Source: Alphaproteobacteria bacterium (GTDB taxonomy: Bacteria; Pseudomonadota; Alphaproteobacteria; Bin95). Taken from it: a stretch of DNA of 64,000 nucleotides. How positions within the stretch are numbered: the stretch's first letter is position 1; every line of letters starts with the position of its first letter. Position numbers and translations under genes: made by a program. The notes below the pieces were generated by a model. It made no database searches, was not told the DNA's origin, and worked only from the letters and a program-made list of their open reading frames with translations. The stretch is from contig OZ219787.1 in NCBI GenBank assembly GCA_964291285.2, positions 416,001 to 480,000 on the forward strand. The letters are read 5' to 3'. Positions 1 through 64,000 of the stretch are shown here, piece after piece.

Positions 1-1831
1 CGGCACTGAAACGCGTGCGGTAGCGGGTGGGCCGGCCCGGGCCTGTCAGGCAGGCAGCTCGCGCCTCTGCCCGGCGATGTGGAATTTCAGCTTCTTCGTC
101 GGCTTCATCGACGGAATCGGGTTGAACCGAAGCTCATAGTCGGATGGAGACGCCGATATCGTGAAGTAATGCGCGACCATCATCATGTTGACCGTCATTT
201 GCAGGAGCGCCTGCCGGATGCCGAGACAGGTATGCGTGCCCAGTCCGTAGGGCGCAAATCCGAAACTGCGATGCGCGCTGATTGGAGGCAGGTAGCGGTC
301 GATATCGAACGAGAACGGGTCGGGAAACACGTCGTCCATGTAGTGCGAGGCCGTCTGGGCGATATAGACCCGCGACCCGACCGGCAATTCGTGCCCCTCG
401 ACCACACAGGAGTTCACCACATCGCGCACGGACATCGCGATGACCGGGTACATACGCAGACATTCCTGAAGGAAGCGATGAGTGACATCGGTGGCGGCCA
501 GGGTAAAGGCCTCGCCGTCCGGATCGCCGTTGTCGAACAGGGCGTCCGCCTCGCTTCGGATTCTTTCGTGGATCTCAGGCTGCGAAATCATGGCGTAAAT
601 CGCGAAGCTCAGCATATCGCCGAAATACACACTGGTCAGCCCCGTCGCCGTCAGGGCGAATCGCAGATTCGATTCCGGCACCAGTTGCGGATCGCTCACA
701 TTCAGGCCCAGCACGTCGTCTGCAAGGTTCCGCGGGCAACCGGCGCGCTGGGCGGGCGTGTGAACGCGCCGGACCCGTTCCAGCATCTCGTCAATGGCTT
801 TCGCCCGGCGTTTCATGCCCGGGGTCTTCAGCGTGAATTCGGGCATGATCTTTATGATATGGACGCTGAGCGCGCGCTCCTTGTAAGTGACCAGATCGTC
901 GATCAGGTCCTGCGTATCGACCCCGACATGGAGAGACGAAATCTGCTCGTTGACCATGGCCCGGCACAGGGACCTTGCCTGGTAGGTCTCCCCGACCGTC
1001 CAGGTCGCCATGAACTTGCGGACAAGGCGGAATAGCTGGTCAAGCTGGCCGGCGAGCCGTTCGCGCGAATAGGCCGGCGACATGGCCTTGCGAAGCCGGA
1101 AGTGGTCGCCGCCGTCCAGCGAAGGCAATACGCCCGATGCGCCGAAGACGTTCTCGAAGTCGGCAAAATAGCCCCCCGCCCTCAGGTGCATCCGTCCGCT
1201 TTTATGCACCCACCGGTTGACCGACGCCCCGGCAAGGAAGGTCTTGGGTTTGGCGGTCGGCAGCTTTATCTGGAACACTGGGCCATACTCTTTCGCGAGG
1301 TCTGCAAAGAGCGCCGGAAGATGGCCGGTGCGCACATGTGGATTCAACAGCAGGCGATGCAGCGGAACCCGCGGTATGCGCCGGGACAGAGCCGAGGGGC
1401 GGCCCGTCGGGCTGGCGATGTTCTGTTCGACCGCCTCGGCTATGGAGCGGCCGATCAGGTCCATCCTGCAGATGAGTCCGATCCGCGCTTCCGCCTGCTC
1501 GTCGAGTTCGAACATGAAGCGAAAGACGTCGCATGTGTTGACGAGGCAAATGACGATCACGTCCCTCGGATCGGGAATCGTATCGGTGAAGATGGCCTCG
1601 CTGATGCGCGTCCTGATGAACTGGCTTGCGGTGCTCTTTTCCGCGTCGCTGCGCTGGTGCGCAAGCCAGTGAGCCGGTGTCAGCGTCCAGAAATCGCCGG
1701 CGTGATGTTCCAGAATCTTCAACTCCACCAGGCGATCCAGCGTCAAATCGATGACCGTCTCCGCCTGTCCCGCAAACCGTTCGACCCAGTAACGGGCGTT
1801 CCTCTGGTCGGGTTCGTCGGCAATTTCCTTT

Positions 1832-2858
1832 CCTGCTTATTCTCAAGGATCATCCTGCAATGAGTAGTTGATATGGGATGGGTTGTGTTCTGACGGCGCT
1901 GTGAAGGAAGCGTGGGATCATGGAGTTGAGTTGGTATCGTCGGTTGTATCGCCATGCGAAGCTGGCGAGGTAGCGTTCGGCATGGTCGGGACCGAGCTTT
2001 CGGTAGGTTCCGGCGATGGCGCTCTTGATGTTGCCGAGGGTCGTGTTGACCCATTTGAAGGGGGCCATGCGGGCTGCCCGGCGGCCTGAGCCGGTACGGA
2101 TGGCGCTGTGGCTTGCGGCGATGCCGTCGAGGGCGTTCCAGCAGTGCAGGGCATCGGTGACGACCTCCGTCCCCGGGGCCAGCCAGCGTTTGGCGCCGCG
2201 CGCGATCTCGCGCTTGCGGAAGCCCCTGACCGGGACGAGCTTGACCTTGCGCGGAGCCCCTTCGGCGCTGGTCGAGACCGCCGCCACGAAGGGCGTCTTG
2301 CCCGGCGCGCCCCGGCCGCGCTTGCCGCCGGAGCGCGACCCGCCGAGATAGGCGTCGTCCATCTCGACCCGTCCTTCGAGCCGCGTGTCGGCTTCGCGCC
2401 GGGCCATCACCGCCATGATCTTCTGCTTCATGCTCCAGGCGGTCGGCTGCCTGACCCCGAGGCGGCGACCGAGTTCCACCGACGAAATGCCGTTCTTCGC
2501 CGTCACCACAAGGTGGATCGCCGCAAACCACAACGTCAGGGGCAGCTTGGTCGAGTGGAAGATCGTCCCCGACGTCACCGAAACCTGCTTCTTGCAGCGG
2601 TTGCACTGGTAAAGCCTGCGCCCGGCAAGAATGCAGTGCCCCCGATGCCCGCAGGAGCCGCACTCGAAACCGTTCGGCCAGCGCAATCGGGCTAGCACCG
2701 CCCGGCACTGATCCTCCGTGCCGAACGACGCTCGGAACGCATCGTCGCTCAAGCCACGAACACGCGATGCAACCTTGAATGCCATATCCATGACCTCCCG
2801 ATAACAGAAACCCTTCCAAACCTACAATCTCACAAGATGACTCTCAAGAATAAGCAGG
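1832..2858 (-). mobile_element. IS1595-family element, copy 1 (1027 bp)
   Basis: Imperfect 23-bp terminal IRs starting CCTGCTTATTCT; 8-bp TSD TTTCCTTT at 1824..1831 and 2859..2866. Confidence 0.95.
1850..2791 (-). CDS. IS1595-family transposase
   Basis: Zinc ribbon (CGSCG...CNRC), VEMDDAYLGG, VVTD, WVNT and F-x-WRYNRR motifs. Confidence 0.95.
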   Translation of the reverse strand: MDMAFKVASRVRGLSDDAFRASFGTEDQCRAVLARLRWPNGFECGSCGHRGHCILAGRRLYQCNRCKKQVSVTSGTIFHSTKLPLTLWFAAIHLVVTAKNGISSVELGRRLGVRQPTAWSMKQKIMAVMARREADTRLEGRVEMDDAYLGGSRSGGKRGRGAPGKTPFVAAVSTSAEGAPRKVKLVPVRGFRKREIARGAKRWLAPGTEVVTDALHCWNALDGIAASHSAIRTGSGRRAARMAPFKWVNTTLGNIKSAIAGTYRKLGPDHAERYLASFAWRYNRRYQLNSMIPRFLHSAVRTQPIPYQLLIAG

Positions 2859-3499
2859 TTTCCTTTAGAAGTGGATCCAGTACGGGATCGCCAGTCTCCG
2901 TTCGGTCCAGGAGAACCAGCGACTCCATGTCCGTGTCGATGCGGGACAGGAGCGAAAGTTCCGCAAGCACCGCGCCGGCGACGGCGCATTGCAATCTCCA
3001 GCCGGGAACCTGGTGGAAGTATCCGGTCTGGTCGTTGAGGAGCATCAGAATGAGCTCGTCGGGCAAACTCAAGGGCTGGATTTTCGTGCATGCGGCGGCA
3101 GCGGTCATCGACCATGGCCTCCTCGCAGCTGGCTCCGCGGCCTGGCATCGGCGCCGTTGCGCCGCGACGCCTTCGCAAGCAGGCGGTGGACAGGGAACAG
3201 GCGAACAACCGGCACCGGCGCGGCTGCGGCGAAAAGGAGGCTGCGGCCGGGTGAAACGACCGAGCGAGACATAAGCCGGGCCTGAAAGTTGCGTTTCATA
3301 GTGACGGGCGGGATGCGGGGAGAGCTGTTGTCGCGATAGGCGGAACCGGAGCCGACACCAATCCGCAATTCAACGTATCTGCGAAGATTGCGGTTGCCTT
3401 CGTCGTCGAACTGCCAACTCCAATATCTATCACCGCTGATATTGGGGATAGAGGCCGCCATCGTCAAGCCCGAGCGGACCTGTCCGCCCGCCGGAGCCG

Positions 3500-4261
3500 T
3501 CAGCCGCCGGACGTCTTCAGGGACTTGAGGCGGTCTTTCGCCAGCCTGTCCAGCAGGCGCTCGAAGGCATCCTTCGCCGGTATCGCGATGGACCGCTTCA
3601 GCAGGCTGCGCGCCTTCTCGCGATGTTCGTCCTCGTCAAGCTCCAGCAGGCCGAGCGCATATTGAAGCGGCACGTCCTTCGCATCGGGCGCAAGCTCCAT
3701 GGCCCGCTCCAGCGAGGCGATTGCGTCCTTTTCGCGGGCGCCGTAGGTCAGGCGCGCCAGGAACGACCCCACCTTGCCGACCACGCCCGTGTGCCACCGG
3801 GCGAGACTGACATGGGCCGAGGCCATATCGGGATCGAGCCGAAGCGCGTCTTCCGTCGCCTCGCGAATCTTCTCCACATATCCCCTGTCCGCCGCCTCGA
3901 AAGAGCCGATGACCTGCGCGAGCCGGCCGGTGGCGCGCGCGAGTTGCAGATGGGCGTCCGCATTGCCGGGACCGGCGCGGACCGCCTTCTGCGCGAGCCC
4001 CAGGGCGCGCTCGAACAGCCCTTCCTTCTTGCCCTTGGCGGCAATGAAGTAGCCGTGGACCGTCAGCGACTGCGCCGCCAGTGCAAATCCCCGGGAGGTT
4101 CCGAGGCTCTCCGCAATCCGGGCCGCATCGGTGAACCGTCCCTCGGCGTAGGCCGCCTGCGCCTCCTCCATGGAGCGCGCATCGGCGGCGCCCGCCAACG
4201 GCAAGGCCGCCGCCACCCAGCAGGACAGTATGAAGCCGACCGCATAACCCCGATTGCGCAT
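3500..4261 (-). CDS. Exported TPR-like helical protein
   Basis: Signal-like N-terminus from MRNRGYAVGF; helical repeats (NADAHLQLARA, ALRLDPD, AMELAPD). Start trimmed from the 390-aa ORF. Confidence 0.75.
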   Translation of the reverse strand: MRNRGYAVGFILSCWVAAALPLAGAADARSMEEAQAAYAEGRFTDAARIAESLGTSRGFALAAQSLTVHGYFIAAKGKKEGLFERALGLAQKAVRAGPGNADAHLQLARATGRLAQVIGSFEAADRGYVEKIREATEDALRLDPDMASAHVSLARWHTGVVGKVGSFLARLTYGAREKDAIASLERAMELAPDAKDVPLQYALGLLELDEDEHREKARSLLKRSIAIPAKDAFERLLDRLAKDRLKSLKTSGG

Positions 4262-4394
4262 GACACCACCATCCGGCTTTTCCGACCCGCCCAGTTTACC
4301 ATGCAATCCTCGGCCGAAGCGGAATGCGGAACGCAAGGCGGGCGCACGGCCCGGATCGCCGCGCGCCCGCTGGTTGCGGGAAGGGCGCCCGCCG

Positions 4395-5738
4395 CTAGAA
4401 GAGCGGCGAGGAACCCCGGCCGAACTCGGGATAGGCTTCCATGCCGAGTTCGCTCTTGTCGAGGCCGTCGTCTTCCGCCTCCTCCGAAGCCCGGATGCCC
4501 AGTGCGAGCTTGAGGACGAACCACGCTGCAAGCGAGACGGCAAAGACGAAGACGCCGATGGCGAGCACGCCGATGAGCTGGGTGACGAAGTCGCCGCCGC
4601 CGAATATGCCGACCGCCAGCGTACCCCAGATGCCGGCGACAAGGTGGGCCGAGATCGCGCCCACCACATCATCGACCTTCAGCCGGTCGAGGGCCGGAAC
4701 CGCATAGACCACCAGCATGCCGCCGATGCCGCCGATGACGAGCGCCAGCACATGGTTCTGGAGGTCCGGGCCGGCGGTGATCGAGACGAGGCCTGCAATC
4801 GCGCCGTTCAGCGCCAGCGTCAGGTCGATCTTGCGATACATCGCGTAGCTCGTCGCCATGGCCGCGATCACGCCGGCCGCCGCCGCGAGGTTCGTGTTCA
4901 CATAGACGATCGAGATCGCCACCGCGTCGAGCGCGGAGCCGAGCGCCAGTTGCGAGCCGCCATTGAAGCCGAACCAGCCGAACCAGAGGATGAAGGTGCC
5001 GAGCGTCGCCAGCGGCAGGTTCGCGCCCGGCATCGGGTTGATGCTGCCGTCCGGGCCGTATTTGCCCTTGCGCGCGCCCAGCACGATGGCGCCTGCGAGC
5101 GCCGCCCAGCCGCCGGTGGAATGCACCAGCGTCGAGCCCGCGAAATCGCTGAAGCCCATCTCCGCGAGCCAGCCGCCGCCCCAGACCCAGGAGGCCTGGA
5201 TCGGGTAGATCAGCGCGGACAGCAGCACCGTGAAGATCAGGAAGGGCAGGATACGGATGCGCTCGGCCAGCGTGCCCGAGACGATGGAGGCGGCCGTCGC
5301 CACGAACACCATCTGGAAGAACCAGTCGGACATGACCGAGTAGCCGCCCTCGACCACCGCGGCGACCTGTTCGCTCGTCGCTTCCTCTGCGTTGAGGAGT
5401 GCGAGCTCGGCCTCGGACGGGTTGTAGAGGAAGTCGAACGTGCCGATCCAGCCGCCGTCAACATCCGTGTACATCACGGCATAGCCGACGATGTAGAACA
5501 TGATGCCGGCGATGGAGTAGAGCGCGATGTTCTTCAGGCAGATCGCCGCGGTGTTCTTGGTCCGCACGAGGCCCGATTCCAGCATGGCGAAGCCGGCCGC
5601 CATCAGCATGACCAGGAAGCCGTGCACCAGGAAGGAGAAGGTGTTGAAGACGAAGGCGATCTCGCCTTCGACCGCCGCGGCGGCGGGCGACGCCGCCAGG
5701 GTGAACAGGGCCGCGAGGCCGGTGATGGTGCGAAGCAT
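4395..5738 (-). CDS. amtB: Ammonium transporter
   Basis: DFAGSTLVH, LWFGWFGFNGGS and DDVVGAISAH motifs; adjacent to a PII gene. Confidence 0.97.
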   Translation of the reverse strand: MLRTITGLAALFTLAASPAAAAVEGEIAFVFNTFSFLVHGFLVMLMAAGFAMLESGLVRTKNTAAICLKNIALYSIAGIMFYIVGYAVMYTDVDGGWIGTFDFLYNPSEAELALLNAEEATSEQVAAVVEGGYSVMSDWFFQMVFVATAASIVSGTLAERIRILPFLIFTVLLSALIYPIQASWVWGGGWLAEMGFSDFAGSTLVHSTGGWAALAGAIVLGARKGKYGPDGSINPMPGANLPLATLGTFILWFGWFGFNGGSQLALGSALDAVAISIVYVNTNLAAAAGVIAAMATSYAMYRKIDLTLALNGAIAGLVSITAGPDLQNHVLALVIGGIGGMLVVYAVPALDRLKVDDVVGAISAHLVAGIWGTLAVGIFGGGDFVTQLIGVLAIGVFVFAVSLAAWFVLKLALGIRASEEAEDDGLDKSELGMEAYPEFGRGSSPLF

Positions 5739-5753
5739 GTCCCTGTCTCCCCG

Positions 5754-6176
<423 letters not shown>

Positions 6177-6381
6177 TTAATAGAGAATTTATTGTGGCCA
6201 CGGAGAACTCGGGCACTCATGTGGTGAAAATTACGGCATGAACCAGACGGCCTGGCCGAAGTGATGAAATTATAGGCAATTCAACACTGTCGCCGGTGTC
6301 CTGTCCTGACCCTCAAGGCCGGGTGAAAGGGGAGTGTTACCGGATGCCGCCGAACACGGCCGTGCATCGCACAACCCGGCG

Positions 6382-7599
6382 TCAGAGCGGCTCGCCGCGC
6401 ACGAGGCGGGGCGGCGTGCCGGCAACGCCCATGGCGTGGCGCATGAAGGCGCGCTTGAGGCCGGGCAGCCGTCCGACGGCCGCGAGGCCCAGTTGCCGGG
6501 CGGCCTGCACGGGCGGAACGGCGTTCGAGAAGAGCCGGTTCAGCCCGTCCGTGACGCCCGCCAGCAGCACGCTGTCGGCGCGCTGGCGGCGCTGGTATTC
6601 CGCCAGCACGGCCGGGCCGCCGATATCGAGCCCGAGGCGGAACGCATCGACCGCGCATTCCGCGAGCCCGGCTACGCCGCGAATGCCGAGATTGAAGCCC
6701 TGCCCGGCGATGGGGTGGATGCCGCAGGCCGCGTCGCCCGCCAGCGCCAGCCTGTCGGCGAAGAAGCGGTCCGCCAGCACGAGCCCGACCGGCCAGCACC
6801 AGCGCGGGCCGATGAGCCGGATCTCCCCCAGGAAATCGCCGAAGCGCCATTCGAGCTCCTGAAGGAAGCGCGCGTCCTCGAGCGCGAACAGCGCGTCGGC
6901 AAGCCCGCTCCGCTCCGACCAGACGATGGAGGAACGGTGTTCGCCGTCCGGGCCGTCGGTCATCGGCAGGATGGCGAACGGCCCGCCCGCGAGGAACCGC
7001 TCATGCGCGACATTGCCGTGCGGCTCCTCATGGCCGACGGTCAGTACCAGCGCCTTCTGCCCGTAGGCCCATTCCACCGTCCCGATTCCCGCTTCGCGGC
7101 GCAGCGGCGAGCCGCGCCCGTCGGCGGCAACGATGAGCGGCGCTTCCAGAACGCGCCCGTCCCCGAGGAACAGCCGGGCGAGACCGCCGCCGCGCTCGCT
7201 CCGCTCCGCCACGGCCGGGGCGAAGACGGCGACATTCGGCGTGTCTTCCAGCAGCGCCGCCGCGGCCGCGCGCATCAGCCGGTTCTCGACGATATAGCCG
7301 AACGGCTCGTCGCCGACCTCGCGGTGGTCGTAATGCAGGAAGAGGGGCGCCGCGCCGTCGGTGATGCGGATATCGGCCATCGGCTCGGCATGCGCCGCGA
7401 TCGAGGGCCAGAGGCCCACGCCCCGCAGCACCTGCACGGAGGCGTGCGAAATGGCGGTGGTGCGTCCGTCGAAAGCGGCGCCCGTCTCCACCGGCGCCCG
7501 GTCCACCAGCGCCGTCTCCAGCCCGGCCGAAGCGAAGGCGCGCGCCGCCGCTGCACCGACCAGCCCGCCGCCAACGACGATGACATCGAGCCGGCTCAC
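6382..7599 (-). CDS. UbiH/UbiL/COQ6-family FAD-dependent hydroxylase
   Basis: DVIVVGGGLVG, IVAADGRGS and GDAACGIHPIAGQGFNLG motifs; GTG start overlaps the upstream stop. Confidence 0.92.
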   Translation of the reverse strand: MSRLDVIVVGGGLVGAAAARAFASAGLETALVDRAPVETGAAFDGRTTAISHASVQVLRGVGLWPSIAAHAEPMADIRITDGAAPLFLHYDHREVGDEPFGYIVENRLMRAAAAALLEDTPNVAVFAPAVAERSERGGGLARLFLGDGRVLEAPLIVAADGRGSPLRREAGIGTVEWAYGQKALVLTVGHEEPHGNVAHERFLAGGPFAILPMTDGPDGEHRSSIVWSERSGLADALFALEDARFLQELEWRFGDFLGEIRLIGPRWCWPVGLVLADRFFADRLALAGDAACGIHPIAGQGFNLGIRGVAGLAECAVDAFRLGLDIGGPAVLAEYQRRQRADSVLLAGVTDGLNRLFSNAVPPVQAARQLGLAAVGRLPGLKRAFMRHAMGVAGTPPRLVRGEPL

Positions 7600-7874
7600 G
7601 GGGGCGGCCGCTCCGCCGCCTCCCGCCTGAGCTTCTCCCGCTTCAGTTCGAACAGGACGAGCCGGCCTTCGGAATCGACGCCCAGCAGGTCCAAAGGCCC
7701 GTTGGCGGTCCGCAATTGCCGTCCGACCAATTGGACGTCCGGCATCAGCATGGCGGGGTTCCACACCAGAATGTCCTCCAGCAGGGCTTCCGTCCCGGCG
7801 CTCCCGGCCGTCTTCAGCGGATGAGCGGTCTTCCCCGCGTCGTCCACTTCCCAGATTCCGAAATCGTCCGTCAC
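7596..7874 (-). pseudogene. Truncated NucS/DUF91-like PD-(D/E)XK nuclease
   Basis: E-x-x-LED, LVGRQ and DLLGVDSEGRLVLFELKR motifs; the ORF stops about 13 codons after ELK. Confidence 0.6.
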
Positions 7875-8206
7875 TGCCGTCTCCCATCCGCCGGGGCGCC
7901 GACTCTGGCCATGTCCGCGGCCGGCGGCAAGGCGCGCCGATTTCATGCCTCCGTTCGGGACCCATCGCCGGACTCCGACGGATATGGCGCGCAAGCAGGA
8001 GACGAAGCGACCTCCGGACGCCGTCTCTTTCCTTCGTCCCAATATGGTCTATGATTCCAAAATGTCAATGGTATAGTAAGAATTATTACTGCATAATTTC
8101 GAACAAAGCCTATTCCTGTCCCCTTGCCCGGGCGAAAGACATCGAGCCTGCATCCCGCTCGCTGTCCTGCTTCGTCCGGGGCGAGCCGCTGCGGGCCCCG
8201 TCGGCG

Positions 8207-8866
8207 CTACCGTTCGGCGGCAAGGTAGCGGCGGAGCGTCGCCGTCATCTTCTCCGTCCGCGTGTCGTGAGGGAAGAGCGTGCGGAAGCGGCCGTCCGGG
8301 CCCATCAGGAAGGTGAGGGTGGCGTGGTCCACCAGATAGTCGTCGGCATCCGCCCCGGCCTCGGGCGGCACCTTGCGGCGGTGGACGCGCCAGGCCTTCA
8401 GCACGGCGCGGGTCTGGGCGGGCGTGCCCCGGAGCGCGAGGAAGCGCGGGCCGAAATGCGCCATGTAGTCCCGGAGCGCCGGCAGGTCGTCGCGTTCGGG
8501 ATCGACGGTGATGAAGAGCGGCTGCACCCGCTCGCCGTCCGCTCCCAGCGCCTCCAGCGCTTCCGCCATCGTCAGCAGGTTGGTCGGGCAGAGGTCCGGG
8601 CAGAAGGTGTAGCCGAAATAAAGGAGCGCGAAGCGGCCGCGGAAGGTCTCGTCCGTCACCGCCCGGCCGTTATGGTCGGTCAGTTCGAACGGCCCGCCGA
8701 ACAGCGCTTCCAGCGGCGGCGGCGAAGACGGGGGCGGTGACGGAGGCGGCGGCGCGGCGGCGGCGGCAATGCCGCCATTCGTAACGTTCGCCGCGTTGGG
8801 CGCGGCGGCGAGCGCGAGGGCGGCCAGCGCCGCCGCGACCGCCCGGACCGCGCGCCGCGCCGCCAT
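8207..8866 (-). CDS. SCO1/SenC copper chaperone
   Basis: FGYTFCPDLCP, ITVDPERD and YLVDH motifs; signal peptide. Confidence 0.95.
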   Translation of the reverse strand: MAARRAVRAVAAALAALALAAAPNAANVTNGGIAAAAAPPPPSPPPSSPPPLEALFGGPFELTDHNGRAVTDETFRGRFALLYFGYTFCPDLCPTNLLTMAEALEALGADGERVQPLFITVDPERDDLPALRDYMAHFGPRFLALRGTPAQTRAVLKAWRVHRRKVPPEAGADADDYLVDHATLTFLMGPDGRFRTLFPHDTRTEKMTATLRRYLAAER

Positions 8867-8871
8867 TGCCG

Positions 8872-10524
8872 TCAGGTCGAGTATTGTGCGAACTGGACCG
8901 TGCCGGCGCGGGCGCGGTAGTCGGTGACGACATTGATGACGGCGACACGGCCCTTGTCCACTTCCGCCTGGCCCCGCTCCAGCGCCGCGCGGATCCCGCC
9001 CGGCTCCTCGACCTGCTCGCCGTAGCAGCCGAGCGCCTCGGCGATCTTGTCGAAGCGGACGTAGCCGAGGTCGCGGCCGATCTTTTCGCGGCCCGGATCG
9101 GCCGTCCAGCCGCCGTTGCAGCTGATCACCACCAGCACCGGGATGCCCTGGCGCTGGGCGGCTTCGAGCTCCATCGCGTTGATGCCCATGGAGCCGTCGC
9201 CATGCACGCAGATCACCTGCTTGTCCGGCTTGGCGACCTTGGCGCCGATGGCGTAGGGCAGGCCGACGCCCATCGTGCCGAAGGGGCCGGAGTTCAGCCG
9301 GTGGCCCGCCGTATAGGTCGGCATGGACTGGCGCCCGTAGTTCAGGATTTCCTGGCCGTCCACCACCAGGATGGAGTCCCGGTCCATGAAGTTCTTGACC
9401 TCCTCACAGAGGCGGAGCGGGTGGATCGGCGTGTCGTCCGAGAGGGCGTTGCCGCCGGGCCGGGCGCGCTTCTCCGCCTCGCCCTCCGCCAGCCGGTCGC
9501 GCCAGGCCTTGAAGCGGTCGGCGTCGAAGCGCCCGTCGATGGCCGCCATCAGCTGCTCCAGCCCGGTGCGCACGTCCGCGACGATGCCGATGTCGATGGG
9601 CCGCGGGCTCTGCGCGATCTCCGTCTGGTCGATGTCGATCCGCACGATGCGGGCATCGGCGTTGAAGCGCGGCGGGGCGGCGTGGCCGACAATGTAGTTG
9701 AGCCGCGTGCCGAGGATCAGGATGCAGTCCGCTTCGCGGAAGGCGGTCGAGCGCATGGTGGCGTAGTGCCAGGGATGGTCCTCCGGCACGACGCCCCGGC
9801 CCTGCGGCGTGGTGTAGAAGGGGATGCCGGAGGCGTCGACGAAGCGGTGCATCGCCTCCGACGCTTCCGACCAGAGGATGCCGGAACCGGAGACCATCAC
9901 CGGGCGCTCGGAGGCAGCGAGGAGCGCGGCGGTCTCCTCGATCAGGTCCTGCTGGCCGGCGGGGCGGCTGCGGAGCAGCGGGCGCCCGGAGGTCGTCCAG
10001 TTGATCTCCTCCTCGGGCACCTTCGTGTAGAGCACGTCGCCCGGCATATCGATGTAGACCGGCCCCGGCTTGCCGGCCATCGCCTGCTGGAAGGCGATAT
10101 CGACGATCTCCGGGATGCGGCGCGGATCGTAAACGCGGGCCGACCACTTCACGCAGCCCTCCATGATCCGCATCTGGTCGATCTCCTGGAAGACGTCCTT
10201 GCCGAACTGGCCGACCGGCGAGCAGCCGCCGACCGCGACCACCGGCGTGCAATCGACCAGCGCGTTGCAGAGGCCGGTGACAAGGTTGGTGACGCCCGGC
10301 CCGGAAGCCGCCATGCAGGCCGCGGGCTTGGTGCGCAGCCGCGCATAGGCGTGTGCCATCATCGCGGCGGCCTGCTCGTGGCGCACATCGACCATGCGGA
10401 TGCCCTCGTTGGCGCATTCGGTCTCCGCCAGCAGCATCGGGCCGCCCATCAGGAAAAACATCTCGTCGCAGCCCTGCCTGCGCAGCGCCTTGGCGAGGAT
10501 CGCCGAACCCGTCAGTTCGCTCAT
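8872..10524 (-). CDS. ThDP-dependent enzyme (acetolactate synthase / 2-hydroxyacyl-CoA lyase-like)
   Basis: VRHEQAAAMMA, SGPGVTN and GDGSMG motifs. Confidence 0.92.
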   Translation of the reverse strand: MSELTGSAILAKALRRQGCDEMFFLMGGPMLLAETECANEGIRMVDVRHEQAAAMMAHAYARLRTKPAACMAASGPGVTNLVTGLCNALVDCTPVVAVGGCSPVGQFGKDVFQEIDQMRIMEGCVKWSARVYDPRRIPEIVDIAFQQAMAGKPGPVYIDMPGDVLYTKVPEEEINWTTSGRPLLRSRPAGQQDLIEETAALLAASERPVMVSGSGILWSEASEAMHRFVDASGIPFYTTPQGRGVVPEDHPWHYATMRSTAFREADCILILGTRLNYIVGHAAPPRFNADARIVRIDIDQTEIAQSPRPIDIGIVADVRTGLEQLMAAIDGRFDADRFKAWRDRLAEGEAEKRARPGGNALSDDTPIHPLRLCEEVKNFMDRDSILVVDGQEILNYGRQSMPTYTAGHRLNSGPFGTMGVGLPYAIGAKVAKPDKQVICVHGDGSMGINAMELEAAQRQGIPVLVVISCNGGWTADPGREKIGRDLGYVRFDKIAEALGCYGEQVEEPGGIRAALERGQAEVDKGRVAVINVVTDYRARAGTVQFAQYST

Positions 10525-10605
10525 CGGGTTTCCCTCTCTTCCGTCTTCGGTTCGTTCGTTCAGTTGCGTCGGAGCATAGGCGGGCGGGCCGCCGGGCGTA
10601 ACCGT

Positions 10606-12221
<1,616 letters not shown>

Positions 12222-12225
<4 letters not shown>

Positions 12226-13214
12226 GCCACGAAGCTCCCGCCGAGCTCGTCCTCGATGAAGATGCGCACGATCTCTTCGAAGTCCGTATCGGTCTCGAAA
12301 CCCAGCGCCTCGCCCCGCGCCGGGTCGAAATGGGTGGCCCAGCCGTTCACGATGTCCTGGATGAAGGGGTCCGGCTCGAAGGCGACGCGCGCCGCCACCC
12401 GCTCGCCGGCGACGGCCGCAAGCGCCGCCAGCATCTCCCGCACGGTGACGGTGAGGCCCGGAAGTGCCAGCATCCGCGCCGGACCCCAGGCTTCCGCAGG
12501 CATGGCCGCGGCCTTCAGCACGGCGTCCACCACCTTGCGCGGCGAGAGCACATACATCGCCTGCTCCGGCTCCACCGGGCAGACTACCTCCTCGCCCTGG
12601 AGCGGCTCGCGGATGATGGAGCTCGCCCAGGTGGAGGCCGCCTTGTTGGGCTTGCCGGGCCTGACCACGACGGTCGGGAAGCGCAGCGCCCGCCCGTCCA
12701 CATAGCCCTTGCGCGCATAGTCCTGCACCAGCAGTTCGCCGACGGCCTTCTGCGTGCCGTAGGAGGTCTGCGGGTTCAGGATCAGCCCGTCGGGGATCGT
12801 CTCCGGCATCGAGCCGCCATAGACCGCGACCGAGCTTGCGAACACCAGGCGCGCCGGCTCTGGCAGGCTCCGGGCGGCGGCCAGCACGTTCATCGTGCCC
12901 TGGAGGTTGACCGTCATGCCGAGGTCGAAATCCTCCTCCGCCCCCGCGCTCACCACGGCGGCCAGGTGGAAGACGGCGCCCGTGTCCGGCGCAATGACGG
13001 CGCGGACCTGCTCCGGGTCGCCGATATCGCCGATGACGGCCTCGACGCGCGGGTCGTGCAGCAGGCGCGGGTCGGGCGCGGCCCTGTCGAACAGGACGAT
13101 CCGCTCGACCGGCTGCTCCCGGCCGGCGGAGTCCGTCAGCGCATTCACCTCAAGCAGCCGGAGCGCGAGCCGCCGGCCGATGAAGCCGGCGCCGCCGGTT
13201 ATCACGACGCGCAT
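12222..13214 (-). CDS. Extended SDR, D-erythronate dehydrogenase (DenD)-like
   Basis: TGGAGFIG, HLAAVVS, YGTQK and RPGKPNKAAS motifs; start trimmed to MRVVITGG. Confidence 0.85.
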
Positions 13215-13314
13215 GAGCCTTGCATCCTCCCTGAAGGCAGCGGGGTCCCGTGGATGGAGCGAAGTCCCGGACGCTCCGGGAACGGCGGGAAAATAGCCGG
13301 CGGCAACGGGGCTG

Positions 13315-13680
13315 TCACGGCGCGCGCTGCGGCTCCCGCGAGAGGCCGCCGGCCTCGAGCGCCTCCAGATACGCGTCCCAGAGTTCGCCCTGGCGTTCGC
13401 CGAGTTCGCGCAGATAGGTCCAGCTGTAGATGCCGGTGTCGTGCAGGTCGTCGAAAACCAGCCGGACGGCGTAGTTGCCTTCGGGCAGGATTTCGGTGAT
13501 GCCGACATGCGCGCGCCCGGAGACCAGCGTCTTGCGGCCCGGTCCGTGGCCCTGCACCTCGGCCGACGGGCTCTCGACCCGCAGGAACTCCGCCGGCAGC
13601 GCGAACGCAGCCCCGTCGTCGAAGGCGACATGCAGCACGCGCCCGGCCCTGGAATAGCGCAGCTCCGTCGGGCGGCTCAC
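13315..13680 (-). CDS. DUF971 / GBBH-like N-terminal domain protein
   Basis: [16 protein letters not shown] and [20 protein letters not shown] motifs. Confidence 0.92.
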
Positions 13681-13871
13681 CGTCCGTCCTCGTCGAGCTC
13701 CCGCGCCTCCTCCACCAGCATGATCGGGATGCCGTCCCGGATCGGATAGGCCAGCCCCGCCGAGCGGCTGACCAGCTCGCCGGCCTCGCGATCGTAGTCC
13801 AGAGGCCCCTTGGTCACCGGACAGACCAGCAGTTGCAGCAGCAGCGGATCGACCTCTCCGGAACCCGTCAT
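13677..13871 (-). CDS. Trm112-family protein
   Basis: [11 protein letters not shown] and [11 protein letters not shown] motifs. Confidence 0.93.
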
Positions 13872-13878
13872 CGCCGCC

Positions 13879-14532
13879 TCAATTCATCCGCGCCGGGTCG
13901 TCGTCGTTCGCCGCCTGGAAGCCCGACATCGCAAACAGCGTTTCCAGCATCCGGGCGCGCTCGCCGGTGTCGCCGCATTCGAGCAGCGCCTGCTTCTCGT
14001 TGGGCGCGAAGGGACAGCCCATGGAGAGCGCGTTGACCAGCATTTCGTCGTCGGCCTTGCCTACGGCGTCCCAGTCGGCGCTGAGCCCCCGCCGCGCCAG
14101 GAAGCCGCGGAGCGCCTCCAGCAGGCCGTCGCGGTCCACCGGGCCGCTGCGGCGCGCGTCGAGATCGTCTCCGAACCCCTCGAAATCCGCATGGACGGTG
14201 CGGTAGCCGTCGGGATGGCGCGCCAGTTCGCGGTCTATGCGGAAGCGGGCGATGCCCTGCAGCGCGATCATGTAGCGCCCGTCGTCGAGCTTTTCCGAGT
14301 TCTGGATCTTGCCGGCGCAACCGATCTCGTAGATCGGCGGGTTCGCCGGATCGGTCCCTTCCGCGCAGGGCTGCACCATGCCGACGATTCCCTCATCGCC
14401 CAGCGCATCGCGGATCATCGCCCGGTAGCGCGGCTCGAAGATATGCAGCGGCAGCATGGCGCGCGGCAGCAGCAGCACGCCGGGCAGCGGGATAACCGGG
14501 ATGACCTCCGGCAGGGACCGCCTGAGGGCCAC
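13879..14532 (-). CDS. LON peptidase substrate-binding domain protein
   Basis: [18 protein letters not shown] and EKQALLE motifs; usual thioredoxin-LON-Trm112 gene order. Confidence 0.92.
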
Positions 14533-14545
14533 GGCCGCCCGCTCC

Positions 14546-15436
14546 CTAGCTGAACATCAGGGTCGAGAGGCGGCGGCGGATATCGACCGTGAGTTCGTGC
14601 ATCGGCCCCCACGCCTCGAAGAATTTGACGAGCTGGCTGCGGGCCGCGCCGTCGTTCCATTCGCGGTCGCGGCGGTAGAGTTCCAGCAACTCCTCCGCCG
14701 CTTCCTTGTGACGTCCGCCGCCGAACAGCGCCATCGCGAGGTCGAAGCGCGCCTGGTGGTCGTCCGGGTCGGCGTCCACCGCGCGGCGCAGATCCGCCGT
14801 GTCGCCCGCATCCGCGCTCTGCTCGGCGAGCTCCACTGCGCTCACGGCCGCGGCCACCGCCGGGTCCTGGCCGGCGCCGTCGGGCAGCCGGTCCAGCATG
14901 GCGCGGGCCTCGGCGACTTCCTCCACGGCGAGGAACACCTGGGCGAGGCCGGCAATGGCGGCGGCGTTTTCCGGCTCCTGCCTCAGCACTTCGTTGAGGA
15001 TCGCGCCGGCGGTCTGCGCGTCGCCGCCCTCCAGCGCCGCCCGGGCCTGCTCGACAGCGGCCTCGACGGCCGATTCGACCGGCCCGCCCACCAGCCGCTC
15101 GACGAAGGCCTTGACCTGGCTCTCCGGCAATGCGCCCATGAAGGCATCGACCGGGCGCCCCTGGTCGAAGGCATAGACGGCCGGGATCGACTGGATGCGC
15201 ATTTGCTGCGCGACCACCGGGCTCTTGTCGATATCGACCTTGACGAGGCTGACCTTGCCGCCGGCATTGGACACGACCTTCTCGAGCACCGGTCCCAATT
15301 GCTTGCAGGGGCCGCACCAGGGCGCCCAGAAATCGACGATCACCGGCGCCGTCATCGAGGCTTCGATGACATCGGCCATGAAGGTCTGGTCGGTGGCGTC
15401 CTTCACGACGCCGGGCGCGCTTGCCGCAATCTCCAT
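14546..15436 (-). CDS. Thioredoxin-TPR co-chaperone (YbbN/CnoX family)
   Basis: VDFWAPWCGPCK followed by a TPR-like C-terminus ending RRRLSTLMFS. Confidence 0.93.
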   Translation of the reverse strand: MEIAASAPGVVKDATDQTFMADVIEASMTAPVIVDFWAPWCGPCKQLGPVLEKVVSNAGGKVSLVKVDIDKSPVVAQQMRIQSIPAVYAFDQGRPVDAFMGALPESQVKAFVERLVGGPVESAVEAAVEQARAALEGGDAQTAGAILNEVLRQEPENAAAIAGLAQVFLAVEEVAEARAMLDRLPDGAGQDPAVAAAVSAVELAEQSADAGDTADLRRAVDADPDDHQARFDLAMALFGGGRHKEAAEELLELYRRDREWNDGAARSQLVKFFEAWGPMHELTVDIRRRLSTLMFS

Positions 15437-15798
15437 CTCTCTACCCCGGTTCCGGGACGGCTTCCGCAACATGGCGGCAGAGCGGCCCGGCGGCAACCCC
15501 CGCGCTGGACGGGCGGGGAGCGGTTGCGTCCGGGCGGCGGGAAACTGCCCGACCGCGTGTCATGAGATGTCATGTTCGCGCATTCGAGACAATTAGTGGC
15601 TTTATTGCAATGGGTTAGGGTTGCAACTCTTCACATGTCTTCGCATGGGGATCAGATGTATTCAACCCCGCGCTCCCGCGTGTCCAATTGGCAAGCCGGC
15701 ACGGCGGCGGCGTCCGACCACGCCGGCGGCAGGCGAGGGGACCCGCAACGGCCTTCCCGGCGGTCAAGGTAACAGGGCCCGCGCTTTGTGCGTTGGGG

Positions 15799-16544
15799 TC
15801 ACTCCCCGGCCACGATGCGCGGCACATATTCGCGCCAGCCGCCGTCGGCAAGCGCCTGCGCCTTGGGTATCCAGCGCCGCACCTGCGAGCGCATCCAGCT
15901 TTCGGAGTACCAAACGGCCGCGACGTCCTCCTTGCTCCAGATATCCTCCGCGATCGCACGTGGCTTCTTGCCTGCTCCAAGTCCGGCCAGCACCGTCACG
16001 AGCCTGTCTATCTCCTGAACCCCGCCCCCCGACCGTTCGGAGGGGCCGGACGACCCGCCACGCTCCAGAAGTCGAGAAGGCGGCATACCGACAGCGGTAT
16101 CCGGAGCCCGAAGGTGTGCTTGACCGAGACCCTCCCGTCGTCGGGGAACCGCGGCACGTTTCCGAGACGGATCTGGACCGCCGCGCCGCCATATTCGATC
16201 TTGAGCACCAGATCGCCATTGAGCAGGCGCAGCCCCTCGACCGAGCCGCGGTCTCCGACCAGTCCGACCAGCAGCTCTGCGCCCGGATCCAGCAGGCCCT
16301 CCGGCATCCCGTCCTGGCGCCAGAAGGCCGAGGCGGGGCCGTCTGCCTTCCGGGGGTCTTCCCAGGCGAGCATCTCGAACCGCTCCGCCTCCAGATCGAC
16401 CTCCGTCTGAATGCGGATGCGGAAGGGTCCAGGCTCGGTTGCAACGGACACGCCGGCGGCGGCGTGCCGGTCCCAGGCTTCCCGGTATTCACCGACCTGC
16501 CTGAGAACCGTCCAGGCAAGGACGCCGTCCCCGGTCTCCGTCAC
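15799..16544 (-). pseudogene. FseA-like DUF6499/DUF2285 activator split over two overlapping frames
   Basis: 16008..16544 has LAWTVLRQVGEYREAW and WEDP (DUF6499-like). 15799..16086 has RAIAEDIW...WMRSQVRRW...A...GGWR (DUF2285-like). Frames differ by -1 across a G6-C-G4 run. Confidence 0.6.
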
Positions 16545-16789
16545 GGACGTCTCCCCTTGCCGGTCAGGCCGCCCGGTACGCCCGGAGACCGCGCAGCAGC
16601 GCCCACGTGCGCGTGTCGCCGTCCGTCACGGCCGAACCGTCGGACGCCGGCGCGGGAGTCCGCGCCGCGCGCCCCGGCCTTGCCCTTCGCCGGGCCGGGC
16701 CGCCCGGCCGCGCACCGCAGCCGGGACAGCGCCCGCGCCGGGACGGGATCCCCGGCCAAGGGACCGGACCCTGTCCCGGAGTCACTCCG

Positions 16790-19700
16790 CTACCAGCGGA
16801 TCAACGATCGCAGCATCACGCCGTGATCGACGGACCCGTTATCGTTGGCGGCCTCGCGGCGCGTGGCGTCGAGACTGACCTCGAAGCCGGGGTCACCGCG
16901 CACCGCCGAGGTCAGCCGCCAGCCCATGCGGTACTCGCGCGCCGTCTCCGACATCCCGAGCCCGACGTTCGGCGTGCCGGTAAAGCCGCCGCCGAACAAG
17001 GCCATGCCGTAGCCGACCTCGGCGTCGAACCGGCTCGACGGCTCCGCGTCGCCGTTCGCCGTCAGCCCCGACGACGCGGGCAGCGCCCACAGCCGCTGCG
17101 AGCCCGCCGGGTCCACGCCCCAGGACGGCGTGAGCGACATCGACAGGCCACGCCCAGCGCCGCCCGGCACGAGTCGGAGCTGCCCCGACACGCCCCATTC
17201 GTCGTAGCCGTCTTGCGCATGCACCGCGAGGCCGTGCACCTTCAACGCCATGTCGAGGCCCCGCGACGGATCCGCGTAGCCGAGGCCGGCCCCGACCTCC
17301 AGGCCCGTCCCCGTCTCCGCGTCGCCCGCGTCATGGCGCACGCCCAGCTCGACCGAAGGCGTCAGCGCCGCGCCGCTCGCGAACGAGAAGGTGCGCGAGC
17401 CGTCGAGCATCGCCCGCACCCGGCTCGACTCGCCCCGCGCGCCCATCAGGCTGCCGAACTCCGAGGCCGTCACCCGGTCGGACTCCGTGCGCACCCAGAA
17501 CGCGTCCGCCTTCAGCGCCAGCGCGAACCCGCCGGGCTCGGCGGGCGTGAGCAGATCGCCCCGCACCCCCGTCGCCGCGAGCGTCATCGAGAGGTCCGTG
17601 CGGTAGCTCTGCGGCACCGCGCCGTGAAGGTCGAGGCTGAGGCGCCCCGAGCCCGTGCCCGCGAGCCCCCACACCGACACCCGGTCCGAGAGCGCGAGAC
17701 GCGCATAGGGCATCGCCATCGTCGCCGTGCTGCCGAGCGCGTAGCGCCAGCCCGCATCGCTCGCCGTGCCTTCGCCGACGCTGTGCGTCATCGCGAAGCC
17801 CATCAGCAGCCGGCCCCGCTCGTAGTCCATGCCCATCGAGCCCGTCGCCGCCTCGCCGGTGAGGCCCAGCCCCGGCACCGCCGCCGAGAACCGCGACACC
17901 GACGCGCCCTGGCCCCAGCTCGTCCACTGCGACCCGGCGCCCTGGCCGAGCACCGCCCGGAACGACGCGCCCAGCAGCAGCTCGCGCGCCGTCACCCGGC
18001 GTGCGCCGCTGACGGTGGCGGGATCGTTCCAGCCGCTGGTCAGGCCGTGCCGCACGAACGGGTCATCGTGGTCTGCCGCCGGCGCGGAAGGCGCGCCGAA
18101 GGTCTGCGCGAACCCCGTCAGCACCGTCGCCAGCGCCTCGCCGCCCTCGGCCTCGCCGAAGTTCATGCGCTGCCCCGCGACCGTCACGTGCGAGCCGGCG
18201 TCGCGCGGCGTCTCCAGCCGCGCCGTCACCGACGCGACCGCGTCCGAGGCCACCATGCGCCCGAAGCGCGCCAGCCACATCGCCTGCAGCGGGTCGGAAT
18301 TGCGGATCACGCCCTGCGTCTCGCGCTCCCCGGCCGCGAGCGTCGCGCCCTGCGGGTTCGAGAACCGCAGCAGGAAGTACTCCATCCCCTCGTCGATCGC
18401 GTCGTCGAGGATCGGTACCGAGACCGTCTTCCGCGTCTCGCCCGCCGCGAAGGTGAGCGTGCCCGAGGTCGCGGTGTAGTCCGCGCCCGACCGCGCCGGC
18501 GCCGCCCCCGCCCAGGCGTGGCTGGCGTCCGCGGTCGCGTAGTCCACCGTCACCGTCCCTGTGGCAGCTCGGCTCAGGCGTACCTGGAAGACCACCGCAG
18601 CGTCGGTCCCCTCCCGGGCGATGCCCCGCTTGGTCGCGATGTCCGGATTGTCCTCGTCGTTGTCGGCCACCGCCACCGTCGCGCGCGCCGCTGCGCCCAC
18701 CGTGTAGCCGGTGCCGCTCGCGACCGTCGCCACGATGCCGCCGTCCGCCTCGTCCGCGCCGTCGTTCACAGTCGCGACCGAGAAGGATGCCGATGCCGTC
18801 CCGGCCGGGATGGTCACCGTGCGCGTACCCAGCGCGGAGGCGTGCGCGAAGGCGCCCTGCTGGGCGACCGACACGGTGACCGCAAGGTCCGCCGCCGGTG
18901 CGGGCGAGGCCGTCAGCGTGAAGCCCGCCGACGCGCCTTCCGTCACCGGAGCGTTGCCCGCCACTGTGACTACCGGGGTTGACGTGCCGCCGCCCTCGAT
19001 CCCGCGCAGTGCCGCCGCTACCTCCACCCAGCGCGTCCAGCCCCGGTCCGCATAGCCCTGCGCCTCCGCCGCAGTCATCGGCTGGAGCGAGGAGTCGGAG
19101 ACGGACTGGCCGAGCACGAGCAGCACCCGGTCCCAGCGGTCCGTGTGCGCCTTGTTCGAACTGTAGCGCGGATCGTCGCGCCACCCCTGGACCTTCACGA
19201 TCAGCGTACCGTACTTCGCGGGCACCGTCACCACCGGGGTCGATGTGCCGCTGCCTTGCTGCGGGTCGTCGTCGCTGATCGTCACCTGCACCGAGGACGC
19301 CGTGCCCGCGGTCAGGCCCGAGGACAGGGTGCCAAGCGCCACCGTGAACGTCTCGTCGTCCCCGTCGGTGTCATCGCTCGTCGTAATCGTGCCCGAGGTC
19401 GACGTGCCGCCGGCGGGAATCGCGAGCGACGACAGGGTCCCGTGGTCCCCGTCCTCCGACGTGCCCCCGGTCACGGTCAGCGGAATCGTTACATCCTCCG
19501 ACAGCGCCTTCGCCAGCGTCGCCGTCACCGTGACCGACGATCCCTCGCCCACCGGGTTGGGAGTGGCCGAGAGCGTGACGGCGACCGCCGCCTCGCGCGT
19601 CACCGTCACCGTGTAGGTGCGCTTGTAACGCGCGTCCGGGGCCGTCACCACCACCGTGATCGTGTTCTCCCCCACGGCCAGCTGAACCGGCGTCGCCGGG

Positions 19701-19924
19701 TCGCCGCCGTTCACCGTCACCCGCGCCTTCGGGTTCTCGGGGCTCGCGGTCACCGTGACCTCGGTCACGTCGTGGGCCACCGTCGCGCTGTAGGTCTCGC
19801 GCTCCGGGTCGAACGCCTCGTTCAGGCTCACCTGCCCGCTTGTCGTGGCCCCGGCGCCCGTCGCGCCGGCCGCCATGCACAATGCCGCCGACAGCAGCAC
19901 CGCAATCCGTGCAATCCTCTTCAT
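16790..19924 (-). CDS. Autotransporter-like surface protein (cadherin-like and Calx-beta modules, C-terminal barrel)
   Basis: Signal peptide; AFDPERETYSATV...VGENTITVVVTA (cadherin-like); VTVDYATAD...DYTATSGTLTFAAGETRKTVSVPILDD (Calx-beta); WLARFGR linker; amphipathic strands ending in terminal W. Confidence 0.88.
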   Translation of the reverse strand: MKRIARIAVLLSAALCMAAGATGAGATTSGQVSLNEAFDPERETYSATVAHDVTEVTVTASPENPKARVTVNGGDPATPVQLAVGENTITVVVTAPDARYKRTYTVTVTREAAVAVTLSATPNPVGEGSSVTVTATLAKALSEDVTIPLTVTGGTSEDGDHGTLSSLAIPAGGTSTSGTITTSDDTDGDDETFTVALGTLSSGLTAGTASSVQVTISDDDPQQGSGTSTPVVTVPAKYGTLIVKVQGWRDDPRYSSNKAHTDRWDRVLLVLGQSVSDSSLQPMTAAEAQGYADRGWTRWVEVAAALRGIEGGGTSTPVVTVAGNAPVTEGASAGFTLTASPAPAADLAVTVSVAQQGAFAHASALGTRTVTIPAGTASASFSVATVNDGADEADGGIVATVASGTGYTVGAAARATVAVADNDEDNPDIATKRGIAREGTDAAVVFQVRLSRAATGTVTVDYATADASHAWAGAAPARSGADYTATSGTLTFAAGETRKTVSVPILDDAIDEGMEYFLLRFSNPQGATLAAGERETQGVIRNSDPLQAMWLARFGRMVASDAVASVTARLETPRDAGSHVTVAGQRMNFGEAEGGEALATVLTGFAQTFGAPSAPAADHDDPFVRHGLTSGWNDPATVSGARRVTARELLLGASFRAVLGQGAGSQWTSWGQGASVSRFSAAVPGLGLTGEAATGSMGMDYERGRLLMGFAMTHSVGEGTASDAGWRYALGSTATMAMPYARLALSDRVSVWGLAGTGSGRLSLDLHGAVPQSYRTDLSMTLAATGVRGDLLTPAEPGGFALALKADAFWVRTESDRVTASEFGSLMGARGESSRVRAMLDGSRTFSFASGAALTPSVELGVRHDAGDAETGTGLEVGAGLGYADPSRGLDMALKVHGLAVHAQDGYDEWGVSGQLRLVPGGAGRGLSMSLTPSWGVDPAGSQRLWALPASSGLTANGDAEPSSRFDAEVGYGMALFGGGFTGTPNVGLGMSETAREYRMGWRLTSAVRGDPGFEVSLDATRREAANDNGSVDHGVMLRSLIRW

Positions 19925-19936
19925 CGGACAGATCCC

Positions 19937-21037
19937 CTAATTTCCGGTATTCATTTGAAGATCGCGCAGCCGGGGGTTCGCGTTGTCGACGATCGTGACC
20001 GTGACCACGGACGATGGGCCCGACACCACGTCGCGAGCCACCGTGGGGTTAAACTCCCCGGGGACCGTGACCATGGACCATGTGCCCACCGCCACGCCCG
20101 ACGGCAGGTTCGCCGTGTCCACCGCCACCGTGAACCGCTCGTCGTCGGGGTCGTCGTCCGGGTACGTTTTGATCGTGCCCGACCCGCTCGTCGAGCCGGC
20201 GTTGATCCTAATGCCCCTGAGGAACCCGCGGTCGCCCGCCTCCGACGTGTCCCACGTCACCACGAGCGGGATCTCCACGGCGTTCGCCAGCGGCTTCGTC
20301 AGAGTCACCTGCAACTGCACCGGCGAACCCTCGGCCACCGTGTTGCGCACCGCCCGCAGCGACACCACCGGGCGGGGGCGGAGGTCCTTGATCGTCACCT
20401 CGACCGAGGTCGTGGCGCCCGCCGTCAACCCCGACGGCAGCGCGCCCAGCGCCACCGTGAAGGTCTCGTTGTCCCCGTCGCTGTCCTGGTGCGTCGGCAA
20501 GGCGACCACGCCGCAGCTGCGCTGAATGGAGCCGTCGATGGGGATGGAGTACCCCGTGCGGATCGGCAGGCGGCCGTTCGTGTGGCCCGATAGCGAGATC
20601 CCCCAGTCGCCGTTCTCCGAGGTGCCGTGGCTCACCACTACCGGAATGCGCACCGTGCCCGTTGGCACCACCGCCCGCAACCCGCTTCCGTCCTTCAGGC
20701 AGGCCGTCACGCCCAACCACTTGCCCTCCGTCACCGGGTTGGGGGAGGCGGAGAGGGTGACGGTCTGCGCCTCCGCTGGCGTGGCCGTGAAAGGCGAGAG
20801 CGCACCGAGCAGCAGTGCGAGAGCGGGAAGGAGGCGGAGTAGGCGGACGCGGGAGCGCCCGGGACGAGGGTCAGGCCGGGCGGGGGCCCGCGGAACCGCC
20901 CTGGCTGACGCCGGGGAACGCGAACGGGTGGAAGAGGCCGATCCGGGCGCGCCCGACTCCTTGCGCGGAGAATCCGCCATGACGCCGAACAGGGGCTTGT
21001 CGGTACATTCAGTAAGGCCGAACACGTTCGCCTCCAC
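19937..21037 (-). CDS. Secreted protein with two Calx-beta-like modules and no anchor (true start uncertain)
   Basis: Hydrophobic signal LLPALALLLGALSPFTATPAEA; modules homologous to those of the downstream gene (TLSASPNPVTEG...DGDNETFTVALG). Confidence 0.75.
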   Translation of the reverse strand: MEANVFGLTECTDKPLFGVMADSPRKESGAPGSASSTRSRSPASARAVPRAPARPDPRPGRSRVRLLRLLPALALLLGALSPFTATPAEAQTVTLSASPNPVTEGKWLGVTACLKDGSGLRAVVPTGTVRIPVVVSHGTSENGDWGISLSGHTNGRLPIRTGYSIPIDGSIQRSCGVVALPTHQDSDGDNETFTVALGALPSGLTAGATTSVEVTIKDLRPRPVVSLRAVRNTVAEGSPVQLQVTLTKPLANAVEIPLVVTWDTSEAGDRGFLRGIRINAGSTSGSGTIKTYPDDDPDDERFTVAVDTANLPSGVAVGTWSMVTVPGEFNPTVARDVVSGPSSVVTVTIVDNANPRLRDLQMNTGN

Positions 21038-21045
21038 TTTCCGCC

Positions 21046-21079
21046 ATTACGCGCGATAACTGTCGCTATCGCGCGTAAT
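21046..21079. other. lox-like recombination site L (13-8-13)
   Basis: ATTACGCGCGATA-ACTGTCGC-TATCGCGCGTAAT: perfect 13-bp inverted arms with an asymmetric spacer, 38 bp upstream of the recombinase ORF. Confidence 0.85.
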
Positions 21080-21117
21080 CCGGGGCTCCTGTGTGCGGAC
21101 GGTTTGGAGGCCCCTGA

Positions 21118-22101
21118 ATGTTCCTTGAACCCCCGTTCAACACTTCGGAGGAGCCGGCGGCGGGCCGGGAACCCGCGCTGGAGGAGCAGCTCGAGCACTT
21201 TGTCCGGGCGGCCCGCGGCGCGTTCAGCGGCAGCACCGAGCGGGCCTTGAGGTCCGATCTCGCCATCTACGCCGAGTGGTGCGGGGAGTGCGGGGAACGG
21301 GCGCTGCCGGCCACGCCCGAGACGATCGCCGCCTTCGTCGACGCAAAGGCGGAACTGCGCGCGCCCGCCACGGTGCGCCGCTACGTCACCAGCATCGGCA
21401 TTGCCCACCGGGCGCTGGGGCTGGAGAAGACGGTGAAGAGCGCGCCGGTGCGGCTGGCGCTCAAGCGCATGCACCGGAAGAAGGGACGTCGCCAGGACCA
21501 GGCGACGGGACTGACCTGGCCGCTGCGCCAGCGCCTGCTGGAAGCGGCGGGGGACAGATTGCTCGACGACCGCAACCGCGCGCTGCTCGCCGTCGCCTAC
21601 GACGCGATGCTGCGCCGGGCGGAGCTGGTTGCACTGCAAGTCCCTGACTTGCTTGGGGAAGTGCGGGGCGAGGGCAGCCTGCTGGTGCGCCGCTCCAAGA
21701 CCGATTGCGAAGGCCGGGGCGAGATCGTCTGGGTCGGGCGGGACACCGTCCGGCTGGTCCGGGCGTGGCTCGACTGCGCCGGAATATCCGACGGCATGCT
21801 GTTTCGCGCGGTCCGCAAGGGCGGTCGGGTCGGGGGGCGGCTGAATCCCTGCGAGGTGTCGCGCATCCTCAAGGCGATGGCGCGCGAGGCCGGCCTGCCG
21901 GAGACGGTTGTGGCGGGCCTGTCGGGCCACAGCACCCGGGTTGGCGCGGCCCAGGACATGGTCGCGGCCGGCATCGAGCTGCCGGCGATCCTGCACGCCG
22001 GCCGGTGGAAATCCACGGCCATGGTCAACCGCTACGGCGAGCGGCTGCTCGCGAAGCGCAGCGGGGCGGCCCAGCTCGCCCGGATGCAGGGAAGGGGCTG
22101 A
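21118..22101 (+). CDS. Cre-like tyrosine recombinase
   Basis: Catalytic set intact: LRRAEL (R), RSKTD (K), SGHSTRVGAA (HxxR), GRW (W, as in Cre), VNRY (Y); N-terminal core-binding domain with PATVRRY. Confidence 0.95.
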   Translation: MFLEPPFNTSEEPAAGREPALEEQLEHFVRAARGAFSGSTERALRSDLAIYAEWCGECGERALPATPETIAAFVDAKAELRAPATVRRYVTSIGIAHRALGLEKTVKSAPVRLALKRMHRKKGRRQDQATGLTWPLRQRLLEAAGDRLLDDRNRALLAVAYDAMLRRAELVALQVPDLLGEVRGEGSLLVRRSKTDCEGRGEIVWVGRDTVRLVRAWLDCAGISDGMLFRAVRKGGRVGGRLNPCEVSRILKAMAREAGLPETVVAGLSGHSTRVGAAQDMVAAGIELPAILHAGRWKSTAMVNRYGERLLAKRSGAAQLARMQGRG

Positions 22102-22402
22102 GACACGCCGGGGGGTGTACGGAAACGGCCGCCGGGCTATGATGCTCCGGCGGCCGGAACGTGCCGCAATGGCGGATCGGCGGGCAGAATCGGGTCCGCG
22201 AACGCCCGGCAGTTCCAGATCCGGAAAATGCTATCGCGCACAAAAACCGGCGGGTCCGGCGGCCCCGGCAGCCTGCCGACATGTCCCGGACAGGGCCAGA
22301 AAATCCCCGAATAATCGCTGTAATTCAACGGGTTGTCGTCCGAGGGAAGCGGGGTGTCGTGTCCTGCCGCGGATCGGGCGAAGCGCCGGGTACGAAAGCC
22401 GG

Positions 22403-22431
22403 TTGACAATTTTATGCGCGATAGCGACAGC
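22403..22431 (+). promoter_or_regulatory. Candidate outward-facing sigma-70 promoter overlapping lox-like site R
   Basis: Perfect TTGACA at 22403..22408; the hexamer at 17-bp spacing (GACAGC) is a poor -10 in this orientation. Confidence 0.35.
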
Positions 22432-22444
22432 TATCGCGCATAAA
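22411..22444. other. lox-like recombination site R (13-8-13), inverted relative to site L
   Basis: TTTATGCGCGATA-GCGACAGC-TATCGCGCATAAA; arms 11/13 identical to site L; core CGACAG is the reverse complement of site L core CTGTCG. Confidence 0.85.
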
Positions 22445-23242
22445 ACGGCGCGGCGGAATCCGACCTTGCGCCACCCCCGGGACGGCGCAAGTTATTGTCT
22501 TCGCGTCACTTTCAGGTTCCGAACGCTCGCTCTGCTGCCTGATCGGCGTCGTCCACGCGCCACAGGCTGATATCACGCCGGGAACAGGGGCGCCTGCGGT
22601 GCTTCGGAAACGAAAACGCTGCGCACGGCTGCCCGTGCGCGGCGCTGCTGTCGAGGCCGGGGCTGTGCTCCGGAACCCGCTACCCGGGTCCGGCGGGGGC
22701 GGACCGCAGAACCGGGCGCGGCGTTCCGTTTTTCGGCTGCCTGGGCTTCGTGCGCACATCTCCCGACTATTCCCTGTCTCCGCAGGCGCGCGTCCGCGGA
22801 GGATGCGCTTCAGGTGTCAGGTGGGAACGCGGTAGCTTGCATCCAGTTGCATTTTTCAATGCGATCCATTGGCGATGCTTATCCGCGAGTGCCGCAGCGA
22901 AGCCGGACCGGACTTCGCGTTCTCCCTTCTCCGCTCCCCCTTGTTAGCGAACCCGGGTCCGCATGGATAATGCCGGTCGCCAGAACATTCATGCGCACGC
23001 GGCATGCCGCGAGGCCGGAGTGTATGGCGCCGCCACGGATCGCGCGTCCCCAATCTGGGGGAGACTCCGGAAGAATTTGCGCGGCGTTTCGGCGAATTGC
23101 ACGAAGACGCATGCCCCCGGCGCCGCCTCGCGGCCTCCACTTTGCCGAGGCCCCGGCCCAGCACCCGCAGTAGATGCCGGGCAAGGCATGTCCGGAAACT
23201 CCATACCGCGTGTCAGGAAACGCACCGCCCACTTCGCTATGA

Positions 23243-24694
23243 GGTCGTGTCCCCAGGGGTGGTGTAGGAGCTGAAGCTTCCGGTGGTAGCTGTGGGTAAG
23301 TGGCCCGCCGCCGCGACCGTCTGGAGTCAGGCGGCGGCGGGCCACTTACCCACAGCGGAGGCCATCGCGGTGCCGGTTAGGGTTGGGCTGTCACAGTCCA
23401 CCTGACCGGAGGAGTACCACGATGACCACCACCGACATGATGACCCTGCGGGCGCTGTTGGAGAAGAGTTCCGACGCCGACCTGCTTCGCGAGATGATCG
23501 GGTTCACGGCCGCGCGTCTGATGGCGCTTGAGGTTGAGGGCCTTGCGGGCGCCGCGCACGGCGAGCGCTCGCCGGACCGGATCACGCAGCGCAACGGCTA
23601 CCGGGACCGGGTCTGGGAGACGCGGGCCGGCACGGTCGAACTGAAGATCCCGAAGCTGCGCAAGGGGAGCTACTTCCCGGGCTTCCTTGAACCGCGGCGG
23701 ATGGCGGAGAAGGCGCTGACGGCGGTGATCCAGGAGGCCTACATCAAGGGCGTATCGACCCGCTCGGTGGACGACCTGGTGCAGGCGATGGGCATGTCGG
23801 GCATCTCCAAGAGCCAGGTGTCGCGGCTGTGCGGCGAGATCGACGACAAGATCCGCGACTTCCTCGACCGGCCGCTGGAGGGCGACTGGCCGTATCTCTG
23901 GCTTGACGCGACCTATGTGAAGATGCGCGAGGCCGGGCGCGTCGTCTCGGTCGCGGTCACCATCGCGGTGGCGGTCAACGATCAGGGCCGGCGCGAGGTG
24001 CTCGGCATGGCGATCGGCGCGTCCGAGGCCGAGACCTTCTGGACCGACTTCCTGCGCTCGCTCGCCCGCCGCGGCCTGCGCGGCGTCAAGCTGGTGATCT
24101 CCGACGACCACAAGGGCCTGAAGGCCGCCGCCACCCGCATCTTCGGCGCCACCTGGCAGAGATGCCGCGTCCACTTCATGCGCAACCTGCTCGCCCATGC
24201 CGGCAAGCAGGGCCGGCGCGTCGTCTCCGCCTTCGTCACTACCGCCTTCGCCCAGGAGGATGCAGACAGCGCCTCCGCCCAGTGGCGCCAGGTCGCCGAC
24301 CAGCTCAGGCCCAAGGCGCCAAAGCTCGCCGCCATCATGGACGAGGCCGAGCACGATGTTCTCGCCTACATGACCTTCCCGGCCGCGCACCGCGCCAAGC
24401 TGCACTCGACAAACCCGCTCGAACGCCTCCACGGCGAGATCAAGCGGCGCACAAACACCGTCGGCATCTTCCCCAACGAGGACGCCATCACCCGGCTGAT
24501 CGGCGCAATCCTGCTCGAGCAGAACGATGAATGGGCAGTCCAGAGAGCCAGATACATGACGCTGGAATCCATCGCTCCCGTGAGCGACAATACAACCGTC
24601 AAGTTGCCCGCCGTGGCAGCCTGAGCGTTCCGGCCCTACCCGCCGGACACCGCTACGGACGCCAGGCTCTTACACCACCCGCGGGGGCACGATC
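23243..24694 (+). mobile_element. IS256-family element, copy 1 (1452 bp)
   Basis: Imperfect ~29-bp IRs (GGTCGTGTCCCC / GATCGTGCCCCC); 8-bp TSD CGCTATGA at 23235..23242 and 24695..24702. Confidence 0.95.
23422..24624 (+). CDS. IS256-family transposase
   Basis: [30 protein letters not shown] and STNPLER motifs. Confidence 0.97.
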
Positions 24695-25042
24695 CGCTAT
24701 GACCCTACGCCGCGCGCACCGCAGGCGCGCGAGCCCGAGGAGAAAGCCGACATTGCACGCCGTTCCCCTCTCCCGCCGCAGGTCGCGACCTCGTCCGGAG
24801 AGTCACACTTGCCTTCGTTTCGTCAGAAACGCGGCCCGATGCGGCGACGGCGCGCGCAACCCGGCGGAATTCCTCGATTCACCGTTCTATCCACCGGACC
24901 GGGAGCGGGCGCTTGTCATCGTGCCGAAAGCGGTTGCGTTCAACCTCCAGACCCCGGCTGGCCCTTCACGAGGTCTTGCCCCTCGACTTCAAATCCCAGG
25001 GCACGATCACCGTGAGTGAGCGACCGGATCCTCGTCCGCTCC

Positions 25043-26494
25043 GATCGTGCCCCCGCGGGTGGTGTAAGAGCCTGGCGTCCGTAGCGGTGTCCGGCGGGTA
25101 GGGCCGGAACGCTCAGGCTGCCACGGCGGGCAACTTGACGGTTGTATTGTCGCTCACGGGAGCGATGGATTCCAGCGTCATGTATCTGGCTCTCTGGACT
25201 GCCCATTCATCGTTCTGCTCGAGCAGGATTGCGCCGATCAGCCGGGTGATGGCGTCCTCGTTGGGGAAGATGCCGACGGTGTTTGTGCGCCGCTTGATCT
25301 CGCCGTGGAGGCGTTCGAGCGGGTTTGTCGAGTGCAGCTTGGCGCGGTGCGCGGCCGGGAAGGTCATGTAGGCGAGAACATCGTGCTCGGCCTCGTCCAT
25401 GATGGCGGCGAGCTTTGGCGCCTTGGGCCTGAGCTGGTCGGCGACCTGGCGCCACTGGGCGGAGGCGCTGTCTGCATCCTCCTGGGCGAAGGCGGTAGTG
25501 ACGAAGGCGGAGACGACGCGCCGGCCCTGCTTGCCGGCATGGGCGAGCAGGTTGCGCATGAAGTGGACGCGGCATCTCTGCCAGGTGGCGCCGAAGATGC
25601 GGGTGGCGGCGGCCTTCAGGCCCTTGTGGTCGTCGGAGATCACCAGCTTGACGCCGCGCAGGCCGCGGCGGGCGAGCGAGCGCAGGAAGTCGGTCCAGAA
25701 GGTCTCGGCCTCGGACGCGCCGATCGCCATGCCGAGCACCTCGCGCCGGCCCTGATCGTTGACCGCCACCGCGATGGTGACCGCGACCGAGACGACGCGC
25801 CCGGCCTCGCGCATCTTCACATAGGTCGCGTCAAGCCAGAGATACGGCCAGTCGCCCTCCAGCGGCCGGTCGAGGAAGTCGCGGATCTTGTCGTCGATCT
25901 CGCCGCACAGCCGCGACACCTGGCTCTTGGAGATGCCCGACATGCCCATCGCCTGCACCAGGTCGTCCACCGAGCGGGTCGATACGCCCTTGATGTAGGC
26001 CTCCTGGATCACCGCCGTCAGCGCCTTCTCCGCCATCCGCCGCGGTTCAAGGAAGCCCGGGAAGTAGCTCCCCTTGCGCAGCTTCGGGATCTTCAGTTCG
26101 ACCGTGCCGGCCCGCGTCTCCCAGACCCGGTCCCGGTAGCCGTTGCGCTGCGTGATCCGGTCCGGCGAGCGCTCGCCGTGCGCGGCGCCCGCAAGGCCCT
26201 CAACCTCAAGCGCCATCAGACGCGCGGCCGTGAACCCGATCATCTCGCGAAGCAGGTCGGCGTCGGAACTCTTCTCCAACAGCGCCCGCAGGGTCATCAT
26301 GTCGGTGGTGGTCATCGTGGTACTCCTCCGGTCAGGTGGACTGTGACAGCCCAACCCTAACCGGCACCGCGATGGCCTCCGCTGTGGGTAAGTGGCCCGC
26401 CGCCGCCTGACTCCAGACGGTCGCGGCGGCGGGCCACTTACCCACAGCTACCACCGGAAGCTTCAGCTCCTACACCACCCCTGGGGACACGACC
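25043..26494 (-). mobile_element. IS256-family element, copy 2 (1452 bp)
   Basis: Same IRs as copy 1; its own 8-bp TSD TCCGCTCC at 25035..25042 and 26495..26502. Confidence 0.95.
25113..26315 (-). CDS. IS256-family transposase
   Basis: Translation identical to copy 1. Confidence 0.97.
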
Positions 26495-26905
26495 TCCGCT
26501 CCCGCCACCAATACTGATCTCGTTCCGCTGTACAATCTGCGTTTTATTTTCATTATGCAGGATTGCGGCGACTCTTGCCGGGGCGCGAAAAGTCAAGCTT
26601 ATTCCGTATGTTATGGCGCGCGCGCAAGCCGCCGGGCCCATAGCCGGTCTTCATGCCGGAAGGGGCGAAATTCAGCTGCTGACCACGACTGGCCCTTCAT
26701 GACCTTGATGTCGAATTTCTGATCGTGCCCCTCGCGTACTGGGCAAATCAATTCCGCTTCCGCCTGTCCGACCCCAGAGGCCCACTCCATGTGGTGGCGC
26801 AAATATGTACCATGGGCGCGGCCGTAACTTATCCCAGTAGTTCAAGGCAGAGTCTGCGGGCTTGGTCAGCGATGGAACATGCCTTGCTAGGGTTCTGACA
26901 GTTAG

Positions 26906-28919
26906 CCCGACTTCCGCAACTCGGCTTGAGAATCGACTGATTTGACGGTTTTCCGGCGCGAGAAGTGTCGGATTTCGGTGCAGTACCTCTCGGGACCGGC
27001 TTGTAGTGCCGACCTACCCCCTTGATCGGGCTGGCGAAGATCCGGACGCTGCGCTGATGTTCGTGCGCTGCAAGAGACGCTTCAAGGACGGCAAGGAGCA
27101 CCGCTACTGGAGCGTTGTGGAGAACGTCCGGGTCCACGGCGGTCGGGTTGTTCAGCGTCAGGTGCTCTATCTCGGGGAGATCAACGACAGCCAGCGAGCG
27201 GCGTGGTGCCGCTCGATCGAGGTGGTGGAGGGCAAGTCGCGATCACGGCAGATGGCGCTGTTTCCCGAGGACCGGGAGGCGCCGGCGCTGACTTGCGAAG
27301 TGGTGAAGATCGACCTCTCGCAGGTGGCGCTTCACGACCCGCGCCAGTGGGGGGCGTGCTGGCTGGCGCTGTCCTTGTGGGACCGCCTGGACCTGGACCG
27401 CTTCTGGGAAGAGCGGCTGCCGGCGAGCCGGCAAGGCACGCGGTGGCTGGACATCCTGAAGATCCAGGTCTGCTACCGGCTGATCGACCCGGGCAGCGAG
27501 TGGCGCCTTCACCGTCACTGGTATGAGCACAGCGCGCTTCGCGATCTTCTGGGTGGCGAGCGGGCGATCGCCGACGACACACTCTATCGCTGTCTCGACA
27601 AGCTGCTGGCGCACAAGCAGGGCTTCTTCTCGTTTCTGCGCGACCGCTGGGCGACGCTGTTCGAGGCGCGCTTCGACGTGCTGCTCTACGACCTGACCTC
27701 GACCTACTTCGAGAGCGATCCGCCGTTCGATGACAAGCGCCGCTTCGGCTACAGCCGGGACAAGCGGCCCGACTGCGTGCAGGTGGTGATCGCCCTGATC
27801 GTTACGCCGCAGGGCTTTCCGCTGGCCTATGAGGTGATGCCGGGCAACACCTCCGACGACACCACGCTGGCGGCGTTCCTCAAGAAGATCGAGGATCAGT
27901 ATGGCCGCTCCGAGCGGGTGTGGATCATGGACCGCGGCATCCCCACCGAGGAGACGCTGGCCGCGATGCGCGAGGGCGAGGCGCCGGTGCGCTACCTGGT
28001 GGGCACGCCCAAGGGCCGGCTGACGCGGCTCGAGAAGGTGTTCCTGGGCCTGCCCCGGCAGGAGGTGCGCCAGTCCGTGACTGTCAAGCTTCTGGTCGAG
28101 GATGGCGAGCTCTACGTCCTGGTGCGCAGCGAGGGGCGGCAGGTGAAGGAACGCGGCATGCGCCGGCGCCGGCTGAAGAGGCTGTGGCGTCGATTGGCCG
28201 AGTTGCAAGGGCAGTCGAACAGCCGGGATCAGTTGTTGCTCAAGCTCGGCGCCGCCAGGAAGGAGGCCGGCCGGGCCTGGAGCCTGGTCGACATCACCGT
28301 GCCCGGGACCGACAGCGAACTCGCCGCCAACGGCTTCTCATTCCGCCTGCAGCGCGACCGGCTGCGCCAGGTCCGCCGCCGCGAGGGCCGTTACCTGCTG
28401 CGATCCAACATGGTCGCCGAAGACCCCGCCACGCTGTGGCATCTGTACATGCAGCTCGTCGAGATCGAGCAGGCGTTCAAGGAACTCAAGCACGACCTCG
28501 CGATCCGCCCCATCTTCCATCAGCGCCAAGAGCGCATCGAGGCGCATATCTTCGTCTCGTTCATCGCCTACTGCCTGCTGGTGACCCTGAAGAACCTCGC
28601 CCGGCCGCGCGCCCCGGGCCTCACCCCACGCGCCATCCTTGAGGCCTTCGCCACCATCCAGATGGTGGACGTCCATCTGCCAACCACCGACGGCCGGCAC
28701 CTCGTCCTGCCGCGCCACACCCGGCCGAACAAGGAGCACGAGCTACTGCTGCAACAGCTCGGCATGACCTGGCCGCAGCAACCCGCACCCCGGATCTCCG
28801 CCTGACGGCACACGGCGCCGCCTCTCCGTTCGCCGCCTTGTAGTGCCGACCCTCGGGGAGACGATCAAGGCTATTCAATGAGTTAGCATCCTCATGACCC
28901 CCGAGTTGCGGAAGTCGGG
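26906..28919 (+). mobile_element. IS1634-family element A
   Basis: Perfect 19-bp IRs CCCGACTTCCGCAACTCGG; flanks GTTAG and ATAGC do not match, so no TSD. Confidence 0.9.
27057..28805 (+). CDS. IS1634-family transposase
   Basis: LYDLTSTYFE, GYSRDKRPD, IMDRG, IEQAFKELK and RPIFHQ motifs. Confidence 0.95.
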   Translation: MFVRCKRRFKDGKEHRYWSVVENVRVHGGRVVQRQVLYLGEINDSQRAAWCRSIEVVEGKSRSRQMALFPEDREAPALTCEVVKIDLSQVALHDPRQWGACWLALSLWDRLDLDRFWEERLPASRQGTRWLDILKIQVCYRLIDPGSEWRLHRHWYEHSALRDLLGGERAIADDTLYRCLDKLLAHKQGFFSFLRDRWATLFEARFDVLLYDLTSTYFESDPPFDDKRRFGYSRDKRPDCVQVVIALIVTPQGFPLAYEVMPGNTSDDTTLAAFLKKIEDQYGRSERVWIMDRGIPTEETLAAMREGEAPVRYLVGTPKGRLTRLEKVFLGLPRQEVRQSVTVKLLVEDGELYVLVRSEGRQVKERGMRRRRLKRLWRRLAELQGQSNSRDQLLLKLGAARKEAGRAWSLVDITVPGTDSELAANGFSFRLQRDRLRQVRRREGRYLLRSNMVAEDPATLWHLYMQLVEIEQAFKELKHDLAIRPIFHQRQERIEAHIFVSFIAYCLLVTLKNLARPRAPGLTPRAILEAFATIQMVDVHLPTTDGRHLVLPRHTRPNKEHELLLQQLGMTWPQQPAPRISA

Positions 28920-29123
28920 ATAGCGCCGGCAGACCGCCTCGGCGCGTGCGGCGAGCGCGGCGGCGATGGCGGCAGCGGGAGACGGGCCGTGGTGCATGAG
29001 GAACCTCCTTCCAGGTCGAGCGGGACGCCCGATACCGGCCGGCCTCCGCCTCCGGACGGCGCCGGAAGGCGAGCGGCCCGCGCCAGGCGCGGCGCCCGGA
29101 CGGACCGCCTCCGGTTCGGCTGC

Positions 29124-29153
29124 AAAAAAAGGCCGGCGCGCGAGGCGCCGGCC
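29124..29153 (-). terminator. Rho-independent terminator downstream of ssb
   Basis: Minus strand 9-bp GC stem (GGCCGGCGC / GCGCCGGCC) followed by T7. Confidence 0.8.
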
Positions 29154-29179
29154 CTGTGGGGAAGGAAGAGCGGGAAGTT

Positions 29180-29623
29180 CTAGAACGGGATCTCGTCCCC
29201 GTCCATCGGGTCGCCGCCAGCCGGCGCGAAGCCGTCCGCCGAGTCCGGGCCGGGCTGCGCGGCGTTGCCGTTCGGCTTGTCGAGGAACTGGACGCGCCCG
29301 CCGGGGACCAGCAGGATCTCGGTCGAGAAGCGGTCGCCGTCCTCACCCGGCCTGGACCAGCGCCGGGTCTGGAGCTTGCCGTCGACGTAGACCAGCCGGC
29401 CCTTGGTGGCGTGCTTCCCGAGCATGTCGATCAGCCCGTCCTGGAAGGTCACGACCCGGTGCCACTCGGTCCTGTCGACCTTCTCGCCGGTCTGCTTGTT
29501 GATGAACGACTCGTCGGTCGCGATGCTCAGGTTGGCGACGCGGCCGCCGTTCTGCAGGTGGTTGACGGTGACGTCCGCGCCGAGGCGGCCGATGATCTGC
29601 ACCTTGTTCAATCCGAAGCTCAT
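29180..29623 (-). CDS. ssb: Single-stranded DNA-binding protein
   Basis: LNKVQIIGRLGAD, TEWHRVV, GKLQTRRW and C-terminal DEIPF. Confidence 0.97.
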   Translation of the reverse strand: MSFGLNKVQIIGRLGADVTVNHLQNGGRVANLSIATDESFINKQTGEKVDRTEWHRVVTFQDGLIDMLGKHATKGRLVYVDGKLQTRRWSRPGEDGDRFSTEILLVPGGRVQFLDKPNGNAAQPGPDSADGFAPAGGDPMDGDEIPF

Positions 29624-29714
29624 TGCGATACTCCTTCAGGTTCGTGTTCATGACGATGGGTTGCGAACGACCGGAGGCCGGGACACCCTCCCGACCCCCG
29701 ACCGTTCAATCTCT

Positions 29715-29978
29715 TCAGGCCCTCCTCCCCTCCATGCCGCCGGGGGGGAACGACGACCACGGGTCCAGGGGCTCCGCCGCGTTCTGGAGGGACATCCCGA
29801 AGGCCGGTTCCGGGAAGAGGCTTGCGAAGCCGTGCTCCGGACAGGCCGCGCCCCCGTCGGGGCAGCGGATGGCGCGCTCGTCCTCGGCGATCTCGCGGAC
29901 GGTGCGACGGTCGACGCCGAGTTCGGCGAGCAGGTCGCAGCCGGTCGGAAGGTCGAGGGATGTATCGGGATGAAACAT
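29715..29978 (-). CDS. Hypothetical protein
   Basis: GGAG upstream of MFHPDT; co-oriented with the surrounding block. Confidence 0.45.
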   Translation of the reverse strand: MFHPDTSLDLPTGCDLLAELGVDRRTVREIAEDERAIRCPDGGAACPEHGFASLFPEPAFGMSLQNAAEPLDPWSSFPPGGMEGRRA

Positions 29979-30077
29979 GGCGGGAACTCCTCTGCCGGTG
30001 TCCGGTCCGGCATCGGCGCGGGGAGTTCCTCTCCTCCGCCCTGCCGGACACTCGCCCGGCAGGCGCTTCACTCCTCT

Positions 30078-30614
30078 CTACGACGGGGAGACGGCGCGGC
30101 GGATCGCGGCCAAGCGCTCGCAGACGGCGCGCGGCGGCATCGACCCCAGGTTCAGCACCGGGATGCCGCGGGTCCGGGCGATGCGGATGGCCATGCCCGT
30201 GCCGCCGGTTGACGCGCCGCGTTCGCTCCAGCACACGACCGCATCGACCGGGCGCTCCAGGGTCCCGCCGAGCACCACCGCCGCGTTCCGGGCATGCAGC
30301 TTGCGCACGGCCGGCGAACAGCGCTCCCAGGCCGGATGCAGGGGCGCCGCGATTTCCAGGCTTGCCGCCATCGCCGCCGGAGACAGGGTCCGGCAGTCGG
30401 CGCCGCGATGCCCGTTATAGCCCCGCCACGGCAGCCAGATCGTCCGCTGCTCTGCTGACGCTCCCGCCGCAAACGCCGCATCGGCGCCGCCCGCTCCGCC
30501 GCTCGACAGATGCCAGCCGGTCCGAGCCAGCCATCCCGCCATCGTGGTCATGTCGGCCAGCATCCCCGTCGGCGTCGCCCGCGCCCCGATCCCCGCATAG
30601 GTCAATGTCGTCAT
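30078..30614 (-). CDS. SLOG / DprA-like Rossmann-fold protein
   Basis: YAGIGARATP, SGGAGGAD, LHARN and GGTGMAIRIA motifs. Confidence 0.8.
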   Translation of the reverse strand: MTTLTYAGIGARATPTGMLADMTTMAGWLARTGWHLSSGGAGGADAAFAAGASAEQRTIWLPWRGYNGHRGADCRTLSPAAMAASLEIAAPLHPAWERCSPAVRKLHARNAAVVLGGTLERPVDAVVCWSERGASTGGTGMAIRIARTRGIPVLNLGSMPPRAVCERLAAIRRAVSPS

Positions 30615-31024
30615 GGTCCGATCTCCCCGGTTGCGTCCGCCGCGACTCCCTCCCGGTCATCGGCTTCGCTCCCGAACCGCTTTTCTACACCTCTGCGGCG
30701 CGAACGGGTCGGCCTCGCCTGCATTGCCGCCCCGGGGCATCGGTGCGCATGAACGGGCGGGGATCGATGGCGCGGCGCGGCGCGGGTGACGACAGATGGC
30801 GGTGGGCCGGCAGCGGAGCATGGCCGCCATGTGCGAGCCCCCATGGGCCGCCGGACGGCGCAGGGCCGGCTACGCAGTCGTGCGGCGGCCGAAACCGGGC
30901 GGCCCCGGCAAGACGGCGACGGGCCGGCTGCACAGCAGGAAGACGAAAGCGGTCGGGTCGCCCGTTCCGTCGCGCCGGAAAGGAGACGACATGGCGAAAG
31001 GAACGGTCGGAGGGCGATTCTGCC

Positions 31025-31294
31025 TCAGTGCCACGGCTCGCCGTCGGGATCGCCGTCCCCGGCGCGCATGGAGGCGGCAACCATGGCGGTCCAGGCCTCG
31101 CGGTCCAGGCCAAGCCGACGGTTCAGCCTGTCGCAAAGGCCGAGAGCATCGTCGAGATCGAGGGCGATGAGCGCGGTGGGGACATGCCCGGCGAGGCCCT
31201 CGATCACGATGCGGATCTGCTGGGCATCGACTTCGACGTCCCAGGCGGGCGCGAAGCAGAAGTTCGGGCAGTCCGGCAGGGTCTGCGCGGTCAT
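31025..31294 (-). CDS. Hypothetical protein
   Basis: AAGGAG ribosome-binding site before MTAQTLP; protein-like composition. Confidence 0.55.
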   Translation of the reverse strand: MTAQTLPDCPNFCFAPAWDVEVDAQQIRIVIEGLAGHVPTALIALDLDDALGLCDRLNRRLGLDREAWTAMVAASMRAGDGDPDGEPWH

Positions 31295-31385
31295 GGCGTC
31301 GGTCTCCTTGTCGGGGCGGGTCGGCGGCCGCCCGGCCGGCAATACGTATCCCGGCCGGGCATTGAACGGGGGAATTCTCCGGGAG

Positions 31386-34300
31386 TCACGCGGCGGGCGG
31401 CCAGCGTTCGAGGATGCGCTCCAGCGCGCCGGCATGGGGCGCGAATATCCGGGCGCGGAACGAGACGATCTCGATCGCGCAGCCCATGCGCCGGAGCGCG
31501 GGCAGGTCGGTATCGGCCGGCCCCTCGACCTCGACCCGGTCGGCGCCCATCAGGCGGCGGCGGGCGAGCCGCCAGCCATTGGCGAGGGCGAGCGGGTTGC
31601 CGCGTTCTATCACCGCCGCGAAGGCTTCCGCGCCGGTCATGGCGGGTCCTCCGTCGAGGCCGAAGCCGGCGCGCACGGCGCGGACCTGCTCCGCGTCGAG
31701 CACGCGCCCGATGAGGGCCATGCCGTCGTCCGGGGTAAGCCGGCGGACGCGCATGTTCTCGGCCGGGAGGCGGTCCCAGACGGGCAGCAGCAGGCCGGTG
31801 GCGAGCCAGAAGCGGGACTCGCGGTGGGACGGCAGGCCGGCGGTCTCGGCGTCCCAGAGCATGCGCCAGCGGGCTTCGTCGGCCTGCCCCCAGTTGGAAG
31901 CGGCGAACTCGGCCCGGGCCATGCGGTCCCGAGCGGCGGGGCGGACCAGCTGCACGCGTTCCTGCACCCCGCCGTCGTCGAGCATGCGCGACGGGGCGGG
32001 CAGCAGGACGGCGGCGCGCTTCGAGCGCGCGTTGACCACGAGGCGGGGCTTTCGGTCCGGCCCCGGGTCGCGGCTTCCGATCTCCAGCGCGGCATCGGCC
32101 GTGAGCGGCATGAGCCTGTCGCGGCGGACGATCCCGACCAGTTCGGTGGCGGCCCCGGCGCCGGGATGCTCATGGAGCGTCTCCCTGCCGGCGACGGCGA
32201 GCGAGTCGGCGGTGACGGTCTCGACCCCCCGCTCGTAGCTGCCGGCCTCGATCGCCTGCTCGATATTGGCGGCGATGCGCTCCTCCAGCGCGGCGAAGAG
32301 CCGGTTCTGCTCGGCGATGGGGAGCGCCAGCAGCCGGTTGAGGAACTTCGGCATCGGCGGCAGGTCGTCCTTGAGACTGCCCTCGTGGACGATCCTTAGG
32401 CCGGTCGACTCCTGGAACCGTTCCGCGTTCCAGCCCTCGATGGCGCCGCGCCAGAGCGCGCCGTAGAACTGCCTGAGCGCCGCCTTCGCGTAGGCGCTCT
32501 CCAGGTTGTCGCTCTCGCGGAACAGCGCGGCGTCGCCCATGGCGGTCTGGCTGTCGCGCTGGCCGCGGGTGATGGCGCCCAGGCTGTCGAGCCGCCGGGC
32601 GATGGTGGCGATGAAGCGGCGCTCGCCCTTCACGTCGGTGGTAACGGGCCGGAAGAGCGGCGCGGAGGCCTGGTGCGTCCTGTGGGTGCGTCCGAGCCCC
32701 TGGATCGCCTGGTCGGCCCGCCAGCCGGGCTCCAGCAGGTAGTGGATGCGCCGCTCCGTGTTCCCGCAAGCGAGGTCGGCATGGTAGCTGCGCCCGGTGC
32801 CGCCGGCCATGGAGAACACCAGGATGCGCTTGCTCCCGTCCATGAAGGCGGCGGTCTCGGCGAGGTTGGCGGAGGCGGGCCGCGAGCGCAGCGAGAGCCG
32901 CTCGCCCTTCCCGTCCACAATGCGCAGCACCCGCCGCGACCGGCCGGTGACCTCGGCGACGGCCTCGTGCCCGAAATGCTGCACGATCCGGTCCAGCGCC
33001 GTCGGCACCGGCGGCAGCGCGGCAAGCTTTTCGATCAGGGCGTCGCGCCGCTCCTCGGCCTCCCTGCAGACGATCGTGTTGCCGTCGGCGTCCCTGGCGG
33101 GGCGGCTGAGCAGCTTGCCGCCGTCGTCGGTGAAGGGCTCCTGCAACTGCACCGGGAAGGCGTGCATCAGGCAGGAGAGGATGGCGTCCCGGGGCGTGAG
33201 GTCGATATTGAGGTCGTCCCACTCGGATGCAGGGACCTCGGCGATGCGCCGCTCCATGAGCGCCTCGCCGGTCGAGACCAGCTGGACCACGGCCGAGCGC
33301 CCGGCTTCGAGGTCGGCCTCGATCGCGCGGATCAGGCTCGGACACTTCATGCCGGTGAGCAGATGGCCGAAGAAGCGCTGCTTCGTGCCCTCGAAGGCGC
33401 TCAGCGCTGCCGCTTTTGCGCTCCTGTTGAGCGTGTCCTCGCCCCGGACGATGCCGGTGGCCTTCAGCGCCTCCCCGATATTGTGGTGGATCACCTTGAA
33501 GGCGCCGGCATAGGCATCGTAGATGCGCCGCTGCTCCGGGGTGAGCGAATGTTCGAGGATGTCGACCTCGATCCCGTCATAGGCGAGCGCCCTTGCCTGG
33601 TAGAGGCCGAGGGCCTTCAGGTCGCGTGCGACGACCTCCATCGCGGCGACGCCGCCGGCCTCCATGGCGGAGACGAAGGCGGTGCGGGTCTCGAACGGCG
33701 TCTCGCCGGCGGCCCACAATCCCAGACGCCCCGCATAGGCGAGGCCGGGGAGCGTGGTGGCGCCGGTGGCGGAGACATAGGCGATGCGGGCGTCGGGCAG
33801 CGCGTTCTGCAGGCGCAGGCCGGCCCTTCCCTGCTGCGACGGCTTCGTCTCGCCGCGTCCGCTCTTCGAGCCGGCGGCATTCGCCATGGCGTGGGCCTCG
33901 TCGAAGACGATGACCCCGTCGAAGGCGTGGCGGCCGTCTTCGTCCAACGAGCCGGCGAGCCACTCGACGATCTGCTCCAGCCGCGAGGGCCTGCCCTGGC
34001 GGGAGGGCGAGCGCAGTGTCGCGTAGGTGGCGAACAGGATGCCCTCGTCGAGGGGTATCTCCATGCCCTGGCGGAAGCTGCCGAGCGGGATGACGTCGCT
34101 CTCCAGCCCGCCCAAAGCGGTCCAGTCGCGCCTTGCGTCCTCAAGCAGCTTGTCGGACTGCGACAGCCAGAGGGCGCGCTTCCGGCCCCTCAGCCGGTTG
34201 TCGAGGATGATGGCGGCGACCTGGCGTCCCTTGCCGCAGCCGGTGCCGTCGCCCAGCATCCAGCCCCGGCGGAAACGCACCGGTTCCGACAGGGTCTCGT

Positions 34301-35870
34301 CCCCGGATCCGGTCCGGGGCAGGCTGTCCCGGGTAGCCGGAGACGCGCCGGGTTCTTCAACTTCGCCGTCCTGCGGGCAGCGGTGGACGGTCTCCCAGCC
34401 GGAGCCGATGCGGTATTGCGCGGCGAGATGGCGGGAATGGGCCTCGCCCGCCAGCACGACGCTCTCGAGCTGGGCGTCGGACAGCAGGCCCTCGGTCACC
34501 ACGCGCTCCGGCAGCATGGGCCGGTATGCCGGCGCCGGATGGGGCACGGCGGCCATGGCGGCGGACTGCACCAGCGGCGTCGGATGCTCGACCGCCCCCG
34601 GCACCCGCACCGCGCCCGGCCGCCAGGGCGCCCAGGGGCCGGTGTCGGCGGCCGAGCCGGCGTCGGTATCGGAGGGTTCGACCGGGCCGGTCTCGACGGC
34701 CAGTTCCGTAACCGGCCCCCGGTCGTGGGCCTGCCGGTCCTCGGGCGTCGATGCGGACTTCGGACCCCGCAGCTTCGCGGGCGCCACCGCCTTGCCGAAC
34801 AGGTCGCGCGCGGGTCCGGCGGGAACGGATGCGATGGGCTGGCGCTTCGGCACGCGCGCGATGACGGCATCGAGCAGTTCGGCAGCGTTCGCGGCGCGGG
34901 CGGTCGTGTCCAGCTCGACTTCAGGTCCGGCGCCGCGCTCCAGCACGGTGAGGCGGGTGTCGAAGCCGGTGCCGCGCCTGGCATAGGCCCGCCCGTCGAT
35001 CGCCATGGTGAAGAGGCAGCGGGCGTCGTCGAGCGAGCCGAAGGCATCGCGCCATGCGGTGCCGCCGGGCGCGCAATGGGCCGAGGTGACCGCGACCAGC
35101 CGCCCGCCCGGCGGCAGCATCGAGGCGGCCGAGCGGACATGGCGCAGATCGGCGCCGCGGGCGGTGCGGTCGACGCCGGGCGTCGCCGAGAAGGGCGGGT
35201 TCATCAGCACCACGGTCGGCCGGACGTCGCGCAGCCGGTCCGCGATCGCCTCGGCGTCGAACGCGGTGACGGCGACCCCGGGGAAGAGCCGCGTCAGCAA
35301 CCGCGACCGCGTGGGCGCGTATTCGTTGAGATGGAGCGCGCCTGCCGCCCGGTCGCCCAGCGCGCACTGCGCCATGACGGCCAGCATGCCGGTGCCGGCC
35401 GACGGCTCCAGCACGGTATCGCCCGGCCGGATGGCGGCGGTCTGGAGGGCGGCATAGGCGAGCGGCAGCGGGGTCGAGAACTGCTGGAGGCGGACCTGCT
35501 CCTCCGAGCGCCTGGTGTGGGAGGGCTCCAGCGCGGCGACGGCCTCCAGCATCGCTAGCATGCGGCGCGGTCCGCCCGCATTGCGGCGCATGGCCCGGGC
35601 GTAGCGCTGCATGAAGATCACCACGGCCGCCTCGGCGGCTTCATAGGCGTCCTTCCAGACCCAGCCGCCCCCGGCGTCGGTGGCGCCGAAGGCCTTTGTC
35701 ATGGCGTCGCGCAGCGTCGCGGCATCGAGCGGCCGTCCGGCCTCCAGCACCGGAAGCAGGGTTCGGGCGGCGGCGAAGAGCGCATCGCCCTGGACCGGGC
35801 GGGCCGGCGGGTTGGTGGCGAGCGCGGGAAGAAGAGGACGCGCGTCCCGCGCCGTGGGGGCGTCGAGCAT
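31386..35870 (-). CDS. Methyltransferase / Strawberry-notch SF2 helicase fusion
   Basis: QQFSTP, VLEPSAGTG and NPPF (MTase); GDGTGCGKG, DEAH, SATG and QGLGRTHR (helicase). Confidence 0.93.
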   Translation of the reverse strand: MLDAPTARDARPLLPALATNPPARPVQGDALFAAARTLLPVLEAGRPLDAATLRDAMTKAFGATDAGGGWVWKDAYEAAEAAVVIFMQRYARAMRRNAGGPRRMLAMLEAVAALEPSHTRRSEEQVRLQQFSTPLPLAYAALQTAAIRPGDTVLEPSAGTGMLAVMAQCALGDRAAGALHLNEYAPTRSRLLTRLFPGVAVTAFDAEAIADRLRDVRPTVVLMNPPFSATPGVDRTARGADLRHVRSAASMLPPGGRLVAVTSAHCAPGGTAWRDAFGSLDDARCLFTMAIDGRAYARRGTGFDTRLTVLERGAGPEVELDTTARAANAAELLDAVIARVPKRQPIASVPAGPARDLFGKAVAPAKLRGPKSASTPEDRQAHDRGPVTELAVETGPVEPSDTDAGSAADTGPWAPWRPGAVRVPGAVEHPTPLVQSAAMAAVPHPAPAYRPMLPERVVTEGLLSDAQLESVVLAGEAHSRHLAAQYRIGSGWETVHRCPQDGEVEEPGASPATRDSLPRTGSGDETLSEPVRFRRGWMLGDGTGCGKGRQVAAIILDNRLRGRKRALWLSQSDKLLEDARRDWTALGGLESDVIPLGSFRQGMEIPLDEGILFATYATLRSPSRQGRPSRLEQIVEWLAGSLDEDGRHAFDGVIVFDEAHAMANAAGSKSGRGETKPSQQGRAGLRLQNALPDARIAYVSATGATTLPGLAYAGRLGLWAAGETPFETRTAFVSAMEAGGVAAMEVVARDLKALGLYQARALAYDGIEVDILEHSLTPEQRRIYDAYAGAFKVIHHNIGEALKATGIVRGEDTLNRSAKAAALSAFEGTKQRFFGHLLTGMKCPSLIRAIEADLEAGRSAVVQLVSTGEALMERRIAEVPASEWDDLNIDLTPRDAILSCLMHAFPVQLQEPFTDDGGKLLSRPARDADGNTIVCREAEERRDALIEKLAALPPVPTALDRIVQHFGHEAVAEVTGRSRRVLRIVDGKGERLSLRSRPASANLAETAAFMDGSKRILVFSMAGGTGRSYHADLACGNTERRIHYLLEPGWRADQAIQGLGRTHRTHQASAPLFRPVTTDVKGERRFIATIARRLDSLGAITRGQRDSQTAMGDAALFRESDNLESAYAKAALRQFYGALWRGAIEGWNAERFQESTGLRIVHEGSLKDDLPPMPKFLNRLLALPIAEQNRLFAALEERIAANIEQAIEAGSYERGVETVTADSLAVAGRETLHEHPGAGAATELVGIVRRDRLMPLTADAALEIGSRDPGPDRKPRLVVNARSKRAAVLLPAPSRMLDDGGVQERVQLVRPAARDRMARAEFAASNWGQADEARWRMLWDAETAGLPSHRESRFWLATGLLLPVWDRLPAENMRVRRLTPDDGMALIGRVLDAEQVRAVRAGFGLDGGPAMTGAEAFAAVIERGNPLALANGWRLARRRLMGADRVEVEGPADTDLPALRRMGCAIEIVSFRARIFAPHAGALERILERWPPAA

Positions 35871-36208
35871 GGACAGGCTCCGTTCTGGAAGGGCGTGACG
35901 GCGGCCGGCGGCGCAAGTCCTCCCGCGCCGCCCGCCGGACCGCCCTCGGACGGCTGACCGGACTCCCGCCGGCGGGACGCACGAAGACGCGAAGATGGAG
36001 GGAATTGGCCGGAACAGCGGACGGTCCGCCCGGGCCGTGTCAGTGGGGCTGCGGAGGGCGCTCAGGCATGAAGACGGATAAGTACGGCCGCGGCAAAATC
36101 GGCCGCAGCGTTGCCGATAGCAGCCGGAATTCTCGAATCGTAGTCAGGCGATGATTGAGCCGATGAACGAAAGATGGAGCCGGCGCCGTTCAGGGCGGGC
36201 GGACCGGA

Positions 36209-36840
36209 TCAGCCGAACCGTTTGCCATCCCCGGTAAAGGTGAAGGAGTTCACGGCGAGGGCCTCGTCGCCGGCCGGGTCGGAGATCTCGGCCTCTCAGG
36301 CGTCGCGCAACTGCCTGTAGAGCCAGCGGGCCAGGTCGCGGAGGGCGACGGTATCGCCGGCACCCGCCGCGATCGGCTGCCGGGCTGTCGCGCTCGACGC
36401 GGATTTCCATGCTGTTTGCGTGGAAATGACGGCCGACACGGCGGAAAGTTGTGTGCAGGGAATGGAAGTTGCGGTGCAGGGCGTCCTGGAGGGCGTCGAC
36501 GATGCCGTGGAGTTCGGTGTCCTCGGGCGCGTGGGCGCGGACGGCCTTCGCGGCGCCGCGGGCATGGCTGTACCGGCCCTCGAACGAGGCGCCGTCTTCC
36601 TGGCTGCCGAACCCGCTGAACCATATGTTCGACCGTTCCCGGGTTCCGCCGCCATGGAGGTGCACGGCATGGGTGTCGAGCGTGATGCCGACGATCCGGC
36701 AGACGGTCTCGAAGTCGTCGAGGACATGGTCGTACCATTCGTCGAAGAGGCCCTCGTCGCGATACCGGGCGCGGGCCCTCTCCTTCGCTGCGTCCGAAAG
36801 CTCGTCGATCGTGCAGATCGTGATCTCGATGACCTGGTCA
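36209..36840 (-). pseudogene. Degenerate conserved ICE/plasmid leading-region gene
   Basis: DELSDAAKERAR...WFSGFGSQEDGASFEG in one frame; the tail LRDLARWLYRQL*...FTFTGDGKRFG is in another frame with an internal stop at 36296..36298; no clear start codon. Confidence 0.7.
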
Positions 36841-37356
36841 GCTCTCCTGCGGACGGGCGTTGCGGGGGATGCCGGTGACGCGCACGAACCTGACCGCCTC
36901 CCGGACGCGGCGGAGCGCGACGCGGTCGTGGTCGGCGCGGGACCAGCGGGCGGGCCGGCGCGAGAACCAGGCAGAATCCGCGACGAAGCCGTCCGCACAG
37001 GCCACGAAGTGGCGGCTCGCGGAGATCGCCCAGGTTCCGGCGGGCGCGGCGTCGAGGAACGCGCCCAGCGTGATTGCGCGCTCGTCGAAGGGGACGCCGG
37101 CGAAGAGACGCTCCCATTCCTGCTCGCGCCGGGCGAAACGGCGGTTCCGGTATTTCGGATGGCGGAGCGCGTAGTCCGGCGCCCAGCCGAACGTTTCGAG
37201 CGCGGCGGCGAGTTCGTCGATGAAGACGCCGTTCACCGAGGGCCGGTCGAACAGGCGGCGGATGACGGCGGCGGCCTCGTGGGTCGGCACGCCGGCGATC
37301 GCGGAAATCGCGGACGGGCCGCACTTCGTGGCGCGGCCGGTGATCCGGTGGAGCAT
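36838..37356 (-). CDS. Hypothetical protein with possible C39/papain-like Cys-His motifs
   Basis: CGPSAIS near the N-terminus and HFVA later; GGAG ribosome-binding site. Confidence 0.55.
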   Translation of the reverse strand: MLHRITGRATKCGPSAISAIAGVPTHEAAAVIRRLFDRPSVNGVFIDELAAALETFGWAPDYALRHPKYRNRRFARREQEWERLFAGVPFDERAITLGAFLDAAPAGTWAISASRHFVACADGFVADSAWFSRRPARWSRADHDRVALRRVREAVRFVRVTGIPRNARPQES

Positions 37357-37440
37357 GGCGGTCTCCGGGCTGGGTGGCGGGGGATCGGCCCGACGCGGCC
37401 GGGGGCGCACCGGGGAGGCCCGTCGGTTCGCCGGGTCCTT

Positions 37441-38181
37441 TCAGAGCAACCCCCTCTCGTGGAAGCTCACGGAGCCGGTCGGTGTGACGATCAGATGGTC
37501 GAGCAGCGTGACCTCGATGGTCTTCAGCGCGTCGCGGAGGCGGTCGGTCATGGCGATGTCGGCGCGGGACGGTTCGGGCGAACCGCCCGGGTGGTTGTGG
37601 ACCGCGATGACCGCGCTGGCCTGAAGCTCCAGGCAGCGGATGCAGACCTCCCGGGGATAGACCGGCGTGTGGCAGACGGAGCCTTTCTGGTGGCACTCGT
37701 CGGCGAGGAGTGCATTTTTCCAGTTGAGGTAGAGCACATGGAATTGCTCGACCTCGCGGTGGCCCGCCAGCGTGCGGCAATATTCGATCACCCTGTCGTA
37801 GCCGGCGAGGGACGGGCGCAGGGTGTCGGGCATTTCGGCCCGCGCCATGCGGATGGCGAGCGCTTCGGCGGCCTTGAGGGCGGCGATGGCGTCTTCCGGC
37901 AGGCCCGGCACGGTGCGCAGGCGGTCCGGGCGGGCGGCGAGCGCGCGCGGTGCCGTGCCGAAGGTGTCCAGCAATGCGCGGGCAAGCGCCCCGGCATCGT
38001 CCACCGCCGGGCGCCCGGAGAGCAGCAGTTCGAGCAGGTCGCGGTCGTCGACCGCCTCGCGCCCGGCGCGGAGGAAACGGCGCTGGAGCCGGCGGCGGTC
38101 CACGGCCTTCCGGACCGATGCCGGCGCTGCGGGCATGTCGTGGAGCGGCATTTCGTCGAGAGCTGGCGAGGAATCGGGCAT
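37441..38181 (-). CDS. radC: RadC / JAB-domain protein
   Basis: VYPREV, HNHPGG...PSRAD and LLDHLIV motifs. Confidence 0.93.
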   Translation of the reverse strand: MPDSSPALDEMPLHDMPAAPASVRKAVDRRRLQRRFLRAGREAVDDRDLLELLLSGRPAVDDAGALARALLDTFGTAPRALAARPDRLRTVPGLPEDAIAALKAAEALAIRMARAEMPDTLRPSLAGYDRVIEYCRTLAGHREVEQFHVLYLNWKNALLADECHQKGSVCHTPVYPREVCIRCLELQASAVIAVHNHPGGSPEPSRADIAMTDRLRDALKTIEVTLLDHLIVTPTGSVSFHERGLL

Positions 38182-38556
38182 GGCGGCGTCCTCCGCGGGT
38201 TTGAAGGCAAACGCCCCGGCTGCGGCAAGCGGGAACGGGGCCGATGGCGGAACGGGGCAGCGTCGGGGCGAACGGATCTCGGGCGGATCGGCGGGCCGGA
38301 ACTTCCGGGTCCGGGCCGAGTTCGACCCTGCCGTCGATGACGGCGATGGTGACCGTGCGGTCCGGCGGCATCAGCAGGTCGATCCACACGGCGTCGGCGA
38401 CGGCGCGCTTACGCGCCTCGTCGCCGGGGCTCTGCGGAGCGGTCGCTTCGGAGGCGGGCATGGCGGCGAGCGTCATGGTTGAGGGTCTCCCTCGATGGCG
38501 AGCCGTCCCGGCGCACGGCGGCGTCGGGACGGATTTCGGGGGAGCGCGGCGGCCGG

Positions 38557-40299
38557 TCAGGCGCCGTCCGCCGCGCTTCCGTCGCCGAGGGTCACGGTGA
38601 CGTCGGGCCGGCGGATGCGGATGTCGACGGCGCGGTTGCGGGGCGCAAGCCACATCAGCTCGCGCCGCACCGCCTCGGCGATGGACGCCCGGCAGGCATC
38701 GTCGTCGGACAGCAGCAGGCGGGTCGCCAGGTGCAGCGCGTCCTCCTCGAAACGGGCGCGCTGGGTCTCCCAGCTGTCGGCGTCGGCATCGTCGGAGGGC
38801 GAGAAGAACCCCGCCATGAGCAGCGCGGCGAGCTCGTGCGGCTGAAGTGGGCTGTCTTCGGTGACCAGCGGCATGGCCTCGTCGATCCGGGACCAGGCCT
38901 CGCCGGCGAACGCCATGTCGGCCGGCAGGTCGAGGGTGCGTTCCGGCCCCGACGCCGGGCGGACGGCGAGCGCGATGCGGATGGCGGCGGGGCGGGCCGG
39001 CAGCGGCGCGGCGCGAGACGGCCCGGGCAGCGGATACTCCGCGAGCGTTGTCCAGTCGTCCCCGGCGGCAACCCGGACGGCTATATCCGTCACCCGGTCG
39101 AGCGCGTCGTACCAGGCGTAGCCCTCCAGCCGCCGGTCGGCCTCGAAGAGCCGCGGCGCGATGCCGGCGCGTTCGGCGGCGCGCCACAGCGCCTGCGCCT
39201 CCGGCGGTTCCGGGTCGCGGTCCATGACCAGGGCGTCATGGCCGGCATCGGCCGGCTTGCCCGGTTCGCGCCAGTCGTTGCAGTCGGCGATCATGGGCCG
39301 CCAGGGCCGCAGGGTGGCCGGCGGCGGCGCGATGGCGATGCCGGCCTTGCGCGCCCGCGTCCAGTCCCCGAAGGCCGGGCGCGGCGAGGGGTCGGCCGCC
39401 ATGGCGCGCCAGACCGCCAGCCGCGCGGCCTCGCGCATCTCCCCGGGAAAGGCGTTCTCGACCGCTTCCTTGCGGGCCGGCAGGACCAGTTCCAGGTCCG
39501 GGCAGTCTTCCAGATCCGCCAATACGGTCCAGGTCGCGCCGTGGACGGTCTCGACCGTGGGCAGGCGGAGCGCCAGGGTGAGGCCGAAGACATTGAGGTC
39601 GGGGTCGTTGTAGCCGCTGCGGCGGTCCTTGAAGACCCCGAAGACGAGGCCGCGCCAGGGCTCGACATGGACCGCGCCGTCGAGGAAGCCGCGGCGCGGC
39701 AGCTCTTCGGCAGTTGCGGCCCCGCCGTCCTCGAAGATGACCGGAAGCGGGTAGTGGCGGGCGGCATTCCCGGCCGCGTTGCGGATGGCCAGGGCGGCCT
39801 CGGTGGCCTCGAACGAGACTGCCGTCCCGCAGGGATACGGGGCCTCGTTATCGCCCTGCACCCCGGCGTCGGCCTCCCCGAGGAAATGCGCCGGTTGCAG
39901 CGCGACGCGCCAGCCGGGCGCCATCTGCCCGTCCGGCGAGCGGGGCCTGGACGAGACGGCGCAGTTGCGGCGCGCGAGGCTGGCGAAGCCGAAGCCGGCG
40001 GCGTCCTCGCGGCGGACCAGCGCGTCGTCCCAGCCGTTCTCGCCGAAGCTCAGCAGCACGGCGGGGTCGGCGATGCCTGAGCCGTCGTCGGAAACGGTGA
40101 CGGTGAGCGGCGTCTCGCCCGCAATGGCGGCGGTTTCGTGCGCCCGGGCGGCGGCAACCGAGATGCGCACCCGTGTGGCGCCGGCGCGGCGGCTGTTCTG
40201 CAGGGTCTCGGCGAAGATGTCGGCCAGGGTTGCGGCGTAGATGCGGGTGACCCGCTTCACGGCGGTTTCGTGGATGCGGGCGCGGATCGTCCGGTTCAT
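38557..40299 (-). CDS. GHKL (HATPase_c) domain protein
   Basis: ETLQNSRRAGA, VSDDGSGI and AAGFG motifs. Confidence 0.85.
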   Translation of the reverse strand: MNRTIRARIHETAVKRVTRIYAATLADIFAETLQNSRRAGATRVRISVAAARAHETAAIAGETPLTVTVSDDGSGIADPAVLLSFGENGWDDALVRREDAAGFGFASLARRNCAVSSRPRSPDGQMAPGWRVALQPAHFLGEADAGVQGDNEAPYPCGTAVSFEATEAALAIRNAAGNAARHYPLPVIFEDGGAATAEELPRRGFLDGAVHVEPWRGLVFGVFKDRRSGYNDPDLNVFGLTLALRLPTVETVHGATWTVLADLEDCPDLELVLPARKEAVENAFPGEMREAARLAVWRAMAADPSPRPAFGDWTRARKAGIAIAPPPATLRPWRPMIADCNDWREPGKPADAGHDALVMDRDPEPPEAQALWRAAERAGIAPRLFEADRRLEGYAWYDALDRVTDIAVRVAAGDDWTTLAEYPLPGPSRAAPLPARPAAIRIALAVRPASGPERTLDLPADMAFAGEAWSRIDEAMPLVTEDSPLQPHELAALLMAGFFSPSDDADADSWETQRARFEEDALHLATRLLLSDDDACRASIAEAVRRELMWLAPRNRAVDIRIRRPDVTVTLGDGSAADGA

Positions 40300-40407
40300 G
40301 GACGGACCTCCATGGATTGCTGAAACGGAAACGCCCCGCCGGCGCTGCCCGGGGCCTGAAGCCCGGAGCAATGCGCCGGCGGGGCGTCTTGCGGGGTCTG
40401 CGGTCGC

Positions 40408-42792
40408 CTACCGGACCTGGCGCAGGAACTCGGGGATCTCCGTCGGGTGGGCGGCATGCCCGTTGACCGGACCGGTCGCCCCGATGTCGTCCGGCCCGTT
40501 CGCGGCGACCGTGCCGGGATCAATCTCCCCGGCATCGCCCGGATCGGTCTCAGGAGCGGTATCGCCCGCGTCGGCGGCGCCGTTGCCGGCCTCCGCCGCT
40601 GCGCCTTTCGGGGATTCCGGTTCGGCAGCGGTCTGCGTCGCATGACCGTTGCCGGCCGGCGCCGTTGGACCGGTTCCGGAGGTCGCTTCGGCGGGTTCCG
40701 GGGTTGCGGCGGCGTCCGTCGCCGCATCCCCGGCGCCGCCGACCGTGCGCCCGGTGTCGAACGCGGTGAAGCCGGGCGGCGTCCAGGCGAGCGCGGCGGC
40801 GTGCATCGCGGCGCTCACCCCGACCGGCGGGTCGCCGGCGGCGAAGGCGGCATCCATCGCCTCGGCGAGCGCGGGCTTCCTGTATTTCGACCGCGCCGAG
40901 GCCCAGTTGATGCCGAACACCGTGCGGGCGATGTCGAGGATGCGGCTCTTTGCGATACGCGACCACAGCATCGCCGCCGTCGGGCGGACATGCTGCGCGA
41001 AGTCGATGCCGAGCCGGGCCACCGTGGCTTCGAGCTCCGGCCGCGCCTGCGGCTCGAAGGCGAGCTGGCCCTTCGCCGTGCGCGCAACGCAGGCCGCGAA
41101 CAGCGCCTCCTTCTCCGCCTCGGACAGCGCCCGGAGCGCCGCGAAGGATCCGCCGTCGTCCTCGATGGTCAGCCAGTCGAGCGACAGGTGCGAGCGGTCT
41201 GCCAGCATGGCCTCGCCCGGCGACCAGGCCGCGAAACCGGCATCGTTCATGCGGGTCATGGGCCTGTCGGGGGTTTCCCTGACCGCGATGTCGAGGGCGT
41301 GGCCGTGACGGCCCGGCGCGAACACGGCGCGGCCCATCCGGAACAGCGCGAGGTCGAAGGCGGCCTCGAAGTCGCCGGCGAGATGCGCCTTGACCAGCGC
41401 GGTGCGGATCGCGCGCAGGTCGTCGGCGAGCCCGACGCCGACGCCCGCCTCCCTGCGCGCCTCGGATTCGGGGTCCTTCGGCGGCGCCATGGGCGTCGAG
41501 ACGCACGGGCCGGTGGTGTGAACGCCGTGACCGGCGGTGTGGGCATGGGCATCTTGCGCGGCGGCGTGCGCGTCGTGGCCGTTGCCGGCGGCGCCGGTTT
41601 CCGCCGGCATGTCCTCGGGCTTCACCAGGCCCTGGATGACCTGCATCGCGCCGTCATGGCCGACGGTGACGATGCAGCCGGCGATCGCGAAGTCCTCGCG
41701 CCGGAACACCGCGCGCGCCTCGACGGCGGCCTCGATCCCGTCGATCCGGGCCTCGACGGCCTCCGCTTCGGCGGCCAGTTCCTCGGTCCACTCGTCGTCA
41801 TCGAGATTGACGAGTTCGTCGTGGCGGGTCGTCAGCTTGTCGATCTCGGCCCGCTCCGCGTCGGTCGGCGTACCGGGCCGGGGCTCGATGCGCCCGTAAC
41901 GGGCGGTGTCGCTCCAGTCGACCTCGACCATGGGGACAGCCCACTTCCAGCGCGTCGCCAGCTCGTCGGCGGCGGCCCGGAGCTTCTCCGCCGCGAGCTT
42001 TTCCAGCAGCACCGGGTCCTCGAACCAGACGCCGTGCTCGTATTCGTCGGCGAACAGGTCGCGCATGACCTGGCCGCCCGCGGCCTCGTAGGCATCGACC
42101 CCGACGAAGCGGGCCACGGCCGAGGCGCCCGGCACGCGCTCTTCGGTCAGCAGGCGCTTCACCTGCCAAGCCGACGGGCGGGCGGCCTGTCCGGAGAGTT
42201 GTTCCCATACCGTCATCTGGCGCGCGCGGTCGGCGGTGACGGCGAAGGCCTTGAGCACTTCGAGGTCGATCCCGCCGGCCCGGTAGGCGTCCAGAAGCTC
42301 GGGCGCGGCGTTGCCGAGGCGCAGGCGCTGCTCGACGGTGCGCTCGGAGGCGCCGAACCGCGCCGCGATGGCGGCAACCGGCTGGCCGGCGTCGGCCAGC
42401 TTCGTGAACGCGACCACCTGGTCGGCCGGGTGCATGGCGATGCGGACCACGTTCTCGGCGAGCGAGAGTTCGGCCGGCTCGGCGTCGCCGGTCCTGACCA
42501 GGCAGGGCACCGGGTGGTCGGCGTCGAGCGCCTTGTCCCCGACGAGCGCCTGCATGGCCTTGAGGCGGCGCCCGCCGGCGACCACGGCATAGCGCCCGAT
42601 GCCGTCCGAACCGGGCTCCTCGGGCCGGACGACGAGGTTCTCCAGCAGGCCGAGGGCGGCGATCGAGGCCTTGAGCTCGGCGTCGGCCCGGGCATCGGGC
42701 GGGGTCTTGCGGACATTCTCGGGGGCGAGGCCGAGCCGGGCGAGCGGGATGTCCCGGATCAGCGGCGCGGCCCCGGGGGCGATGAAGTTCAT
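40408..42792 (-). CDS. Long ParB-family protein of conjugative elements
   Basis: NVRK, GLLENLVV, VVAGGRRL, SLAENVVR and HTH (IAARFG) motifs; start trimmed from the 1114-aa ORF. Confidence 0.92.
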   Translation of the reverse strand: MNFIAPGAAPLIRDIPLARLGLAPENVRKTPPDARADAELKASIAALGLLENLVVRPEEPGSDGIGRYAVVAGGRRLKAMQALVGDKALDADHPVPCLVRTGDAEPAELSLAENVVRIAMHPADQVVAFTKLADAGQPVAAIAARFGASERTVEQRLRLGNAAPELLDAYRAGGIDLEVLKAFAVTADRARQMTVWEQLSGQAARPSAWQVKRLLTEERVPGASAVARFVGVDAYEAAGGQVMRDLFADEYEHGVWFEDPVLLEKLAAEKLRAAADELATRWKWAVPMVEVDWSDTARYGRIEPRPGTPTDAERAEIDKLTTRHDELVNLDDDEWTEELAAEAEAVEARIDGIEAAVEARAVFRREDFAIAGCIVTVGHDGAMQVIQGLVKPEDMPAETGAAGNGHDAHAAAQDAHAHTAGHGVHTTGPCVSTPMAPPKDPESEARREAGVGVGLADDLRAIRTALVKAHLAGDFEAAFDLALFRMGRAVFAPGRHGHALDIAVRETPDRPMTRMNDAGFAAWSPGEAMLADRSHLSLDWLTIEDDGGSFAALRALSEAEKEALFAACVARTAKGQLAFEPQARPELEATVARLGIDFAQHVRPTAAMLWSRIAKSRILDIARTVFGINWASARSKYRKPALAEAMDAAFAAGDPPVGVSAAMHAAALAWTPPGFTAFDTGRTVGGAGDAATDAAATPEPAEATSGTGPTAPAGNGHATQTAAEPESPKGAAAEAGNGAADAGDTAPETDPGDAGEIDPGTVAANGPDDIGATGPVNGHAAHPTEIPEFLRQVR

Positions 42793-43124
42793 GCCAGTCT
42801 CCATGGAGGGTTGCGGACGGTCGGCGCGGGCGGCCCACTCCGGCTGCCCCGCGCCTGCCCGGACCGCCGCCCCGCTCCGGCTCCGGGCGGTGCGGTCCGG
42901 CGGGCGCCGGCGCCGGATACGGGCCGACGGCGCGGTGCGGCGGTATCGGAAACGGCGGCAGACGGCGCGCGGCCGGAAGTGGTCCGGCCGGCGCTGCTGC
43001 GGGCGGGGAGCGGCGGTCAGCCCCGCGTCACGGGGTCGGATGCGCAGGCGGCCGGCAGCGCCGGGGGCCGCCGGCAGACGAAGGCGCCGTGGAGGGTCGG
43101 GAAGCGGCGCGCCGCCGTCGGAGG

Positions 43125-44438
43125 TCAGGCGGCGATGTCGATGCGCTCGCCCCAGGGCGCGGGTCGCCGCCACGGGCTGTCCCCGTGGTCGCACCACAGC
43201 ACCGGGAACGATGGTTCCGTCTCCGGATAGCGGGAGCATTCCATGTCGGTGAAGTAGAGGCACACGCCCGGCTGTATCCCCTGCTCGTCGAGCCATGCGA
43301 AGCCCGGGCGGAAGTCGGTGCCGCCCCGGCCCCTGACGGCGATCTCGCCGGGAAGCTCGTCCGGCGCGTATTCCGCCGCGTCCTGCACCGCTGCATCGAC
43401 CTGGAGCACGACGACGCGCCCGGGCCGGATGTCTGCCGCGACCTCGCGCAGTTCGGCCCAGAACGCGGCCAGCGTCTCCGCCGGCAGCGAGCCGGAGGTG
43501 TCGACGATGACGGCGATCGTATCCATGCCCTCGGAACGGATCGAGGGGAGATAGAGGCCGGAGTCGATGAAGCGCCGGTTGGGGACGCTCCAGCTGTAGT
43601 CGCTCTTCGCCGCGTCGGTCATGTGGCGGCGCAGCAGCGAGCGCCAGTCGAGCGCGCCCGCATGGGCGCCGCGGACGGTTTCCTCGACCGCGCCGGGCAA
43701 CCGGCCTTCGGCCCTGGCGAGACCGAGCGCCTGGTGCATGGCCTCGTCCCATGCCTGTTCCTCCCGCGTCATGTTGCCCGGCGAAGGCGCGGCGTCCCCG
43801 GCGCCGCCCGCCGGCGCGTCCATGACCTCGCCGGTGCCCGACGGATCGCAGCTTGCGTCGCCGCCGTTGCCATTGCTCGGCGCCTCCGCCGTGCCGTCGT
43901 CTCTCCCGGCATCGCCGTTACCGGATTGCTCGCCGTCATCGCCCCCGTCGGCCGTTGGAGCTTCGGCTCCATCGGTGCTCGAACCTCCTCCGGCGTCCGG
44001 CGGATTGCCGCCGCCGGATCCATCTTCGTCCGACTCCGGCAATTGCTCGTATGCTTCCTCGACGCTGATCCCGTCCCATGCCTCCGCGTCGGGCGGCAGG
44101 GTGAAGCCGGCATCGCGCAGCAGGCCGTGGGTGACGAGCTGCGAGGCCAGCTGCCAGCGCTCCGGTTCGCGTTCGCCCCGGCGCGTGTGGTGCTTCAGCG
44201 CACAGGCCAGCACCACCCGGGCGATCGCGGTCTCGATAAGGTGCGCCCCGGTCTCCGCGACCCATTGCGGCGAATAGCGGATCTCCCGCCCGTCGCTCGC
44301 CAGCGTCTTGCGGCCGGTGTCGGCGCGGACCGGCAGGCGGAGCGCCAGGCTGCCGAAGAAGGGCTGCTCCCGCAGCAGCGCGGTCACGCAGCGGCTCACC
44401 CGCTGCGCCGACTCCGGGCAAGGGCGGGCGCCCATCAC
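43125..44438 (-). CDS. DUF2201-type metallopeptidase-like / vWA domain protein
   Basis: PFFGSLAL, ASDG, VDTSGS (MIDAS) and GRGGTDFRPGF motifs. Confidence 0.88.
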   Translation of the reverse strand: MMGARPCPESAQRVSRCVTALLREQPFFGSLALRLPVRADTGRKTLASDGREIRYSPQWVAETGAHLIETAIARVVLACALKHHTRRGEREPERWQLASQLVTHGLLRDAGFTLPPDAEAWDGISVEEAYEQLPESDEDGSGGGNPPDAGGGSSTDGAEAPTADGGDDGEQSGNGDAGRDDGTAEAPSNGNGGDASCDPSGTGEVMDAPAGGAGDAAPSPGNMTREEQAWDEAMHQALGLARAEGRLPGAVEETVRGAHAGALDWRSLLRRHMTDAAKSDYSWSVPNRRFIDSGLYLPSIRSEGMDTIAVIVDTSGSLPAETLAAFWAELREVAADIRPGRVVVLQVDAAVQDAAEYAPDELPGEIAVRGRGGTDFRPGFAWLDEQGIQPGVCLYFTDMECSRYPETEPSFPVLWCDHGDSPWRRPAPWGERIDIAA

Positions 44439-45334
44439 GCGGCCTCCCGCGCCGGGGAGACCTCCGCCGCGAAATATCCCGCGAACCTCTCCGCCAGCGC
44501 ATCCGCGTCGCGCTTCACCCGCGCGCGGGCGACCGGATCGAAGTTCCGGGACGGCCTGAGCGCGTCCGGCTCGACGGCGGCGATCTTCTCCTTCACCTGC
44601 CCGCAGAGCCGGGCGAGTTCGTCGTCGCCGAAGATATTCAGCCGCGGCACGATGTCGACAAGGTCGCGGATGTTGCCGATCATCGAGTCCCGGAACACCA
44701 GCGGCTTGCCCTCGCCGTCCTCCCGCAGGCGTTCGGAGACCCGCTCCACGGCCTCGCCCAGGCGCCGGTAGAGGTCGCCCACCGCACCGTGCAGCCGTTC
44801 CTCCACCTGGCTCTCGATGTCGCGCTTCACCCGGTCGGCGTCGTCGGAGGCGAGCTTCGCCATGAAATGGTCGGCGTCGGGCACCGGGACGATCCGCCAG
44901 CGCAGGCCGAACCTGTCCCGGAGGTCTTCCTTCGAGGGATAGTCCCCGATGCGGAACAGCTTGCCGAGGTCGAGCCGGGCCTTTTCGATATTGTCGTCAT
45001 AGTCCTCGATGAAGCGGGCGCGCTCGCGCACCATGCGCTCGCGCAAGCCGTCCATCAGCCCGGTGTAGCGCTCGTGGTTGGCGACGGGGAGCAGCCGGCA
45101 TCCCCGGTCGTCCCAAGGCAGGGTCTGGGCGTCATGGGCCGCGCGCGCCGCGCTGACGGTGGCATTGAGCGCGGCGAAGGCGGCCCTTGGCAGCAGGCAC
45201 TTGTTGTAGCGCCCGGCGGTGACGCTCGCCTCGTGGTGGACGGCGACATGGGTGCTGGCCTGCCGGTCATGGAGCCGGCCCGACCAGGCGGCGATGCGCA
45301 GGCTGACCAGCATGGCGTCGTGGCTGAGGTTCAT
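44435..45334 (-). CDS. Conserved helical hypothetical protein (DUF3150-like)
   Basis: TLPW...RLLP and YPS...LRDRF motifs; sits between the AAA and vWA genes. Confidence 0.7.
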   Translation of the reverse strand: MNLSHDAMLVSLRIAAWSGRLHDRQASTHVAVHHEASVTAGRYNKCLLPRAAFAALNATVSAARAAHDAQTLPWDDRGCRLLPVANHERYTGLMDGLRERMVRERARFIEDYDDNIEKARLDLGKLFRIGDYPSKEDLRDRFGLRWRIVPVPDADHFMAKLASDDADRVKRDIESQVEERLHGAVGDLYRRLGEAVERVSERLREDGEGKPLVFRDSMIGNIRDLVDIVPRLNIFGDDELARLCGQVKEKIAAVEPDALRPSRNFDPVARARVKRDADALAERFAGYFAAEVSPAREAA

Positions 45335-45356
45335 GGGTGTTCTCCTGAAGGGGCGG

Positions 45357-46364
45357 TCATTGCGTGCGCGCGGCGGCCCAGCGGATGAAGGCGGGCGAGT
45401 GCTGGAGGGCGGGGTCGCGCCGGATGCAGGACCCGACCAGGAACTCGCCGACCTCGCGGCGCAGCCGCCCGGCATAGGTGACGATGGCGTCGAGCGTGAT
45501 GTCGTCGGCCATGCGGTAGAGCGCGATCAGGGCGCTGGCGTTGTCCGGCACGACCGCGTTCCCGGGATCGTCCAGCACGGCCCGGGGATGGGGCAGTTCG
45601 CGCCACACCTTCAGGAAGGCCGAGAACTCGACCGCCGCCGCCTCGCCCACCGTGCCCCGGAACAGCGCCCGCTCGACCGAGGGGTCGGGACCGGCGCGCC
45701 GGTTGACGATGCCGGAGACCATCTCCCAGGTCCGGGGGCAGCAGAACGCCTTCTCCTTCGCCTGCGGATCGAAGCTGTGCAGCAGGTCCGGGCGCATCCG
45801 GATGTAGAACAGCACCTCGGGTGCGATGCCGTTGGCCGCCCCCCAGGCAAGCCAGTCTTCCGCGTCCACCCGGACCTCCAGATGGACGAAGCGGGAGGCC
45901 AGCGGCGTCGGCATCCGGTGGACCACGCCGCGGTCGCTCTCGCGGTTGCCGCAGGCGATCAGCGAGGCGCCCCCGGGCAGCTCGTATTCGCCCACCTTGC
46001 GGTCGAGCACCAGCTGGTAGAGCGCCGCCTGCACCATCGGCACGGCGGACGGCAGTTCCTCCAGGTTGACGAGCCAGCGGCCGGGGTCGTCCGCCGGCGG
46101 CAGAAAGGCCGGCGGCGCCCAGCGGGTGCGCCCGTCGGCATCGCGCCACGGAATGCCGCGCAGGTCCACCGGGTCGAGCAGCAACGCGCGCACGTCGACA
46201 TAGCGGCGCGAACCCTCGGCGGCGGCCTGCTGCGCGAGCGCGCTCTTGGCGCAGCCCGGCGCGCCCCACAGGATGCAGGGCTGGCGGGCCTCGACCAGCA
46301 GCGCCAGGGTCGGCGCAAGCTCGCTCGGACGCAGCGTGTAGTCGGCGGAAACGGTGTCGGTCAT
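45357..46364 (-). CDS. MoxR-like AAA+ ATPase
   Basis: Walker A GAPGCAKS, Walker B LVNLEEL, ACGN, LASRF and PRTWE motifs. Confidence 0.9.
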   Translation of the reverse strand: MTDTVSADYTLRPSELAPTLALLVEARQPCILWGAPGCAKSALAQQAAAEGSRRYVDVRALLLDPVDLRGIPWRDADGRTRWAPPAFLPPADDPGRWLVNLEELPSAVPMVQAALYQLVLDRKVGEYELPGGASLIACGNRESDRGVVHRMPTPLASRFVHLEVRVDAEDWLAWGAANGIAPEVLFYIRMRPDLLHSFDPQAKEKAFCCPRTWEMVSGIVNRRAGPDPSVERALFRGTVGEAAAVEFSAFLKVWRELPHPRAVLDDPGNAVVPDNASALIALYRMADDITLDAIVTYAGRLRREVGEFLVGSCIRRDPALQHSPAFIRWAAARTQ

Positions 46365-46569
46365 CGGCGGCCTCCGGAATGGCGGAAATGCGGCGCGGGC
46401 TCCCTCCGGGCGCCCGGCCGTTCACCCGAACCTCCGCGGCCCTTTCCTCATCGTGCCGGGGAAGCTTGTGCCGGCGCGCCGCACGGGGGGCCGGCGCAGG
46501 GCGGCAGTGTGCGGTCAGGCGCCGACCGGGTCCGCCAGGGTCTTCGAGGTCGCCGCCGCCAGCCAGGGA

Positions 46570-46790
46570 AACGCCGGTCAGTACCGGAAGCGGCCTGCCC
46601 GTAGGCGACAGCGTGTGGCCGCTGCGTTCGGTCCGCGCATGGCGCCGGTTAAAGACCGGGCGGAACCCGGCCGCCGTCCGCCGGTCCCCGGGCGACGGGA
46701 AAATGCAGAATGAGCAGCTGCACCGCGACAGATGGCGGTAGATCCGGTGTGGCAACTGGCCGGCGTTCCGGATGACGCGGAACACGTCGT
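46570..46790 (-). pseudogene. C-terminal remnant of a PAPS-reductase-family gene
   Basis: DVFRVIRNAGQLPH...SRCSCSFCI...GHTLSP...LPVLTG; no recognisable N-terminal part. Confidence 0.6.
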
Positions 46791-46832
46791 TTGCAGGATT
46801 CTGTCGGCTTGTCCCTGCATCCAGCCTCGTTA

Positions 46833-47999
46833 TACCAGCGGGCATAGTTCAGAACCCATTGGCCCATTTTCGGGTTCCGATGGAGGCGATGCGTTCTGGT
46901 TGTGAGACGAGATTGTTCCAGGCCTGGCAGCAGTGATCGAGTATGTCGTCGTAGTTCTGGAAGACGCGGTTCGAGAGCCAATTTTCGCGCATGAACTGCC
47001 AGACATTCTCGACGGGATTGAGTTCGGGGGACCGGGGCGGGAGCGGCATCAGGGTTATGTTGTCGGGGACTTTGAGGGCCGGGGATGTGTGCCATCCGGC
47101 CCGGTCGAGCATGACGAGGGCATGGGCTCCGGGTTCAACGGTGAGGGCGACCTCGGCGAGGTGGGCGTTGAGTGCCTCCGTGTTGGCGTGGGGCATGACG
47201 AGGCCGGCGGCCTTGCCCTTCTGCGGGCATATGGCGCCGAAGATGTAGGCCGAGATGGTTCTCTGGTCCTTGGGCGCTGACGGTCGGGTGCCGCGTTTAG
47301 CCCATCGCCGGGTGATCTTGTTCTTCTGCCCGACGCGCGCCTCGTCCTGCCACCAGACTTCGACCTCGACGCCGTCGCCGAGTGCAGCGCGGATCTCCTT
47401 CAGGCGGTCGGGGAAGTTTTTTTGAACCCTGCCAGCGCGGCTTCGTCCTGGGCATAGTGGCGCGGGCGCGCAGAGAGCCTGGCGTAGCCCATCCGGCGCA
47501 ACTCCCGCCCGACCGTCGTCTCCGCCAACGAGATGCCGAACTGCTCGCTGAGCCATGCCGCCAGGTCGCAGCGCCGCCACCGCACCACGCCGTGGATCGC
47601 CGGGTCCGGACCGCTCTCCACAACCGCCGCCAGCGCCGCGCGCTGCTCCCCGTTCAACTTGCGCGGCGGACCTGAGGCCTTGCGATCCTTCAATCCCTCC
47701 GGGCCTTCCGCGTTGAAGCGAAGAACCCAGTCCCGGATGATCTGCAAGCCCACCCCCGCAAAACGCGCCGCATCCGAACGACGGTAACCGTCGTAAATCA
47801 CCGCAAGCGCAAGAAGGCGACGGTTCTGCGAACCATCCCGGCTCCGCTGCGCCAAGCCGCGCAACTGCGCCGCATCAAAATCCTCCCTCAAGGGGATTGC
47901 TGCCCTCATAACGACCCTCCAATCGCAGAATCGCTATTGAGTCAGAACTCGATAACCTTGGGAATCCCCTCAATGAGTCTCAACCCTCAACCGCTGGTA
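46833..47999 (-). mobile_element. IS630-family element
   Basis: IRs TACCAGCGG / CCGCTGGTA flanked by a TTA duplication. Confidence 0.9.
46849..47909 (-). CDS. IS630 transposase, two ORFs joined by a -1 frameshift
   Basis: HTH ORF 47400..47909 and DDE ORF (WQDEAR, LDRAGWH, PELNPVE); A7 slippery run near 47417..47423. Confidence 0.92.
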
Positions 48000-48234
48000 T
48001 TACGGCCCAGTCGTGGGAATCGCCTGATCCCGCCGCGACAGATGCGATGCACCTGGACACCCTGACGGACGAATCCACGCTCAAGCGGAGGGGTCTTCTC
48101 CCCCGCGACCCCAGGAGCACCGGGATCACCGTCGAGCACAGGACCATAGGAGCACCGGGAACACTACGATCCCGTGGCAATCCCTTGATCTCCGGCCATT
48201 ATTTCCGACTGCGCATTCCAATTCATATCTTGGA

Positions 48235-48264
48235 TTGACACTATATTTTTCTGATTCATATATC
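48235..48264 (+). promoter_or_regulatory. Candidate sigma-70 promoter of the three-gene operon
   Basis: TTGACA-N17-ATATAT inside the most AT-rich tract of the island. Confidence 0.55.
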
Positions 48265-48504
48265 AAATCGATCTAATAAAACCTCCGGCCGGAAAACCTA
48301 TTTAGTATTAAGTCCTTGATTTACTGTGTTTTTCTATTATGTTTTCCAGCAACGGACATTTGCAGCGGATGTGTCGATTCCAAACGGCCTATTCCGGTGC
48401 GCGGCACGGAGCGGAGCGAAGCACGTGCGGGCAAGATTGTTCCGCAGGGCCGGGCGTCCACACCCCGGCCCGATCTTTCGGCCAAACGCCAAGAGGAGCA
48501 AGAC

Positions 48505-49086
48505 ATGGCGACGGAAAGCAAGAAACGCCTCAGCAAGATCGCCCGCCAGAAGCTGCGCATGCGCGATACGCTGTGGCCCGAACTTGACGAGGCGCGATTG
48601 TGGTCGCGCGAGCGGTCGGACGGCTGGCTCAGCATGCCACGGCCGATGCCGCTGCTCATGAAGGTCATGGACAGCCTGTCCAAGGGTAAGCCGGTTTCCT
48701 CGACCTATCTCGACCTCTGGTGCCGGACTTACGACGACTCCTTCGTTATCGCCAACAAGGACCGCGAGATGGCGTACTTCTCAGGGTTCAGCGGCGAGCG
48801 GGCCGTACGCACTTGGACAATGCGCATGCGAACCCTCAATGACCTCGGCTTTATCGATATCAAGAGCGGACCGAACGGGCCGATCAGCTACGTCCTGATT
48901 TTCAACCCCTACCTCGTCGTGCGCCAACTCTATGAAGCCGGCCAAATCAACGAAACCTTCTTCAACTCCCTCGCCCAGCGGATGATCGAGATCGGCGCTC
49001 ACGACCTCAGCGACCCGCCTGACGAGGAAGAGGCGAAACCCCCATCCGTCCGACGCCGTCGCCGCGCCGGAAAGGCAACAGCATGA
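48505..49086 (+). CDS. Hypothetical protein, winged-helix-like
   Basis: GAGGAG ribosome-binding site; EMAYFSGFSG-RAVRTW...LNDLGFI resembles an HTH plus wing. Confidence 0.75.
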   Translation: MATESKKRLSKIARQKLRMRDTLWPELDEARLWSRERSDGWLSMPRPMPLLMKVMDSLSKGKPVSSTYLDLWCRTYDDSFVIANKDREMAYFSGFSGERAVRTWTMRMRTLNDLGFIDIKSGPNGPISYVLIFNPYLVVRQLYEAGQINETFFNSLAQRMIEIGAHDLSDPPDEEEAKPPSVRRRRRAGKATA

Positions 49087-49349
49087 GCACAGAAAACAAG
49101 GAATCGAGCGCCGAAACGGATGACGACAATCCGGCCGACGCGACCAATGGTGGAGAACCTGCCACGCCGCAGACCAACTTTGACCGGCTGATCGCGCATC
49201 TGCCCGAGGACAGCCTCGCCGCGAAACTCGTGACCGCCTACGCGGCGTCAGGCGAGGCAGCACCCGCCGATGCCATCGCAGAGGTCGCCGCAAACCGTCT
49301 CGATGAACTGAAGCAGAGCCATGACAACACTGAAGATCAACAAGATTGA
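49083..49349 (+). CDS. Small acidic hypothetical protein
   Basis: ATGA overlap with the upstream gene; also overlaps the downstream ATPase start. Confidence 0.7.
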   Translation: MSTENKESSAETDDDNPADATNGGEPATPQTNFDRLIAHLPEDSLAAKLVTAYAASGEAAPADAIAEVAANRLDELKQSHDNTEDQQD

Positions 49350-49965
49350 GATGCAGGGCTTCCGGGCTTTCGGCCGGAAGGCACAGACGCTGTCCTTCGG
49401 CTCGTCACTGGCCGCCATCTGGGCACCGAACAGCCAGGGCAAGACCAGCCTTGCCGAGGCGTTCGAGTTCCTGCTGACCGGACAGATCGTCCGTCGCCAG
49501 CTCTTGGCCAGCACCCAGGACGAATTCGCTGACGCCCTGCGCAACGCCCATATGCCAGCCGCCATACCCACATACGTCGAGGCGGAGATCACCGGCATTG
49601 ACGGCCGGACGCACAACGTCAGGCGGACACTGATCTCGGACTACGCCAAGCGGAAAGACTGCCAGTCAGCCCTGCAGATCGACGGCGTCGAGGCTAATGA
49701 AAGCGATCTCGCCACCCTCGGCATCGTGCTCTCGCAACCGCCCCTCGCGGCGCCGGTCCTCGCTCAGCACACGCTCGGTTATCTCTTTTCCGCCCGGCCG
49801 CAGGACCGCGCCACGTATTTCAAGAGGATCCTTGAAGTCACGGATCTGGAAGAACTGCGAGGCGCGGTGGCGGGGCTCGACGCCGGGTTCAAGCCCGATG
49901 ACGGCGACCGCCACTTAAGCCGGCTTGCTGCTGCCGCAGCCATCGAGAACGCGGAGCCACTTCTA
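49321..49965 (+). pseudogene. SMC/Rad50-like ABC ATPase, N-terminal part truncated by IS5
   Basis: KINKIEMQGFRAF, Walker A APNSQGKTS and Q-loop VLAQ; the sequence switches to IS at CTAG 49963..49966. Confidence 0.85.
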
Positions 49966-51182
49966 GGTCGTGTACCCATAAGGGGTTTCTTCTTCAGCGC
50001 AGCTGTGATTCAAGCTCCCAACTTCAGGGAACGAGGACATGGGCCGGTACGATCTGACGGACTTCGAATGGCGGGTGATCAAGCCGTTGCTGCCGAACAA
50101 GACCCGTGGGGTGCCGCGGGTTGACGACCGGCGGGTGTTGAACGGCATTCTGTGGGTGCTTCGCGCGGGGGCGCCGTGGCGAGACCTGCCGGAGCACTAC
50201 GGGCCTTGTACGACCTGCTACAACCGGTTCAACCGCTGGCGCAAGAAGGGCATCTGGGATCAGTTGATGGATGCGGTGGTGGAGGCTCACGACGGCAATG
50301 TGCAGATGATCGACAGTTCGAGCGTCCGGGTTCACCAGCATGCGGCGGGATCAAAAAAGGGGGTCCGGATCGTTGCATGGGCCGTTCCCGTGGCGGACTG
50401 ACCACGAAGATCCACGCCGTGTCGGACGTGAGCGGCCTGCCGGTCCGCTATGACCTCAGCCCTGGCCAGGCGCACGACACCACGGCCGCCGGTGCCATGC
50501 TGGCGACCCTGCCGCCCGACAGTTTCCTCATGTAGGTGACGGTCGTAAAAGGCGCTTATTTGCTGGCGTTGCGCGTTTTTGCGGGGCGTGATGATCGCAG
50601 TGATTGTGGTGCGGCGGTGTTTGTGACGGGGGCCTGGGACGGAAGGAGGGCGTAGCCCGACTGGAGTCGCCGGCCCCCGTCGCGTTGATATTTTCGCCTG
50701 CCGAGGGGAGGGTGTCCTGGCGCTGTCGGCGGGGGTCGCCGGGCTGCGCGAGGGGGTAGACTGGGGCTGCTGAGAACGATGCGGCGCCGGCCCCGTTTGC
50801 TAGGTGGCAACGACCGGCGCCGCACCCCCCGAGCCATGCAAGGCACGGCCCGTATGCGCAGTATCGTAGGCGTTCGGGCGTGGGTCCACCCCGTTCTCAT
50901 CGGTCTTTGCGATGAGGAACGCCGCCCGCCTGTTCACCTGCGCTTCGTGCCATCGCCAGGTTGTGCTGTGCCGGCGGTGCGACCACGGCAACATCTACTG
51001 CTCGCGTCCGTGCAGCGGCCGGGCGCGGCGGCGCTCGCTGCGCCTTGCCGGGCGTCGCTACCAGAACAGCCGGCGGGGCCGTCACAAGCATGCCGAACGC
51101 CAGCGGCGCTACCGCGAGCGCCGTCGCGTCCGTGCGCCTGAGGAGGGGCGCCGTGCGCAGAAAGTGACGCATCACCCTTTGA

Positions 51183-53089
51183 CCCAACTTGAACAGTCGG
51201 TGTCGATTTTTGCCGGGCGCGGTTTCGCCAAGTTGTTGAAATGATTGGATAGTGAGGTGATGATTGGCGCGGGTTGAGAAAAATGTAGTGAAACATTTTT
51301 GCTGATTTGGCCTTGTTTTCTTGATTGGTCGATATCGAAGACATACAACGCGGTCATGTTCGTGCGCGAAACGACCGCCCGGGGCCACCGCTATCTCTAC
51401 CTCGTGGAGAGCGTGCGCGAGGGCAAGCGGGTGCGCCAGCGCACGATCCGCGCGCTCGGCCGCAAGGACGTGTTGCAGGCGAGCGGGGAGCTGGACCGTC
51501 TGATCGCGTCCCTGGCGCGCCATTCGGAGCGGTCCGTGGTGCTGGAGGACATGGAGGCGGGCGCGCTGGCCTGCGTGCGGGTCGGCGGTCCGCTGCTGTT
51601 CGGTCGGCTGTGGGATCGGCTGGGCGTGGGCGCTGTCGTGAAGGAGCTTCTGGACGGTCGCGGCTTCGGGTTCGCCGTCGAGCGGGCGGTGTTTGTGAGC
51701 GTTCTGCACCGTCTGTTCGTGTCGGGTTCGGACCGGTCGTGCGAGAAGTGGATGGCCGACTACGCGATCGAGGGGATCGAGGGGCTGCGGCTTCATCAGC
51801 TGTATCGGGCGATGGCCTGGCTCGGGGAGGAGCTGGAGGCGCCGGCGGAAGGCGCGCTTGCGCCGCGCTGCGTGAAGGACGGGATCGAGGAGCGTCTGTT
51901 CGAGCACAGGCGGGACCTGTTCACCGACCTGTCTGTGGTGTTCATGGACACCACGACGCTGTCGTTCCACGGCGCGGGCGGCGAGACGCTGGGCGCGCAC
52001 GGCTACTCGAAGGACCATCGCCCGGACTTGCGCCAGATGGTTCTGGCGGTGGTGCTGGACGGCGAGGGCCGGCCTGTGTGCACGGAGATGCTGCCGGGCA
52101 ACACGGCCGACACCAGGGTGCTGCTGCCGATCGTGGACCGTCTTCGGTCACGCTTCGGGATCGGTCGTGTGTGCGTGGTGGCGGACCGGGGGATGATCTC
52201 GGCGGCGACGATAGCGGCGCTGGAAGAGCGGGGGCTGGACTACATCCTGGGCGCGCGCGAGCGGCGCACGAAGGTGGTCCGCGAGGTGGTGCTGAAGGAC
52301 ACGAAGCCCTTTGTGCCGCTGCTCCTCAAGCGTCCGCGCGGCGAGACGCAGCTGTTCGTGAAGGAAGTCACGGTGGGCGGCGCGCGCTACATCGTGTGCC
52401 GCAACGAGGCGGAGGCACAGAAGGACCGCGCCGACCGGCAGGCCGTGGTGGACGGCCTCCAGCGCCGCCTTGCGGACGGCGAGAAAGCGCTGATCGGCAA
52501 CAGCGCCTACCGGCGTTATCTGCGCCGCACGGGCGCGGGCAAGGCGTTCGAGATCGACGCCGGCAAGCTCGCCGAGGAGGCCGGCTTCGACGGCATCTTC
52601 GTGCTGCGCACCAACGCCGGCATGACGCCGCTCAATGCCGTGCTCCGCTACCGGGAGCTGCTCACGGTGGAAGACCTGTTCCGCCGGGCGAAGGCCCAGT
52701 TGCGCACCCGCCCGATCTACCACTCCTGCGACGCCGCGATCCGCGGCCACGTCTTCTGCTCCTTCCTCGCGCTCGTCCTCCAGAAGGAACTGGCCGACCG
52801 CTGCGCCGCCGCCAACGTCAACGTCGAATGGGACGACCTGATCCGCGATCTCGACCGCCTGCAAGAGGCCACCATCGAGAAGGACGGCAAGCGCATCACC
52901 ACCCGCACCCATGTCGAGGGCCAGGTCGGAAAGGTCTTCCAGGCCGTCGGCATCGCGCTGCCGCCGAACTGGCGCGAACACAAAGCCTGACCGTCCCCAA
53001 AATCAACGAAATGTAGTGGGTACACCCGGCGATGCCGGTGTAACTCCCTGTTCTATCGAATACTTTTAATCGTCACTGTTGAAGTTGGG
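51183..53089 (+). mobile_element. IS1634-family element B
   Basis: 15-bp IRs CCCAACTT(G/C)AACAGT; 5-bp TSD TTTGA at 51178..51182 and 53090..53094. Confidence 0.94.
51356..52990 (+). CDS. IS1634-family transposase
   Basis: FMDTTT, GYSKDHRPD, VADRG, VEDLFR and RPIYH motifs. Confidence 0.95.
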   Translation: MFVRETTARGHRYLYLVESVREGKRVRQRTIRALGRKDVLQASGELDRLIASLARHSERSVVLEDMEAGALACVRVGGPLLFGRLWDRLGVGAVVKELLDGRGFGFAVERAVFVSVLHRLFVSGSDRSCEKWMADYAIEGIEGLRLHQLYRAMAWLGEELEAPAEGALAPRCVKDGIEERLFEHRRDLFTDLSVVFMDTTTLSFHGAGGETLGAHGYSKDHRPDLRQMVLAVVLDGEGRPVCTEMLPGNTADTRVLLPIVDRLRSRFGIGRVCVVADRGMISAATIAALEERGLDYILGARERRTKVVREVVLKDTKPFVPLLLKRPRGETQLFVKEVTVGGARYIVCRNEAEAQKDRADRQAVVDGLQRRLADGEKALIGNSAYRRYLRRTGAGKAFEIDAGKLAEEAGFDGIFVLRTNAGMTPLNAVLRYRELLTVEDLFRRAKAQLRTRPIYHSCDAAIRGHVFCSFLALVLQKELADRCAAANVNVEWDDLIRDLDRLQEATIEKDGKRITTRTHVEGQVGKVFQAVGIALPPNWREHKA

Positions 53090-53259
53090 TTTGACCCGTT
53101 CACCGCGCCGTCCTGTTGTGGCGGGCATGCCGGCGGGGCGCTCGGGAAGGAGGCCCTTCGGACCCGACCGTCCCGCCGGAGTGTTCCGCTGCGATCACTG
53201 CGGGCGGTTCTGCGCCCGGGCGGTCTATCCGGGCCTGCGCCCGGCGCGAAGGGAGTGAG

Positions 53260-54765
53260 ATGGCGATCGACCAGCAGACCCGGGCCGAGATCCTGCGGCT
53301 GTATTTTGCCGAGAAGTGGCGGATCGGCACGATCGCGCGCCAGCTCGGCGTCCACCACGGCACGGTCGAGCGCGCGGTGGCGGCCGCCGGGGCGCCCACG
53401 CCTGAGAAGCGGCGCAGATCTTCGATGATCGATCCGTTCCTGCCCTTCGTCCGCCAGACCCTGGCGGTCTGGCCGAAGTTGCCCTCCAGCCGGCTCTACC
53501 GGATGGCGGTCGAGCGCGGTTACCGGGGGTGCGAGAGCCACTTCCGGCGCATGATCGCGCCCGAGCGTCCGCGGCCGGTGGCCGAGGCCTATCTGCGCCT
53601 CAAGGCCCTGCCCGGCGAGCAGGCCCAGGTCGACTGGGCCCACTTCGGCAAGGTGAGGATCGGGCGTGCGGAGCGCCCGCTGATGGCCTTCGTGATGGTG
53701 CTCGGCCACTCGCGCCGCCTCTTCCTGCGCTTCTACCTCAACGCCGGGATGGACAACTTCCTGCGCGGCCATGTCGAGGCCTTCGAGGCTTGGCAGGGCG
53801 TGCCCCGCGAGCTCTGGTACGACAATCTGAAGAGCGTCGTGCTGGAGCGGCGCGGCGACGCCATCCGCTTCAATCCCCGGCTTCTCGACTTCGCAGGCGC
53901 CTACCGCTTCCTGCCGAAGCCGGTCGCGGTCGCCCGAGGCAACGAGAAGGGCCGCGTCGAGCGGGCCATACGCTATGTGCGCGACAGCTTCTTCGCCGCC
54001 CGCGCCTGGCGTGACCTCGACGATCTCAACGCCCAGGCCCGGGAGTGGTGCGAGGGCGTCGCCGCCGACCGCCCCTGGCCGGACGACCGCTCCCTCACCG
54101 TGAGCGAGGCCTTCGAGCGCGAGCGCGGCTCCCTGATGGCGCTGCCCGACGACCGTCCCCCCGTCGACGAGAGGGTCGAGGTCAGGATCGCCAAGACCCC
54201 CTATGCCAGGTTCGACCTCAATGACTACAGCGTCCCGCATACCCATGTCCGGCGCACCCTCACCGTGGCCGCGACGCTGGAAGAGGTGCGCATCCTCGAC
54301 GGCATGGAGGTCATCGCCCGCCATCCGCGCAGCTTCGACAAGGCGGCCCGCATCGAGAACCCCGAACACATTGAGGAGCTGGTCAGGCGCAAGCGTCACG
54401 CCCGCAGCCTGCGCGGGCAGAGCCGGCTGCTCCAGGCCGCGCCCAACAGCGAGCGCCTGATCGCCGAGGCCGCCCCCCGCGGCGCTTATATCGGCGCCAC
54501 CGTCGCCGCCCTGCTGCGCCTGCTCGACCAATACGGCGCCGCCGAGCTCGAAGCCGCCATCGACGAGGCCCTCGAACGCGGCGTCCCCCATCCCAATGCC
54601 GTGCGCCTCAGCCTCACACGGCGGCGCGAACTGCAGGACAGGCCGCCGCCGATCCCCATCGACCTGCCCAGGGACCCGCGCGTGCGCGACATCGCCGTGC
54701 GCGATCACGATCTCGGCGGATACGACGGGCTGGCCGGCTACCATGAAAAGGACAGCGAAGAATGA
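53260..54765 (+). CDS. istA: IS21 transposase
   Basis: PGEQAQVDW, YDNLK and KGRVER motifs. Confidence 0.95.
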   Translation: MAIDQQTRAEILRLYFAEKWRIGTIARQLGVHHGTVERAVAAAGAPTPEKRRRSSMIDPFLPFVRQTLAVWPKLPSSRLYRMAVERGYRGCESHFRRMIAPERPRPVAEAYLRLKALPGEQAQVDWAHFGKVRIGRAERPLMAFVMVLGHSRRLFLRFYLNAGMDNFLRGHVEAFEAWQGVPRELWYDNLKSVVLERRGDAIRFNPRLLDFAGAYRFLPKPVAVARGNEKGRVERAIRYVRDSFFAARAWRDLDDLNAQAREWCEGVAADRPWPDDRSLTVSEAFERERGSLMALPDDRPPVDERVEVRIAKTPYARFDLNDYSVPHTHVRRTLTVAATLEEVRILDGMEVIARHPRSFDKAARIENPEHIEELVRRKRHARSLRGQSRLLQAAPNSERLIAEAAPRGAYIGATVAALLRLLDQYGAAELEAAIDEALERGVPHPNAVRLSLTRRRELQDRPPPIPIDLPRDPRVRDIAVRDHDLGGYDGLAGYHEKDSEE

Positions 54766-55556
54766 CCGACACCCTCATGAACCGCGCCCGCGCGCTGGGC
54801 CTGCACGGCCTCCTCGCCCATTGGGGCGAAGTCGCGGAGCGCGACTGGCTCGCCTCCCTGATCGCGTGGGAAGAAGATGAGAAGCGCGCCCGAAGCCTCA
54901 AACGCCGCCTCGCCGACGCCCGCCTCGGACAGTTCAAGCCGCTCGCAGACTTCGACTGGGACTGGCCAAGGCGCTGCGACCGCATGGCCGTCGAGGACCT
55001 CATGACCCTCGACTTCCTCAAGGAGGCCGCAAACCTCGTACTGGTCGGACCCAACGGCGTCGGAAAGTCCACCATCGCCGCCAATATCGCCCACCGCGCC
55101 GTCCTCGAAGGCCACATCGTGCGCTTCGCAACCGCCGCCAGCCTGCTCGGCGAACTCGCCGCCATCGACTCCGACACCCTGCTCCAGCGCAGGCTGCGCT
55201 TCTACGCCCGACAGCACCTGCTGGTCATCGACGAAGTCGGATATCTCTCCTACTCCAACCGCCACGCCGACCTGCTGTTCAACATCGTCTCAAGCCGCAG
55301 CCAGCAGAACTCAACCATAATCACCACGAACCGCCCCTTCGCCGAGTGGAGCGAGGCCTTCCCAAACGCCGCCTGCCTGGTCGCCCTCGTCGACCGGCTC
55401 GTCCACAACGCCGAGATCGTCGCCATCGACGGCGACTCCTGGCGCCGCAAGGAAGCCGAGGAACGTCAGAAGCAGCGCAGCGCCGAACGCCGCCGCCGGC
55501 GCGGACCGAAAGCCGGGCAAAGCACTGGAAAGGCGAACCCGGTCCCGTCGCCATAG
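54762..55556 (+). CDS. istB: IS21 helper AAA+ ATPase
   Basis: GPNGVGKS, LLVIDEVGY, TTN and DRLVH motifs. Confidence 0.96.
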   Translation: MTDTLMNRARALGLHGLLAHWGEVAERDWLASLIAWEEDEKRARSLKRRLADARLGQFKPLADFDWDWPRRCDRMAVEDLMTLDFLKEAANLVLVGPNGVGKSTIAANIAHRAVLEGHIVRFATAASLLGELAAIDSDTLLQRRLRFYARQHLLVIDEVGYLSYSNRHADLLFNIVSSRSQQNSTIITTNRPFAEWSEAFPNAACLVALVDRLVHNAEIVAIDGDSWRRKEAEERQKQRSAERRRRRGPKAGQSTGKANPVPSP

Positions 55557-55558
55557 CC

Positions 55559-56431
55559 ATGCATCCCTCCCGCCCCCGCGAGCGGCGGGTGCGGGCCGAG
55601 AGCCTGCGGGGCTATCCCCTCGAACCCGTCGCCCGAGCCCTCGGCTACCGCAGCGATCCCGACAATGCCGTGCGCTGGAGACGGCCAGGATCGGTCCTCT
55701 CCATCAACCGCTTCATGTTCTACGACCATCTGCGCGCAGAGGAGGGAGCCGGGGCTATCGAACTGGCGGTCCATGCGCTCGGATGCACCCCGCCGGACGC
55801 CATCGACTTCCTCGCCGAACTGTCCGACCTCTCAATGCCCCCAGGCGGCCGCCGGCAGGCGCCGGCCAAGGACCCCCGCTGGCCCAACCTCCGGCGATAC
55901 CTCGTCGAGCGGCGCGGCCTCGCGGACGCGCTCGTCACCCTGTGCCGCGACCTCGGCCTGGTCCATGCCGACCCTCACGGCAACCCCGTGTTCGTCCGCC
56001 GAAACGCCGCCGGCGAGGCTACCGGCATCGAAACCGTCACCGCTGACCGCAAAACGACCGCGGGCGGCGGCTTCTGGATGTCCTGGGAGACCGAATGGCC
56101 ACACGCCGTCATCCTGGCCGGCAACGCCCTCGACGCACTCTCCATCCTCTCCCTCCACCTCGGCCCGGTAAAACGCACCGAATGCGCCACCGTCTCCACC
56201 GGCGCCGTCGCCACCAAAGTCCCCAAATGGATCGAGGCATGGAACCCGCGCCTCATCTTCTGTGCATACGACGCCACCACAAACGGCGATCACGCCGCAA
56301 GGCGCCTCGCCCGCAACGACACCAGAATCGTCCGGCTGCGACCCGCACTCGACAACCGGGACTGGAACGACATGCTCATCCGCGACCGAGCCGGCGAACC
56401 AATCGAAACCGATGACCAACAGATCAACTGA
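55559..56431 (+). CDS. DUF3991 / Toprim primase-like passenger protein with degenerate active site
   Basis: GAIEL...DAIDFL, RYLVERRGL, ALDALS, AYDA and DWND motifs. Confidence 0.75.
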   Translation: MHPSRPRERRVRAESLRGYPLEPVARALGYRSDPDNAVRWRRPGSVLSINRFMFYDHLRAEEGAGAIELAVHALGCTPPDAIDFLAELSDLSMPPGGRRQAPAKDPRWPNLRRYLVERRGLADALVTLCRDLGLVHADPHGNPVFVRRNAAGEATGIETVTADRKTTAGGGFWMSWETEWPHAVILAGNALDALSILSLHLGPVKRTECATVSTGAVATKVPKWIEAWNPRLIFCAYDATTNGDHAARRLARNDTRIVRLRPALDNRDWNDMLIRDRAGEPIETDDQQIN

Positions 56432-56652
56432 AAAACCGCAACCGGCCGAAAAATGTCAGCGAATAGGCGCGCTCTGTAACCGTCGCTAACACCTCATCGC
56501 CGACAAGGCCTGTGACGCCAAATGGATCCGTGACCTGATCGAGCAACACGATGCCGTCCCGATCATCCCCGACCGCGAAGGCGCGAAGACCAGGCACGCT
56601 TTCTCCAAACCCTTGTATAAATTCAGACTTCCTGACCTCTGCTAATTTTGTT

Positions 56653-57679
56653 CCTGCTTATTCTCAAGGATCATCCTGCAATGAGTAGTTGATATGGGAT
56701 GGGTTGTGTTCTGACGGCGCTGTGAAGGAAGCGTGGGATCATGGAGTTGAGTTGGTATCGTCGGTTGTATCGCCATGCGAAGCTGGCGAGGTAGCGTTCG
56801 GCATGGTCGGGACCGAGCTTTCGGTAGGTTCCGGCGATGGCGCTCTTGATGTTGCCGAGGGTCGTGTTGACCCATTTGAAGGGGGCCATGCGGGCTGCCC
56901 GGCGGCCTGAGCCGGTACGGATGGCGCTGTGGCTTGCGGCGATGCCGTCGAGGGCGTTCCAGCAGTGCAGGGCATCGGTGACGACCTCCGTCCCCGGGGC
57001 CAGCCAGCGTTTGGCGCCGCGCGCGATCTCGCGCTTGCGGAAGCCCCTGACCGGGACGAGCTTGACCTTGCGCGGAGCCCCTTCGGCGCTGGTCGAGACC
57101 GCCGCCACGAAGGGCGTCTTGCCCGGCGCGCCCCGGCCGCGCTTGCCGCCGGAGCGCGACCCGCCGAGATAGGCGTCGTCCATCTCGACCCGTCCTTCGA
57201 GCCGCGTGTCGGCTTCGCGCCGGGCCATCACCGCCATGATCTTCTGCTTCATGCTCCAGGCGGTCGGCTGCCTGACCCCGAGGCGGCGACCGAGTTCCAC
57301 CGACGAAATGCCGTTCTTCGCCGTCACCACAAGGTGGATCGCCGCAAACCACAACGTCAGGGGCAGCTTGGTCGAGTGGAAGATCGTCCCCGACGTCACC
57401 GAAACCTGCTTCTTGCAGCGGTTGCACTGGTAAAGCCTGCGCCCGGCAAGAATGCAGTGCCCCCGATGCCCGCAGGAGCCGCACTCGAAACCGTTCGGCC
57501 AGCGCAATCGGGCTAGCACCGCCCGGCACTGATCCTCCGTGCCGAACGACGCTCGGAACGCATCGTCGCTCAAGCCACGAACACGCGATGCAACCTTGAA
57601 TGCCATATCCATGACCTCCCGATAACAGAAACCCTTCCAAACCTACAATCTCACAAGATGACTCTCAAGAATAAGCAGG
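56653..57679 (-). mobile_element. IS1595-family element, copy 2 (1027 bp)
   Basis: Same IRs as copy 1; TSD ATTTTGTT at 56645..56652 and 57680..57687. Confidence 0.95.
56671..57612 (-). CDS. IS1595-family transposase
   Basis: Translation identical to 1850..2791. Confidence 0.95.
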   Translation of the reverse strand: MDMAFKVASRVRGLSDDAFRASFGTEDQCRAVLARLRWPNGFECGSCGHRGHCILAGRRLYQCNRCKKQVSVTSGTIFHSTKLPLTLWFAAIHLVVTAKNGISSVELGRRLGVRQPTAWSMKQKIMAVMARREADTRLEGRVEMDDAYLGGSRSGGKRGRGAPGKTPFVAAVSTSAEGAPRKVKLVPVRGFRKREIARGAKRWLAPGTEVVTDALHCWNALDGIAASHSAIRTGSGRRAARMAPFKWVNTTLGNIKSAIAGTYRKLGPDHAERYLASFAWRYNRRYQLNSMIPRFLHSAVRTQPIPYQLLIAG

Positions 57680-60010
57680 ATTTTGTTTGGCACCGGTGCG
57701 CGCGGATTTTGGGGTTATGCCGACCTCGTAGACCATGCGCATACGGTTGCCGGGGAAGTGCGTTTCGGTGGCGTTGAGTTCGGCCAGAAGAGGCTTGATC
57801 TGGCGGTCGCAGGCGTCATTTGCGAGGCCGAGAATGCGGACCCGCAGGACGCCGTTGGCAGGGTCCGGCAGGATGTCGGCATCGGCGGTGAAGAGTGCCT
57901 GAAGCAGTTTCCGGGGGTGGGGCTTGTGGCCCTGCGCCTGCATGACGGGAAGCATCAAGCGGGTTTCAGCGCGGTAGGCGATCATGCGGATGATGTCGAG
58001 TAGGAGGCGCTCGCGTGAGGGCAAGGCATTGAGCTGTCCGGCTTCGTCGAGGTCGCCGGCCCGGCAGTGCGTGGGCACCTCCCTGCGGCTGGATCTGACA
58101 ATCTCACGGCCGCCCTCGAGGTCCCTGAGTTCCCTCTTGAGTTCGCCCGTCGGCTGCTTCCTGTGGGCGGCGTCGGCGATGCGGTTGCGCAGGCGGCCAA
58201 GCTGGTGGTCGAGGCGGCGGATTGCCTTGTCGTAGGCCCGCCGCAGCGGGCTGACGACCATGGTATCGGCAGCGAGAGGCTCGATCTCGTGGGTCGGCAG
58301 GGCGTCGAGATTGAACTCGTCGCGCATGTATTTGAAGAAGTTTTCCTGCGACCAGCGCGAGAACAAGGCGCCTGCGGCCTCCGCCACCGGCTTGTGCGGA
58401 TCGGTGGTGACCAGCGGAACCTGACGGCCGTTGTCGAGCAGGCGGCGGATCTGGCGCACCCTGAAGCCGTTCTTCAACGTCACCGGCTTCTCGGCCAGCA
58501 GCATGGTGGCGCTGGCGTTCGCCGCGGGTCCGTGAATGGGAACGATCATCGCACTGAAGTCCTCGGCCGGCCAGTCCCCGCCCCTGAAGTTCTTGTGCCA
58601 GGTCAGGCAGGCAATGCCGCGCCTGGCCAGCCGGCGAAACAGCTCCGGGCTCCAGCCCTCGCGGTCGAAGACCAGTGTGAGCACGGGCTGGCCGGGCTGC
58701 CCGGCGGTCAGGTCCGCTGCCCCGGCGTCGACGATCCCGAGCGCCTGCAACGCCGGCACCACGTCGGATTCGATCGCGGCGACCATCTTCGGGTCCAGCG
58801 GCTTGTGCAGGCACAGCAGGGGCTTGCCGCCCAAGGCGTTGATCCAGTAGCTGGTGCTCGCCGGCAGGCACAGCTTCTCGCGCGAGACGAAGTGTTTGGG
58901 CAGGCGCCCCTTGCGGCCGGCGTAGACCTTGACGTGCCCGTCAACGGCCAGCGTCGCCCAGAGCTCGGGCTCCTCCTCCTGCCAGCGTCTCGCAAGAGCG
59001 AGCTGCCACGCCTGCACGCTGGCTTCGTCGTTGGCCATGAGCCCGATCTTGCGCCGTAGCGTCTTGACCTCGGGGCAGCGGTCGAGACCGAGAACCGCAC
59101 CCCATTCGCCCGGTGCCTGGTAGCGCAGGCTCTCGGGGTTGCGCACCCGCGCCAGGGTCATGAAGGCCAGGAAGAGCAGGATCGTGGGCAGGCCGTAGTA
59201 GCCCTTCGACAGCAACGGCAGGAGGCCGGTCTCGCAGAGCAGGCCTTCCTTCAGCAGGGCCGGCAGGGCGGCGAGAACGCCGCCAAAGCGCACGCCGCGG
59301 GCGGCGGCGGTGAACTGCGGTTCGACCGGTCCCGCCTGCCCGCAGCTGGCCAACACCCGAGCCCGGACATCGCAAGTCGCGCGCCCCATCGGCGCCTGCC
59401 GGTCCCGCCGGTCGCGCGCGCTGCGATCCGTCTGCGCCTCCAGCCCCGCTGCCGTCGCCGGCCCGGCGGCACCGGCACTCTCGTCATCGACACTGCCCTC
59501 GGGCGCCCCACCCGCGTCAGGCGGCACCGCCACTGCCGCGCTGCCGCGCTCCCGACACGCCTCCGCGTTGCCGATCACCCCCTGCCGCCGCCACTTGTTG
59601 ACCGACGGCGCTGACACGCCGAGAACTCGGGCCACCGCAGAGCCGCTCAGGCCCCCTTCCAGCAACGCCGTCGCTTTCTCCGCCAGCTCCGGCGTGAACA
59701 CCGAAGGTCCCCGACCGCGCCGGGGCTTCAGAAACTCCGCTTCGCCCTCGGCCAGGTAGCGCCGTCGTGCGCGCTGGACCGTTGCACGCGAGACACCGAA
59801 AGCGTCGGCCAGATCCTGCCGCGAGACCGCGCTGATCGCAGCCAGGCGGCCGATCCGCAACAGCATGGCCGCGCGGTCATCGGCGGCGTGGCTGTCAAAG
59901 GGAACGAGGTTGGAGAAGTAGGTGAAGCTGTCGTCCGAAATCAGAATGGCGAAACAACTGCTGCCGATCGGAACCGCCTCCGGAGGGCTCAGGGGAAGGG
60001 TAATCGACAT
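57665..60010 (-). CDS. Large putative DDE transposase with two N-terminal HTHs
   Basis: HTH segments (LADAFGVSRATV; VARVLGVSAPSV); VDGH, VFDREG and RWSQENFFK motifs; bounded by IRs. Confidence 0.85.
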   Translation of the reverse strand: MSITLPLSPPEAVPIGSSCFAILISDDSFTYFSNLVPFDSHAADDRAAMLLRIGRLAAISAVSRQDLADAFGVSRATVQRARRRYLAEGEAEFLKPRRGRGPSVFTPELAEKATALLEGGLSGSAVARVLGVSAPSVNKWRRQGVIGNAEACRERGSAAVAVPPDAGGAPEGSVDDESAGAAGPATAAGLEAQTDRSARDRRDRQAPMGRATCDVRARVLASCGQAGPVEPQFTAAARGVRFGGVLAALPALLKEGLLCETGLLPLLSKGYYGLPTILLFLAFMTLARVRNPESLRYQAPGEWGAVLGLDRCPEVKTLRRKIGLMANDEASVQAWQLALARRWQEEEPELWATLAVDGHVKVYAGRKGRLPKHFVSREKLCLPASTSYWINALGGKPLLCLHKPLDPKMVAAIESDVVPALQALGIVDAGAADLTAGQPGQPVLTLVFDREGWSPELFRRLARRGIACLTWHKNFRGGDWPAEDFSAMIVPIHGPAANASATMLLAEKPVTLKNGFRVRQIRRLLDNGRQVPLVTTDPHKPVAEAAGALFSRWSQENFFKYMRDEFNLDALPTHEIEPLAADTMVVSPLRRAYDKAIRRLDHQLGRLRNRIADAAHRKQPTGELKRELRDLEGGREIVRSSRREVPTHCRAGDLDEAGQLNALPSRERLLLDIIRMIAYRAETRLMLPVMQAQGHKPHPRKLLQALFTADADILPDPANGVLRVRILGLANDACDRQIKPLLAELNATETHFPGNRMRMVYEVGITPKSARTGAKQNPAYS

Positions 60011-60165
60011 GGTTGAAATCTCGTATCCAGTGTCAAATTAAAATACCCGAACCTGGACACGGCAGCCAGCGAAAATCAGCCGAAACAGACGAAAAATGAA
60101 CCGAACTCAAAAAGTTCCCAGAACGCCGCCCGCAACAAACATCGTCACGAGGTCAGGAAGTCTGA

Positions 60166-60489
60166 GGCTATCTCCGGGATAATCCGAAGGTGTTCCTGAA
60201 CGCCGCCCGCAAGATCACGAGGCTTGGCCTGCATATCGGCCGCCCGCTCCGGTGCCAGTTCCGGGACTTGGCTCATCCCCGTGCCCGGCTGCTGTGGGCG
60301 CTGGCAATGCCCGGCGGTCTTTTCGGATATATACGCGACCGGCTCCGGGGCCTGCGGGCGCCTGTTGCCGATCCCGACATGTCGGCATGGGGCCCGGCCG
60401 CACCCCCGGAAACTCCGGTGCTTCATCCACCGCCCGAACGGTTCGGCAGGCCGTATCGAACGGGTGTTGAAAGCAGCCTTGGCGCATGA
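60166..60489 (+). pseudogene. 3' remnant of a gene cut by the IS (possibly a glycosyltransferase)
   Basis: Open frame begins exactly at the IR (GYLRDNPKVFLNAAR...LLWALAMPGG); product inferred from context only. Confidence 0.45.
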
Positions 60490-60578
60490 CCTCCCTCCGG
60501 CTAATCATCCCGAGACACCTGCCGCCCCCCACGGCCTACCCGATCAGAGCGCACCAGTTACGCAAGGAGGCTCGCCGG

Positions 60579-61868
60579 ATGACGATTGAATGCGGATCGT
60601 CCGTTCCGCCTATCGGAATCGTTCTGCCGAACCTCGACGGGGGCGGAGCGGAGCGGGCGACGCTGACGCTGGCGGCGTCCCTCATCGAGCGGGGGCACCG
60701 GATCGACCTCGTGCTGATGCGCCTGAAAGGGCGCTACAAGACGACGATCCCGGACGGAATCCGGCTGTATCACCAGCGCTTGGGGAGGCCCGACAAGGCG
60801 CTCGCCGCGCATTGCCGCGAACGCGGTATCGACGCGCGGGTGCTGGCCCTGGAACCGCTCGGGACGCTGAGGGCATGGCACGTTCTGCGGCGGCGATTTC
60901 CGGAAATCGAAGTCAGGCTGTCCCATGCCCGGGCGGCCCACGGCGTCGCCCGCTATGTCCGCGAAGCGAGGCCCCGGCTTCTGCTGTCCGCGCTTCCGTT
61001 CGCGAACGACGCATCCGCACTCGGGGTGACGCTGGCAGGGCATTCCGTTCCGCTGGTCGTTTCGCTTCGCGTCAATGTCGGGACGAGCTACAGCGAGAAG
61101 AGGAAGTCCGCCGCCCGGGTCTTGACCCCGGTGGCGGATGCCACGGTCGCTATATCGAAGGGCGTTGCTGCGGACGCCATCGAAACGCTTGGCCTGGATG
61201 AACGAAGCGTGCATGCAATTTATAATGCGCAGCCGCTCGCGGATATCCGGCGCCTCGCCGAAGAGGAGGCGGCCCATCCCTGGTTCGCAGACTCCGCTTC
61301 CCCGGTCATCCTGACGGTGTTGAGGGAAGGGCGTCAAAAGGACCCGGCAACGCTTGTCGCCGCGTTCCGCCATGTCCGCGACGAGCTGCCCGCCCGCCTT
61401 GCCATCCTGGGCAACCTCTCCGATGAATACAGGGCGGAAACCATGGCGCTGGCCGCAGGCTTCGCAGTGGAGAAGGACGTGGCGTTTCTGGGCTTCGACG
61501 AGAACCCTTTCCGCTATATGCGGCGGGCCGGGGTATTCGTACTCTCATCGCGCTATGAAGGATTTGCGAACGTGCTCACAGAGGCGATGGCTTGCGGAAC
61601 GCCGGTGGTGAGCACCGATGCGCCTTATGGCCCGGCCGAGATTCTCGAAGGCGGCCGATGGGGCCAGCTGACTCCGGTCGGCGACGCGCCGGCGCTCGCC
61701 GCGGCGATAATCGACGCCTTGAAAGGAAAGGCGATTGCGGCGGAAGCGCTCCGACGCCGGGCCGACGACTTCTCCGCCGACCGCGCGGCCGCGGCCTATG
61801 AGGCGTTGTTCTCCTCACTGATCGACCGGCGCGCCGACGCCGCGGCCGTGGACCGGGATGTTCGGTAG
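60579..61868 (+). CDS. GT4 (GT-B) glycosyltransferase
   Basis: GGGAER and FVLSSRYEGFANVLTEAMACGTPVV motifs; AAGGAGG ribosome-binding site. Confidence 0.95.
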   Translation: MTIECGSSVPPIGIVLPNLDGGGAERATLTLAASLIERGHRIDLVLMRLKGRYKTTIPDGIRLYHQRLGRPDKALAAHCRERGIDARVLALEPLGTLRAWHVLRRRFPEIEVRLSHARAAHGVARYVREARPRLLLSALPFANDASALGVTLAGHSVPLVVSLRVNVGTSYSEKRKSAARVLTPVADATVAISKGVAADAIETLGLDERSVHAIYNAQPLADIRRLAEEEAAHPWFADSASPVILTVLREGRQKDPATLVAAFRHVRDELPARLAILGNLSDEYRAETMALAAGFAVEKDVAFLGFDENPFRYMRRAGVFVLSSRYEGFANVLTEAMACGTPVVSTDAPYGPAEILEGGRWGQLTPVGDAPALAAAIIDALKGKAIAAEALRRRADDFSADRAAAAYEALFSSLIDRRADAAAVDRDVR

Positions 61869-61871
61869 GCC

Positions 61872-62732
61872 ATGAAAGAAAAATGGAGATGGAAGCTCCT
61901 GCCGAAGACCCCCTGGGGAGACAGGTTCTTCGGTCGATATCGCTTCTACAGGAGGCTCAGGCGTTTCCCGGAGAATCCTCCGGTTGGGTTCAACGACCAT
62001 CTTTTTGCCCTGAAAGCGGGCGGCACGGCTTACGATCCCCGGATTCAATATCTGACGGACAAGGAGTATGCGAAACAATATATTTCGTCGGTCGTGGGCA
62101 ACAATTACACGACGGAGACCTACCGTATCCTACACAACAGGGAAGAGTTGAAGGCCTATATCCCGGATCGGTTCCCGTGCATTTTCAAGCCGACGCATTC
62201 GAGTGGTCAGGCGGTGATTTGTGCGGATGATTCCGTTTCTCTGGACCGTGAAGAGCTTGGGACATGGTTTTCCATCGACTATTATTCACGTTCCCGGGAA
62301 CAGAATTACCGCCATCTGGTCCCGAAAATCATCGTTGAGGAATTCTTTTCCAAAGACGGTCGAACGGTGCCGGACGACTACAAGGTCTTTTGCTTTCGGG
62401 GCGTTCCGAAATTGATACAGGTCGACTCGGGCCGTTTCTCCCAACATACCCGAAATCTTTACGATACATCGTGGGTCCGGCTTCCCGTGACTTACGTCTA
62501 TCCGAACAGAACGAAGGACGATCCGAAGCCCGCGCTACTCGGCGAGATGCTTCATGTAGCGCAGCAACTGTCAGCGCCCTTTCCTTTTGTACGAGTGGAC
62601 ATGTACTCCACCGAATCCGAATTGCGAGTGGGAGAATTGACATTCTTTCCAGAAACCGCTTCGGGATTGCTGAGTCCTGTCGAGGCGGAATTCACCCTGG
62701 GCGAGTATTTCCGCTGTCAGGATTCGGAATAG
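61872..62732 (+). CDS. TupA-like ATP-grasp protein
   Basis: TDK, KPTHSSG, IIVEE, DYKVFCF, VRVD and GELTF motifs. Confidence 0.92.
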   Translation: MKEKWRWKLLPKTPWGDRFFGRYRFYRRLRRFPENPPVGFNDHLFALKAGGTAYDPRIQYLTDKEYAKQYISSVVGNNYTTETYRILHNREELKAYIPDRFPCIFKPTHSSGQAVICADDSVSLDREELGTWFSIDYYSRSREQNYRHLVPKIIVEEFFSKDGRTVPDDYKVFCFRGVPKLIQVDSGRFSQHTRNLYDTSWVRLPVTYVYPNRTKDDPKPALLGEMLHVAQQLSAPFPFVRVDMYSTESELRVGELTFFPETASGLLSPVEAEFTLGEYFRCQDSE

Positions 62733-63109
62733 CTGCCAAGCTAGGCAGATGTGTAAGGCTAAACTAATGGGAATGCGAGCTTCCCCGTGTTCTACAGGCT
62801 TTGGTTCGGGACACTTACCAGTTACTGATTTGAGAATCACCGCAGTAGAACTCGTGGCTCGCGAACAGCCGAAGCGGTATAGTCAGCCGCCAAATGAATT
62901 ACGAATACATGCGGTACGCTTATCGTGGCCTACATCGCAATGCTCATCCAGAAGCTCAAGGGTGGCGGGCGGAACGGAGCGTGTTCAGAACCGCCGGCGG
63001 GCTGGTGGAACGGGGCACGACGCGGATATCGTGCTCTTCTCGCCGAGCTCCGTTTACCCCAGGGAGTTGCTCTGGTCGTGCTGCGCGGCCCCTCCCCCTT
63101 CCAAAGTGC

Positions 63110-64000
63110 TCAGCTCCACGCCTCGGCGCAGGCCCGCGCATCAAGGTGGTAACCGGGGTCGAAAAGCTTTGCGAGTTCTATGTCGGCGGCGGGCGGAAGC
63201 AGCAAGTCGCTCGCGCCTCTCGGGCAGAATGTCAACTCGCCGACCCTTATATCCGCTTCGCAAACATACAGGTCCACCCGAACGAATGGAAACGGCGAGG
63301 CGAGAAGCGATGCAATCCTCAAAATCTCGCTCAATCGTCGGGGCATTTCGTCGTCTTCCGGCCCGGTCGGGACTCCATAGGTGATCGGTAGTCGGTTCCA
63401 CTCAAGGTCGTAGAAGTTCTGCGTGTGCTTTCCGAACCGATCCGAGTCCACCTGGATCAGCTTCGGGACGCCATGGAAACAGAACAACTTGTAATCCTTC
63501 GGCACGGACACGCCGTCCTCGGAAAGGAATTCCTCGACGATGATCTTTGGGCGGAGATGGCGGTAATTGCCTTCCCTTGTACCTCTATAGTGGTTCTTCT
63601 CAAGCCATTTGCAAAGGAAGTTGCGGCCGATGGCCTTGTCCGGGTCGGTGTGGAGGAGTATCGGGCCGCTCATATGCGTCGGTTTCAGCACGCAGGGCAC
63701 GCGGTCTGGGACAAACGCCCTTATCTCGTCGGGGCTCCTAAGGACCCGGTAGGTCTCCGGCGCATAACCCGGCCCGACCGTGTTCTCGATATAGAGCTTT
63801 GCCAACTCCTTGTCTGTGACGAACTGGTATAGTGGATCCAGCAGTGAACCGTCCGTCTTGATCCGGTAAAGCAGGTCGGTCAGCCGCCCCGCACCTTCGG
63901 GGTCTGGCTGCCGGCCTTGCCTGCGCGCGAACCGCCGCCGGCAGAACTCCCGGTCCCCCCAAGCATTGCGCGGTAGCCGGCGCCGCGGGATCAGGCGGAG
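63110..64000 (-). CDS. TupA-like ATP-grasp protein (5' end outside the window)
   Basis: Frame stays open to the window edge; VTDK, KPTHMSG, DYKLFCF, VRVDLY and GELTF motifs. Confidence 0.9.
   Translation of the reverse strand, partial: LRLIPRRRLPRNAWGDREFCRRRFARRQGRQPDPEGAGRLTDLLYRIKTDGSLLDPLYQFVTDKELAKLYIENTVGPGYAPETYRVLRSPDEIRAFVPDRVPCVLKPTHMSGPILLHTDPDKAIGRNFLCKWLEKNHYRGTREGNYRHLRPKIIVEEFLSEDGVSVPKDYKLFCFHGVPKLIQVDSDRFGKHTQNFYDLEWNRLPITYGVPTGPEDDEMPRRLSEILRIASLLASPFPFVRVDLYVCEADIRVGELTFCPRGASDLLLPPAADIELAKLFDPGYHLDARACAEAWS

What the first reader, a model, noticed from the sequence alone, without database searches (positions are those of the whole stretch)
19590..20000. Cadherin-like domain split between two secreted proteins: candidate donor-strand attachment
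Seen: the upstream protein has no anchor and ends VDNANPRLRDLQMNTGN. Twelve bp later the autotransporter starts with its own signal peptide, then TTSGQVSLNEAFDPERETYSATV. Recalled pattern: cadherin-like beta-sandwich repeats begin A-x-L-x-x-L-x-(L/V)-x-x-G, then L-x-P-x-F-x-P...Y-x-x-x-V. The first strand is missing from the autotransporter and matches the other protein's tail. The second signal peptide argues against a simple nonsense break. Inference: a tip protein docks on the surface stalk by beta-strand complementation, as in pilus assembly. I know of no description of this for autotransporters.
Basis: partly seen in the sequence, partly recalled or inferred. Interest (0 to 1): 0.75.

Follow-up and report, generated by a model that had tools for sequence, protein, structure and literature searches.

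The report
Split domain joins tip to autotransporter
A secreted protein ends with the one beta-strand that the first domain of the neighbouring outer-membrane autotransporter lacks, and this cut is kept in many related gene pairs, so the two proteins probably snap together into a surface stalk with exchangeable tips.

Summary
The 366-aa protein (19937..21037, minus strand) ends ...NANPRLRDLQMNTGN. Twelve bases later a 1044-aa autotransporter starts with its own signal peptide, then a cadherin-like domain that lacks strand A.

The cut is conserved. I found 15 autotransporter starts of this type, in the window's genome, five other genomes and two metagenome contigs. In 13, an upstream same-strand ORF ends L[RG]xLx[LM]x(x)G[NDQ], 12-14 nt before the start codon. 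One tail is diverged and one is absent. The upstream "tip" proteins are otherwise unrelated in their domains.

No fused form was seen: among 270 retrieved proteins the motif is C-terminal in 17 and internal in none.

A complex model places the tail as an edge strand on the autotransporter domain (ipSAE 0.61; best control 0.00). The C-terminal 500 aa fold like type Va translocators.

Best reading, about 0.6: a split beta-sandwich joined in trans, giving a two-piece adhesin carried on an integrase-borne cassette. Binding is not shown, and how the tip crosses the outer membrane is unknown.

Main rival: the tail is only a recombination junction.

Two earlier notes of this scan describe split cadherin-type domains between phage genes on other DNA. 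None concerns autotransporters.

The parts
19937..21037 (-). Tip gene (366 aa from GTG 21037; other possible starts are GTG 21025, which has GGAGG upstream, and ATG 20980). Layout: Arg/Pro-rich leader, Sec-type signal peptide (h-region LLRLLPALALLLGAL, AEA|Q near residue 90), three Calx-beta/LapA-like beta-sandwich repeats, then the tail. No barrel, lipobox or sorting domain.
   Evidence: Homologues P0001 (95% identity), P0002, P0005 and P0014 end with the same tail.
19940..19984 (-). Tail NANPRLRDLQMNTGN (tip residues 352-366), the candidate donor strand. It corresponds to strand A of the cadherin-like fold: Leu at i, i+3 and i+5, Gly at i+8.
   Evidence: It is the interface in the complex model (chain-2 residues 129 and 131-145). 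Conserved DNA homology with other loci begins here.
19925..19936 (-). 12-nt spacer between the tip's stop codon (TAG, 19937-19939) and the autotransporter's ATG. The TAG and the first spacer bases read AGGGGA, a Shine-Dalgarno-like run.
   Evidence: Spacers of 12 nt (7 pairs), 13 nt (2) and 14 nt (5) in 14 pairs.
19847..19924 (-). Signal peptide of the autotransporter (residues 1-26, MKRIARIAVLLSAALCMAAGATGAGA).
   Evidence: Read from the sequence. Conserved in the orthologues. No signal-peptide predictor was available.
19592..19846 (-). N-terminal cadherin-like beta-sandwich lacking strand A (residues 27-111), the candidate acceptor.
   Evidence: Pfam PF12733, E 3.6e-19. Aligns to positions 15-100 of the complete-domain HMM. 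AF2 alone gives mean pLDDT 81, with the first 10 residues at 51. Residues 56-63 pair with the tail in the complex model.
16790..19924 (-). Whole autotransporter gene (1044 aa). Layout: signal peptide, truncated cadherin-like domain, Calx-beta-type repeats, helix, C-terminal barrel ending ...LIRW.
18341..18616 (-). Calx-beta domain (residues 437-528).
   Evidence: Pfam PF03160, E 3.7e-18. PDB profile hits to Na/Ca-exchanger CBD domains.
16793..18301 (-). Linker helix plus beta-barrel translocator (residues 542-1044).
   Evidence: AF2 model with mean pLDDT 66, barrel blocks mostly 71-91. Foldseek top hits are type Va beta-domains: BrkA 3qq2 (E 1.7e-8, TMt 0.73), EspP, Hbp, NalP, EstA and AIDA-I. 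Pfam, NCBIfam and a PDB sequence search give no call.
21118..22101 (+). Tyrosine recombinase, divergent from the tip gene. It belongs to the same mobile cassette.
   Evidence: Pfam PF00589. Copies at 76-88% amino-acid identity lie next to tip or autotransporter genes in L019, L021, L026 and L029.
15799..16544 (-). Two overlapping small ORFs downstream of the autotransporter (16008..16544, 178 aa; 15799..16086, 95 aa with a RovC_DNA-bd domain). Conserved downstream of related autotransporter genes, so probably the cassette's regulator.
   Evidence: tblastn hits in L014, L015, L017, L021, L026, L029, L041, L059, L067 and L078. Pfam PF10074, E 3.8e-8.

Best explanation
This is a two-gene surface adhesin in which one cadherin-like beta-sandwich domain is split between two polypeptides. 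Both proteins are exported by Sec. The autotransporter inserts its C-terminal barrel in the outer membrane and displays a stalk of Calx-beta-type repeats. The most distal domain of that stalk is made without its first strand, because signal-peptide cleavage leaves only about five polar residues before strand A'. The upstream tip protein ends in a 10-12-residue amphipathic strand (RLRxLx[L/M]xxG[N/D/Q]). That strand inserts antiparallel beside autotransporter residues 56-63 and completes the sandwich. The join sits exactly where the A-A' loop of an intact domain would be.

The tail, spacer and autotransporter form one conserved DNA block, so recombination upstream of the tail swaps tips (Fn3, cadherin-like, Calx/LapA-like arrays and others) onto the same stalk. 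The pair rides on an integrase-borne cassette found in bacteria of several lineages, some from records labelled as sponge symbionts.

Shown: the anatomy, the conservation, the lack of fused forms in what was retrieved, the autotransporter-like fold, and the mobility context. Predicted: the binding and its geometry. Inferred: surface display of the tip and the order of events, whether docking in the periplasm followed by co-export or docking outside the cell.
For: (1) Anatomy.

(2) Recurrence. There are 15 autotransporter starts of this type: the window's genome (1), G037 (2), G038 (5), G039 (1), G040 (3), the MAG of L021 (1) and two metagenome contigs. Of these, 13 have the strict tail, L091 has a diverged one (NNTLLAVLEMRTSPQ) and L102 has none.

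(3) All 14 tails are read in frame at the end of upstream ORFs whose last domains are of at least four kinds. Pfam finds fn3, Cadherin-like, LapA or nothing.

(4) Selection acts on the protein. Gly is encoded by GGA, GGC or GGG. The third hydrophobic residue is ATG, TTG or CTC. Leu is kept throughout.

(5) DNA homology between the window and L014 or L171 rises from 26-50% to 86-100% exactly at the tail codons.

(6) No fused form: the motif is C-terminal in 17 and internal in 0 of 270 proteins. The six-frame scan of the loci held gave none either.

(7) Complex model: score 0.61 in the median run (three runs 0.59-0.70), best of 3 controls 0.00. That mark was reached by 116 of 157 solved complexes and 2 of 215 mismatched pairs; these counts hold only roughly, because my own alignments were used. 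The runs share at least 83% of contacts and the partner's pLDDT is at least 66. The partner's confident contacts are residues 129 and 131-145, which is the tail. They pair antiparallel with autotransporter residues 56-63 and also touch 29-34. The autotransporter domain's pLDDT is 82-86 with the tip and 58-59 with unrelated partners.

(8) In the model of the domain alone, residues 58-63 are not in a strand, so that edge is unpaired.

(9) In 13 of 14 cases the tip shares domains (E<1e-8) with passenger regions of six single-chain autotransporters from the same loci. All 9 tips with complete N-termini carry the signal-peptide type seen on those long autotransporters. A pair therefore looks like a long autotransporter cut in two.

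(10) The C-terminal domain has the fold of a type Va translocator.
Against: Taken alone, each tail's fit to the general strand-A profile is only in the top 1-5% of control C-termini, and a whole-HMM search did not pick the tails out.

The domain alone is predicted with mean pLDDT 81, so it may be stable without a partner.

The complex model may simply rebuild a familiar fold from memory. It says nothing about affinity.

The tip has no known route across the outer membrane.

There are exceptions. L102 has the truncated autotransporter start but no tail upstream. P0006 ends in the tail DNA read in another frame, and P0008 ends ...RLRDLQID without the Gly.

The loci come from few genomes, which exchange this cassette, so the 13 are not 13 independent events.

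The strict motif was written after seeing the tails.

Pfam does not call an autotransporter domain on this protein.
Confidence: 0.6

Rival explanations
1. Recombination junction only. The tail is the leftover 5' edge of a mobile autotransporter block. It is kept because crossovers that bring in new upstream genes happen at or before it. It has no binding role, and the tips are independent periplasmic or secreted proteins.
For: DNA homology starts abruptly at the tail. Relic junctions are fused in frame in front of other signal peptides in L056, L058 and L061, and L102 has hybrid signal peptides. The cassette sits next to an integrase. The tail's fit to strand A is modest.
Against: All 14 tails are in frame and end the upstream ORF. 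A junction without function should often be out of frame or lie behind the upstream gene's own stop. Amino acids are kept through synonymous codon changes. Every autotransporter of the family lacks exactly the strand that the tail resembles. The complex model passes its controls.
Confidence: 0.2
2. The tail is a signal for something else, such as recognition by a periplasmic chaperone, a protease or another secretion system. The truncated autotransporter domain is stable on its own.
For: The domain alone is predicted with mean pLDDT 81. The tip needs some route out of the periplasm, and none is evident.
Against: The tail has the residue spacing of strand A of the very domain that follows. It is always next to this autotransporter type. 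No candidate partner gene is conserved in the cassette other than the integrase and a RovC-like regulator.
Confidence: 0.08
3. A recent nonsense or frameshift break of one long autotransporter gene, that is, a pseudogene.
For: Single-chain relatives with the same domain types exist.
Against: The same stop position is kept in 13 of 15 loci, at 64-86% identity of the autotransporter N-terminal region (signal peptide plus domain). A full signal peptide and a Shine-Dalgarno-like run follow the stop. No fused form was retrieved.
Confidence: 0.02
4. Programmed stop-codon read-through or frameshifting makes one fused protein.
For: In 7 of 14 pairs the 12-nt spacer keeps the two ORFs in frame.
Against: In the other 7 of 14 pairs the spacer is 13 or 14 nt. 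A fusion would also bury a hydrophobic signal peptide inside a secreted passenger.
Confidence: 0.02

Closest known systems
Type V pili of Bacteroidia (FimA/Mfa1): protease-triggered strand exchange
   Same: The acceptor lacks its N-terminal beta1 strand, and a C-terminal strand of another chain can fill that position. In passages of PMC5789003 read, Rgp cleavage removes beta1, and in mature Mfa1 the C-terminus occupies the beta1 position. This is the same geometry as proposed here: a C-terminal donor filling an N-terminal gap.
   Different: In type V pili the gap is made by proteolysis of a lipoprotein precursor, and the result is a homopolymer. Here the gap is encoded in the gene, because signal-peptide cleavage sits right before strand A'. 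There is no lipobox, the product would be a 1:1 heterodimer, and the acceptor is an autotransporter passenger.
Chaperone-usher pili (Fim, Pap, Caf1, Saf): donor-strand complementation and exchange
   Same: An incomplete Ig-like fold is completed by a strand from another polypeptide. This gives a very stable non-covalent joint between surface subunits (general knowledge; introduction of PMC5789003).
   Different: In those pili the missing strand is the C-terminal G strand and the donor is an N-terminal extension. A periplasmic chaperone and an outer-membrane usher are needed. Neither is encoded in this cassette, going by the ORFs that I scanned.
Classical (type Va) autotransporters
   Same: Signal peptide, passenger, helix and C-terminal barrel. 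The fold matches BrkA, EspP, Hbp, NalP, EstA and AIDA-I. The protein ends in an aromatic residue.
   Different: The passenger is made of beta-sandwich repeats, not a beta-helix. The Pfam autotransporter model does not match. A second polypeptide appears to supply part of the passenger. My three searches found no report of this (listings only).
Two-partner secretion (type Vb)
   Same: Two adjacent genes, one a secreted protein and the other an outer-membrane barrel.
   Different: No TPS domain in the tip, and no POTRA or Omp85-type family on the barrel protein, in Pfam. The barrel protein carries its own large passenger.
Split cadherin-type domains between adjacent phage tail or fibre genes
   Same: A cadherin-type domain is cut between two neighbouring genes, the cut is kept in relatives, and it is read as a plug-and-socket for exchangeable heads.
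   Different: Those are phage structural proteins on other DNA, with two strands donated. They are AI notes that I did not check. The sequence look-up found no related stretch.
Engineered split domains (SpyTag/SpyCatcher from CnaB2) and chaperone-free donor-strand fibres (TasA, archaeal cannulae)
   Same: A short strand peptide completes a beta-sandwich made by another chain. SpyTag and TasA are recalled; for cannulae I saw only the title and start of the abstract of PMC12518558 in the listing.
   Different: SpyTag is man-made and forms an isopeptide bond. The fibres are homopolymers.

Membership tests
Type Va (classical) autotransporter | C-terminal 12-stranded beta-barrel translocator preceded by a helix | tested here: met
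   The AF2 model of residues 542-1044 has a helix at 4-30 and then a barrel. Foldseek's top 13 rows are all type Va beta-domains, best BrkA 3qq2 with E 1.7e-8 and TMt 0.73. The mean pLDDT is only 66, and I did not count the strands.
Type Va (classical) autotransporter | Match to the Pfam Autotransporter beta-domain model PF03797 | tested here: not met
   No call on the window's protein, nor on any of the 18 orthologues at E up to 1. Three more distant relatives (P0130, P0138, P0160) carry PF03797 in the precomputed list.
Type Va (classical) autotransporter | N-terminal Sec signal peptide and C-terminal aromatic residue | tested here: met
   MKRIAR, a hydrophobic run and A-G-A; the protein ends ...LIRW. 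Judged by eye, as no predictor was available.
Pfam PF12733 Cadherin-like beta-sandwich | Significant match to the model | tested here: met
   E 3.6e-19 on residues 33-111. All 18 orthologues match.
Pfam PF12733 Cadherin-like beta-sandwich | Complete domain including strand A (L-x-x-L-x-[LIV]-x-x-G) | tested here: not met
   The autotransporter aligns to positions 15-100 of a 100-position HMM built from 129 complete domains. A complete domain gives Pfam 1-89 starting at the first Leu. The missing part resembles the tip's tail.
Donor-strand complementation systems (chaperone-usher pili) | A strand from a second polypeptide completes an incomplete Ig-like fold | tested here: inconclusive
   Predicted only: ipSAE 0.61 against 0.00 in controls, with the tail as the interface. 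No measurement.
Donor-strand complementation systems (chaperone-usher pili) | Dedicated periplasmic chaperone and outer-membrane usher | tested here: not met
   The neighbouring ORFs that I scanned are an integrase, IS transposases and a RovC-like regulator. I did not search the whole genome for PapD or usher families.
Type V pili (FimA/Mfa) | Lipoprotein precursor whose N-terminal strand is removed by a protease | tested here: not met
   No Cys at the signal-peptide cleavage site of either protein. The strand is absent from the gene rather than cut off.
Two-partner secretion (type Vb) | TPS domain in the cargo and POTRA-bearing Omp85-type transporter | tested here: not met
   No such Pfam family on either protein. 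The barrel's fold hits are type Va.

The most novel reading that the evidence does not exclude
The autotransporter exports a second, separately translated polypeptide. In the periplasm, the tip's C-terminal strand pairs with the autotransporter's still-unfolded N-terminal domain. The tip is then pulled out, C-terminus first, behind the passenger, as a passenger supplied in trans. On this reading type V secretion is not strictly self-transport, and the split domain is both the coupling device for export and the final joint. The stalk would then act as a general socket for exchangeable adhesin heads in host-associated bacteria.
Probability: 0.2. Interest if true: 0.92.

Novelty: new variant of a known kind. 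Interest (0 to 1): 0.78.

Why it matters
Autotransporters are defined as single polypeptides that carry their own passenger. A conserved family in which the distal part of the passenger is a separate gene product, joined by completing a split beta-sandwich, would add a new assembly principle to type V secretion. It would also pose a sharp, testable question: how does the second chain cross the outer membrane?

It would also explain how bacteria living in sponges and similar hosts diversify their surface proteins, which carry eukaryote-like Fn3, cadherin and Calx domains. They could swap tip genes onto a constant stalk by one crossover at the tail, on a cassette that moves between lineages.

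A natural 12-residue tag with a roughly 85-residue catcher could also be useful for surface display.

Tried and rejected
Pfam coordinates as proof of the missing strand. The hit 5-89 of 89 looked nearly complete, but a complete domain gives 1-89 from the first Leu. I therefore built my own HMM.

Whole-HMM local search of 25-residue C-termini. Low-complexity control ORFs outscored everything in the 40 rows that I printed, and no tail appeared among them, so the test has no discriminating power. I replaced it with an anchored PSSM.

Family-level genome search. Of the 36 other genomes, 3 gave only domain-level matches (best E 6e-13). No orthologous pair was found.

Metagenome scan. Of the 8 loci I inspected, two (L091, L102) have the truncated start. 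The regex survey of all loci found no other among the 80. The rest that I saw are ordinary complete or internal cadherin-like domains.

Search of 1.84 billion representatives with the N-terminal profile. It gave 13,637 hits at E<=0.001, but the 150 listed are multi-repeat proteins, so it cannot be used to size the truncated family.

Structure searches. Foldseek with the N-domain alone gave no hit at E<=0.001, only generic Ig-like folds. A PDB sequence search with the barrel gave 0 hits. The A5 profile gave only Calx-beta hits. I therefore could not check on a solved structure that strand A normally pairs with the strand at residues 56-63.

Promoter and terminator scan. Nothing useful.

Reads. 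Contigs from runs labelled sponge, marine and coral metagenome hold relatives at 85% likeness or more. No listed contig bridges the junction with 31 letters on both sides; X4 record 13 and X6 record 27 reach only 23 letters into the autotransporter.

Covariation. Tail position 140 and autotransporter position 59 go together (Q with T or S; D or E with N or D). There are only two or three clades, so I do not count it.

One search failed on a frame slip and was corrected.

Full report
**What is there.** On the minus strand, ORF 19937..21037 (366 aa) ends ...VTIVDNANPRLRDLQMNTGN-TAG. Twelve bases later ORF 16790..19924 (1044 aa) begins MKRIARIAVLLSAALCMAAGATGAGA / TTSGQVSLNEAFDPERETYSATV.

Pfam finds a Cadherin-like domain (PF12733, residues 33-111, E 3.6e-19) and a Calx-beta domain (residues 437-528) in the long protein. 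In the short one it finds only sub-threshold LapA/Calx-like signals.

The short protein has an Arg/Pro-rich leader and a Sec-type signal peptide (LLRLLPALALLLGAL...AEA|Q). It has no barrel, lipobox or sorting domain. Its start codon is uncertain: GTG 21037, GTG 21025 behind GGAGG, or ATG 20980.

**Is the long protein an autotransporter?** Sequence libraries do not say so. There is no PF03797 on it or on 18 orthologues, no NCBIfam match, and no PDB sequence hit.

An AlphaFold2 model of residues 542-1044 shows a long helix followed by a beta-barrel. It was built from 19 sequences and has mean pLDDT 66, with barrel blocks mostly 71-91. Foldseek's best matches are all type Va translocators: BrkA 3qq2 (E 1.7e-8, TMt 0.73), EspP, Hbp, NalP, EstA and AIDA-I. 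The protein ends in Trp. I accept "autotransporter" at the level of fold.

**Is a strand really missing?** I collected 129 complete cadherin-like domains, each with its 16 preceding residues, from the fetched loci and built a 100-position HMM. Its consensus is RAASADATLSALALSEGTLSPAFAAETTSYTATV....

The window's autotransporter aligns to positions 15-100, and the other six N-domains start at positions 13-17. The mature protein has about five polar residues where positions 1-14 should be.

Pfam's coordinates (5-89 of 89) hide this. A complete domain gives 1-89, with position 1 on the first Leu of strand A.

In an anchored PSSM test the tail fits positions 7-18: Leu at 9, 12 and 14, Gly at 17. 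Taken alone this fit is modest. For the window's tail, 102 of 5511 control C-termini score at least as high. Across the 14 tails the figure is 56-264 of 5511.

**Recurrence.**
- *Own genome and family.* The pair is single-copy in its own genome. No orthologue was found in the 36 other genomes of its family.
- *Tip homologues.* The large protein collection holds homologues of the tip that end in the same way: P0001, P0002, P0005 and P0014.
- *Autotransporter homologues.* From the 120 proteins listed I picked 27 by length and Pfam pattern. Of these, 26 begin with the same signal peptide followed directly by (V/K)(S/D)L...F...Y.ATV.
- *Loci with flanks.* These came from the species-genome collection (77 distinct loci), a metagenome scan (80 loci) and five genomes reached through those loci.
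- *Count of starts.* In all this DNA I found 15 distinct autotransporter starts of the truncated type.
- *Tails.* In 13 of them an upstream same-strand ORF ends L[RG]xLx[LM]x(x)G[NDQ]-stop. Examples are RLRALQLNAGN, RLRALDLNSGN, RLRALDLSGN, RLRQLELEIGD, RLGRLELEIGQ and RLRDLQLNPGN. L091 has a diverged tail (NNTLLAVLEMRTSPQ). L102, a short mosaic contig, has none.
- *Spacers.* The spacer is 12 nt in 7 pairs, 13 nt in 2 and 14 nt in 5.
- *Sources.* The window's genome, five other genomes and two metagenome contigs. The record titles shown name Alphaproteobacteria, Defluviicoccus, Candidatus Binatia and an unclassified bacterium.
- *Independence.* These genomes share a mobile cassette, so the 13 are not independent events.
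- *Motif against controls.* The strict motif, written after seeing the tails, fits 13 of 14 tails and 0 of 5511 control C-termini. A loose motif for canonical strand A fits 14 of 14 tails and 34 of 5511 controls.

**No fused form.** A regex scan of the 190 proteins then held, and of all six frames of the loci then held, found the tail only in front of a stop. One weak match in L018 is an ordinary internal domain. After the 'longer' search the motif was C-terminal in 17 and internal in 0 of 270 proteins. The closest internal complete domains in the loci score about 60 bits or less against the truncated-domain HMM, among the rows I printed. The family's own members score 118-160 bits.

**Exceptions.**
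- P0006 ends with the tail DNA read in another frame.
- P0008 ends ...RLRDLQID, without the Gly.
- L102 has no tail.

**The tips are exchangeable.** The upstream ORFs range from about 150 aa to over 1000 aa. Pfam finds Fn3 arrays, cadherin-like domains, LapA/Calx-like repeats, or nothing. At least four different kinds of last domain precede the tail.

Nearly identical stalk N-termini carry three different tips (window, L014 and L171). An alignment of the junction DNA shows identity to the window jumping from 26-50% to 86-100% exactly at the tail codons. So the tail, spacer, signal peptide and autotransporter form one conserved block, and tips are swapped upstream of it.

Within the tail, Gly is GGA, GGC or GGG, and the third hydrophobic residue is ATG, TTG or CTC. 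The constraint is therefore on the protein.

Relic junctions fused in frame in front of other signal peptides (L056, L058, L061) show that the block recombines.

In 13 of 14 cases the tip shares domains with passenger regions of six single-chain autotransporters from the same loci (E<1e-8). All 9 tips whose N-termini are complete carry the signal-peptide type of those long proteins. A pair looks like a long autotransporter cut in two inside a cadherin-like domain.

**Predicted complex.** I folded autotransporter residues 27-116 (alignment of 7 rows) with the tip's last 145 residues (13 rows). The result was ipSAE 0.61 in the median run (0.59-0.70 over three runs) against 0.00 for the best of three controls.

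The tool's mark was reached by 116 of 157 solved complexes and 2 of 215 mismatched pairs. These counts hold only roughly here, because my own alignments were used. The runs agree in at least 83% of contacts, and the partner's pLDDT is at least 66.

The partner's confident contacts are residues 129 and 131-145, which is the tail. It pairs antiparallel with autotransporter residues 56-63 (61 with 138, 59 with 140, 57 with 142) and touches residues 29-34. That is the geometry expected if the cut merely opens the A-A' loop.

The autotransporter domain's own pLDDT is 82-86 with the tip and 58-59 with unrelated partners. The model may be rebuilding a familiar fold from memory. It supports compatibility, not affinity.

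Folded alone, the domain has mean pLDDT 81 (five models: 81, 79, 79, 69, 52). Its first ten residues are at 51, and residues 58-63 are not in a strand. No solved structure is close enough to check the normal partner of strand A.

**Context.** A tyrosine recombinase (21118..22101, +) lies divergent from the tip gene. Copies at 76-88% amino-acid identity sit beside related tip or autotransporter genes in L019, L021, L026 and L029.

Two overlapping small ORFs downstream (15799..16544, -) recur behind related autotransporter genes in ten loci. One of them carries a RovC-type DNA-binding domain.

The surroundings are IS-rich and look like an integrative element. The two IS copies are identical.

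Contigs of runs labelled sponge, marine and coral metagenome hold relatives.

**Reading.** The best-supported explanation (about 0.6) is a split beta-sandwich joined in trans. The tip's C-terminal strand completes the stalk's distal domain, giving a two-piece adhesin with exchangeable heads.

The main rival (about 0.2) is that the tail is only the edge of a recombination block. Against that stand the in-frame tail in 14 of 14 cases, the protein-level constraint, the matching gap in every stalk, and the complex model.

A nonsense break and read-through are practically excluded.

The weakest link is topology. The tip has only a Sec signal, and nothing here shows how it reaches the cell surface. 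It might dock in the periplasm and be pulled out behind the passenger, or it might dock from outside.

**Comparison and novelty.** The principle is donor-strand complementation. The nearest geometry is the type V pilus, where an N-terminal strand is removed and a C-terminal strand can take its place (passages of PMC5789003).

The system fails the membership tests for chaperone-usher pili (no chaperone or usher among the neighbouring ORFs scanned), for type V pili (no lipoprotein precursor, no protease step) and for two-partner secretion (no TPS or POTRA domain).

Three full-text searches gave no report of a split passenger domain in an autotransporter. I saw titles and the start of abstracts only. 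Subscription journals are largely outside that library.

Two earlier AI notes of this scan describe split cadherin-type domains between phage tail or fibre genes on other DNA. I did not check them.

Noticed in passing
window 21118..22101 (+); L019, L021, L026, L029: A tyrosine recombinase lies divergent from the tip gene. It recurs at 76-88% amino-acid identity next to related tip or autotransporter genes in four other loci. The pair therefore sits on an integrase-borne mobile cassette. I did not look for its ends or attachment sites.
   Followed up: partly
window 15799..16086 (-) and 16008..16544 (-): Two ORFs overlap by 79 nt just downstream of the autotransporter and are conserved behind related autotransporter genes in ten loci. 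The second has a RovC_DNA-bd (PF10074) domain. From memory, the overlap recalls regulators of integrative elements that are made by a programmed frameshift. This was not tested.
   Followed up: partly
window 23241..24694 and 25043..26496: Two copies of an IS256-family (Transposase_mut) element, 100% identical over 1454 nt, lie in inverted orientation about 350 nt apart. The layout resembles a composite transposon.
   Followed up: partly
L056:3619-3800, L058, L061 (N-termini of long ORFs): Relic junctions. A degenerate tail, spacer and autotransporter-type signal peptide (...RLRQLEPEISEQGAFQMKNIARISML...) are fused in frame in front of a second, tip-type signal peptide. The junction block has been copied and has decayed elsewhere.
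   Followed up: no
L102:877-1924: On a short metagenome contig a unit is repeated twice...TTAGGSFTTTTC-stop, 46 nt, then MKKLARIAMLL. One copy has a hybrid signal peptide. The other is followed by a truncated cadherin-like start without a strand-A tail upstream. This is the one clear exception to the pairing.
   Followed up: partly
window 20770..21037 (-) and N-termini of long autotransporters in L015, L020, L057: A conserved Arg/Pro-rich leader (...PDPRPGR.RAR...) precedes the hydrophobic core of the tip-type signal peptide, both in tips and in single-chain relatives. It may be an extended signal region, or it may be translated 5' leader.
   Followed up: no
window 31386..35870 (-), 40408..43752 (-), 57665..60010 (-): A Strawberry-notch-like helicase with a methyltransferase domain, a large ParB_N-domain protein and a Transposase_29 gene. 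The window looks like part of an integrative or plasmid-derived island.
   Followed up: no
window 19634..19869 and 20126..20364: Contigs of one RNA library (run X23, labelled coral metagenome) cover close relatives of the autotransporter's N-domain, with 2-8 differences per 73-110 nt. More distant relatives of the tip gene are also covered. DNA carry-over is not excluded, so this is only a hint of expression.
   Followed up: partly

Follow-up and report, generated by a model that had tools for sequence, protein, structure and literature searches.

A chromosomal Cre-type recombinase gene between two inverted lox-like sites: a candidate invertible switch for adhesin-like genes in marine bacteria

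Introduction

In a 64-kb stretch of alphaproteobacterial DNA (contig OZ219787.1, positions 416,001 to 480,000; hereafter the window), a recombinase gene lies between two palindromes built like loxP, and the 5' end of a surface-protein unit faces one of them. A first interpretation of this DNA, made from its letters by themselves (the sequence-only reading), had proposed that the enzyme inverts its own gene and thereby switches the surface proteins. Is the locus such a switch, or does another process account for its layout? To our knowledge, the inversion switches described for surface proteins use either Hin-type serine recombinases or small tyrosine enzymes of the integrase family with short repeats as targets. 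Our literature search found no natural switch that combines a Cre-type enzyme with two complete lox-like sites and holds the enzyme gene inside.

Results

The left site, L (21046-21079), reads ATTACGCGCGATA-ACTGTCGC-TATCGCGCGTAAT and the right site, R (22411-22444), reads TTTATGCGCGATA-GCGACAGC-TATCGCGCATAAA. Both are lox-like 13-8-13 sites with perfect arms, and R is inverted relative to L. The arms of L and R are identical at 11 of 13 positions, and the central 6 bp are exact reverse complements (CTGTCG in L, CGACAG in R). When the L spacer is compared with the reverse complement of R, the sole mismatch is the base adjoining the outer arms. R can also be read as a perfect 16-4-16 palindrome, and L as a 15-4-15 palindrome with one mismatch. 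In the window, the two sites are perfect palindromes only in their present orientation. The sequence-only reading had described the 13-8-13 geometry, the arm identity, the inverted 6-bp cores and the orientation-dependent symmetry in the same terms, and inspection of the sequence confirmed each of them.

We scanned the window exhaustively for perfect inverted repeats with arms of 11-16 nt and gaps of 0-12 nt, and L and R were the only ones returned. In the entire 6.1-Mb genome, eight sites had at most four arm asymmetries. Apart from L and R, these were C4:608228 and C4:609593, which are the two sites of a second copy of the module; C3:1415190, a single site adjoining a truncated module copy; and three further matches to the lox-like motif in unrelated-looking places. 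An integron-like reading, suggested by the layout of a divergent recombinase gene, a site and then putatively captured genes, was set aside, since neither in the window nor in the genome are the genes adjoining L followed by more such sites.

L and R enclose only an intact 327-aa ORF and 309 nt of non-coding DNA, much as had been claimed (about 310 bp). The ORF (21118-22101, plus strand; PF00589) is preceded by a GGAG and starts 38 nt past L, and a site L at about this distance 5' of the recombinase start is common to related loci. Residues 28-316 of the product align to residues 30-333 of Cre (PDB Cre, E 6.9e-27, 97.8 bits); the next unrelated structure to match was an XerC-like protein, at an E value of only 0.0086. 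The catalytic residues R167, K194, H271, R274, W297 and Y306 are all present (R173, K201, H289, R292, W315 and Y324 in Cre), and the six are invariant in 38 of 38 full-length relatives, all of which are open frames. With this catalytic hexad, two-domain similarity at a length of 300-400 aa and a 13-8-13 target near the gene, the enzyme belongs to the Cre-type class and is intact, as the sequence-only reading had it.

The inner non-coding segment (22102-22410, plus strand), compared by alignment, begins with a stem-loop directly 3' of the recombinase stop codon. It contains a lone half-site, TATCGCGCACAAA (22232-22244), a third one that had been overlooked; it could serve as an accessory site, and lies 177-180 nt before R in 24 of the 30 loci described below. 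At the far end of the segment, two bases from R, a TTGACA (22404-22409) faces outward, and the same hexamer occurs within 12 nt of R in 26/30 loci. A consensus promoter scan did not call this TTGACA; its sole promoter match was CGGACA-17-AATAAT at 22287-22315, which faces R. That one consensus-like match and the two terminator-like matches found with it are about the number obtained in shuffled sequence.

To the left of L lies a minus-strand unit of two genes. The first, taken from the ORF list (19937-21037, at most 366 aa), has a signal-peptide-like stretch and weak Pfam hints. The ORF begins 8 nt outside L, and the candidate starts (GTG at 21037; GTG at 21025, 5 nt after a GGAGG; ATG at 20981) span 8-64 nt outside L, in agreement with the claim that L abuts the 5' end of a surface-protein unit. 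It shares internal repeats with the second gene (16790-19924, 1044 aa, third-codon-position G+C 0.93), which has cadherin-like beta-sandwich and Calx-beta matches in Pfam. Judged by these domains, the product of the second gene is a large surface or adhesin-like protein; at the DNA level the gene is about 80-84% identical to the corresponding flank of two related loci (L004 and L006). In relatives, the distance between L and the signal-peptide-like start of the adhesin gene is 60-650 nt.

To the right of R, a conserved stretch of about 700 nt (22445-23150, plus strand) carries hairpins and a terminator-like site (22714-22735) and is cut off by an insertion sequence at 23241. In most related loci it is homologous from the first base after R. 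Its six frames score alike (1964-2212 summed bits) and it is thus not coding, and the ORFs in it matched no Pfam family. An Rfam search of 20000-23400 gave no credible family, all four matches lying far below their gathering scores. A structured RNA outside R found no support either: of 68 pairs predicted in the consensus fold of the first 300 nt, only 5 had compensatory changes, and covariation was weak (+0.14). All three loci of this genome have a right flank dense with insertion sequences.

Examination of homologous recombinases for paired sites, a check that the sequence-only reading had proposed, yielded 30 loci with both sites. In 30/30, the 6-bp centre of L is the exact reverse complement of that of R, and this holds across 11 different cores: CTGTCG (14 loci), CTATTA and CTGTTG (3 each), CTATCG and CTGTCA (2 each) and six singletons. 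The L arms differ from the R arms across loci, and the outermost spacer base differs in 17. The cores are likewise mutually inverted at L024, whose two sites lie 2.6 kb from each other and enclose an additional 418-aa ORF. Strand exchange by Cre is homology-dependent. If L and R exchange strands, identity should be restricted to the crossover region, as it is here, and for inverted sites such exchange means inversion. The pattern speaks for recombination between L and R.

The flanks are also homologous among loci and always stand in the same relation to the recombinase gene. A large adhesin-like gene with its 5' end facing L was present in 21 of 30 evaluable loci. At 17 of these, an ORF of at least 700 aa starts within 400 nt of L and reads away from it, and four more (the window, L004, L006 and L018) have an ORF of at least 700 aa at a greater distance on the same strand. 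Of the adhesin-like proteins tested, 7/8 carry fn3, cadherin, Calx-beta, SWM, He_PIG or SRCR domains. No large gene adjoins L in seven loci: L012, L014, L021, L027, L028, L034 and the second copy in this genome, which adjoins an IS256-family element and a TrwC relaxase gene and has the core CTTTCA versus CTGTCG in the window. The link to surface-protein genes, first noticed in the window, is conserved over many loci and in at least three bacterial groups, the module occurring in MAGs of Alphaproteobacteria, Pseudomonadales and Longimicrobiales. Within the genus it is found in 7 of 16 genomes, and in 0 of 20 from the two other genera of the family. One MAG holds 8 full and 2 partial copies (76-91% identity) with at least four cores, some copies sharing one.

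Departures from the common arrangement were of two kinds. At L046, a metagenome locus, the recombinase gene lies outside, and only a non-coding segment of about 320 bp with a TTGACA end is placed between inverted sites, adjoining an adhesin-like gene; classical invertible promoters are laid out in this way. In the short architecture (L028 and L062), the sites enclose only the recombinase gene plus about 58 bp, and TTGACA is absent. At four loci, (CCTG)n tracts of 17, 14, 5 and 12 units are found 74-89 nt outside a site. These tracts would be a second mark of phase variation at those loci.

We looked for the inverted form in several collections. Among 29 loci compared (public loci and those of this genome), left flanks matched left flanks and right flanks matched right flanks, with no flipped form; cross matches were limited to two, of 70 bp and 35 bp. 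Among the 7 metagenome contigs that carry the gene, six share this arrangement, the seventh is of different architecture, and none is inverted. A metagenome scan for TTGACA plus a site, in either orientation, gave 13 stretches, none flipped, of which 6 were chance-like or lacked a recombinase. The sequence is listed in 23 sequencing runs, as contigs, and none of these runs is recorded as RNA. The sequence-only reading had predicted hybrid junctions as a check. In contigs of four runs there was no strand-changing joint at L or R, and since contigs drop rare variants, this says nothing either way. A loose end at 21047 and a joint annotated 'skips 301, diverged' were both traced to the genome's second copy. 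Of the two 34-mers predicted for the hybrid junctions, one already occurs naturally as the R site of L002, so a search of reads needs flanking sequence for specificity. Arm patterns, inspected as footprints of past inversions, were uninformative.

Discussion

We judge it fairly probable that the module works as a self-contained DNA switch of the invertible Cre/lox type, with a large surface (adhesin-like) protein gene under its control. The proposal is built on the anatomy of the locus, the class of its enzyme, the conservation of the module, the co-variation of the cores and the association with adhesin genes. The layout of L046, the (CCTG)n tracts and the contrast with a single-site plasmid relative also speak for it. 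Against it count the single orientation seen so far, a promoter scan that passed over the TTGACA, the short-architecture loci without that hexamer, the seven loci without a large gene next to L, and a patchy, in one MAG multi-copy distribution that would equally suit a mobile element. Inversion itself, the identity of the ON orientation and the position of the promoter we infer as follows. The recombinase would bind L and R as dimers, and strands would be exchanged within the identical, oppositely oriented 6-bp cores, flipping a 1.4-kb segment that consists of the recombinase gene and the 309-nt non-coding tail. The assembled orientation would be OFF, with the TTGACA end of the tail pointing into a non-coding, terminator-bearing stretch. 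Inversion would bring the TTGACA end up against L, from where it would read into the surface-protein gene, giving the ON state. Since the adhesin start lies 60-650 nt from L in relatives, the promoter may instead be fixed outside the switch.

As in invertons, a short segment is bounded by inverted repeats, a recombinase gene belongs to it and the putatively regulated gene adjoins a repeat. Only one orientation was found in the 29 loci and in six of the 7 metagenome contigs, and contigs of the four runs gave no inverted joint; this is a weak test, since consensus assemblies and contigs hide minor forms. Of the original claim that inversion switches the surface proteins, the enzyme, the site geometry, the gene link and the core co-variation have thus gained support, and its inverted form was not seen in these collections. 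The switch appears strongly biased to the assembled state. The caveat attached to that claim, that inversion might be rare or biased, fits the constant orientation in assemblies.

A broader reading, which we offer as a tentative possibility and hold to be on the unlikely side, is that the loci form a horizontally spread lox-inverton family of sponge, coral and marine bacteria, in which a Cre-type enzyme flips its own gene and toggles giant adhesins. The crossover site would divide the promoter in two, with the -35 element (TTGACA) travelling with the invertible segment. The spacer lies 17 nt past TTGACA, and in the window the hexamer at that distance is GACAGC. On the gene strand, the spacer at L reads NNNANAGT in 26/30 loci, and the R spacer ends in C in 20/30. 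From these end bases, a -10-like hexamer with a final T would be completed only after inversion, in 16 loci. A slippage-based (CCTG)n layer would act on the same genes, and with distinct cores, several switches operated by near-identical recombinases could coexist in one genome without scrambling the chromosome.

Other processes could have produced paired sites of this kind. Mobility is an unlikely explanation, in which L and R are true recombination sites that serve mainly to spread or swap the module, with or without the adhesin gene, and inversion is a side reaction. The patchy distribution within the genus, the many diverged copies in one MAG and the occurrence in Alphaproteobacteria, Pseudomonadales and Longimicrobiales all fit it, as do the unrelated genes past the conserved right flank, the adhesin genes of very different domain content that all begin at L, the relaxase and insertion-sequence context of the genome's second copy, and the constant orientation in all assemblies. 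Integration by a tyrosine recombinase leaves direct repeats of the site, whereas these sites are inverted. Homology of the flanks among copies extends all the way to the sites, so that L and R are not the ends of a mobile unit. Moreover, the genome has no further sites of the L/R kind elsewhere, and mobility gives no reason why the L and R cores should stay identical and mutually inverted. The conservation of flanks, and not only of the element, also led us to reject a transposable element with terminal inverted repeats. We regard as highly improbable that the 1.4-kb unit from L to R is a small element with 34-bp terminal inverted repeats and a tyrosine transposase: its ends look identical when read from outside and it is multi-copy in some genomes, yet conservation among the copies continues beyond both ends, starting with the first base, and neither target duplications nor unrelated flanks were seen among the copies.

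A quite unlikely account is that the locus is a relic or a locked switch, derived from an inversion switch or from a duplicated plasmid-type site, and no longer inverting at a meaningful rate in this genome. The same orientation in every assembly, the perfection of the window palindromes in the present orientation only and the insertion sequences in the right flanks of all three loci are consistent with this. Against it, the recombinase is intact, its relatives have kept their catalytic residues in 38/38 cases, both window sites are flawless, and co-variation of the cores over 11 variants needs continuing selection. It is improbable that the palindromes act without strand exchange, as operators of the recombinase and its neighbour or as RNA or DNA hairpins. 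Such a role would suit the placement of L, with a divergent gene on either side and the recombinase start 38 nt away, the perfect 16-4-16 hairpin at R and the operator-like look of a lone half-site at fixed distance from R. Binding or hairpin formation, though, needs no mirrored asymmetric centres in L and R, yet these are present in 30/30 loci, and the catalytic hexad is conserved throughout.

If the invertible switch is real, it would give chromosomal Cre-type recombinases a native biological role and would mean that giant adhesins are phase-variable in hard-to-culture, host-associated marine bacteria. The loci would also provide a natural series of recombinases and sites. It comprises 11 spacer cores and several variants of the arms, already tested by evolution for compatibility with one another, and could serve as a source of orthogonal tools for genome engineering.

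The native role of Cre is in plasmid-prophage maintenance. Cre/loxP of phage P1, Vika, Dre, Nigri and Panto share with the window enzyme the near-full-length Cre alignment, the R/K/H/R/W/Y residues and a 13-8-13 target. The window system differs from Cre/loxP and its kin in its low identity to Cre and its own arm and spacer sequences, in having two inverted sites around the gene where they have one site nearby, and in being chromosomal and tied to adhesin-like genes, not carried by a phage or plasmid. In a published screen, Cre-type genes were paired with 13-15/8 palindromes within 1 kb, with a reported success of about 50%, and its Supplementary Table S2, with about 500 predicted recombinase/site pairs, may include relatives of the window enzyme (PMC10250229). 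The window site likewise lies within 1 kb of its gene.

The closest annotated relatives are plasmid-borne Cre-type recombinases of Alphaproteobacteria (47-52% identity). The homologue on p1METDI of Methylorubrum extorquens DM4, annotated 'tyrosine-type recombinase/integrase', has a related palindrome, ATTGCCTGCGATA-ACACCATC-TATCGCGGGAAAT, at the equivalent position, about 38 nt 5' of the gene, and no second site with at most two asymmetries was found within 4 kb. The DM4 gene thus has a single site and toxin-antitoxin neighbours, whereas the window module has paired sites and adhesin genes. A single site in a plasmid relative (at most 52% identity) indicates that the paired inverted sites are a derived feature.

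In the Hin/hix flagellar switch of Salmonella, the recombinase gene and an outward promoter for a surface-structure gene lie inside the invertible segment, which is the layout proposed here. Hin, a serine recombinase, depends on an enhancer and on Fis; the window enzyme, in contrast, is a Cre-type tyrosine recombinase with full lox-like sites. Among tyrosine recombinases, strong bias to one orientation is known for several invertible promoters. The enzymes of the fimS/ipuS type are small integrase-family proteins that act on short repeats, often with host factors, whereas the window repeats are complete two-arm sites and, in most loci, the enzyme gene would be flipped with the segment. The ipuS switch, with IpuA/IpuB, is reported to control the autotransporter UpaE (PMC6083910). 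In fimS (FimB/FimE), ipuS and the Bacteroides and Clostridioides switches, a short segment with inverted repeats beside a recombinase gene controls a surface protein, and L046 has this same layout. Flp/FRT of the yeast 2-micron plasmid also has a tyrosine recombinase gene between inverted 13-8-13-type sites and inverts its own segment. The arrangement of the gene between inverted sites is that of the window module, but Flp/FRT belongs to a eukaryotic plasmid, its inversion serves copy-number amplification and not gene switching, and the sequence kinship is at the level of the superfamily only.

Paired sites around a predicted Cre-type recombinase gene

The two inverted sites described in the sequence-only reading were re-inspected, and their positions and make-up were confirmed. 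Site L (21046-21079) reads ATTACGCGCGATA-ACTGTCGC-TATCGCGCGTAAT as arm, spacer and arm, and site R (22411-22444) reads TTTATGCGCGATA-GCGACAGC-TATCGCGCATAAA. R is palindromic over 16-4-16 without a mismatch, and L over 15-4-15 with one mismatch. Across the whole window, a scan for perfect inverted repeats (arm length 11-16 nt, gap 0-12 nt) gave these two places and no others; they are therefore not a chance feature of DNA that is 68% G+C. The central six bases of the spacers, CTGTCG in L and CGACAG in R, are reverse complements, and the spacer of L differs from that of mirrored R solely at the base adjoining the outer arms. A lone third half-site (TATCGCGCACAAA, 22232-22244) lies within the segment between L and R.

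The recombinase ORF (21118-22101, + strand) starts 38 nt past L with GGAG ahead of it, and it matches Pfam PF00589. It was aligned with Cre over residues 28-316 (E 7e-27), whereas the best solved structure not of this type gave only E 0.0086. The six catalytic residues of Cre correspond to R167, K194, H271, R274, W297 and Y306, and this hexad is invariant in all 38 aligned full-length relatives, each with an open frame (38/38). By these comparisons the window protein is a predicted Cre-type enzyme.

Co-variation of the L and R cores

A homologue scan with one genome per species found recombinase relatives at 38 loci. The same type of site was present some 38 nt upstream of the start and some 310 nt downstream of the stop at 26 public genome loci, at two metagenome loci and at the second copy in the genome that holds the window. 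Seven gene-bearing loci (L016, L017, L025, L029, L031, L044 and, within the set distance limit, L024) had one site or none by the search pattern; several of these are cut by a contig end or carry an inserted ORF. The second site of L024 lies 2.6 kb off, beyond an extra 418-aa ORF, and its core matches. L024 and L025, which belong to one MAG, both carry such a 418-aa ORF after the recombinase gene and ahead of the place where R is expected, in opposite orientations.

Inspection of homologous recombinases for paired sites, a check that the sequence-only reading had proposed, found both sites in 30 loci. In every one of them (30/30) the six-base core of L is the exact reverse complement of that of R, across 11 versions of the core. 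The arms of L are often unlike those of R, with 0-6 asymmetries per site, and at the spacer base adjoining the outer arms L and R disagree in 17 loci. Spacer homology is required for Cre strand exchange. The abstract of PMC11260471 likewise points to such a requirement. Identity of the six crossover bases, kept through many changes, would be expected if strand exchange between L and R is required, and because the two cores are inverted the product would be an inversion. If the sites served instead as operators, hairpins or transposon ends, the co-variation of the cores would be left without a reason. Sites acting as the ends of a mobile element can be ruled out, since the loci share homologous flanks that begin at the very first base outside L and outside R. 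The earlier proposal of a candidate inversion switch gains comparative data here, chiefly the 30/30 co-variation, which is its main support.

Content of the segment between the sites

The non-coding tail of the segment carries a stem-loop past the recombinase stop codon. A lone half-site lies 177-180 nt from R in 24/30 loci, and an outward-facing TTGACA stands two bases from R in 26/30. In the window a consensus promoter scan returned CGGACA-17-AATAAT, facing R, at 22287-22315. Besides the standard architecture two others were found. The short one (L028 and L062) has the gene and about 58 bp between the sites, without TTGACA and with no obvious payload. In the metagenome locus L046 the recombinase gene lies outside and is convergent; about 320 bp of non-coding DNA with the TTGACA end are enclosed by the inverted sites GCTGTGAT and ATCACAGT, and this segment adjoins a gene whose product has a classical signal peptide. 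L046 has the textbook layout of an invertible promoter and points to the non-coding segment as the likely working payload.

The spacer sits seventeen bases past TTGACA. Read along the gene strand, the L spacer is NNNANAGT in 26/30 loci, and the R spacer ends in C in 20/30. Since the end bases of the L and R spacers differ, a -10-like hexamer with a final T would be assembled only in the flipped state in 16 loci, a detail that would agree with transcription from the TTGACA end after inversion.

Genes and repeats on the L side

On the L side lies a gene directed away from L: in the window, a 366-aa ORF that includes a signal-peptide-like stretch. A gene for a 1044-aa protein with cadherin-like and Calx-beta domains comes next, and then ordinary housekeeping genes. 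An ORF of at least 700 aa starts less than 400 nt from L in 17 of the 30 evaluable loci, and in four more, the window included, one lies further along the same strand; seven, among them the second copy in the same genome, have no such large ORF by L. Of eight such large proteins that were tested, seven have fn3, cadherin, Calx-beta, SWM-repeat, He_PIG or SRCR domains, variously combined. Several diverged direct-repeat families, about 330, 790 and 1110 nt apart, lie within and between the two surface-protein ORFs of the window (19270-20500) and reflect repeated domains.

(CCTG)n tracts of 17, 14, 5 and 12 units were found at L010 (also L057), L018 (also L059), L013 and L046, respectively, 74-89 nt outside the lox-like site and before the signal-peptide-bearing start of the large gene. 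The sequence flanking the tract is conserved on both sides; the window copy has no such tract. Tetranucleotide tracts of this kind are classic slippage devices. The (CCTG)n tracts are likely a slipped-strand phase-variation device, and give a second hint that the large genes are phase-variable.

The R side and insertion sequences

Outside R, about 700 nt are conserved and non-coding. The six reading frames of this stretch score alike, neither a Pfam nor an Rfam family was matched, and covariation in its predicted RNA fold is no more than weak. Genes beyond it are unrelated across loci (topoisomerase, LuxR-type, AAA, AbiU2, methyltransferase, autotransporter and others).

The region right of the sites in the window is rich in insertion sequences. 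Two 1454-nt IS256/Mutator-family copies with a 413-aa transposase (23241-24694 and 25043-26496), 100% identical, inverted and 348 nt apart, truncate the conserved stretch, and close to one end of each is a perfect 26-nt hairpin (23289-23356 and 26381-26448). Just right of the pair lies a 599-aa DDE transposase gene (PF01609, 27006-28805).

Distribution of the module

The MAGs holding relatives are labelled Alphaproteobacteria, Rhodospirillales, Defluviicoccus, Pseudomonadales, Gammaproteobacteria and Longimicrobiales, and one MAG contains eight complete copies and two partial ones (76-91% identity). The recombinase gene was found in 7/16 other genomes of the same genus and in 0/20 genomes of the family's two other genera. 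From this distribution, patchy, multi-copy and cross-phylum, the unit must have some way of passing from one genome to another.

The genome holding the window (6.1 Mb, 5 contigs) has the window copy, a second full copy and a fragment. The second full module (L066, C4:608228-609626) has a recombinase gene at C4:608574-609554 (85% identity), nearly the same arms and the spacer core CTTTCA/TGAAAG. No adhesin gene adjoins it; it lies among genes for an IS256-family transposase, a TrwC relaxase, a LysR fragment and a porin. The fragment (L041, C3:1415190-1415791) comprises a truncated recombinase gene (residues 234-327) and one degenerate site (spacer ACTTTCAT) with an IS256-family element beside it, and is probably a copy destroyed by insertion. 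The same IS family as in the window adjoins both loci (C4:606614-607879 and C3:1416087-1417328).

A proposed one-sided inversion

Synapsis of two recombinase dimers, bound at L and R, would flip the segment. As assembled, the TTGACA end would read into the conserved stretch outside R, with its terminator-like site (22714-22735); once inverted, that end would read through L and on into the surface-protein gene. Several points weigh against such a switch. The adhesin gene proper may begin 60-650 nt from L, a distance that would allow a fixed promoter outside the switch. The short architecture with no obvious payload and the spread of the module between genomes weigh the same way.

Also against the switch, every assembly has one orientation: comparison of 29 loci by flank gave left-left and right-right matches only, bar two short cross matches, and 6/7 metagenome contigs have the standard arrangement. 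No inverted joint was found in the contigs of four sequencing runs, and branch points in these contigs are explained by the second copy in the genome. If the segment flips, its equilibrium must lie far to one side, and some known switches are likewise strongly one-sided. Considerably strengthened by the comparative data, an inversion switch gating the surface-protein gene is plausible, and on balance we lean modestly towards it.

Comparison with known systems

The nearest annotated relatives (47-52% identity) are on plasmids of Methylobacterium, Methylorubrum, Lichenicola and others. Plasmid p1METDI of Methylorubrum extorquens DM4 (L065) has one related 13-8-13 palindrome about 38 nt upstream of the gene, the same place as L, and no second site with 2 or fewer asymmetries was found within 4 kb. 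Toxin-antitoxin genes lie beside the recombinase there and on the Lichenicola cladoniae plasmid (L064), and both enzymes are likely plasmid-maintenance recombinases, from which this type of switch may derive. Because the DM4 relative has a single site, paired inverted sites beside adhesin genes are a derived arrangement.

The screen of PMC10250229 sought single palindromes near Cre-type genes. In the literature searched, no description of a Cre-type switch of this kind was found. With the enzyme gene between the sites, the standard layout recalls Hin/hix, in which the enzyme gene is part of the segment that flips, and the layout of L046 recalls fimS-type switches. In enzyme class and in having complete two-arm sites, the present loci differ from both.
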